Part shown: piece by piece, positions 1 to 64,000 of the stretch | Numbering within the stretch: the stretch's first letter is position 1 | Layout: the number at the start of each line of letters is the position of its first letter | From: a virus | IMG/VR virus record: IMGVR_UViG_3300045988_089178 | DNA: 64,000 nt | Direction: 5' to 3' (one strand) | The notes under the pieces: generated by a model | Told to the model about the DNA's origin: nothing | Databases searched by the model: none | What the model saw: only the letters and a program-made list of their open reading frames with translations | Translations under genes and position numbers: made by a program

Positions 1-1379
1 AATTTTAAATTAGGACGAAGAAGATTTTTATTGCTATCAAGTATTGGATCAAGTTTTACCAAATCTTCATCTGTAACTCCAAGAAGAATCATGCCAACAT
101 CAATTCTATCTGCAATACTTTTAGCTCCACGTAACAAATTTTGATCTGGTGTTTCACTATTCTAATAATCTGCATTTAATTGAGTTGCAGACATAATAAA
201 TATACCATATTTATTTGCTAAATCTTTTAATCTTGCGGAAAGCATGAATAAGATATTATCTTCTCTTAATTTAACTCCGCCAGATTTCTTACTAATTTCT
301 TCAAGAATCTTGAGAGATGTTTGTAAATAATCGAATAAAACATACTTAACTTCATGTTCACGGATATTCTTTTTTATTTTATTTTCTACATCTTGCAAAG
401 AAAAATCCGGCAATTCTTCAATCCAAATCGGACTTCTTTTAATAATTTCCGCGGCTTTGAGAACTCGATCCTTTTCTCCATCAAAATATTGGCCATTCAA
501 GATATGTTCTTCATTTACATCAGAAAGAAATGCTAACATCATAGTTTGCACTTCTCCTTTATCTTGCTCTGTCGCAATAAACAAAGTTGGTTGAGAAGTT
601 CCGTTTTTAATCCATCCAAATTGATCATGATAGATCTCATTACACGCAAAATTACAAGCATCTGCAATCATTGATCTAGTTTTTCCAGTTCCTGTAGCAG
701 CTGACCGCAAATAAAATTTTCGCAATCTTGCGCCTCTTGTTACTGTATTAATCAATGGGCCATATAAAGGAATACCGACTTCTGGATGTTGTTCTAAATC
801 ACTGATTAAATCGTCGATTCCGTCTCCGGCTTGATACCCCAATCCTAAATCATCTTCAATATATTTACTCTTGATTTCATCTATTTTTACATCAATAGCA
901 TGAGCTATTTCAACTAAACTTGTATTATCTAACCAATCTTCTTGCATTTGTCTCTTTTTAGTATCAAGAATATTATTTGGATCGTAAAGATAGGTTACAT
1001 CAAGGCCAAAATTATTATATGCCCTTAATAGAGTGAATTTTTTTAATCTATTATAGTAGTAATTAAAAGTATCCTATCGAGCGTTTTGTGATGCTTCAAG
1101 AAGATAATCTACACCTTTATTTTGTTTAAATATAGCATCAAATTTGGGTCTATTCGCTAAATAATCTATAATTGCATCAATATTGACTTGACTGCCTGTT
1201 AGATGAATATTATAGATACTCCCAAAGATAATTTTGTGAAAATCCTCTTGAAAATCATCTTCATGAATTATATATTTATCTGCATCATCGAGAATAGAGG
1301 CATTATTAAATACACACCCAATTATTTGAGTAATTGCTGCTGTATCTACATAGTTACTCTTCATGTGTTTCCTCCTCAT
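1..1379 (-). CDS. dnaB: DnaB-like replicative helicase (N-terminal domain + RecA-like C-terminal ATPase); runs past the window start; in-frame TAG at 162-164 and 1074-1076
   Basis: N-terminal DnaB-like domain (1379..1077). Walker A GTGKT. C-terminal motif QLNADY[TAG]NSETPDQNLLRGAKSIADRIDVGMILL matches DnaB H4 (QLNRSLEQRADKRP..SDLRESG.IEQDAD). ORFs 162..947 and 1074..1379 are in one frame, joined only by TAG. Confidence 0.7.
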
Positions 1380-1887
1380 TTAAGAAAGTAAATAGCTTTC
1401 GTATATGTTTCATTGGTTGTCGCTGAGGAGGCTCTATATGAACTTCTCTTACAGGCAAAATAAATTCTTTTATATTTACCTGCTCATTTCTTTCTCTTGC
1501 TTCCCACAATGCTCTCCAATATAGATATGCTTCATCATAAACAAAAGGAACAATACCAATTCCACCATTGGCCTTTTCAATAGAATTTCCTTTTATCTCA
1601 AAAAAATATTTTAATGTTTTATATATTCCTGTATATGAATAATTTCTATCTTTTTTAAAGGTTTCTATTTGTTTTTTAATTTTTGGGGAGATACAATTAA
1701 TTCCAAATAAATCCTTTATATATTTTTCTAATAATTCTTTATCTTTTTCTTCTTGAGTTTTATTTTCTTCTGCCGTTTGCGCACAAGTTTTATGAGCGTA
1801 ACGTCTTGAGTTTGGTTTAACGTATGGGGTGGTTGATGCATCAAATACTTCTCCACAGTAAAAACATTTTACCATGTGTTTCGCCAT
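1354..1887 (-). CDS. zinc-ribbon protein, probably replication-associated (hypothetical)
   Basis: N-terminal CxxC...HxxC; sits between helicase and Sak4-like genes. Confidence 0.35.
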   Translation of the reverse strand: MAKHMVKCFYCGEVFDASTTPYVKPNSRRYAHKTCAQTAEENKTQEEKDKELLEKYIKDLFGINCISPKIKKQIETFKKDRNYSYTGIYKTLKYFFEIKGNSIEKANGGIGIVPFVYDEAYLYWRALWEARERNEQVNIKEFILPVREVHIEPPQRQPMKHIRKLFTFLNEEETHEE

Positions 1888-1989
1888 ACATTACGCTCCT
1901 TTCTTTATAACCTTATATAAATATAATATCATATTTTAGATAAAAAATCAAGGAAGGAGAAATATCCTTGATACTCTCCTTCCTTTTAT

Positions 1990-2970
1990 TTAGGTCTTAA
2001 TTAAGTCTTCTAATTCATGAATAATTAGATCCAATTGTTCAGACTGTTCGGGAGTGCAGTCTCCAACTTTTTTCCCTTTGCCTAAAAATTTATCAACAAT
2101 AGCAGTAATTTTAACTGCATTGGATTGATTTTCTGACATAAGATTTCCAACTAAATCATTAAATCTTGTCATTAGATAATCAAAATCATAAGTAACATCT
2201 TCTGTGACAACTTGTGTTGCCTCATCTGTAATATACTTGCCACCAGTTTCTTCTGCTTGCTTATCAATAGCATCAGAAATTGCTTTTACAAGATTATCAT
2301 ATGTAAATTCAATAGATTCTGGAACATATTTAAATCTTGAACCGGCAACATATTGCGGAGTTCCGCGCATAAAGAGACGAGTTTCTGTGCCTCCAGATTC
2401 ATTGGTTACAGAACGAGAATAACCAATAATATCACAAGTTCTCTCACAAATTAATCTACCTCTATTGTCAAGAGTTGGTACAATTTGAGAAGCGACATCT
2501 TCTCCTTTTGCATTTTTTTCTGTCTTTACTTTGGCATGAGAAATCAAAATAAGACCATAATTAAGTTGTAGAATTTTACGAATTGCTTCATCAAATTCTG
2601 TACTAACAAGTGCGTATCCCTTTCCATAAGGAATATCACCAATAGTATCAACAGCCTCGCGTCCGCAAATAAATTTCTCACAATAGCCATATGCAATGTC
2701 TGCTGTATCAATTACAATAGTTTGGAATTTTTCTTGAACTTCTGGAGTTTTTAATTCACTAAAAAGTTTCTTAAATTCACCCCAACTATTGATTGGTTGA
2801 GCATATACTCCTGGCAAGGCATTATAACCTTTCTCAAAAGCAAGTAGTAGCGCTTTTGGAAACTTACTAGCAATAGTTGTTTTGCCAGACTTTGGATCCC
2901 CATAGAAAAATACTGAATAACCTCTTAAATCTCTTGATACTTCATGTGGTTTAATATCTAATAAACTCAT
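1990..2970 (-). CDS. Sak4-like (AAA_24) RecA-fold recombination ATPase
   Basis: Walker A FFYGDPKSGKTT; Walker B VIDTAD; overall AAA_24 layout. Confidence 0.55.
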   Translation of the reverse strand: MSLLDIKPHEVSRDLRGYSVFFYGDPKSGKTTIASKFPKALLLAFEKGYNALPGVYAQPINSWGEFKKLFSELKTPEVQEKFQTIVIDTADIAYGYCEKFICGREAVDTIGDIPYGKGYALVSTEFDEAIRKILQLNYGLILISHAKVKTEKNAKGEDVASQIVPTLDNRGRLICERTCDIIGYSRSVTNESGGTETRLFMRGTPQYVAGSRFKYVPESIEFTYDNLVKAISDAIDKQAEETGGKYITDEATQVVTEDVTYDFDYLMTRFNDLVGNLMSENQSNAVKITAIVDKFLGKGKKVGDCTPEQSEQLDLIIHELEDLIKT

Positions 2971-3027
2971 TTATTAATCGCTCCTTCTAAAATTAATTGG
3001 GAAAGAAAGGGAGAAAATCTCCCTTTC

Positions 3028-3984
3028 TTAGAATTTATATTCTCCCTTTGCAGGAGCGGAAGTAGAAGTACCGCTAAGTGCGTTACCCTTTGTAGCCTGA
3101 TACTCGTCTTGACGCTTTTTAATTTCTGCAAGAGTAACTTCGCGAGCAGCCATCTTTTCATTAAGTTCAGAAACAAGAAGAGTCTCTTCGCTATCCCACG
3201 CATAAGTTTCAGGTTGTGCCCAGTTAATTACAAAATCTCGCTGAGAGTTACGAACCTCTTTTACCTTTGTATCACCAAAAGCACTTTCTTCTTCAATTTT
3301 GCGAATTACTGTCTTAGAAATTTGAACACCTTGTACTCTAGTAAATACTGGAGAACTAGAAGTTGCTCCAAGATTCTCAAAATAATCAAGAGCCTTTTCT
3401 GGTGCATAAGGAGTATATACATTAAATTCAACAGGAAGTAGAGATCCACGGAAATCAAAAATGCACCCTTTTACAGTTACCTTTTCAGGTAAATCGCGCT
3501 CTTCATCAGCTTCTGTACGAATTACATTAGTAATAACCATATCAGTATCAAATGTTGCACGATTCTTTTCTTCCGCGAGCTCCTGAGTCACATGGACAAA
3601 CCCACCCTCATTTCTTTTTACACTTACAAGAGGGTGACCAGTAGTATTATTATCATACCACTCATTTAGACCAATAGCAGAATCAATACGGAGCTTTCCT
3701 GCGTTTTCTTTACCATGCTCCATTACAGAGCCAATCTTTCCCTCAATAATATTCAAAAGAACTCCATAGGTAGAATTTGCTTTTCCGTTTTTAGTAGTCT
3801 CAGTTACATAACTAAAATGAACATCAACTACATTTAGCATTTCATCATCGGTTGCAATTCTTAAAATACCGTTAATAAACTCTGTTCCAGGATTTTTAGA
3901 ATTTTCTCCAGAAACTTTCTTTTCGAGCTTATGCTCATAGACATACCCTTCAATATGAGTAGCATTAATCATTTTCTTTTTCAT
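3028..3984 (-). CDS. hypothetical protein (possible ssDNA-binding protein)
   Basis: 318-aa ORF next to Sak4-like gene; no motif recognised. Confidence 0.3.
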   Translation of the reverse strand: MKKKMINATHIEGYVYEHKLEKKVSGENSKNPGTEFINGILRIATDDEMLNVVDVHFSYVTETTKNGKANSTYGVLLNIIEGKIGSVMEHGKENAGKLRIDSAIGLNEWYDNNTTGHPLVSVKRNEGGFVHVTQELAEEKNRATFDTDMVITNVIRTEADEERDLPEKVTVKGCIFDFRGSLLPVEFNVYTPYAPEKALDYFENLGATSSSPVFTRVQGVQISKTVIRKIEEESAFGDTKVKEVRNSQRDFVINWAQPETYAWDSEETLLVSELNEKMAAREVTLAEIKKRQDEYQATKGNALSGTSTSAPAKGEYKF

Positions 3985-4360
3985 TATTTAACTCTCCTCT
4001 ATACTTTTCAATATCAAAATTTTTACCTTTTTCGGTCAGGGTATAAACCACAGGATTAGAACCAAACTTCTCAACAAAACCATCAGAAACTAACTTTCTA
4101 ATAGAACCAGAAACTTTTCTGGAAGAAATCTCCATCCCATCAGCTATATCTTTTGCTTTTAAAGATTTAGCATTACTATTTTGAAGATACTCAAGGATTT
4201 GAAATCCAGTTTCAGTAAAAAGAGGTTTATCAATATGCTTGTCTTGTTGTGAACGAAGAATATCATAAAATTCTTTTACTTCATCCGGGATAATAACAGG
4301 TTCTTTACAATTAGCTATAAGCCAATCAAAATAATTTAAAAAAGTCTCACATTTGTTCAT
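3965..4360 (-). CDS. winged-helix transcription regulator (MarR-like)
   Basis: 131 aa, wHTH-like region SRKVSGSIRKLVSDGFV. Confidence 0.35.
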   Translation of the reverse strand: MNKCETFLNYFDWLIANCKEPVIIPDEVKEFYDILRSQQDKHIDKPLFTETGFQILEYLQNSNAKSLKAKDIADGMEISSRKVSGSIRKLVSDGFVEKFGSNPVVYTLTEKGKNFDIEKYRGELNNEKEND

Positions 4361-4413
4361 ATCATTTTCCTCTTTATTTTATATAAATATAATAACATAT
4401 AAAATAAAGATTG

Positions 4414-5040
4414 TCAATCAAGAGCAATATCATCAAAGATTACAGAGATTTTTTCCTTGACTTTATTAAGTGCAATAATTGCTACTTCTCTCATTTGCGG
4501 ATGCGCGGCTGGAGAGCAGCGAAGCTTGAAGAAATGCCGCCATTCCCGCAAATCCGCAGTCATAACTACTTCTGTTTTTAAACTATTAGGTAGAACTGCT
4601 CTTGCTTCTTGGGGTGTGCATCCAGTAGAGAGCATATTAAAATATTCCTCTTCCGCATTTTGGCAGGCATTATACCAATGATCGTAAGCTGGATTGCTCT
4701 TGATTAAGAAACAGGGTTCAATAACAGTAATTTCATTTCCGAACCCGTCTTTCGAATAATTGCAATATCTTGTAGATTCTTGACAATAGGCAGCCAATCT
4801 ATGACGAACAATTTCATGGCTAACACCTCTATCGCAAATAAATTTAAGAGTAAAAGAGCAATGCTCGAGGACTGCTTCATGTCCTCTTTTAATAATATTC
4901 TAAACAAATTTTACAGCACTATCTTCTGTAATCTTATCTTCAGATTTATAACAAACTCTACCGCACTGTTCAATTCGTTTAAGAATTATCTCACCGTCAA
5001 TAGGTGTAATCAGTTCAACATCTGGCTTAATAATTTTCAT
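4414..5040 (-). CDS. thyX: FAD-dependent thymidylate synthase ThyX with in-frame TAG at 4900-4902
   Basis: N-terminus MKIIKPDVELITP..GRVCYKSEDK..[TAG]NIIKRGHEAVLEH; RHR..S motif HEIVRHRLAAYCQESTRY; C-terminal REWRHFFKLRCSPAAHPQMRE. Confidence 0.75.
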
Positions 5041-5041
5041 A

Positions 5042-5317
5042 TTATTCCTCACTTAAATTATATCCAATAAGTTCCATACAAGGATTTATTAATCGCAATA
5101 ATATCTCTACTTCATCAATTACGAATTTTTCCTTCAAATCTCTACTTTTTAGAAATTCAGAATAACTAATACAATTTAGTCCAATAATTCCATATTGTTC
5201 TGCTTTAATTCTCATTGAGCGTGGATTGCTACATACAAAAATAGCATCATTATCTTTAGCATATTGCATTAGTTGATAGGTTTTTCCAGTACATCTGTTA
5301 CCAATAATTCTAAACAT
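5042..5317 (-). CDS. small P-loop NTPase
   Basis: Walker A GNRCTGKT; ATG overlaps the upstream TAA (taATG). Confidence 0.35.
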   Translation of the reverse strand: MFRIIGNRCTGKTYQLMQYAKDNDAIFVCSNPRSMRIKAEQYGIIGLNCISYSEFLKSRDLKEKFVIDEVEILLRLINPCMELIGYNLSEE

Positions 5318-6230
5318 TAAGACCCTCCGCGAGTAGTATTTAAACCAAAATCTTTCGTTTTATAAAACTCAATCCAATAAGTTTCTCTCTCATTTAAATT
5401 TTCCCTTGAAACTTCTTCTAAAATCTCAAAGGTAAAATTATGAACTCCAGATTTCTACATGGTAGAATATAGTTTATTGGTTGCTTTTCCGTAAGTTAAA
5501 GCAGATTTAATATGTTGTCTAAAACGTTCTTTTATATCAACTGACTATCCTATATAGGATTTCCCAGTGGTCAAATCAGTTATCCTATAAATCCCACAAT
5601 ATTTAATTGCTTTTGGGAATAACCGAGCTGTTAATATATCATAAGCTGGTTTATAATACACTTCCCATATTAACTTATCTATGCTTTCTTTTTTGACAAA
5701 TCTAGGTTGCAACTCACGCAATAATGTAATATCATTTATATCAATTTCATCAAGAGCTAAACGATAGTAATCTTGATTAGAGTCAATCTCTTCCTATCTT
5801 TGTTGAGCCTAAATATAAGCAAGTTGTTTAGCTTGTAAATCCGCTAATTTACTGGATTCGATAGAAATTTTATTTGATAAATCTTGACTTTTAGCATCAA
5901 AAGTCATAGTAAGCTCATTTTCTTTTTCTTCATAGGATTTTAAAAGTGCGGAAATGCGAATCTAGTATGCCTCATCAGCTTGCTTTTGTGCATTTTCCCG
6001 CATTTCTTCCTAAGATTTTACTAGAGAAGAAAGAATTTCATTTTCAGAGTATATATTTTCTTTTATATTAGATAATACTTCTCTATTATGTTTTATTTCC
6101 TATTCTATCTCTGAGTTTTTCCTCTAATTATCTATATTAACTTCAATTATTTGATGCTCTTGTTTCTTGAGATAATAGATATAAATTATTAACCCGATTA
6201 TAGTAATTAATAATAACCCTATAATCATAT
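5316..6230 (-). CDS. GIY-YIG endonuclease-like protein with N-terminal TM helix and coiled coil; at least 8 in-frame TAG
   Basis: Manual translation: MIIGLLLITIIGLIIYIYY...; C-terminal GIYRITDLTTGKSYIG[TAG]SVDIKERFRQH...ETYWIEFYKTKDFGLNT; starts just after terminator hairpin 6233-6266. Confidence 0.5.
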
Positions 6231-6232
6231 TT

Positions 6233-6266
6233 AAAAAATTCGGGGAGAGTTAACCTCTCCCCGAAC
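6233..6266 (-). terminator. rho-independent terminator
   Basis: cggggagag-gttaac-ctctccccg then T-run on minus. Confidence 0.6.
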
Positions 6267-6270
6267 AAAA

Positions 6271-6546
6271 TTACTCTTGAGCGTCTGGGTCGAGATCTAG
6301 CCCGCTTTGAGTTAAATGGAGATACTTTACCTTCTGATGAGAACCATCTTCAAGAGTTACCTCATCAGGAACGCGCTCTCCAAGTCCCTTGCGTTGGAAA
6401 GCAGAAGTAAAAATACCATCAACTTGACGCTTCTCAAGTCCAAGAGCTTCAGCAACATCTGCCGCTGTTAAATTTTCACCATTATGCTCCTTTAAATAAT
6501 CTAAAACCTTACGAGTATTTTCTTTCATAGCTGCCATAGTAGACAT
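6271..6546 (-). CDS. small HTH-like protein
   Basis: 91 aa; LTAADVAEALGLEKRQV. Confidence 0.3.
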   Translation of the reverse strand: MSTMAAMKENTRKVLDYLKEHNGENLTAADVAEALGLEKRQVDGIFTSAFQRKGLGERVPDEVTLEDGSHQKVKYLHLTQSGLDLDPDAQE

Positions 6547-6876
6547 TCTCCTTTAATAATAAATTTATTTTAATTTAATTTGTTGCTAAATCTTGAACCA
6601 TAGTGTCAATTTCTAGCATAATATTTATCCCGTCGCTTAATGACATAATTTGATTGGTAATCTGCATAATTCGATTATCGGCTCGGGATTTTTCTTCCTT
6701 TGAGGAAGTTTCATTTTGGTGAATTTGCTCACATTTATAAAGTTCTTGAGCGAGCTTTTTCATCTATTTTCGGGTCATATAATTTCTATCCTTTATCCCT
6801 GAATTACATATATATTATATCTAAAATATTTTTTTAAGTCAAGAATTTTAGGTAAATATCTCAGCAAAGTTAGATT

Positions 6877-7983
6877 TTATGAGAAAATTTCATCTATAAT
6901 ACAATCTTTTGTGTCTTTATCTTCTCTCCACAACTTTAATACTGGGTGTCTTAATGTATGTTCTTTTTTATCAATAGACATGCAATCAAGAGAAACAACT
7001 TTATTAAGATAGTTCCGCGGATTTTCAGTCATATCGCGCTTCATGTCATCAGTTAGACCAGAACTAACCGTACCTAATTCTATTAGTTCGCCTTGATTAT
7101 CATAAGCGCCAACTTTAATTGCTGTATTCCATCCATAGAAATAGTATCTGCTAATAGGGATTGTTCTATAATCGGGAGATCTAATTGCTTTATAGGAATT
7201 TATTTTTTCTTGTTCTACCCATACTCCATTCTCGCCTTGTTTTTCAATAGCCCAATACTCCCATGTATCTATCTCTTTTCCTGTATATTCTTTTGTTGGA
7301 GGACAAAAACCTATGCAGATTAAATCAATAGAATCCATCTGTTTAATTTTAATTGTAGACCAAGCGGGACGTTTTCCAGGAGTATAAGGATAATCCCTTT
7401 TCTTTAAAACCGCGCCTTCGCCGCCACTTTTCAAGATTCGAGAGATTTCTTCTTCAAGATTAGTGTCTACTTTTACTGCTAGCCGCAAGAAACTATATTG
7501 TGATAAATTATGTTTTTCCCATACTGCCGCAAGGATTTTATATCTATCTTCTGCACCGACATTTACTAAATTAATATTATCATATTCAATTATATCATGT
7601 ATATAATAATGAATAGGATTATCTTTTTGCCTTTTGATAGCTAAATCTGGTAGGCATCCCATTATGCTTGTTACTGATTTAGATGTCCCTCCAGGATAAT
7701 AAATCTCGCCAATTAAAATTGTATTTGATGGCATACAATTTAAGGCTTCAATAATATGAGGCACATTTGCACCTTTTTCAGAGAGTAATCCAGTTGTTGT
7801 ACTTGTATTACGAGAAAATAGATAACTGTAGTTATCTGTCTTTTCAAACTCATACCAATATCCATCAATTTTTTCTTCGAGAAAATAATCTCCAGATTGG
7901 CACATTTCAGAAAGCATAGATTCTTTACCAGCAGGTAATTTCCACACCTTCATAGCATCTATCATTTTAGCTTCAGGATACAT
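6877..7983 (-). CDS. ATP-dependent DNA ligase
   Basis: Motif I KxDG in EEKIDGYW; size matches minimal phage ligases. Confidence 0.7.
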   Translation of the reverse strand: MYPEAKMIDAMKVWKLPAGKESMLSEMCQSGDYFLEEKIDGYWYEFEKTDNYSYLFSRNTSTTTGLLSEKGANVPHIIEALNCMPSNTILIGEIYYPGGTSKSVTSIMGCLPDLAIKRQKDNPIHYYIHDIIEYDNINLVNVGAEDRYKILAAVWEKHNLSQYSFLRLAVKVDTNLEEEISRILKSGGEGAVLKKRDYPYTPGKRPAWSTIKIKQMDSIDLICIGFCPPTKEYTGKEIDTWEYWAIEKQGENGVWVEQEKINSYKAIRSPDYRTIPISRYYFYGWNTAIKVGAYDNQGELIELGTVSSGLTDDMKRDMTENPRNYLNKVVSLDCMSIDKKEHTLRHPVLKLWREDKDTKDCIIDEIFS

Positions 7984-8189
7984 TATTTATCAAACTCCTT
8001 ATATTCTTTATATCCAAAGTAAATTCCTATAGGAATGGCATATAAAAATAAAAACCAAGGACTAACAGTAAAACATAAGATGATTGGTAAAAATATTGTC
8101 ATAGCTAAAACGAAGACAAGAAGAATGTCAACTAGTATGAATTTAATAAGAGTAGAATTTTTTAATTTATCAATCATATAAAACCTCAT
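7983..8189 (-). CDS. small membrane protein
   Basis: Two hydrophobic helices. Confidence 0.35.
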   Translation of the reverse strand: MRFYMIDKLKNSTLIKFILVDILLVFVLAMTIFLPIILCFTVSPWFLFLYAIPIGIYFGYKEYKEFDK

Positions 8190-8270
8190 TTTTTCTCTTT
8201 ATATAAATATATTATAATAATAAAAAAGAAAAATCAACTAAAGATAAGAATGGTTTTACCACTCTTATCT

Positions 8271-10637
8271 TTAGATCTTGGCTACTGAAATAATCTTATC
8301 ATTATTTTTTATCATTATATTTCCCATAGAAATTCTTGATAGCTTGGGAAAATCTTTTACACTAACGACAATAGAACTCTTATTACCAGAAATTAAAATA
8401 TCATTATCATCAGACACCAATTCTGCTCCGACAACTGTTCCTTTGTAACATGATACTCCTTTGCCACCGCGGTTTTGTTTATTAAACTCTTTTAGCTCAA
8501 TTTTCTTTCCAAGACCATCTTCTGAAATAATAGCAAGGTAATCTGCATTATTGCTTATTGGTAATGCAGCGATAATACTATCATCATCGGATATATTCAT
8601 TCCTTTTACTCCTTGCGCGGTTCTAGAAGAAATTGGCATTTCCGCGGTATTAAATCTTATAGTCATTCCATTTTTAGTAACAAGTATCATTTCCTCTTGA
8701 TTTATAAAAGTTACTGCGGCGAGTTCATCACCATCTTTTAACTTAATTGATACAATTCCAGTTCTCTTCATTGCGTCATATTCTTCCAGAGGAACTTTTT
8801 TGACTATTCCTTTTTTAGTAGCAAAGAATATAAACTTCTTATTTGTATCTCTTGTTAAAGTAGTATATGCCATAGGAGTTTCATTATCTTCAAAAGTAAT
8901 CAAAGTAGATAAGGGTACGCCAATAGAATTGTTATTTCCTTCTGGAATATTATCCACGAGCAGTCTATACATCTTTCCTTTTGATGAAAATATCATCAAA
9001 GTATCTTGTGTATTTGTAGCAGAAGAAAATGCTATAATGTCATTAATTTTCATTCCAGTAGTATTTCTTTTTTGAGGTTTAAAGGCTTTTTTCGCAATTC
9101 TTTTTACTGTGCCTTTACTAGAAATAATAACAACGCAATCTTCTGGCTCTACAACTACTTGTTCTTTCTCTTGTTTAGGGATTTCTGTATTAATAAGTTT
9201 TGTGCGGCGAGCATCTCCATATGTATCTTTAAGTTCGGTAATAAGTTTAATTAACTTATTATTCCTTACTTCTTTATTATTTAACACCTCATTACACTTA
9301 GCTATAAATTCTATTTTTTCGTTTAGCTCGTCAACTAACTCTTGTTTATCAATGCGAGTTAATTTGCCAAGTTTCATATCTAAAATAGCTTTAGCTTGAA
9401 TATCATCTACATCTAAGAAAGCAATTAGTTCTTTCTTTGCTTCATTAGTGTTATTTGCACTTTTAATAATTTTGATAACTTCATCAATCTTATCAACAGC
9501 AGCGATCAATCCCTCAAGAATATGTTTGCGGGCCTCAGCTTTTTCCTTATCAAACTGAGTTGCTTTAATCAATACATCTTCCTGATGGCTGACATAAATC
9601 TGTAATAAATCTATCATTGAGCAAAGTCTAGGAGTTCCATTTACAATATAATTCATATTATAAGAAATAGAAGATTGTAAGTCAGTTAATACAAATAATT
9701 GATTTAATGCTTTAGATACAGAAACACCATCTTTTACATAAAATACAAGCCTATTATTACCGATATTTGATTCATCATCAAAATCTTCAATAATCTCACT
9801 TAATGTTTCAATATTCTTCTCTATTTGCTCTTTTATTTTATTTCGATAGGTTCTATAAGGAATACTTGTAAAGATAATTTTTTGCCCATCAATTTCATAG
9901 TCGCCTTGAATTTTCAAAGAGATTGTGGATTTTCCCGTTTTAAACGCGCTCTTTATATCCTTGATATTTAGAACAGTTCCGCCAAGAGGGAAATCTGGGC
10001 CAGGAATATAGGTTAGTAATTCATCAATAGTGAGCGAGCCTTTTTGAATTAGAGCAATTGCTGCATTACATACTTCTGTTAAATTATGTGGAGCGCTATT
10101 ATGGGCCATGGAAATACCAATGGCTTGTCTTCCATTGCAAATAGCATTTGGAAAAAGGGCTGGTAAAATCACTGGCTCCATAAATTCTCCATTATATGTT
10201 TCTTTAATTGGAACTACATTTTTCTTGTAATCATTCATCATTATATCAGCAAATAATGAAGGTTTTGCCTCTGTATAACGAGAAGAAGAAAACATATCAT
10301 TATTTTCTTGAGTTCCTAATTGTCCTTGTCCTGTAATAAGAGGATAACGCATTAAAAATGGTTGTGCCATCTTTCGAAGAACACCATAGCAAGCAATATC
10401 ACCATGAAAGTAAGAGGTGGCTAGAGTAGAACCAACAATAGCATTACACTTTTTGGTCTTACTCTTATTATTCATCTTTAAATAATCTTCCATAGTCCAA
10501 ATGATTTTTCTTTGCGCGCTTAACAGCCCATCCTCCGCCGCAGGAATGGCTCTATCAGTTAAAACCTCTTCTGCATATGTTAAAAATGTGTTTTTTGCTT
10601 CATCAAGAATATCTACTTCTGTAATTAAACTACTCAT
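8271..10637 (-). CDS. type IIA topoisomerase subunit A (GyrA/ParC-like)
   Basis: 788 aa; catalytic-Tyr region SSSRYTEAKPS (cf. AAMRYTEARL). Confidence 0.7.
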   Translation of the reverse strand: MSSLITEVDILDEAKNTFLTYAEEVLTDRAIPAAEDGLLSAQRKIIWTMEDYLKMNNKSKTKKCNAIVGSTLATSYFHGDIACYGVLRKMAQPFLMRYPLITGQGQLGTQENNDMFSSSRYTEAKPSLFADIMMNDYKKNVVPIKETYNGEFMEPVILPALFPNAICNGRQAIGISMAHNSAPHNLTEVCNAAIALIQKGSLTIDELLTYIPGPDFPLGGTVLNIKDIKSAFKTGKSTISLKIQGDYEIDGQKIIFTSIPYRTYRNKIKEQIEKNIETLSEIIEDFDDESNIGNNRLVFYVKDGVSVSKALNQLFVLTDLQSSISYNMNYIVNGTPRLCSMIDLLQIYVSHQEDVLIKATQFDKEKAEARKHILEGLIAAVDKIDEVIKIIKSANNTNEAKKELIAFLDVDDIQAKAILDMKLGKLTRIDKQELVDELNEKIEFIAKCNEVLNNKEVRNNKLIKLITELKDTYGDARRTKLINTEIPKQEKEQVVVEPEDCVVIISSKGTVKRIAKKAFKPQKRNTTGMKINDIIAFSSATNTQDTLMIFSSKGKMYRLLVDNIPEGNNNSIGVPLSTLITFEDNETPMAYTTLTRDTNKKFIFFATKKGIVKKVPLEEYDAMKRTGIVSIKLKDGDELAAVTFINQEEMILVTKNGMTIRFNTAEMPISSRTAQGVKGMNISDDDSIIAALPISNNADYLAIISEDGLGKKIELKEFNKQNRGGKGVSCYKGTVVGAELVSDDNDILISGNKSSIVVSVKDFPKLSRISMGNIMIKNNDKIISVAKI

Positions 10638-10649
10638 TTATACACTTCC

Positions 10650-12539
10650 TCATTCAAAATTAAATCCTAATTCTTCTGCATTATCATAGATATATTGCTT
10701 GCGGGGTTCAACTGCGCTTCCCATCAAAATTTCGAGCAATTCTGTGGTAGCTTTGGCATCACTAATAGTAATGCGTTTATATCTTTCATTCATAAAACAT
10801 ACTTTTTGCAGATCCTCTGGATTTAATTCTCCCAATCCCTTAGCTCTAAGTAAATCATAACTGCCGCTATGATTCTTTTTCCACTCTTCAAGTTCATTGT
10901 CACTATAACAGTAATACTCTTTTCCTTTTTGTCGAATAATATATAATGGAGTTACAGCTCTATATAACTTACCAGCTTCAATAAGAGGACGCATATATGT
11001 ATAGAAGAAAGTAATAAGCATTAATTCAATATCTGCACCATCACTATCTGCATCGGCCGTGATTACAACTTTATCAACGGTCAATTTACTAATATCAAAA
11101 TCTTTACCAAAACCTCCACCAAGGATCCTAATAATATCAGACATTTCTTGGTTAGAAAGTAGCTTATCAATAGCAGTCTTTAATGGGCTGATAATCTTTC
11201 CTCGCAACATATAAATGCAATCAGTTTTAGGATTTCGTGCTTCTACTGCGGAAGCTCCTGCTGATAGTCCCTCAACAAGCAAGAGATTACGATCTTTAGG
11301 ACTACGATTTCCGCAATCAATAAACTTGTTACTAAGTTTCATTTTTGCCTTTAATCCGGTTTCTTTCTTTGTCTTTATTCCTCTTGCTGCCTCTCTTGCT
11401 TTACGAGCTGCCTCTCTTGCTTTTCTAGCATTTAATGCTTTATCCGCGATACTTTTAATTTCTTTTTCATTTGTTGTGAACCAATATTGCAGCTCTTCTG
11501 CTATTGCTTGTGTAAAAGGTTTCATATCTAGTTTTGTGACACGAGATTTTACTTGAGCATCATATCCAATATTTGGTGCTGTAATATTAAAAACAAGATA
11601 CATTCCTTCTTGGCAATCATCTCCAGAGAGATTTTCATCCTTATCTTTTAGCCACCCTTTTTCTCGGAAGAATTTATTAAATTCTCTTGTTAAAAGGGTT
11701 TTAATTTGCGTAATATGCGGACCTGCTTCTGTTAAACCAGTATTTACATATGGAACAATCGTAGAAGAGTAGTTATTTGTGTAAGTTAGAGCTAAATCCA
11801 ACTTATTTTTACCTTCGGAAAAATTAATTGAGAAACGATTTTTCAGAATCTCTTTTCCCTTAACGCCTTCATCTAACAAATCCATAAGACCATTCTTAGA
11901 GAAGAACTCTGTCTTTTTTCCATTATCATCTAGTTTGATAGTTAGCCCCGGACAAAGACATACAATAGTTTTAAATAAGGAGTTTAATGCTTTTGCGTCT
12001 GGCTTTGGATCAGTAAAAAACTCTTCACTTGCAATCCAGAAAACAGAAGTTCCATGAACATTTTTATCAACCTTACAAGAATCTCTAGATTCAAAAATGC
12101 CCTCTTTGAATCTTACTTGTTCTCCTTCTCCATCTCTATATGTCCACACAGTTAATTCATGACTAAGATAAGTTGCAAGTTTGCTACCAATACCAAAACT
12201 ACCAAGAGAAGTTCCCTCATAAGTTCCATCTTCTCTATATTTACCACTGGTATTTAATACACTAAATGCGGCTTCCAAAATTGTTTTCCCATCTTCTCTA
12301 AAAGAATTAGGAATAAATCCTTGACCATGATCGCTGACAGACACTCTGGCACCATTAATTTGTACGTCTATTTCATTACCGTGACCCAATCTAAATTCAT
12401 CTACCGAGTTTGATACAATCTCTACTACTAATTGAGTAGAAGTTGATGTATCTCCGCAATATACCCCAGGTCTTAAACGAGTAAATTCTAGAGGACTTAA
12501 TGACTCAATACTTTTTTCATTATATAACTTATCTGACAT
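10650..12539 (-). CDS. type IIA topoisomerase subunit B (GyrB-like ATPase + TOPRIM)
   Basis: GHKL region GHGNEIDV..; TOPRIM-like LVEGLSAGASAVEAR; next to A subunit. Confidence 0.7.
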   Translation of the reverse strand: MSDKLYNEKSIESLSPLEFTRLRPGVYCGDTSTSTQLVVEIVSNSVDEFRLGHGNEIDVQINGARVSVSDHGQGFIPNSFREDGKTILEAAFSVLNTSGKYREDGTYEGTSLGSFGIGSKLATYLSHELTVWTYRDGEGEQVRFKEGIFESRDSCKVDKNVHGTSVFWIASEEFFTDPKPDAKALNSLFKTIVCLCPGLTIKLDDNGKKTEFFSKNGLMDLLDEGVKGKEILKNRFSINFSEGKNKLDLALTYTNNYSSTIVPYVNTGLTEAGPHITQIKTLLTREFNKFFREKGWLKDKDENLSGDDCQEGMYLVFNITAPNIGYDAQVKSRVTKLDMKPFTQAIAEELQYWFTTNEKEIKSIADKALNARKAREAARKAREAARGIKTKKETGLKAKMKLSNKFIDCGNRSPKDRNLLLVEGLSAGASAVEARNPKTDCIYMLRGKIISPLKTAIDKLLSNQEMSDIIRILGGGFGKDFDISKLTVDKVVITADADSDGADIELMLITFFYTYMRPLIEAGKLYRAVTPLYIIRQKGKEYYCYSDNELEEWKKNHSGSYDLLRAKGLGELNPEDLQKVCFMNERYKRITISDAKATTELLEILMGSAVEPRKQYIYDNAEELGFNFE

Positions 12540-13004
12540 TTATTCACCATACTCTCTTAAAATTTCTTCTGAGGTCATTCTTCCAGTAGCTAATGCATCA
12601 GCTAGTTCATTATAAAGCTCTCCGTCATGACCTTTGATTTTTCTTAAATCAATTCTATAGTCTTTGCTTAACATATCATAGGTCTTAATTAAATCAAGAT
12701 TTTCTAGCTTTTTACCTCCAGCTCTTGTCCAACCATTAGCTTTCCATCCTTTAATCCATGAAGTAAAACTATTTACACAATAAGCGGAATCGCTATAAAC
12801 AATAGGGGCAAAGAAATCTCCATCTTTAGCTCCATAGTTTTCAAGAGCATAAATTATAGCAGACATTTCCATCCTATTATTAGTAGTTTTAGGTTCACGC
12901 TCTGCATAAGCAGCTATAACGATACCATTATCATCAACTACTATAACCCCAAAACCTCCTGGGCCGGGATTTCCTAAGCAAGAACCATCAGTATATATAG
13001 TCAT
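12540..13004 (-). CDS. rnhA: ribonuclease HI
   Basis: MTIYTDGSCLGNPGPGGFGVIV, canonical RNase H N-terminus. Confidence 0.8.
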   Translation of the reverse strand: MTIYTDGSCLGNPGPGGFGVIVVDDNGIVIAAYAEREPKTTNNRMEMSAIIYALENYGAKDGDFFAPIVYSDSAYCVNSFTSWIKGWKANGWTRAGGKKLENLDLIKTYDMLSKDYRIDLRKIKGHDGELYNELADALATGRMTSEEILREYGE

Positions 13005-13130
13005 AAATACAAATGCTCCTTTATTTTTATTCTTTTTATTTTCTTAATATATAATATCATATATTTTAAGAAAAATCAAACTACAAACAAATAAAGGCTT
13101 AATGAGTATTTAACTCATTAAGCCTTTATA

Positions 13131-13466
13131 TTAAATAGGACCATCGAGATCAATGGGAATATCATTAGAGGCTGAAAAATCTTCTGCGGGGATGTTATAT
13201 GCAGAATTGAATTCAGTTTCTTTTAAAGCTAGGTCATAAGTAATGCCGCCCTTTTTGTGATCTGATTTAGCCATTGCTAAATAAAAAGAACAAACTACTC
13301 CGTGGGCGCTCCATGGTAGACCAACAAGAGCACTAATCCATGGAAGGGTTCCTAAATATCCCATATAAACACACATAAATGCCAAAAGGATACCTGACAC
13401 AGTCACGACCCATAATAACATACGAATATCATTTATAAGTTTTTTGGAAAATTCTAATTTTTTCAT
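13131..13466 (-). CDS. holin-like membrane protein
   Basis: 111 aa, 2-3 TM helices, next to amidase. Confidence 0.35.
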   Translation of the reverse strand: MKKLEFSKKLINDIRMLLWVVTVSGILLAFMCVYMGYLGTLPWISALVGLPWSAHGVVCSFYLAMAKSDHKKGGITYDLALKETEFNSAYNIPAEDFSASNDIPIDLDGPI

Positions 13467-13693
13467 TTTAAACCCAGCTTTTCAGCCAATCTTCTTAACA
13501 TAGTTACAGTTTCTAATCTAGTGCAGAATTTATTTGGCATCATTCTTCCAGCACTGTCTCCAGCCATAATCCCATTCGCTTTAGCCCATTCAAGATTATC
13601 GGTGCCCCAAGTTTCTTTTTCATTAGCTTTATTAGTAAGCCAAGTATTCATAAGTTCAGCGAATTTCTCGTCAGTCATATCTTCATCATCCTC

Positions 13694-14341
13694 CTAGATA
13701 TTTGACATTAAATTATAAACATCTGTTCTTGCGGTTTCCATGCTTTTCCCAAATTTTGGAAACCAATGGTTTACATCTGCATGATTAGATCCTAATCCTA
13801 GCTTGTGACTATCAGCATGACATAAAATAGTCGGAACGGTGATACCATTTAAAGTAGTGGTTCCCAATGGATTTATGTTATACATTTTACATAAATAAGC
13901 AGTAATTTGACAAGCCTCTTCATAAATTTTGTTAAAATAATTTGCATCATTTAATCCATCTTCGCAAATTTCAAACTGAATCCATCCATTATTACAAGAA
14001 CCTTTAGACCCAGAACCGCATCCCCAAGGACGATAATTCCATGGCATTGTCTATACTGTTGTTACTGTTCCATCAGCCAATTTACCAATCCAACAGTTTA
14101 ATCCAGCTTGAACAGATATATGATTCCAGTCATTCTTGCTAGTATTTTTTCCTAATTTATTTATTAAACTGGTGTAGTTAGGATCATTATCGCTTGGCTA
14201 TACATATCTTTTTAAATTAGGATTATTTGCACCAGTACTATGCCATAAGATTCCTTTAACTTGCATGGTGCGTGTTTGTTTATAGCAAGTGCTATTTGTC
14301 ATCATACATTGAAGTGGTTTATTGCTATCGCTATATTTCAT
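13694..14341 (-). CDS. N-acetylmuramoyl-L-alanine amidase (amidase_2/PGRP-like) with in-frame TAG (14051-14053 and one upstream)
   Basis: RBS GGAGGTAATAAAATG; C-terminal region ...TILCHADSHKLG..NHADVNHWFP. Confidence 0.55.
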
Positions 14342-14872
14342 TTTATTACCTCCTTCAATTACATTTGAAATGTTAGCAAATTTATTATAATACTATTGAC
14401 CATAATTAGCTCTCTTTTGTTGCATAGAAAAACTCTAGTCTGAAGGTCTTTCAAACTAGAGTAATACTGCGGTAGAGGCTTCTGTGACAGAAGTGGCAGA
14501 AATCAAAATTTTAACTAAACTAGAAAAACTTGTAATTAACTCCTAATATAAAAAATCTAATTGAGTATTTAAATCTCCAATGGATTTACCTCGACTTTGA
14601 CAGAACTAAAGCAAATTTTGTTTTCTGCTCCAAAATGTCCATTGAGCCAATCCATATCCCGCCCCATCTTTTACAAAGTTTTTATACCTTCCATCATCAA
14701 CTGCGGAGGTATATCCTGCGTCGGTCATTTTTAATTTTTTTTCATAGGTGTTCTATAAGTTAATAGAATTAAGACCACTTTCGGCATAAAGATTACCCAT
14801 TAAACCGGCAATTCCGCAATCACTAAAACCTTTGCCTTTAAAGTATTTCCAAATAATTTGAGCATTAGTCAT
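14342..14872 (-). CDS. phage tail-lysozyme-like domain ORF; in frame with the downstream amidase; 6 TAG in the distal third
   Basis: MTNAQIIWKYFKGKGFSDCGIAGLMGNLYAESGLN...GYGLAQWT (Phage_lysozyme2-like pattern); no TAA/TGA before the amidase ATG. Confidence 0.4.
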
Positions 14873-14874
14873 TT

Positions 14875-15729
14875 TTATTTTTTTGTAATGAAAGAGCTAT
14901 ATCCAGCAGATTTTAATTTATCTTTTAGTCTTTCTGCATTTAATTTCACAGAGAAAGCACCTAATTGAACTTTATAAAAAATTCCTACTTTCTTGACATA
15001 CCCGCTAAATCCTTTCTCTTCCAATTCCTTTAACATATTCTCTGCATTGGTTTTAGATAGAAATGCTCCTACTTGAACTCTGTAAAGAACTACCTCTTGT
15101 TCTTTCTTAAAATATACACACATTACATTATCAACTGGTCTTGCATAAATTTGAGAAGTTTTTCTTTTCCCATCTATTAGTAATCTAGTAGATCCGCCTC
15201 CATCTAAATTAATAGCATATTCTACTTTCAATTCAAGAAAAATTTGCTATAGGGCAGCATAAACAAGACCTGGAGAATCTACGGTTACAATATAATAATT
15301 ATTTTTATTCCATCCAATACAAGTCCTGCGGGCTTTATAATCTAATTCTTTTCCATCTGTTATAACTACTTTTTTGCTATCTACAATTAATGCAGGATAA
15401 GCTGCGATAAAATCTCTAGCGGTTTCATAATCTTTTAATGTTGTATATATAAGTGTTTTATTGCCGCTAATTGCAACTCCATGGCGAAAATCAGACTAAA
15501 TAACAGTTCCTTCGTCTTTATAACTAAAGCAAGTGTTGCCATTATTCATGGCAAAGAAACCTCCATTAGTAATAATATCTGGTTTAGTAGCCTGTCTTTT
15601 ATAATAAGCATCTGGAGTTTCCGTCGGTTGATTGCATAAGGCAAAGTCAATTTTTTCAATGTCTGTGAAGGGAATTGTTACAATTTGAACATAAGAATAG
15701 AGACTATGTTTTTTGATACTATATCCCAT
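14875..15729 (-). CDS. DUF2233 phosphodiester-glycosidase-like protein with two C-terminal SPOR repeats; 2 in-frame TAG
   Basis: NLDGGGS motif; two repeats YRVQVGAF..KL.E.GF (SPOR). Confidence 0.5.
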
Positions 15730-15782
15730 ACTTTATCTCCTTTCAATAATAAAACCCAATCTCTAAAGAGATTGGGTTTAAA

Positions 15783-17039
15783 TCAAATATATTCAGCTAT
15801 TTGCGCGATTCTAGATCTATAAATATTACGGAGTTCTACTTCACCGTATATATCTTGTCCTCTATAAACTTTAGAAACTCGTTTCATTCCATTGTTTATG
15901 CCAGCAAAATGAATATCATCAACTTGAGTTTTTTCATCGCCGTCAATGATACAAATGCAATCCTCTCCAATTCTTTGAAGAGCCAACTTAATAAGTGTAC
16001 GATCTAAATTCTGAGCTTCAGAAATGTATATACCTGCTCTTGAACCATTGGTATCATATCCTCTAATATCCGACATTGGTAGTAAAATTAATTTTTCTTC
16101 GCTCATAAGATGTTCTACTCCCGTTCTACCGCCGAATTTAGATATTAGGAGATTGCCGATTTGAGAGTCTAATAGTTTTTCATCTCTTGTTCCAGGCAGA
16201 AATCCTAATCTTGCACTATTGGCTGTGGCAACGGTATTGCAAAATACAATAATATGATCAAGTTCGCCTTTTTCTAGCTTAGACATTAAATAGGCTAAGC
16301 TAATAAATGTTTTACCAGATCCCGCAGGCCCTTTAATCAAGGTAACTTTATTATTAGATAAGCTATCAAAAAGTAATTTTTGGTAAATATCATTTTGATA
16401 TGGCTTTACTTTTCCAAACCAATTTGAATTAAAGTCATTATAATTTAAATATCTATGGTCGTTTCCAGTCCATACTCTCAAATCTACCACTTTATCATCC
16501 ATATCTCTTATAATGAGATATTCTCCAACATGAAGATTAAAATGATTCAGTTCTGGTTTTTGATAAAACTCTGTAAGATTCTCATCACTAGCAGAAATTT
16601 CTTTATATCCACTATAATTATCAGTTTCTTCTGGAATACTTTCTATCATGTCAGACCCGAAGAATAGATTTGCAATATGCTTTAGGCTTAAATCATTTGT
16701 TACAAAGATGACTTCATCCACTCTTTTATTATTATTATACCAAATTGCATCAGACAGTATCCTTGTATCATCCGTTACGTCAAGACACATTTCTTTAATA
16801 TAGTCTTCAAAATCTGTTTGATGGATTACTACTTCATACATATCAGGGTGCGTTTCAAATAAATGTAGCAATAATCTAGCTGAATATTTTATATCTGAAT
16901 CTTTATTGTTAGCGGTTTTAATTCTTTCCAATTCCTGAAAAGTAATTGATGATACAATAAATTTTTCATCATTATTGAATAAGCCTTCTCCGCATATCAA
17001 TAGTGAACAAGTATCATAGAACCGAATATCTTTATTCAT
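15783..17039 (-). CDS. phoH: PhoH-like ATPase with N-terminal PIN domain
   Basis: PIN-like N-terminus; Walker A LIKGPAGSGKTF. Confidence 0.7.
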   Translation of the reverse strand: MNKDIRFYDTCSLLICGEGLFNNDEKFIVSSITFQELERIKTANNKDSDIKYSARLLLHLFETHPDMYEVVIHQTDFEDYIKEMCLDVTDDTRILSDAIWYNNNKRVDEVIFVTNDLSLKHIANLFFGSDMIESIPEETDNYSGYKEISASDENLTEFYQKPELNHFNLHVGEYLIIRDMDDKVVDLRVWTGNDHRYLNYNDFNSNWFGKVKPYQNDIYQKLLFDSLSNNKVTLIKGPAGSGKTFISLAYLMSKLEKGELDHIIVFCNTVATANSARLGFLPGTRDEKLLDSQIGNLLISKFGGRTGVEHLMSEEKLILLPMSDIRGYDTNGSRAGIYISEAQNLDRTLIKLALQRIGEDCICIIDGDEKTQVDDIHFAGINNGMKRVSKVYRGQDIYGEVELRNIYRSRIAQIAEYI

Positions 17040-17307
17040 AATTTTCCTCTTCCTCTTCTGATGTAGTAGTAGTAAATCCTATAACTTTTACACTCTTATT
17101 TATAGAGTTATTTAATTTATCTATTTTAGCATTACACTCTACTATTTTTATACTTAATCTCGCTTTTAAGAGTTCTACAAAGACAGAAATAAGCTCTTTC
17201 AAGTCCAAAATGATTGGAATACCCAACGATCCAATAAGAATACCTATAAGTAAATATAACAAAATGTACCACCTTCTTCTTTATATATAACAAAAAAAGA
17301 AGGAGAT

Positions 17308-17760
17308 TTAATTATTATTGCCCTGACGAAATTTTCTAACTATCGAGAGCGCCTTAGTTTGATTTTTAATGTAAGTTTTTAAGTTAGTTTCTTCTGTTTT
17401 TAATGCTTTTTCAAGTGCGGAAATTCGAGCTGAGCAGCGTCCAATTGCATAATAAAAGTTTCCAGTAGGGTCAACTTCCGCAGGACTTAATCGCTCATAT
17501 TTTGTTGCCTCTTGATAATAGTCATATCTATATTGTAATTCTTTGCGAGTTTTTTTCATTTCATATTGCATAGCATTTATTCTTGCTTTTGATAAAGCGA
17601 TAGTTTTACCTACCTTTTCAGAAAAAAAATCTTTATCGCTTTCCGCTAACTTGGCTCGTCCGCTAAAGATTTTCCCATTATAATTAATTCCAACAATACA
17701 TATGCCAGATTTTTCATTAACTAGCTATGTAATTGTTGGAGCTTTATATATAGCACTAAT
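17308..17760 (-). CDS. hypothetical protein with in-frame TAG near the N-terminus
   Basis: Extending ORF 17308..17571 upstream gives MSVISAIYKAPTIT[TAG]LVNEK... Confidence 0.3.
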
Positions 17761-17844
17761 AACACTCATTATTGTTTTCTCCTAATCTTTTAAATCTTTA
17801 TATTAAAATTATATCATTTATTTATAGAAAAATCCAATTTTAAG

Positions 17845-17945
17845 GATTTTGAAAGAAAAATTTGGTGAGCCCGCGCGAACGGAAACTCGGAGCAGAACGA
17901 GGCTAGTGGCAAAAGAAAACCCTCCAGGTTAAAAACCTGGAGGGT
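17845..17945 (-). repeat. copy 1 of a conserved ~55-bp GC-rich element placed after a terminator hairpin
   Basis: ttgaaagaaaaatttggtgagcccgcgcgaacggaaactcggagcagaacgagg, then hairpin ccctccagg..cctggaggg. Confidence 0.6.
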
Positions 17946-18369
17946 TAAAATTAAGGGGTAATCAGAATAGAAGAATCTGTTCCTGTCATAGTAGAAGGCA
18001 TCTGGCCATTCCACTGTTCATACTTAATCTTTTCAATCAACTCGGGAGTAAGAGAAGCGGCAATTTTGGAGTTGGCTTCTGCTTCCGCCTGAGCAGCAAT
18101 CTCAAGAGCATCAGCCTCAGCCTGTCGGCACCTTCTCCAAACAAGTAATTGCGGCAATCAGACCAAAAATCAAAACCAAGGCAACAACAATGCCACCAAT
18201 AATTCCGCTTTTCTTCATTATTTACTTTCCTTTCTTTCCTCAAGACCCAAACGCTTTCGGGTTCTATAATAGATTTTAATAAAGAATTTTCCAATCTTCC
18301 TAAATGTGAAATTTAGCAAGAACCATGCTGCAACAAGAGCAAGTACAACTAAAATCCAGAAAATAGGAT

Positions 18370-18933
18370 TCATAGCATCTCAATACACTCCTTTACCTTC
18401 AAGTTTATATCTTCAATGACCTTATCCAAGGATACCGGATAACAGTCATGAGAATCAACTCCCACATGATACATATAAGGTCTATCTTCAAAGAAATTAG
18501 TTCGCTGATGGGTGTGGCCATATAGATTAAGGGTCATCTGCTTAAGACTTTCTTTCTCAAGATTTCCAGTCAAAGTGGGGAAATGAGACATATAGAAGTG
18601 ATATTTCCTGTACTTAAGAGCAATAGCCCAAGCAGTTTCTACCACATTAGGAAGCTCGGCGTACATTTTCTTACGGCTATCCGTACAGTGGTTTCCAAAA
18701 GCAATGTGGAGTTTTCCATTCATAGAGGAAATAAACTCCTTGTTTCTCTCAAGACTATCTGCTCCACCGAGACAGAGATCTCCAAGAACATATACATCAT
18801 CTTCTGGAGTGACAATAGAGTTATGCCTCTCAACAAGAGCAATATTCATCTCTTCAACGGAGTTGAATCCACGAGGCTTATAGACAAACTCACGGTCATG
18901 TGAGAAGTGCCAATCCGAGGTTACGAAAATCAT
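18370..18933 (-). CDS. calcineurin-like metallophosphoesterase
   Basis: DWHFSHD...GDLCLGG...GNHC motifs; overlaps Pnk stop/start. Confidence 0.6.
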   Translation of the reverse strand: MIFVTSDWHFSHDREFVYKPRGFNSVEEMNIALVERHNSIVTPEDDVYVLGDLCLGGADSLERNKEFISSMNGKLHIAFGNHCTDSRKKMYAELPNVVETAWAIALKYRKYHFYMSHFPTLTGNLEKESLKQMTLNLYGHTHQRTNFFEDRPYMYHVGVDSHDCYPVSLDKVIEDINLKVKECIEML

Positions 18934-19463
18934 TTATCTCCCTCCTCCATGTTATGATGATTGATTTTTACATCCTTAAAGCCATACTTGTAGAGTTTAA
19001 ATTCTGCGGGAGTGGGAGGTCTAAAACCTCTAGCCATCTTTCTAATCGCGGAATCGGGTACTTTGGAAAATCCCTTTCTCAAGTTATTGCGGGCTATACA
19101 AGTATCAATCCCGCAATCACAAACTTCAAAACTAAGTCCAGTCTTCCCGTCCGGCCGCAACCTTCCTAATAACTTGGCTCTTGATCCTTGAGAGATATGA
19201 GTAGCATCAACAAAGATGTAGTCAATCCCAATTTCAAGGCACTCGTTAATTTGTCGAACGAACTCTTCAAATACTTCATTTTCTCGCGAGAAATAATCCT
19301 TATCTCCAATGAAACTTTCTCTTATCACATCGCGAGAAATAATAGCAGTATGAAAGCCATCCATTTCAAGAAGTTCGGCTTCTTTATTAGCCCAAGTTGA
19401 CTTCCCACTACCAGGTATACCAACCATGACTTTTACTTCGATAGTCATACTGCTTTCCTCCAT
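18930..19463 (-). CDS. pnk: polynucleotide 5'-kinase (T4 Pnk kinase-domain-like)
   Basis: [21 protein letters not shown] vs T4 Pnk [31 protein letters not shown] vs INRDDYRQSI. Confidence 0.7.
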   Translation of the reverse strand: [177 protein letters not shown]

Positions 19464-19526
19464 TCCTTAACTTTCTATATATATTATATTATATTTTTAT
19501 AATAATTTCAAAAGATTCTATGCGTC

Positions 19527-20393
19527 TCAAAATTCGACTGGTTGAATGAGGTCTTCGATATAAAGTCTACCTTCTTCCTTAAAAATAGGAATATTGAGAT
19601 CGACGAACCAATAATGTTTAAAATGGATTGAACCATCCTCTCTTTCGGTCTCTTCGCAGTCTTTTATGCAACAAGAACCTCTTTGTAAATAGACGGGCAA
19701 TTCATTCCAATCTATTCCTTTTTGAGAAATAAGCATTTCTAAAATTTCGCTACTACATTTACCTTGAAGTTCACTATGAGAAAAATTCGCTTGTCCAACC
19801 ATTTGAATAGAATTTCTAATAGCATCTAATTGGCGCCAATAAATTAGATTTGTTACTTCTTCTTTCGGAATATTGAAAACACGAGCATCAAACATAGCCC
19901 CTCTTGCGTTTGCTATCCGTAAAGTTCTCATATATTCTTGATGCTCAAGTTGAATTTCTACGCTCTGAGGAGTTAAAGAATTTTTCCAACCAATATCATA
20001 TCTTTCAATAGCTGAACGAAACACCTTATTAAAAATCATTGTTGCCATGGACGCTGCTACAGAACACATTTTTTGAACTTCATAATCAAACCATGCGTCG
20101 CTATTTAATTTTTTATAGTCAACAAGAATTAGAGTTATTTCATCGCTTTGAGTATATCCAAGAACACATCCTTGGATATTTTTACATAAATATTTCATTG
20201 TTTCTTGCATAGCCGAAGTCAATACCGCATCAAATGGTTTTCTAAAACCTTTAGTAAAGGTATGAAATGCTTTTCCATCAATTCTAATTGCTACAGGTGT
20301 TCTACGCATAAGTCGAGTTTTTGGAATTTGTTCATAGAACTCTTTCATGCGAGCGCCTAGCTGGTCATTCATATTATTCATCCTCCTTATCAA
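19527..20393 (-). CDS. Thg1-like protein (tRNA 3'-5' nucleotidyltransferase family)
   Basis: VAIRIDGKAFHTFT, LGYTQSDEITLIL and LIYWRQLDAIRNSIQ match the Thg1 motifs (RLDGRNFHRF / AYGQSDEYS / LSWRQADCHINN). Confidence 0.75.
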   Translation of the reverse strand: MIRRMNNMNDQLGARMKEFYEQIPKTRLMRRTPVAIRIDGKAFHTFTKGFRKPFDAVLTSAMQETMKYLCKNIQGCVLGYTQSDEITLILVDYKKLNSDAWFDYEVQKMCSVAASMATMIFNKVFRSAIERYDIGWKNSLTPQSVEIQLEHQEYMRTLRIANARGAMFDARVFNIPKEEVTNLIYWRQLDAIRNSIQMVGQANFSHSELQGKCSSEILEMLISQKGIDWNELPVYLQRGSCCIKDCEETEREDGSIHFKHYWFVDLNIPIFKEEGRLYIEDLIQPVEF

Positions 20394-21105
20394 CAGTAAA
20401 GATGTGTTCGTCGAAAGTATCCAAGTTTAGAAGAACAGTTTTTCCAGACATATAACTGCAACAGTCAATATCAACTTTATGATTATCACAATACCATAAA
20501 GCTCCACCATTATATGAGTAAGAGAACTGTCTATCTGGTGGTAGAAAATTATTCGCATTATCTAATCTTAGAATTAAGTATTCTGAAATTGGAGTATGGC
20601 CATGAACGCAAATTCCTTCACCTTCGGTAGTATCATAGATATGCTCTCTATCCCATAGCAAATCCTCGTTTGCTGGGAATGGTTCTTTTGCAGGAGTAAA
20701 ACCCGCATGACAAAGCATAATGGTTATTCCATTTTTATTCTTATATTCAAGATATAGGGGCAATTTTCTTAGATAGTGATACCATCCAGACTTAGCTCCA
20801 TCATTAATCCATCCATTAAAAGTAGAAGCTCCTCCATTCCAACAGAGAAGATCAAAATGACCTCCTCCATATGTTTCATATTTAATATAATCTTTCATAG
20901 CTTTAACAAGCATATCTTCGTGATTACCTTTAATATAGATAAAACGCGGATCCGACGCGACCGCTTTAATAGTTTCCCAAGACCGCGGACCTCGATCGCC
21001 GCAATCTCCTAGACAATAAACTTTATCTTCTGGCTTTAGAAAGTCACTAATTTTTTGATATAGCTCATACATACCATGAAGATCGCTAACTGCGTATACG
21101 CTCAT
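20374..21105 (-). CDS. PPP-family Ser/Thr phosphatase (lambda-phosphatase-like)
   Basis: GDCGDRGP and GNHE motifs. Confidence 0.6.
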   Translation of the reverse strand: MSVYAVSDLHGMYELYQKISDFLKPEDKVYCLGDCGDRGPRSWETIKAVASDPRFIYIKGNHEDMLVKAMKDYIKYETYGGGHFDLLCWNGGASTFNGWINDGAKSGWYHYLRKLPLYLEYKNKNGITIMLCHAGFTPAKEPFPANEDLLWDREHIYDTTEGEGICVHGHTPISEYLILRLDNANNFLPPDRQFSYSYNGGALWYCDNHKVDIDCCSYMSGKTVLLNLDTFDEHIFTVDKEDE

Positions 21106-21185
21106 AAATAAAACTCCCTTTCTTATATTATATAAATATTATATCATAAATATTATAAAAAATAAAGAGAGCTGTAAAGCTCTCT

Positions 21186-42351: not shown

Positions 42352-43413
42352 TTACTTTCCAATTACAACCTTATGATCCTCAGTTGGATCAATGGAAGCA
42401 GGTTGATAAACGAATACATCATAAGGAACCGCGGTAAATCCATTTGCTCCTTCTACTTGCACTGGTCCTTGCTTTACATAGCTAGAAGTTACATCTGCGT
42501 TCAAACTAGAAGTAATATTAGCTGCGGTAACTTTAAGCCCAGAAGATTGAGGAACTGCGATAATAATTCTCTTAGTATCACTTTTTGCTTTAATGCTATT
42601 AATAGTCATTGCGGCTGCCGCTTTATTGCTTGCTGTTAAAGAACGAATAATCGCGCTAGTTAAAGGATCTGTAGAATTATTAACTCCATAAAAAATCTAG
42701 CGATATCCAGTAATAGCTCCTGTGCTATTAGACTTAGATCCAGCTTTAATCTGTCCTTCTACATATTCAGAACCAAGATTTGTAACAGGAATAGCTCCAT
42801 TCCCATAATTAGCTGTTGCTGTAATCTTTAAATTAGTAGCATCTTCAACTTGAATTTCAGAGAAAGTTCCAGTAGCTTCTGTTTTTGTTTCTTCATCAAA
42901 TTGGACGCTCCAACCGGTTGCTGTAATTCCAGTGTCTGGGCCGTATTGATAAGATCCTTTATTTAAAGTTGCAGTATAAGTTGGAGTTACATTAGTGCCT
43001 GCTTCATACGCTTTCATTTGACTAGAGGAAATACTAACAGAAGGTTGCGTAATAGTAGGATTTTTTTCTTCCGCAAAAGCATCTAGCAGTAATTGATCTA
43101 ATGTTTTTCCAGTCGCGGGAATATTAACAGATCCATCTCCTCCAGGAGCATATTTACCAAAAGTATAGGTAAATGTAAAATCATCATCAAATTTTACAAT
43201 AGATGAATCAACTTCTACAATATCTTTTCCACCAGAATATTCTAACTAACCCCAAGTGCTTGTTCCATCACCATATTTTACTTTTCCTTTATTCTCGCCA
43301 TCGGTGGTAAGACAAGCCTCTCCAACGAGAGGAATAAAGGAGTCCTTAACTGAAGTCCAATTTTCCTCGGTATCATGTCTAAGTTGGATTCTAGTTTTTA
43401 ATTCATTGGCCAT
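42352..43413 (-). CDS. tail-fibre-like protein, in-frame TAG at 42697-42699 and 43249-43251
   Basis: N-terminal MANELKTRIQLRHDTEENW; RBS upstream. Confidence 0.45.
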
Positions 43414-43435
43414 CTTTAAAATGCCTCCTTATTTT

Positions 43436-44265
43436 AGTCTACTGCTGTCCCACAGTTTAATATTAAAGTAAAACCTTCAACATCCACTATTTTATCAAGT
43501 CCTACAGAATTAATTTCTCCGGTTCCATCTGAAAGTATTTTTATCTAATTATTCTAACTACTCCCCTTAATTAAACCAAGATTTTCTTCTGTTCCCGCCG
43601 GAATAGTAACTTTATTATCTTCAACCGGCAAATCTTTATTTCCGATAGAGATAGTTTCTATTACTTTATCCTAAGATATTGGAGTATACCACTCTAATGT
43701 GCCATCTTCTCTTTTTCTAATAGATTGCCCTGTTGATGCTTCTGCAAATCCTTTTAATGAAATCTGTCCAATTCCATCAATAACAATAGATTGATTGTCT
43801 ACATCAACATTTACCAAACTACTATTTATATATTTTAACTATTTCCACTCGGTGGCTCCATCTCCAATTTTTAACTTTCCAGTATCTATTTCAAATCCCG
43901 GCTCACCTTGACGAAGAATTGGATTTAATTCGGTCCACTTCTCTGATGTTCCTCGCTTGAACTAAAATATTGTTTTATAAACAACTTCAGCCAAAGTCAC
44001 TCCCTCCTTTAGCCAATTAGTCCGCCATCATAAATAATAGTTGTATCTTCTGGAGGAAGAGGCTAATCTCCGCCTCCACCAGAGTGCTACAACACCCATT
44101 CATGATCAGAATTGAAAATATATCTATTTCCATTTTCAATTACGTAGGCTGAACTGCCCGGCTTGCGGTTTTTAGGGAGATTAGCAACATCACTTTGGTA
44201 ATCACATAAAAAATGAACTGTACCATAAAAAACTTTATTATCTATATTTTTACCAATAGTAATCA
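43436..44265 (-). CDS. tail-fibre-like protein, very TAG-dense (at least 10 in about 276 codons)
   Basis: MITIGKNIDNKVFYGTVHF...; C-terminal LILNCGTAVD resembles the C-terminus of gene 39799..41136 (IIFNCGSSSTVI). Confidence 0.35.
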
Positions 44266-44359
44266 TACTTATTCTCCTTTCTTAAAGAAGTAGAGAAGAA
44301 AATTATCTCTCTTTATACTATATAACAATAATGACAAGAGATTTCACATAAATTGTCCA

Positions 44360-44465
44360 AGCCCCATTTTTGAAAGAAAAATTTGGTGGGCCTGCGCGAA
44401 CGGAAACTCGGAGCAGAACGAGGACAACAGAAAAGAGGGGCCAGCTTATGGCTAGCCCCTCTAGG
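44360..44465 (-). repeat. copy 2 of the ~55-bp GC-rich element, after terminator hairpin aggggccagc..gctagcccct
   Basis: tgaaagaaaaatttggtgggcctgcgcgaacggaaactcggagcagaacgagg; 2 mismatches vs copy 1. Confidence 0.6.
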
Positions 44466-44661
44466 GTAATCAAGGTTTTGCAGAACCTCAATCATACATA
44501 TTGCATTTATAAATGAAATATATATAAACACCGCTGCAACGATGGATGGTTGCGGGTATGAGAATCGAACTCATTCCTCAAGCCTTATGAGGGCTGCGAC
44601 TTAACCACTTGTCCTACCCGCAATATATAAAGCAGTTTTAAGACTTGCTTAGGTCTTTATA

Positions 44662-45783
44662 TTAAAGGTCAATATACTTATTGACTCCATAAATTGAAAC
44701 CTTAGTAAAGGTTGCATTTTCAACCCTTACTTTTTCGTTAAATTCCTTTCTAGCCTTTGCACTCTCTTCCTCAGTGGGGTAATCATAATCGAAAGCATCA
44801 AAATCACAATAGAAATTAGCATCTACGCCCATAAGTACGAGAGTACCATCCATAGATTTAATCTTTCCTGGATCAAAAGAAAGGTAGAAATCATTCTTAT
44901 CTTTTTTAAACCGAAGACACTGAACCTCTTTGGCATAAAGATCGAGATTATAATTATATGCAGTCATAACCCAACCATTAGTCAAACGAACATTAACATC
45001 AAAGAGAACACCTCTCTCATAGTTAATATTCAAATCCATTAAGGTTTCCTCCAAAGGATAACCTTGTTTCAAATCAAAAGCAATAGCCCTTAGGCTATCA
45101 TAAGTAATGTCCGCGACCTGCGACAACTTAACAACCTTTTCAATTTCCTCTTCCATACCGCTTCCAAGCGCATCCATCATATATGCCCGCACTTCATCCG
45201 CTGTAGGACAGCCAATCTCAAAATGATAGTGAAAACGACCAGGGCGATTGATAAGAAATTCGTTCAATTTTCTTGTATCGTTACAAGTGATAACAAAAAG
45301 TTTCTTTCCATTATCAATCCCATCAAATAGACTTAAAAGTCCTACCTGCGGATCGCCGTCATCATTCCTGGCAAAAGTCTTTTCAAACTCGTCAAAGATA
45401 ATAACAACTTCTTGTTCAATGGAACTGAGGAAATTACTAATTCCGGGAATAGGAGAATCGACTACAATCACTGGCATTTCTCGCTTGATCGCGGCATCCG
45501 CAATCATTCTTGCAAAAAGAGATTTGCCAATACCTTTCTTACCAGAAAGAATTATACCAAAGTTTCGCTCGGACTTATCGAAAGAGTTGAAAACTTTCTC
45601 TACCTTATGACTATGCGAGCCATAAACTTTTTCTTCGCCAATCTGCAAATTATTATGAACAGAAAGCCAAATTCCCATTTGGGGATGGAAACCGATTGTA
45701 TAGGTTCCGATTGGTAACTCTTTATAAGTTTTTACATCGTCACCATATACCTAAAAACGATTTCCTGTATGGACAATATTCAT
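44662..45783 (-). CDS. AAA+ ATPase, one in-frame TAG near the N-terminus
   Basis: Walker A SGKKGIGKSLFA; Walker B VVIIFDEFE. Confidence 0.5.
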
Positions 45784-45812
45784 CTATTTACTTCCTTTCC
45801 TATTGTTAGATG

Positions 45813-45900
45813 TGGTGGGCCAGGAGGGAATCGCACCCACTCGAGCTCGAAAGCACCGGTTTTACAGACCGGGGTGTCTACTTTAGCACTTTACTGACCC
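45813..45900 (-). tRNA. tRNA-Tyr (GUA)
   Basis: Loop CUGUAAA; long variable arm; acceptor GGGUCAG/CUGGCCC. Confidence 0.6.
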
Positions 45901-45917
45901 ATATATAAAAGAATTGT

Positions 45918-46006
45918 TTGGTCCCGGAGACGGGACTCGAACCCGTACGAGATTGCTCTCAGGGGATTTTAAGTCCCCTGTGTCTGCCAATTCCACCACT
46001 CCGGGA
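45918..46006 (-). tRNA. tRNA-Leu (UAA)
   Basis: Loop CUUAAAA; long variable arm; D-arm GUGGUGGAAUUGG. Confidence 0.65.
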
Positions 46007-46088
46007 TATTGCACATTTTTATGCTGAGTTGTGCTTCTCACCTTTCTCTTCTTCTTCCCCGGAGGATGAAAGTATCTCCGGTGTATTC

Positions 46089-46207
46089 GGCGGGGAGTGC
46101 AGGACTCGAACCTGCGACATCGTGCACCCAAAGCAAGTTAAAGATTGCTGTTACGGTCTTTAACAAGACCAAACTATAACGCGCTCTACCAACTGAGCTA
46201 ACTCCCC
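46089..46207 (-). tRNA. aberrant 119-nt tRNA-like element with a ~45-nt insertion between D-arm and T-arm
   Basis: Canonical acceptor GGGGAGU/ACUCCCC, D-arm GCUCAGUUGGUAGAGC, T-arm GCAGGUUCGAGUCCUGC; insert holds hairpins GGUCUU-GUUA-AAGACC and AGCAA-UCUUUAAC-UUGCU. Confidence 0.35.
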
Positions 46208-46366
46208 ATATAAACGATTTTGGATAAGGTTAATCGAGAACCTCGTCAGTGTGCTACTACGCCAAAGGCGAGCCCTGCAGGTTTACTCGCCACTCTTTAA
46301 ATGGTGGACGCTTTCAATCCTACATCCTGACAATAGAAGTCTTATTTACGATTTCTGTACGTATTG

Positions 46367-46441
46367 CTTCTATTACTGGCACCGCTTCTTCGTGTTGAAC
46401 GAAAACTTCTTGGTTCAGAGCCAAGCGTGCAGACCGCTACA
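46367..46441 (-). tRNA. tRNA-Gln (CUG)
   Basis: Loop CUCUGAA, G73, CCA encoded. Confidence 0.65.
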
Positions 46442-46444
46442 CTA

Positions 46445-46518
46445 AAGCGGTATATGGCAGCGGATAGAGGGGTCGAACCTCTAACAAGGGAGTCAAAGTC
46501 CCGCGTGTTACCATTACA
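46445..46518 (-). tRNA. tRNA-Gln (UUG)
   Basis: Loop CUUUGAC, G73, CCA encoded; 3 nt from the CUG isoacceptor. Confidence 0.7.
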
Positions 46519-46596
46519 CCAATCCGCTATAAATCAAGACGCATTAAAGAAAAGACTGTTTATCAGACAGTTGCGTAAACCATTCCGCCAAAATCG

Positions 46597-46660
46597 CTAA
46601 GCGCGATCCACAGGATTCGAACCTGCATCTTCTATTAAGAAGAATTTGCTGTATGCGTCT
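46597..46660 (-). other. tRNA-like fragment (T-arm + hairpin, no D-arm) after an ACAGCAAAU leader
   Basis: GCAGGUUCGAAUCCUGU T-arm; hairpin UCUUC-UUAAUA-GAAGA; no matching 5' acceptor strand. Confidence 0.3.
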
Positions 46661-46888
46661 TTATTTTACTTATATTTTAATTACACTCGCTGCTATATCG
46701 CAGTTGAACAAATCGTCATAAATCTTCTCTAAAGAAGCATCTTCATCAATGGTATATCCATTCAAAAGAGAATGTTTCTTTAGAGCTTCTTTTTCTGATT
46801 CAGCAGTAATCTTCTCTAACTTAATTTCATTTTCAAAGAAACTAAGAACTCCAACAACAAAATTCATAATTTTCTCCTAGACTTTAAG

Positions 46889-46964
46889 TGGTACCCGGTG
46901 ACGGGCTCGAACCGCCGACCTCCGCGGTGTAAACGCGATGCTCTCCCAGCTGAGCTAACCGGGC
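46889..46964 (-). tRNA. tRNA-Val (UAC)
   Basis: Loop UUUACAC. Confidence 0.7.
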
Positions 46965-47167
46965 ATTTAACTCAGAAAGATATTTTTAAATTCGTTCTCA
47001 AGCATAAAGAAAACTTCGCTCGCGCAACCACCTTTGCCGACTTGAACATAAGCAATCATAACATCTCCAGAGTCAGCATCGAAACCACGACAAATAGTCT
47101 TAACAAGACCATAAGGATTAGCTCGATAAAAGCAACCCATAGCAACAAAGTTATTCTTCATATTTAA

Positions 47168-47225
47168 GACTTCCTTTCTCAACTTTCTATAAATATTATA
47201 TCATTTATTTTTAATATTTTCAAAA
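47168..47225 (-). promoter_or_regulatory. conserved phage promoter/5'UTR module (copy)
   Basis: ctcaactttctataaatattatatcatttatttttaatattttcaaaag. Confidence 0.55.
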
Positions 47226-47430
47226 GTTTCTAAAGACTAGACTCAAAAGGGCTTGCCCCATATGCTCAACATTTTCTTGGCTTCCCTTCAAAAAGAAAAT
47301 GCTTCTTAGCTTTCTAAATAAGATTTATTTAGTAAAATCTTTTTATACAAGTATATTTGCATATATTTGCTGTATTGAGTCTATATATATAGGAAAGGAG
47401 TGATACATATTCTCGCTCTTAGGGAGCGAG

Positions 47431-47507
47431 TGGTCCGAGTGGTGAGACTCAAACTCACGGCCTCGTGATCCCAAATCACGCGTTCTAATCAACTGAACTA
47501 CACCCGG
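47431..47507 (-). tRNA. tRNA-Pro (UGG)
   Basis: Loop UUUGGGA. Confidence 0.7.
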
Positions 47508-47783
47508 ATATTAACTTAGGGTTTTTCGCACTTCCGCAGATTTCCATGCCTGGTCCTTATCGTTTCCTCTAGTGCTATACGAGGCACCGACCCTAAACCC
47601 TTCTGCTCTATGCCGGTTGTGTACTGATACCGGAAAACATCTTGGGGACTTTATTTTTTTACCTTCGTTGCTCCAATCCTCGAAGGGTATCTCGAAGTAT
47701 AGCTCTTCTATTTTACTGGCTCGGATTTAAGGCCCTACGATTTATTCTTACTGCCTTTCAGACTTGTATGTAAGATACCAATA

Positions 47784-47871
47784 TGGCGCAGAGAGTAGGA
47801 TTTGAACCCACGGATCTTTCGACCTCCTGCTTTCTAGGCAGGCGCCATAAACCAGACTCGGCCATCTCTGC
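47784..47871 (-). tRNA. Ser-type class II tRNA with unusual anticodon loop CUAGAAA (anticodon AGA)
   Basis: Ser-like D-arm GCCGAGUCUGGUUUAUGGCG, long variable arm, stem CCUGC/GCAGG. Confidence 0.5.
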
Positions 47872-47874
47872 ATA

Positions 47875-47951
47875 TGGTACGCCAGAGAAGATTTGAACTC
47901 CCACAAACCAGGGTCCGTAGCCCTGTGCACTCTCCGTTATGCTACTGGCGC
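47875..47951 (-). tRNA. tRNA-Arg (ACG)
   Basis: Loop CUACGGA. Confidence 0.65.
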
Positions 47952-48025
47952 ATATACTAGACCCATCATCTTTTTCTCCAGTTCAAACAACAGGTAAAGA
48001 GTTCTTTGCAGTACGGGTCTAAATT

Positions 48026-48478
48026 TTAATTACGAGTACGTAACCAATAATTTTTCATCTTGTAATTTGAATCATCCGTCACTTCAATAGCATCATCAAT
48101 AGGAAACTGATAGTCGCGGGCCTGCTCCTCTGATTCAAATTCAATTTCTGCATAGATAAAAGCTCCATCATCTACTACAGAAACCGTGAGCGGATACCCG
48201 CCGCAATTAAAAACGGAATAATTTTTCTTAATTGGAGGTTTACCGACAAAATCTTTTAGCTGATTGTAAAAATCTTCCGAAATTTCTGTTTCAATTTCTT
48301 CTCTTGTTAAAGAGCCTTCACCTTTTACGGTAATTCTAAAAGGCTCTTTACTTGCCGGGTTATGTCGTAATCGCACTTCTGGATTCGTCGAAACATAAAA
48401 TTGCTCTACCTGAGAATTTTTTACTAATCGAAATTCGGTAGGAACTCTTTGAAGAATCCACTTTCTTTCAATTTCCAT
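48026..48478 (-). CDS. CYTH-domain protein (triphosphatase-like)
   Basis: N-terminal MEIERKWIL (ExExK). Confidence 0.5.
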   Translation of the reverse strand: MEIERKWILQRVPTEFRLVKNSQVEQFYVSTNPEVRLRHNPASKEPFRITVKGEGSLTREEIETEISEDFYNQLKDFVGKPPIKKNYSVFNCGGYPLTVSVVDDGAFIYAEIEFESEEQARDYQFPIDDAIEVTDDSNYKMKNYWLRTRN

Positions 48479-48761
48479 ACGAATCCTCCATCAAATAATC
48501 TTCATCTTCATAAAGAGTGTCTTTTATAATAACACACTCATACTTATTATCTCTCTCCGCAGAAGCATCAAGAATGATTAAAGGCTCTCCTCCTACAGTA
48601 GTTTTGGAAAAAACTCTCGCAGCGATGTTCATCGCCTCCCAAGGAGAATTTGCTACTAAAAGAACATTCCGCTTAAACACTTTACTTTTTACTGTCTTTA
48701 ATTTAACTGAGACATTAAAAAAGTATTCCATAATAAATCCTTTCCTACTTTTATTATTAAC

Positions 48762-49087
48762 TGGTGGAGCCGGCGGGAGTCGAACCCGCGTCCGAAACAC
48801 CTATATAATTAAAGTCTTTTCACACGATAGTTAAACTTTATCCATTAAGTGGGATAGGCTTTAACAAACCACACTCCATTAAGCGTACTGGTTTACCTCC
48901 ACCACTTTGTTTAAGAGAGTAAACAAAGAAACTCAAGGGTTAAGCGGCGAGCTTAGCTCAAGCCGCAAGATAATTCTCGAAATAATCGTTGTCAGTTAAT
49001 TTTTGTTGCCCCTTAAGGGGGTGTGCATACCCGTGAACTTTAATCCTTCAATGCCCCGTCGAAACCTTTACGGCCCCATGTGACCCC
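48762..49087 (-). ncRNA. ssrA: tmRNA (ssrA)
   Basis: 5' GGGGCCGUAAAGGUUUCGACGGGG; 3' GGACGCGGGUUCGACUCCCGCCGGCUCCACCA; internal tag ORF ...DNDYFENYLAA ending in TGA. Confidence 0.7.
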
Positions 49088-49149
49088 TCTTGTTAATTAT
49101 ATAAGCAAAAGGGGTATATAACACTTCAAGAAATTTTGTCCTTGCGGAC

Positions 49150-49224
49150 TGGTGGGCCACCGAGGACTCGAACCTCGTCCCGTAGGGCTTCAACCTACTG
49201 CTCTGCCTGTTAAGCTAATGGCCC
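49150..49224 (-). tRNA. tRNA-Phe (GAA)
   Basis: Loop UUGAAGC. Confidence 0.7.
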
Positions 49225-49305
49225 ATAGGCTCTCTATGTGAGGCGATGCTCAACTCACAACCAAGACGCGCGCTCTTGTGTTTTCCACTTTTAAACTAAT
49301 AGAGA

Positions 49306-49382
49306 TGGTACCCCGTATTGGACTTGAACCAATGACCTACCGCTTAGAAGGCGGTTGCTCTTTCCAGCTGAGCTAACGGGGC
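49306..49382 (-). tRNA. tRNA-Arg (UCU)
   Basis: Loop CUUCUAA. Confidence 0.7.
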
Positions 49383-49913
49383 AAATAAGGAGCATTAAGC
49401 TACTCCAGCTTTTCTTGCTACTCTTGCAAGAATTTTATAGTCTGTACTATCTTCTGCAACCAATTTACATGGCTTTCCAATTAGAGCAAATAAACCAAGC
49501 AGACTACGAGCATCAACCATAATCATACCGTCATTAGAATGAACCCAAAGTACATCTGGAGTTTTACTCGCTACGGCATTTAGACGCTCAACATCACTTG
49601 TGCTTTTGATATTAATATCCATTACCATTTTATCGACCTCCTTTTATATTCTCCATGTACGAAACTCTTTGAACTGCTCTTCCAGATCTTGTTGATAGTT
49701 ATAAACTTCGAGAACCCGTTGCATATTTAAGCTATTAGTCCTATCAATAAGACTAATCGCTTCATTTCTATCAACTGCATAAATAGGGTAATCTTCAAAG
49801 GAAAATTCATCAACTGCAATAATGCAGTATTGATTGATACCATTATCACCACGGATTACCATATCGCGAACTTCTGCATAACTTGCTATAGACATGGCAC
49901 TCTCCCCTTTTAT

Positions 49914-49988
49914 TGGCAGGGCGAGTAGGATTCGAACCTACAGTCATGGTTTTGGAGACCATTGGTTTAGCCATTAACCGATCGCCCT
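49914..49988 (-). tRNA. tRNA-Trp (CCA)
   Basis: Loop CUCCAAA. Confidence 0.7.
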
Positions 49989-50227
49989 ATGTAAGCTGAG
50001 CGTCCCCAGCCCTAATCGAGTTACTTTGGAGCTGCTTCCACTGACGGGCGAACTCGATAAACAAAAGCCTTTTGTTCTACACTCTAGTCAAAGCAGCATG
50101 ACACCCTAGTGTAGCATGGCCTCTGTGGTCTTTGTCCCACAAAGAATTTTTCGAACCGAACTCTTTGCACATGATAGAATTTTGCGTTAGGTATTCACCC
50201 TGCCATCTATCAAGGCTGACATTCGGT

Positions 50228-50304
50228 TGGTGCTCCGAGGCAGATTTGAACTGCCGACCTCGCGATTATCAGTCGCGTATTCTAACCAACTGAACTACCG
50301 AAGC
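50228..50304 (-). tRNA. tRNA-Ile (GAU)
   Basis: Loop CUGAUAA. Confidence 0.7.
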
Positions 50305-50531
50305 ATATAATAGGTTCGTTTCGGCGTCACCCGCATTGAGGAGAACCATTTCCCCAGTCTGAGGCCTTAGGGCATACCTCGACGACAGCCCAGCGTTATG
50401 TTCGCCAACAGAAAGTTTTTTGACACCCGGCTCATCACTTTCAACCTTTCCGCCGAAGAATGGCGTGGCTTTCCTTTATACGCCTCCGAGGAGGAGCTTC
50501 CCGCAGTCTATTCGCCCCCGGCTACGAGGGG

Positions 50532-50607
50532 TGGAGCAAGATACCGGATTTGAACCGGCCCTTTCTGCTTGGAAGGCAGACGTGCTAGCCGCTAACACTA
50601 ATCCTGC
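50532..50607 (-). tRNA. tRNA-Gly (UCC)
   Basis: Loop CUUCCAA. Confidence 0.7.
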
Positions 50608-50876
50608 ATATGGTAGTTTCCCTGTTTTTTAGAGGTACTACCTAACCCAAGTCGACTTTGTCGTTTGTTCACAGATAACCCGCTCAAACAAAACAAACCA
50701 AAATGCGGAGATGAACGAAATTGTTTTCTTCTTCTTGAATCAGAGAATCGTCATCAAGTTGTCCCTAAGTCATGCAGTCTTCGTAACGCCAGACTACCAG
50801 AAACGCTACTCGGTTTAACCTTGACTGAAAATTCTTGTGCACAGAATAACAGTTGTGTCTCACTCAAGAGTAGAAA

Positions 50877-50953
50877 TGGTGCGTGTGGCGAGATTCGAAC
50901 TCGCGACTCCCTGCTTAAAAGGCAGGTGCTCTAGCCTACTGAGCTACACACGC
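50877..50953 (-). tRNA. tRNA-Lys (UUU)
   Basis: Loop CUUUUAA. Confidence 0.7.
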
Positions 50954-51471
50954 GACTGTAAACTTTTAAAGTTCACTTAGGATATTATCGAGAATCTTTT
51001 CAAAATCTTCATCCTCAACATAGAACATCTCATTCATAGTTTTACGATCAGTAAGAGAATGATCTGCATTATATCTACAAACTAGTACTTCAAGAAATTG
51101 CCAAAAGCGCAGATTTGGATTAGTCTTTCGCCAAATAACCTCAATCTTATTAGCAATACTAGAAATGCGATTTGCGTCTCTCACACTTAATCCTCCTCTA
51201 GCCACATATCTTCACTAAACAATTCTCGATATTTGTCATCATCGACAATTAACTGTCTACATCTGCGGGCTTCAGGCTTTGCGTCGTATCTATCAAGAAA
51301 TTTAGCATCATCAGTCAAGAACCCTTGCACTAAATCTTCTTTATCCCATTCATACCCCATCTGATATGCTTCTTCGAGGCAATCTGCATGGCGCTTCCCG
51401 CAAATAATTACAGGGTACTTACTAAAGTGAGGAATAAATTTAATTGCAGAAGCAATAATCATAACTCAAAA

Positions 51472-51535
51472 CTTCCTTTCCTTAACTTTCTATATATATT
51501 ATATAATAAAAATTAAGAATTTTCAAAAAGATTTT
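51472..51535 (-). promoter_or_regulatory. conserved phage promoter + 5'UTR module (TTGAAA-N17-TATAAT-ATATATAGAAAGTTAAGGAAAGGAAG)
   Basis: Minus strand cTTTTTGAAAAttcttaatttttatTATATAATatatatagaaagttaaggaaaggaagttttgagttATG; near-identical copies at 19461-19510, 29944-29996, 39466-39530, 47168-47225, 55441-55500, 56041-56100, 60538-60600. Confidence 0.6.
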
Positions 51536-51739
51536 TATGCTTGAGTTTTCTATTAAAGGAACCTTTTCCTTTCTTTGCTCTTGTTATAGAACCTCTCTGT
51601 TTAAAATGAAGATATTCTTGCAGCTCTTCTGGAGATTTCTTTTGAGCCTGCTTTATAGTTTTTAAATTCATTTTACTAGACCCCTTTTCATCTTATTATG
51701 TACCAAAAACATATGATTTAAAGTTGCTGAATAGGTCTA

Positions 51740-51817
51740 TGGGGTGTACGACGAGACTTGAACTCGCACCTCTCAGAGCCACAATCTGATGCTCTACCAA
51801 TTAAGCTACGCACAACA
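51740..51817 (-). tRNA. tRNA-His (GUG) with encoded G-1 and apparent U1:C72 mismatch
   Basis: Loop UUGUGGC; 5' G-UUGUGCG, 3' CGUACAC-C-CCA. Confidence 0.6.
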
Positions 51818-52032
51818 TATTGGCAATAGATTTTAATATCGGGTATCGGCACGTAAGCCTTTGGCCTTCGATTGGCGGTACAATCTCCGGCGTCCCTATC
51901 TAACCCTATCCGACTCCGCTAACTTCCATAGCGCATACGGACTGCTTGGTAAAGTGGCCACAATGCCTCGCAGGTAGGAATAATATTCCTTTGCCGCATT
52001 TGCGTTTGTCACGCTAAAGCCCTTTTTGGGCA

Positions 52033-52107
52033 TGGAGCTGGCGACAGGGGTCGAACCTGCAACCTAGTGATTACAAATCACTTGCGCTACCATTGCGCCA
52101 CGCCAGC
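52033..52107 (-). tRNA. tRNA-Thr (UGU)
   Basis: Loop UUUGUAA. Confidence 0.7.
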
Positions 52108-52540
52108 ATATAAATGGCCGATATTCGCCTCGGCTCGGGCCCAGAAGATAAAGTCTTGGTATATACCCCAAGAGGTATTGACAGCGTGCTGTTCCAAACT
52201 ATACACCAGCCGCCAGCCATAGCCGGCCGCATGGGGCTCGAACCCAATTTCCTCTGTCATCAAGAGTTTTTTTGTAAACTCACGGTTTTGGCCTTCTCTT
52301 CCCCATAGGCTCCCGCAGCAGTACCGAAAAACTTGACGAGATTATATTGAAGTTGTTTTTGTCTCATTGAGACCGGCAGGCGGCTATACTTCCAAACCTT
52401 CACAAGCCCTATTATTTCGTTAATCGCTTGTATTGTCACCGCAAGCAAACGGAACTACTTAGTCGGTTTTCGTAGTTGACACAATAGCCTCGTTTATATG
52501 CGGCCGGCATATATAACAGTGTCTTATCCCGATTGGCTAT

Positions 52541-52633
52541 TGGCGAAGGGGAGAGGATTCGAACCTCCGGACCGTGTTTCCACAATCAAGGGATTAGCAA
52601 TCCCTCGCATTCAACCTACTCTGCCACCCCTCC
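52541..52633 (-). tRNA. tRNA-Ser (GCU)
   Basis: Loop UUGCUAA; long variable arm. Confidence 0.7.
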
Positions 52634-62921: not shown

Positions 62922-63524
62922 TTATACCTTCAATCTCTTGTTAAGTTCAGCAATTAGCTCCTCATTAGTAAAGTCACTAAGAGACTTCTCATTTTTATCA
63001 AGAATGAAAGCCGGCGCCAGCCCGTAGCTGTTGCCGTAGGTGATGCGGTTCGCAGATCCATCGGTGTGGACAACGCAAACGTAGGTCGAGGCCCAATTAT
63101 CTTTCTCAGGAGATCCCCAAGGGGTAACAAGCCAGAACCAATTCTTGATATGAGGAGTTAGAATATGATTATACTTGCGATATTCGTCGAAGGTAAGGGG
63201 TGCAACAGCGGTATTTAGCGAACCATATCCTTTATATCCATCCATTGCAGTCAGGTCGACATCGCGCGGAATAGCCTTAATGCCAGTTTTCTTAAGCCAA
63301 GCCTCAGCGCCCTTCCGCAATGTACTCTCTTTATAGTTATTAGAATTTCCAAAAACAAAATCAATTCCCACTTCAAGTGCAATTACGAAGGGGTTACCAT
63401 CAATTTCGTCAAGAACAAGGCACTTTACTCCATTTACAGTAATAGTCTCACCAATCATATTTCTCTTCCTTTCTTTAATTAGAATACTCTTCAACCATTT
63501 GAGAAAGCATATCAATTTCATCAT
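62922..63524 (-). CDS. hypothetical protein
   Basis: 200-aa ORF. Confidence 0.3.
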   Translation of the reverse strand: MMKLICFLKWLKSILIKERKRNMIGETITVNGVKCLVLDEIDGNPFVIALEVGIDFVFGNSNNYKESTLRKGAEAWLKKTGIKAIPRDVDLTAMDGYKGYGSLNTAVAPLTFDEYRKYNHILTPHIKNWFWLVTPWGSPEKDNWASTYVCVVHTDGSANRITYGNSYGLAPAFILDKNEKSLSDFTNEELIAELNKRLKV

Positions 63525-64000
63525 CTGTTATGTTATCAAAAAAGATACCGTATTTTGCGCAGATTTGAGCTTGCTGAGATGGATCATTCATAGTCCATGG
63601 CTTTGAAGCCAATTCTCGAGCAGCCAGTTCAAAAGCGCCAGTGTATGCGAAAAATGACATATCCATATTTTATACCTCCTCTACAGAATCAAATTCATGA
63701 ATTAAGATTGTTCCATCACTGATTTTTTCTGCGCAAACAATGTGTTTAATTTCATATTTATTTTCATCGGGACAGTAAACAATATGTCCACTTTTTAGCA
63801 AGGAAAGAAAGTCACTTTGATAGTAAGTACGACCTCCGAACTCGTTGCAAATTTTAAGGCGAATTTTATATCCTTCATCAACAGAATAGAGATCTCTTAC
63901 ATTATTATCTACTTCGCATAACCGCCAAGTTGGGTCTCCATTATTAATGCTGACCCCAAGAACCGGAATAGGACTATAAGTTTCTTGAATAGCGAAGAAT

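Follow-up and report, generated by a model that had tools for sequence, protein, structure and literature searches.

The 64-kb stretch analyzed here (64,000 nucleotides, in the following referred to as the window) very probably stems from a tailed phage of the human gut with a genome of ~148 kb, an SPbeta-like replication module and genetic code 15, i.e., TAG read as glutamine. In agreement with the original prediction, TAG is a sense codon in this phage: protein domains cross TAG codons, relatives carry CAA or CAG at such positions and a tRNA with the anticodon CUA is encoded. In-frame TAG codons occur in about 16 genes of the window (Table 1). When TAG is read as sense, 61 genes terminate with TAA and 20 with TGA, and these two codons are the sole terminators in this phage.

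Table 1. [quoted passage not shown]
Feature	Position	Strand	Remarks
DnaB-like (SPbeta YorI-type) replicative helicase	1-1379	-	Two TAGs (162-164, 1074-1076); C-terminal ~58 aa lost at window start
ThyX flavin-dependent thymidylate synthase	4414-5040	-	TAG 4900-4902 (codon 46)
GIY-YIG endonuclease-like gene	5317-6228	-	Eight in-frame TAGs
67-aa small ORF	6575-6778	-	One TAG (6764)
Endolysin, Phage_lysozyme2 + Amidase_2 + SLH-like C-terminus	13463-14872	-	Nine TAGs
NAGPA/SPOR-domain cell-wall protein	14875-15729	-	Two TAGs (15496, 15247)
Hypothetical gene	17308-17769	-	One TAG (17725)
CxCxCG-repeat protein, possibly homing-endonuclease-like	25826-26689	-	Six TAGs
Suppressor tRNA (putative), anticodon CUA	38271-38346	-	ARAGORN, Rfam, MFE fold
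Tail-fibre gene block	39799-44266	-	Five ORFs, all TAG-bearing
AAA+ ATPase	44662-45783	-	TAG 45751-45753 (codon 11)
Family-1 uracil-DNA glycosylase (UDG)	57844-58557	-	TAG 58450-58452 (codon 36)
Main tRNA array	44547-55732	-	27 of the 31 window tRNAs (ARAGORN) and tmRNA 48762-49077

Coding Frames Continue Across TAG

The coding density, as estimated with a crude self-trained gene caller and not with Prodigal, was 0.703 under the standard code and 0.793 when TAG was read as sense; for the sequence outside the tRNA arrays, the corresponding values were 0.808 and 0.907. The mean gene length rose from 166 to 204 amino acids. A control in which TGA was treated as sense did not bring any gain (0.687 overall, 0.792 outside the tRNA arrays). 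The median in-frame open run past the end of a coding-like segment amounted to 98 codons for TAG compared with 9 for TAA and 5.5 for TGA. On the basis of an off-frame TAA plus TGA frequency of 0.081 per codon, the open frames past TAG codons have chance probabilities of 1e-6 to 1e-18. Alignments of the TAG-bearing genes with full-length homologues are colinear without frameshift, gap or terminus at the TAG codons, and at the DnaB, ThyX and amidase sites the relatives have sense codons or TAG, never a gap or a real terminus. The intactness of these reading frames, claimed from the outset, is thus borne out.

In the genes for the DnaB-like helicase and ThyX, CTA on the plus strand corresponds to in-frame TAG on the minus strand, and both proteins run continuously across these codons as had been proposed. 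The two helicase sites (amino acids 102 and 406) are spanned by the Pfam domains DnaB (amino acids 18-113) and DnaB_C (amino acids 210-431), the ThyX site is spanned by Pfam Thy1 (amino acids 21-197, E = 1.7e-48), and the alignments with DnaB and ThyX proteins from the PDB are unbroken. The open frame extends for 303 codons past TAG 1074 (chance P ~7e-12) and for 161 codons past the ThyX TAG (chance P ~1e-6). On the other hand, placing these TAG codons inside conserved catalytic motifs (helicase motif H4 for the first DnaB codon, and likewise in ThyX) was too strong a statement, as the sites are variable positions adjoining conserved blocks. TAG 162 falls in a four-residue linker between two conserved blocks, SATQLN and SETPDQNLLRGAKSIADR; among 118 homologues this position is Q/K/R-variable (Q in 52, K in 44, R in 10) and not an invariant motif residue, and site 1074 is fully variable in the same set. 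The ThyX TAG is located six residues ahead of the RGHEAVLEH block, where homologues mostly have alanine (A in 86, Q in 21). In relatives of the window phage, the codon at 162 is CAG (in L005), CGT or AGA and that at 1074 is TCT, GAA or AAA; at 4900, L005 and L006 have CAA and L007 has GCG. The emphasis originally laid on essential replication genes is misleading: there are only one or two TAG codons in each of them, whereas most TAG codons reside in lysis, tail-fibre and endonuclease genes.

The endolysin gene contains TAG at 14753, 14606, 14543, 14456, 14435, 14393, 14198, 14051 and 13694. Glutamine is found at most of them in 120 homologues, and TAG is exchanged with CAA/CAG in relatives at the codon level, e.g., at 14051 (codon 274), where relatives have CAA, CAA and TAG. 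This TAG aligns with a glutamine of PlyL (1yb0), and TAG 14753 aligns with one of phi29 gp13 (3csr). Across 58 homologous loci, nearly all of them without in-frame TAG, the TAG sites are occupied by 148 CAG/CAA vs. 12 TAG codons, and the sites at amino acids 40, 146, 225 and 274 are near-invariant glutamines. At these four sites, ~55 TAG-free homologues from Clostridia genome assemblies, isolates included, carry CAG or CAA.

The TAG codons named earlier at 14051 in the amidase, about 58450 in UDG and about 45751 in the AAA+ ATPase are all in frame and inside coding sequences. UDG starts with GTG at 58557, preceded by a Shine-Dalgarno sequence, its homology with UDG proteins from the PDB begins at residue 3 (E = 1e-47), and its TAG stands opposite a glutamine of Coxiella UDG (3tr7). 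The ATPase (Pfam AAA) starts with ATG 45783 downstream of the Shine-Dalgarno sequence GGAAAGGAAG, and just downstream of this ATG there is no other in-frame start; a neighbouring TAG, at 45784 and just upstream of it, is noncoding. As predicted, all tail-fibre genes bear TAG: two in 39799-41136, five in 41162-42334, two in 42352-43413, five in 43434-44000 and two in the small ORF 44009-44266. The block has an Mtd_N-like N-terminus, and its frames are coding-like past every TAG. In the GIY-YIG gene, the Pfam GIY-YIG match covers two of the TAG codons, and at most sites relatives have CAA/CAG or the same TAG. Both TAG codons of the NAGPA/SPOR protein lie within Pfam NAGPA (amino acids 52-206), with the frame coding-like across both. 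The TAG of the 67-aa ORF corresponds to CAG in L003, L004, L005 and L007 and to TAG in L006, and that of the hypothetical gene corresponds to AAA in L003 and L004. The CxCxCG-repeat protein did not yield a Pfam match; one relative has TAG or CAA at some of its sites.

Glutamine as the Probable Inserted Residue and the Suppressor tRNA

Comparison with related sequences makes it highly likely that TAG is decoded as glutamine. When TAG sites of the window were compared with non-TAG codons of the relatives L003-L007, 39 of 82 were CAA or CAG, and the log-likelihood at TAG sites was -167.6 for glutamine and -264.1 for lysine as the next best residue, a lead of ~97 units over lysine and ~127 over serine; L003 and L004 are near-duplicates, so these counts are partly replicated. 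About half of the TAG sites, DnaB 1074 among them, are variable with K, R, E or A in relatives. The original prediction had named neither glutamine nor a suppressor tRNA.

The CUA tRNA is supported by ARAGORN, by the Rfam tRNA model (59.8 bits) and by a minimum free energy fold that equals the cloverleaf. It is canonical: the D-loop is normal and includes GG, the anticodon stem has 5 bp, the T-loop reads TUCGAAU, U1 and U72 are mismatched, the discriminator is G73, the CCA end is encoded, and there is no long variable arm. Related loci contain CUA tRNAs as well (41 in 80 loci). The tRNA is homologous to, and 85.5% identical with, one tRNA-Sup-CTA of the gut phage phAss-1, which was typed as Gln by its authors with tRNAscan-SE (PMC10607447). 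Among 479 phage tRNAs, its closest sequences are tRNA-Ser(UGA) genes without a long arm and not tRNA-Gln, and its only Gln-like traits are U1 and G73, weak pairing between positions 1 and 72, and an acceptor stem resembling that of Gln(UUG). Recognition by GlnRS is linked to U35 and G73 as well as to weak 1-72 pairing. The tRNA is a putative Gln-inserting suppressor that presumably is charged with glutamine by a host enzyme.

The suppressor tRNA gene is set apart from the main tRNA array and adjoins the tail-fibre genes; a gene equipped with a Shine-Dalgarno sequence starts within ~20 nt on its 3' side. Outside the main array, four tRNAs are located at 37.2-39.1 kb, a range that includes the suppressor tRNA, which brings the window total to 31 (ARAGORN). 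The tmRNA was matched by Rfam with 116 bits, and the array tRNAs were also matched by Rfam. Together, array, tmRNA and the four tRNAs at 37.2-39.1 kb constitute the phage's own translation toolkit. In the window, no release factor and no tRNA synthetase could be detected, and a UCA tRNA is absent among its ARAGORN tRNAs.

TAG Distribution and Proposed Timing of Late Genes

Within the 64-kb window, with capsid, portal and terminase genes located outside of it, the share of TAG among glutamine codons is 27 of 83 for lysis and tail genes and 14 of 38 for endonuclease-like genes (33-37%), compared with 7 of 392 (1.8%) for the other 69 genes (Fisher's test vs. the other genes, p = 1e-16 and p = 1e-11, respectively). 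TAG-rich genes are those for the endolysin, the cell-wall protein, the tail fibres and the endonuclease-like proteins. Hardly any TAG occurs in the large genes for replication, nucleotide metabolism, NAD salvage and RNA repair, and the degree of recoding is lowest in replication genes.

This gene-class bias, taken by itself, fits the published model of late-gene timing. Preferred recoding of lysis and structural genes has been described, with replication genes variable and amidase and intron endonuclease among the most recoded, and the hosts of the recoded phages and prophages use the standard code (10.1101/2021.08.26.457843). At UAG, the suppressor tRNA(CUA) would compete with release factor 1 of the host. 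Following the published model, the host would use the standard code, and therefore TAG-free genes could be translated at once, whereas the TAG-rich lysis, tail and selfish-endonuclease genes would give full-length protein only once the suppressor tRNA has built up. TAG may thereby serve as a timing lock for late functions. Given the TAG codons in DnaB, ThyX and UDG, some middle functions would also need suppression. The host probably is an Oscillospiraceae-type Clostridia bacterium, as hinted at by lysin homologues and bins from Clostridia, Oscillospiraceae among them.

Alternative Explanations

Were the TAG codons genuine stops in decaying genes, the window would represent a degraded prophage or pseudogenised phage with long frames left over. 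Indeed, translation table 11 splits the genes and public standard-code annotations of relatives are fragmentary, e.g., the UDG calls of L088 and L089 comprise 82 aa and the annotated ThyX CDS of phAss-1 comprises 91 aa. However, the interruptions consist of TAG only, without in-frame TAA or TGA and without frameshifts, coding-like frames continue past them, and TAG codons fall on near-invariant glutamine sites of standard-code homologues. The same TAG codons recur in independent assemblies, they are kept or replaced by CAA/CAG in relatives of 60-90% identity, and a suppressor tRNA is present. Decay is thus exceedingly unlikely and pseudogenisation effectively refuted, which upholds the original preference for reassignment. 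Nothing specific speaks in favor of assembly or sequencing artefacts, the probability of which is negligible, as independent assemblies from ENA and Logan (L001, L002) have TAG at identical positions, and relatives that are more distant and stem from other samples have TAG codons at homologous positions.

That TAG stands for pyrrolysine or another residue than glutamine (Lys, Glu, Trp, Ser), or is decoded ambiguously, appears improbable. In its favor, ARAGORN labels the CUA tRNA "Pyl", the sequences nearest to this tRNA are tRNA-Ser(UGA) genes, relatives and phAss-1 also have CUA tRNAs of a second type whose long variable arm is a trait of Ser, Leu and Tyr tRNAs, and K, R and E follow next in frequency among the aligned residues. 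The label, however, is the ARAGORN default for any CUA anticodon. While tRNA-Pyl is atypical in D-loop, anticodon stem and T-loop features, the tRNA of the window is a canonical cloverleaf that scores 59.8 bits with a general tRNA model; TAG aligns with glutamine, and Pyl-related Pfam families were found neither in the scanned ORFs, a set that covered part of the small ORFs, nor in the precomputed annotations of the region. A pyrrolysine system was rejected on these grounds. SerRS requires a long variable arm, which the tRNA of the window lacks, and glutamine is favored over lysine and serine by the likelihood margins given above as well as by the four endolysin sites that are near-invariant CAG/CAA in standard-code homologues. 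Still less probable is a host that itself uses a TAG-reassigned code, such that the phage merely matches its host without any temporal switch. The near-complete tRNA set of the phage, and so unusual translation needs, could be taken to support such a host. Yet, with a TAG that is freely readable at any time, it would be difficult to account for the split between 69 of ~82 genes that are almost TAG-free (7 of 392 glutamine codons) and the lysis, tail and endonuclease genes, in which TAG has a share of one third. In addition, lysin homologues from Clostridia genomes, isolates included, are devoid of in-frame TAG, and published recoded phages and prophages have standard-code hosts (10.1101/2021.08.26.457843).

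Comparison With Known Recoded Phages and Suppressor Systems

For crAss-like phages, metaproteomics has validated code 15 (PMC9523058). With the known code-15 phages, i.e., crAss-like phages, Lak phages and the TAG-recoded clades of Borges et al. (10.1101/2021.08.26.457843; PMC7886860; PMC9523058), the window shares TAG at glutamine positions, a suppressor tRNA(CUA) of its own, TAA and TGA stops, an AT-rich genome and a recoding bias toward lysis and structural genes with variable replication genes and heavily recoded amidase-type lysin and homing endonuclease. It differs from them by SPbeta/YorI-like replication genes, a probable host from the Clostridia instead of the Bacteroidota, a suppressor tRNA outside the main array next to tail-fibre genes and a tmRNA within the array, and a "code-change module" of release factor or tRNA synthetase was not seen in the window.

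The 136-kb gut phage phAss-1 (OQ749652; proposed Phassvirus; NCBI "Caudoviricetes code 15 clade"; PMC10607447) encodes 36 tRNAs including Sup-CTA and has TAG in 41 ORFs. Both phages have ThyX as well as NAMPT, PRPP synthetase and nicotinamidase adjoining the tRNA array. Homologues for 25 of 82 window genes are present in phAss-1 with amino-acid identities of 27-75%, while at the nucleotide level 11 blastn HSPs cover ~3.7 kb of 64 kb. Furthermore, phAss-1 has three CUA tRNAs, one of them with a long variable arm, whereas the window has one. As judged from these comparisons, the window phage does not belong to the phAss-1 genus by any nucleotide-identity criterion and is a distant relative with similar architecture.

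In suppressor tRNAs associated with theta-ribozymes, an HDV-like ribozyme abuts the tRNA 3' end and CCA is usually not encoded (PMC10879173). The window tRNA, in contrast, encodes CCA, and a permissive Rfam scan of 37000-39800 did not reveal any ribozyme, although Rfam may lack a theta-ribozyme model.

Escherichia coli supE is a tRNA-Gln with the anticodon CUA that reads UAG, inserts glutamine and competes with RF1. Compared with such amber suppressors, the window tRNA is virus-encoded and needed for about 16 viral genes and, while supE is a tRNA-Gln, it does not show clear descent from a tRNA-Gln gene. The same logic, a stop codon recoded via a phage suppressor tRNA, holds for phages of the Agate, Jade and Sapphire clades that read TGA as tryptophan (code 4), and these are like the window in that recoding is enriched in late genes and the phages are those of Firmicutes. 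They use another codon and amino acid, while the window lacks a UCA tRNA and does not gain from TGA as sense. Code-15 phages are already well documented, and the phage described here adds a further case in a different lineage.

Reading frames continue across in-frame TAG codons

The window has a GC content of 36%, and its minus strand holds all RNA genes and almost all protein genes. As originally predicted, plus-strand CTA triplets within the DnaB-like and ThyX ORFs represent in-frame TAG codons on the minus strand (Table). Each DnaB TAG resides inside a Pfam domain (DnaB, aa 18-113; DnaB_C, aa 210-431), as does the ThyX TAG (Thy1, aa 21-197, E = 1.7e-48). At an off-frame rate of TAA plus TGA of 0.081 per codon within real genes, the 303 open codons after DnaB TAG 1074 have a chance probability of about 7e-12 and the 161 open codons after the ThyX TAG one of about 1e-6. 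In-frame TAGs were likewise found in the other genes for which they had been claimed. TAG 14051 is codon 274 of an endolysin with Phage_lysozyme2 and Amidase_2 domains and nine TAGs in total, TAG 58450 is codon 36 of a family-1 UDG whose match to solved UDGs begins at residue 3, and TAG 45751 is codon 11 of the AAA+ ATPase, downstream of an ATG with a strong Shine-Dalgarno sequence; another TAG (45784) is located just upstream of that ATG. All five tail-fibre ORFs contain TAGs.

Features of the window relevant to TAG recoding and its genomic context
Feature	Coordinates	Strand	Remarks
DnaB-like ORF	1-1379	-	truncated at window start; TAGs 162-164, 1074-1076
ThyX ORF	4414-5040	-	TAG 4900-4902
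GIY-YIG gene	5317-6228		heavily recoded
Thg1	19527-20381		TAG-free
NAD-salvage cluster	21186-25745	-	NAD synthase, NAMPT, PRPP synthetase, nicotinamidase; TAG-free
CxCxCG-repeat protein	25826-26689	-	287 aa; six TAGs; no Pfam match
RNA ligase	26784-28055		TAG-free
RlaP-like nucleotidyltransferase	30762-31565		TAG-free
MVP-like protein	32594-35035	-	813 aa; Major Vault Protein shoulder and repeat domains; TAG-free
DUF2828/DUF7788 protein	35447-36967	-	TAG-free
tRNA, anticodon CUA	38271-38346	-	ARAGORN; 59.8 bits, general Rfam tRNA model
Tail-fibre ORFs	39799-44266		TAG counts 2, 5, 2, 5, 2
tRNA-Tyr(GUA)-like sequence	~45813-45900	-	degenerate; long variable arm, imperfect T-arm
tRNA with insertion	46091-46207	-	117 nt, insertion of ~43 nt
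tmRNA	48762-49077	-	Rfam RF00023, 116 bits; tag peptide DNDYFENYLAA; within tRNA array

The claim that TAG 162 falls inside the conserved helicase motif H4 was not borne out. The codon occupies a linker position variable for Q, K and R, four residues past a conserved SATQLN block and immediately ahead of a conserved SETPDQNLLRGAKSIADR block, which we take to be the DnaB-family motifs H3 and H4, respectively. The five-motif definition of DnaB is cited in PMC1950529, where motif boundaries are absent. The ThyX TAG does lie near a conserved block, six residues before RGHEAVLEH, at a variable position that is usually occupied by Ala. The DnaB and ThyX TAGs establish continuity of the reading frame, not a conserved catalytic residue.

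Coding density was calculated with a simple self-trained gene caller for the whole window and for the part outside tRNA arrays. It rose, as predicted, from 0.703 and 0.808, respectively, under table 11 (the standard code) to 0.793 and 0.907 with TAG as sense, and amounted to 0.687 and 0.792 in a control with TGA as sense. Mean gene length increased from 166 to 204 aa with TAG as sense in a similar density run, and the genes called in this way terminate in TAA (61) or TGA (20) and nothing else. Raw stop-to-stop ORF coverage was discarded as undiscriminating, since at 36% GC reading TAA as sense inflates coverage above that with TAG as sense, and was therefore replaced by the codon-usage-scored caller and a stop-extension test, in which minus-strand open segments that are coding-like by codon usage were selected and the next in-frame open run was measured. 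The median next run was 98 codons after segments ending in TAG, with 11 of 16 runs both coding-like and at least 40 codons long; it was nine codons after TAA, where six of 53 segments were followed by long coding-like runs, all of them same-frame neighbour genes, and 5.5 codons after TGA (0 of 18).

TAG corresponds to glutamine in homologues

The public protein database contains the endolysin of this phage at full length with Q at every TAG (P0001, P0002). This Q reflects the choice of translation table and constitutes no evidence, so the amino acid was sought in codons of five syntenic phage contigs (L003-L007, about 127-148 kb). Opposite the window TAGs, 39 of the 82 non-TAG codons were CAA or CAG, followed by codons for K (10), R (8) and E (6), counts that are partly replicated because L003 and L004 are near-duplicates; under a substitution model derived from the same alignments, the log-likelihood was -167.6 for Gln and -264.1 for the runner-up, Lys, a margin that is still very large. 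With regard to individual sites, relatives exhibit CAG (in L005, the closest orthologue) and twice Arg codons at DnaB 162, TCT, GAA and AAA at DnaB 1074, CAA, CAA and GCG at ThyX 4900, and CAA, CAA and TAG at amidase 14051.

An independent set comprised 58 endolysin homologues, almost all without in-frame TAG, from bacterial genome assemblies including isolates, mostly of Oscillospiraceae, Lachnospiraceae and other Clostridia. Here, 148 CAG/CAA codons align with the nine endolysin TAG sites, and those at aa 40, 146, 225 and 274 (TAG 14051) are near-invariant Gln. TAG 14051 is also found opposite Q of Bacillus anthracis PlyL (1yb0), TAG 14753 opposite Q of phi29 gp13 (3csr) and the UDG TAG opposite Q of Coxiella UDG (3tr7). 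DnaB site 162 features Q, K and R in 52, 44 and 10 of 118 homologues, site 1074 is fully variable, and the ThyX site is Ala in 86 and Gln in 21 of 120 homologues; PDB homologues of the two proteins carry R, E or A opposite the TAGs, which shows continuity, not the amino acid. Taken together, the alignments indicate that TAG means Gln, which goes beyond the original prediction of a sense codon.

A phage tRNA with CUA anticodon very probably decodes TAG

The decoder of TAG is very probably a phage tRNA(CUA) with a standard cloverleaf fold, a U1-U72 mismatch, G73 and an encoded CCA end. Of 80 related IMG/VR loci, about half contain a CUA tRNA, at most 10 kb from the same marker gene. The window tRNA is 85.5% identical to one tRNA-Sup-CTA gene of phAss-1, a published code-15 gut phage (OQ749652); the Sup-CTA gene analysed by the authors of that genome was typed as Gln with tRNAscan-SE (PMC10607447). 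Closest to the window tRNA in sequence are tRNA-Ser(UGA) genes that lack the long arm, its acceptor stem is similar to that of the phage's own tRNA-Gln(UUG), and CUA tRNAs of relatives come nearest to tRNAs for Gln, Ser, Leu or Trp. As nearest-neighbour typing is ambiguous, the amino acid was taken from protein and codon alignments; our inference that the tRNA is charged with Gln rests on aligned proteins and not on its own sequence. A permissive Rfam scan of 37000-39800 found no HDV-like or theta ribozyme beside the tRNA, although Rfam may hold no theta model.

ARAGORN predicted 31 tRNAs and one tmRNA in the window, all on the minus strand; the tmRNA could be relevant to the rescue of ribosomes stalled at unsuppressed TAGs. 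The tRNA with insertion matches Rfam and received no ARAGORN call. The tRNA-Tyr(GUA)-like sequence, just downstream of tRNA-Leu(UAA), was missed by both programs, and no other tRNA-Tyr was called. A regular-expression search of the window and the fetched loci L001-L089 for the release-factor GGQ motif revealed neither this motif nor, by the same search, accessory genes for a code change.

Several readings other than reassignment of TAG by the phage were considered. Decay of the TAG-containing genes into pseudogenes was rejected: reassignment over pseudogenisation, as had been argued, is supported by the rise in density and by continuous orthologue alignments, in which sense codons or TAG are found at the TAG sites of DnaB, ThyX and the amidase. 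Assembly or sequencing artefacts and a host that itself reads TAG were likewise rejected, as was TAG as a codon for Pyl, a label that ARAGORN assigns to CUA anticodons by default.

Some relatives (L014, L021, L022, L037, L058, L059, L083, L086, L087) possess CUA tRNAs of 89-95 nt with a long variable arm, as does phAss-1 (62445-62532), and several related genomes encode two different CUA tRNAs each, a finding that prompts the question whether Gln is the meaning of TAG throughout this phage family. Long-arm and short-arm CUA tRNAs are both present in sister genomes and in phAss-1. We regard it as very unlikely that the suppressor descends from a long-arm (Ser-type) tRNA through loss of the variable arm, and not from a tRNA-Gln by mutation, in a system with two-tRNA decoding, tmRNA rescue and an endonuclease leash. 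Were this so, two differently charged tRNAs could read TAG in an ambiguous or stage-specific manner, the tmRNA of the phage could free ribosomes halted at TAGs that escape suppression, and the high TAG load of the two endonuclease-like genes would restrain selfish elements by means of the code.

TAG codons concentrate in lysis, tail and endonuclease-like genes

With TAG read as Gln, it accounts for 27 of 83 Gln codons in the endolysin, NAGPA/SPOR protein and tail-fibre genes (Fisher p = 1e-16 vs. other genes), for 14 of 38 in the GIY-YIG and CxCxCG-repeat endonuclease-like genes (p = 1e-11) and for seven of 392 in the other 69 window genes. DNA ligase, both gyrase/topo IV subunits, RNase H, NAMPT, NAD synthase, PRPP synthetase, RNA ligase, the MVP-like protein and the DUF2828 protein are free of TAG. 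The original emphasis on essential replication genes was somewhat misplaced because of this concentration: TAG does occur in DnaB, ThyX and UDG, but these are lightly recoded exceptions. The CxCxCG-repeat protein, heavily recoded like the GIY-YIG gene, is possibly encoded by a mobile endonuclease-like gene.

The same gene classes were reported for recoded phages by Borges et al. (10.1101/2021.08.26.457843), who found that recoding prefers lysis and structural genes, varies among replication genes and is among the strongest in an amidase and an intron endonuclease, and who explained this by a lock that recoding places on the expression of late genes in a host with the standard code. The bias observed here, with large early genes free of TAG, fits the notion that late expression is timed by recoding, and TAG would act as such a lock in this phage as well.

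Relatives, putative host and neighbouring genes

Megablast of window 1-12000 gave no match to GenBank phages, and no close relative was present among 50,697 GenBank phage records. In tblastn searches with GyrA, the DUF2828 protein and DnaB, best matches reached 35-40% identity with Enterococcus/Bacillus Tsamsa-like and SPbeta-like phages; the replication genes of the window are SPbeta-like (YorI, YorF, YorH). Relatives are numerous in IMG/VR as well as among the assemblies of ENA and Logan. Lysin homologues and MAG bins with related phage contigs weakly suggest a host among the Clostridia, possibly Oscillospiraceae. Phage-sized contigs of the family occur in GTDB MAGs labelled 'Eubacterium sp.' (L093, CALCFD010000051.1, 147,780 bp) and 'Oscillospiraceae' (L094, CALWOP010000177.1, 148,971 bp), either as a host clue or as binning contamination.

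At the ThyX locus, the relatives L003 and L004 (~64% identity) have ThyA and DHFR (19902-21271), a non-orthologous displacement of thymidylate synthesis. Some DnaB homologues of this phage family (P0329, P0352; ~780 aa) contain intein and homing-endonuclease domains (PF05204, PF14528) that are lacking in the window DnaB. The MVP-like gene adjoins that for the DUF2828/DUF7788 protein and, with the nearby RNA ligase, RlaP-like and Thg1 genes, looks like part of an RNA-repair or RNP-type module. The NAD-salvage cluster may counter NAD-depleting host defences.

Comparison with known recoded phages

For crAss-like phages, Lak phages and several further clades from the gut, it is established that TAG is recoded to Gln with suppressor tRNAs of the phage (PMC7886860; 10.1101/2021.08.26.457843). 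Such recoding has been validated by metaproteomics (PMC9523058), and NCBI taxonomy lists a 'Caudoviricetes code 15 clade'. As the phenomenon has been known since 2014, the window opens no new question; it provides a further independent instance of late-gene-biased recoding and extends the known TAG-to-Gln phages by a lineage that is associated with Clostridia and has SPbeta-like replication genes. This abundant gut phage has about 16 genes that break up when annotated with table 11; table 15 is advised for the window and its relatives. In public records of relatives the damage is visible: gene calls at the UDG locus of L088/L089 (14730-14978) give an 82-aa fragment of the 237-aa UDG, and phAss-1 ThyX is annotated in GenBank as a 91-aa CDS (OQ749652, 58187-58462). 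Among published phages, phAss-1 is the closest analogue, as it also has ThyX, Sup-CTA tRNAs and the same NAD-salvage cluster (NAMPT/PRPP synthetase/nicotinamidase) beside its tRNA array, but only 25 of 82 window genes are common to both, with 27-75% amino-acid identity and almost no nucleotide similarity.

Follow-up and report, generated by a model that had tools for sequence, protein, structure and literature searches.

An intact Thg1-like protein encoded by an uncultured gut phage, from a family annotated in many large phages

The locus and its genes

The window analysed here, by which we mean the whole 64,000-nucleotide stretch of viral DNA (IMGVR_UViG_3300045988_089178), carries a gene for a Thg1-like protein (TLP) in a region in which all genes lie on the minus strand (Table 1). 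A P-loop kinase and a metallophosphoesterase lie downstream of this gene, and a lambda-phosphatase-like gene and a block of NAD+ salvage genes lie upstream of it, followed by an RNA ligase, a phosphoesterase-nucleotidyltransferase pair, a putative RNA-binding protein and a large array of tRNA genes. Parts of a 146,360-bp IMG/VR viral contig match the window at 100% identity, so the phage context assumed by an earlier note, made from the sequence alone, is right. No nucleotide-level relatives of the window were found among cultured phages; it is a member of a large and abundant uncultured gut clade that is found only in metagenomes. The closest cellular homologues of the TLP (54-70% identity) belong to Clostridia genomes and MAGs, the genes of the window use strong Shine-Dalgarno sequences, and its endolysin has a weak match to the S-layer-homology (SLH) domain, which together suggest a Firmicutes host.

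Table 1. Features of the window discussed in the text, in order of position, with the evidence for each
Feature	Position	Strand	Evidence or remark
PhoH-PIN protein	15783-17039	minus	
Second metallophosphoesterase	18370-18933	minus	Pfam Metallophos_2, 28.8 bits; PHROG 547, E 1e-42; overlaps the kinase stop codon
P-loop kinase of the PSTK/KTI12/polynucleotide-kinase type	18930-19463	minus	Pfam AAA_33, E 5e-14, and KTI12; PHROG 505 'polynucleotide kinase'
Promoter-like site, TTGAAA-17-TATAAT	19483-19511	minus	Consensus scan, 11/12; between TLP and kinase
TLP coding sequence	19527-20372	minus	281 aa from the most likely start; stop TGA
Lineage-variable insertion in TLP, residues 121-158	19899-20012	minus	Unmatched in the alignment to 4kgk
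Lambda-phosphatase/ApaH-like metallophosphatase	20374-21105	minus	Pfam Metallophos, E 1e-11; PHROG 246; PDB 1g5b (lambda phosphatase), E 7e-10
Shine-Dalgarno sequence AAGGAGG of TLP	20382-20388	minus	Read from the sequence; 9 nt upstream of ATG 20372
Terminator-like hairpin followed by a T-run	21163-21188	minus	Consensus scan; upstream of the phosphatase-TLP pair
NAD+ salvage block: NadE, NAMPT, one unassigned ORF, YqeY, Prs, nicotinamidase-like	21186-25745	minus	
ATP-dependent RNA ligase	26784-28055	minus	Pfam RNA_ligase, 35.3 bits (cutoff 27); PHROG 968, E 9e-49
RNase T-like exonuclease	28406-29230	minus	
Metallophosphoesterase (30011-30775) and nucleotidyltransferase (30762-31565)	30011-31565	minus	PHROG 1649 and 388
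PHROG 850 'RNA-binding protein'	35447-36967	minus	PHROG 850, E 1e-120
31 tRNAs and tmRNA	37212-55732		
tRNA-His(GUG)	51740-51816	minus	ARAGORN and Rfam, body 51740-51815; G-1 at 51816

The open reading frame delimited mechanically (19527-20393) encodes 288 amino acids and begins at a TTG at 20393. Most likely, the true start is the ATG at 20372, which gives a protein of 281 residues: it has a strong Shine-Dalgarno sequence, located in the 3'-terminal part of the upstream phosphatase gene, it comes one base after the stop codon of that gene (20376-20374), and a database protein 99% identical to the window TLP has also been called as 281 amino acids. The two genes, phosphatase and TLP, are translationally coupled. 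The pair is flanked upstream by a terminator-like hairpin and downstream by a promoter-like site, the latter ahead of the kinase. This site weakly suggests two transcription units, phosphatase-TLP and kinase-phosphoesterase, in a scan whose total number of promoter-like sites was not above the shuffled expectation.

The neighbours can be assigned with varying precision. The lambda-phosphatase-like protein is a candidate RNA-end healing enzyme, and its NCBIfam ApaH and PP-phosphatase matches all fall below their cutoffs. The kinase, which follows the TLP and has a promoter-like site of its own, matches seryl-tRNA(Sec) kinase (E 2e-9) and T4 Pnk (E 0.008) in the PDB, with NCBIfam PSTK and bacterial Pnkp matches below cutoff. 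The RNA ligase, 6.4 kb from the TLP, is a candidate member of the same RNA-repair complement, and the PHROG 850 protein is probably Ro/TROVE-like.

Among the best 80 loci found with the TLP, about 19 keep the window neighbourhood, and these comprise the window's own lineage and a sibling clade at 65% identity; in about 50 others (~62% identity) the TLP lies elsewhere, with none of that neighbourhood around it. The lambda-phosphatase-like gene directly adjoins the TLP only in the closest relatives (loci L001-L005). A tight TLP-kinase-phosphatase operon was considered and rejected, since this arrangement is lineage-specific only. About 30% of 120 diverse viral TLP loci are flanked by a homologue of any of 14 window neighbours, NAD+ salvage included, a figure that has no proper null model and is suggestive only. 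Homologues of the nucleotidyltransferase-phosphoesterase pair, the RNA ligase, the Ro-like protein and the kinase turn up close to the TLP in several further lineages, in varied gene order; those of the pair were seen in seven loci (L163, L178, L195, L209, L300, L305 and L310) and those of the Ro-like protein in four (L163, L173, L188 and L300).

Family, fold and active site of the phage protein

The earlier note had proposed a Thg1-like enzyme for the reading frame at 19527-20393, and profile searches bear this out. The protein matches Pfam PF04446 with 101.9 bits against a cutoff of 29.2 (E 3.2e-29, profile positions 3-130 of 130) and PHROG 4717, 'tRNA-His guanylyltransferase', at E 8.2e-87, and its best solved relative is the TLP of Bacillus thuringiensis (BtTLP; PDB 4kgk, E 1.3e-57). 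An archaeal TLP (5axk) is matched at E 8e-12 and fungal and human Thg1 chains at E 3e-8 to 2e-6; the Thg1C match in Pfam is weak and sub-threshold, and no NCBIfam model matches the protein. The three signature blocks of the family, all of which the note had listed as present, are found, in the numbering of the 281-residue protein, as R30-I-D32-G-K-A-F-H37, Q-S76-D77-E78-I and W-R-Q-L-D-A-I-R-N-S-I-Q-M191.

The structure points the same way. An AlphaFold2 model built on 26 homologues (pLDDT 84.8, pTM 0.85) has the polymerase-like palm fold of Thg1/TLP structures, and a Foldseek search of the PDB with this model returned 32 matches at E <= 0.001, all of them Thg1/TLP chains. BtTLP (PDB 4KGK/4KGM) is the top match (TM 0.84, normalised to the target) and is thus the closest known protein by both sequence and structure. 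The phage protein also shares its fold and catalytic core with the eukaryotic Thg1 of yeast and human (sequence E ~1e-7, Foldseek E ~1e-13).

Within this fold, R30, D32, K45, D77, E78 and M191 align with R28, D30, K43, D75, E76 and M158 of BtTLP, residues to which structure and mutagenesis have assigned roles in metal binding, activation and nucleotide binding (PMC3701042). The three conserved carboxylates of the family (D29, D76 and E77 in hTHG1; D30, D75 and E76 in BtTLP) are therefore represented by D32, D77 and E78, the activating lysine and the arginine by K45 and R30, and the phage protein shares the TLP-type methionine with BtTLP. The catalytic motifs are invariant in the 26 homologues (64-88% identity) and in phage clades down to about 42% identity, which argues for purifying selection on the activity.

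Eukaryotic Thg1 reads the tRNA-His anticodon with the HINNLYN motif (PMC6471195). At this position human THG1 has D-C-H-I-N-N-L-Y-N, whereas the phage protein has D-A-I-R-N-S-I and BtTLP D-A-S-K-N-S-I; on this motif, and on its closer match to characterised TLPs than to Thg1, the phage protein is to be classed as a bacterial-type TLP and not as Thg1 in the strict sense. The difference extends to the substrate: in eukaryotes, Thg1 attaches G-1 opposite A73 without a template and recognizes the GUG anticodon through HINNLYN (PMC6471195), whereas the phage enzyme lacks that motif and the tRNA-His of the phage has C73 and an encoded G-1.

The phage TLP differs from BtTLP in being virus-encoded, in its sequence (about 38-47% identity over the aligned parts) and in an insertion, residues 121-158, that adds about 31 net residues. 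This segment is predicted to form a helical hairpin, with confident helices at 94-130 and 138-157 in the AlphaFold2 model. Phage TLPs differ in both the length and the sequence of this insertion, which neither BtTLP nor the TLP of Bacillus phage Bc431v3 contains.

Relatives of the protein are numerous, with at least 8000 in the protein database at E < 1e-10. IMG/VR yielded 265 pattern-matched TLP matches, mostly on contigs of 100-160 kb, and GenBank holds 161 phage records with a TLP homologue, most of which, among the matches listed, are annotated as tRNA-His guanylyltransferase. They include phages of Bacillus (46), Prevotella Lak phages (15) and phages of Caulobacter (13) and Mycobacterium (11), with many jumbo phages, and according to the GenBank tallies TLP-bearing phages consistently have large, tRNA-rich genomes. 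The members of PHROG 4717 from cultured phages, such as Bacillus phage Bc431v3 gp143, Bacillus phage G gp378 and the TLP of Fusobacterium phage Fnu1, share the family and such genomes with the window, but are only 41-47% identical to its TLP and lie in different neighbourhoods; all are annotated 'tRNA-His guanylyltransferase', and none has been characterised.

In the literature, phage Bc431v3 was noted in 2013 to carry a TLP gene, as were Bacillus megaterium phages in 2018, and Iyer et al. 2021 list Thg1 among the RNA-repair enzymes that occur sporadically in jumbo phages; phages are not mentioned at all in the specialist review of the Thg1 family (PMC6471195). We found no biochemical study of any phage TLP in the literature searched. 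The remark in the earlier note that phage Thg1-like enzymes are little documented thus holds for their biochemistry but not for their annotation, given the 161 GenBank records, PHROG 4717 and the papers of 2013, 2018 and 2021. What the window adds is a correct annotation within a family already known in phages.

A proposed role in tRNA 5'-end repair

Every bacterial and archaeal TLP characterised so far adds nucleotides in the 3'-5' direction in a strictly templated manner and repairs tRNAs of several identities that are truncated at the 5' end, and for none of the bacterial TLPs is a physiological substrate known (PMC3701042, PMC6471195). By homology to BtTLP and the other characterised members, we infer the same 3'-5' nucleotidyl transfer chemistry for the phage protein, and a preference for 5'-truncated tRNAs, as in BtTLP, would be expected.

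We therefore favour, at a probability of roughly 0.5, the reading that the gene encodes an active bacterial-type TLP that serves as a general tRNA 5'-end repair or quality-control enzyme within the RNA-repair and translation toolkit of the phage. The family and fold, the catalytic residues, the purifying selection and the genomic context, which the analysis establishes directly, all enter into this reading, together with the TLP type, the biochemistry of the family, the RNA-repair genes nearby and the listing by Iyer et al. 2021. To name a physiological substrate for the phage enzyme is speculative.

Mechanistically, the enzyme would activate an RNA 5'-monophosphate with ATP or GTP and would then add nucleotides in the 3'-to-5' direction, with the 3' strand of the acceptor stem, C73 included, as Watson-Crick template. 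Phage or host tRNAs that have lost nucleotides from their 5' ends could be rebuilt in this way, and G-1 could be put back on tRNA-His opposite C73. The TLP would be one part of a toolkit that also comprises the 31 tRNAs, the tmRNA, the RNA ligase, the kinase, the phosphoesterases, the nucleotidyltransferase and the Ro-like protein. Phages that combine a TLP with dozens of tRNAs and with RNA-repair genes are a tractable place in which to seek the function of bacterial-type TLPs.

Against general repair count the lineage-specific linkage to healing enzymes, the kinase and phosphatase matches below family cutoffs and the G-1 already encoded by the phage tRNA-His. No host defence is known to us that would shorten tRNAs at the 5' end.

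The phage tRNA-His and the alternative readings

The tRNA-His gene of the window encodes a G-1, which faces C73, and the CCA end; parsing of the acceptor stem gives U at position 1 and C at position 72, a mismatch. The earlier note had described these features correctly, but had placed the end of the gene at 51817, one base past G-1. A T-A-T leader precedes nearly every tRNA in these phages (in the window, T occupies -1 in 28/30) and stands directly 5' of the extra G of tRNA-His, so RNase P would be predicted to retain G-1. The tRNA already encodes this nucleotide, and the TLP is thus not obviously needed for its maturation. Cleavage by RNase P at +1 in error is conceivable beside an unpaired 1:72.

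The main job of the TLP might instead lie with tRNA-His molecules without G-1, to which it would add this nucleotide opposite C73; these could be phage transcripts miscut by RNase P at +1 or host tRNA-His. We consider this possible but not probable. The templating C73 followed by CCA is present in the phage tRNA-His, and BtTLP adds a -1 nucleotide by templating (PMC3701042, PMC6471195). Furthermore, in the syntenic sibling clade (clade B; TLP 65% identical, at least eight contigs) the tRNA-His gene reads CAT|GTGGCTG...C73-CCA, with the cut placed by the leader consensus directly before G1; the T at -1 in this clade means that G-1 cannot be encoded by the gene.

The same arrangement, T at -1 with C73, is however found in T5, in the T4-like phages CHI14 and KP185, in Streptomyces phage Faust, in Synechococcus phage S-CRM01 and in the crAss-like phage DAC15. 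T5-like and T4-like phages are clearly TLP-less, being abundant groups that are nevertheless absent from the organism tallies of TLP records; Faust, S-CRM01 and DAC15 are not among the TLP matches listed (100 of 161), which leaves their TLP status uncertain, as is that of four further lineages (L102, L125, L126 and L129) with no encoded G-1. Conversely, most TLP-bearing lineages in a small and arbitrary sample encode G-1, the gene in the window has G at -1, and its TAT leader predicts that this G is kept. An ordinary G1:C72 tRNA-His with an encoded G-1 occurs in TLP-bearing Bacillus phage G, in Burkholderia phage FLC9 and on contigs of loci L116 and L265.

A tRNA-His without encoded G-1 is thus common where there is no TLP, and G-1 is encoded in most of the sampled lineages that have one, which lends no support to a dependency between the two. 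The proposal that the TLP makes up for an unencoded G-1 was rejected, since phages without TLP also lack G-1 and phages G and FLC9 and loci L116 and L265 have both. Within 10 kb on either side of the TLP in 200 related loci, there was a single tRNA-His (L265, with G-1 encoded). A BLAST search with the phage G tRNA-His as probe gave no matches in Bastille-like Bacillus phages, and the 40-kb TLP neighbourhoods of Bc431v3 and Fnu1 contained no tRNAs.

An extended version of the favoured general repair role would join the TLP, the coupled lambda-phosphatase-like enzyme, the PSTK/Pnk-like kinase and the phosphoesterase into a tRNA 5'-end repair pathway, directed against a host nuclease or 5'-3' exonuclease that acts on the 5' strand of the acceptor stem; the weakly paired 5' end of the phage tRNA-His could be among the targets of that attack. 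We regard such a pathway as unlikely. As in the phage T4 Pnkp/Rnl1 and bacterial Pnkp/Hen1 systems, a kinase, a phosphoesterase and an RNA ligase lie in one region and could plausibly heal broken tRNAs. Those systems, however, reseal breaks in the anticodon loop and have no 3'-5' polymerase, whereas the phage components are separate small proteins that score below family cutoffs, in an arrangement kept in one lineage only. If it were true, this would give a bacterial-type TLP its first demonstrated physiological role and would add a new arm to the conflict of phages and hosts over tRNAs.

Quite unlikely, too, is that the TLP acts on RNA other than tRNA, such as the tmRNA, a tRNA-like RNA bound by Ro or the 5' ends of phage transcripts, or that it functions outside repair. 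Dictyostelium TLP4 does work on non-tRNA substrates (PMC6471195), and the window encodes both a tmRNA and the putative Ro/TROVE-like protein, whose homologues recur near the TLP as described above. Nothing in the data points to a specific alternative substrate, however, and the phages that carry a TLP are consistently large and rich in tRNAs.

The earlier note had put forward the tRNA-His with its U1.C72 mismatch as a possible substrate for 5'-end editing or repair by the TLP. In a dedicated editing process, a nuclease would take off G-1 and U1 and the TLP would rebuild G1 and G-1 on C72-C73. The mismatch itself is real and recurs in L082 and L088, contigs that are identical neither to the window nor to each other; G additions would be templated by the 3' end, C72-C73-C74-C75, and TLPs of amoebal mitochondria perform such editing (PMC3701042, PMC6471195).

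Relatives of the window nevertheless make the proposal highly improbable. We took tRNA-His genes from 50 related contigs, anchoring the search on a conserved ATPase gene that lies within the tRNA array. Contig 093451, whose TLP is 87% identical to that of the window, has A72 and hence a perfect U1:A72 pair, yet has kept its TLP, and other related lineages have U1:A72 or U1.U72. It is therefore U1 that is conserved and position 72 that drifts (C, A or U by lineage), whereas editing templated by the 3' strand would predict the opposite.

Mismatches at the first three acceptor pairs are, moreover, scarce in the three groups examined (7/82, 8/161 and 7/229 tRNAs), and almost all of them fall at 1:72 of the suppressor tRNA(CUA), the initiator tRNA or tRNA-His. 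In clade A all 7 of the 82 tRNAs concerned belong to these three types and are mismatched at 1:72, and none at 2:71 or 3:70. The mitochondrial 5'-editing of Dictyostelium (TLP3) and Acanthamoeba likewise pairs a TLP with tRNAs that have an encoded 5' mismatch; there, however, the mismatches affect many tRNAs at positions 1-3, whereas in the phages they are rare, confined to three tRNA types and not kept in relatives. No candidate 5' nuclease was identified, the TAT leader speaks for an intact G-1, and there are TLP-bearing phages with a normal G1:C72 tRNA-His. We thus rejected 5'-editing of U1.C72, above all because a close relative has A72 and because 5' mismatches are scarce.

Hardly credible, finally, is that the TLP is a functionless passenger lately captured from a Clostridia host, as its closest cellular homologues might suggest, given catalytic residues that are invariant, strong conservation over hundreds of viral contigs in several diverged clades, a strong Shine-Dalgarno sequence and translational coupling to the neighbouring gene.

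tRNA-His 5′ ends across related and named phages

A tRNA-His with an encoded G-1, U at position 1 and C, A or U at position 72, which we call U1-type, recurs in the phage family of the window, and because of these residues the 1:72 pair beside G-1:C73 is weak or absent in several of its independent lineages. Many other phage tRNA-His genes keep C73 and carry T in place of G at -1. T5 and T4-like phages have such T-1 genes and, judging by their absence from the organism tallies of Thg1-like protein (TLP) homologs, no TLP; to our knowledge their hosts, such as E. coli, likewise lack one. Retention of U-1 is one possibility for how a T-1 tRNA-His could obtain a usable 5′ end.

Features of the window and of comparison loci from other phages (L-numbers); TLP pair, the TLP gene and the phosphatase gene coupled to it
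Feature	Position or locus	Strand	Remark
U1-type tRNA-His, window	51740-51816	(-)	
U1-type tRNA-His, other loci	L084/L087, L107, L108, L113, L127		
T-1, C73 tRNA-His, named phages	L268 (T5), L269 (Serratia CHI14), L270 (Klebsiella KP185), L272 (Streptomyces Faust), L273 (Synechococcus S-CRM01), L267 (Bacteroides DAC15)		
T-1, C73 tRNA-His, further loci	L089-L100, L102, L125, L126, L129		
tRNA array	37212-55732	(-)	
tRNA-like gene	46091-46207	(-)	Rfam tRNA match, 117 nt, 49.8 bits
tRNA-Asn	55046-55122	(-)	
Second tRNA-Leu(CAA)	55521-55594	(-)	
Suppressor tRNA(CUA)	38271-38346	(-)	
Putatively TAG-recoded ORFs	13463-14917 (endolysin), 5317-6249, 25826-26704, 41162-42370, 43434-44027	(-)	long only if TAG = sense
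PHROG 850 'RNA-binding protein'	35447-36967	(-)	E 1e-120
Phage tmRNA	48762-49077	(-)	tag DNDYFENYLAA
NAD+ salvage block	21186-25745	(-)	directly upstream of TLP pair

Leader motif and irregular genes of the tRNA array

Almost every tRNA of the window array and of the arrays in L085-L129 is directly preceded by T-A-T, a very strong motif that is presumably a 5′-processing signal; T occupies -1 in 28 of 30 window tRNAs, and TAT makes up the entire spacer between some pairs (46451/46455 and 47871/47875). The tRNA-like gene, which ARAGORN did not detect in the window, carries roughly 40 extra nucleotides following its anticodon stem, and it ends in CCG rather than CCA. Two further genes may be degenerate, namely the tRNA-Asn, with adjacent mismatches in the middle of the acceptor stem (4:69 and 5:68), and the second tRNA-Leu(CAA), which has no CCA and whose acceptor stem pairs poorly.

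TAG recoding

On sequence grounds, TAG is predicted to be read as sense in a subset of window genes, several ORFs reaching their long length only when it is translated. The endolysin frame contains ten in-frame TAGs, and reading these as Gln yields a full endolysin that matches Phage_lysozyme2 (E 4e-35) and Amidase_2 and, weakly, SLH. No in-frame TAG occurs in the TLP gene. The suppressor tRNA(CUA), whose 1:72 position is unpaired and which carries G73, looks Gln-like in our reading. Recoding of lytic genes has previously been reported in gut phages, and that in the window resembles it.

Ro-like candidate and NAD+ salvage genes

We read the PHROG 850 protein as a candidate Ro/TROVE-like protein; an Rfam search of the window at gathering thresholds found no Y-RNA-like partner for it. 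The NAD+ salvage block, which is kept in related lineages and plausibly counters NAD+-depleting host defences, comprises genes for NAD synthase, NAMPT and PRPP synthetase as well as one resembling isochorismatase/nicotinamidase; a YqeY-like gene and an unassigned ORF lie between them.
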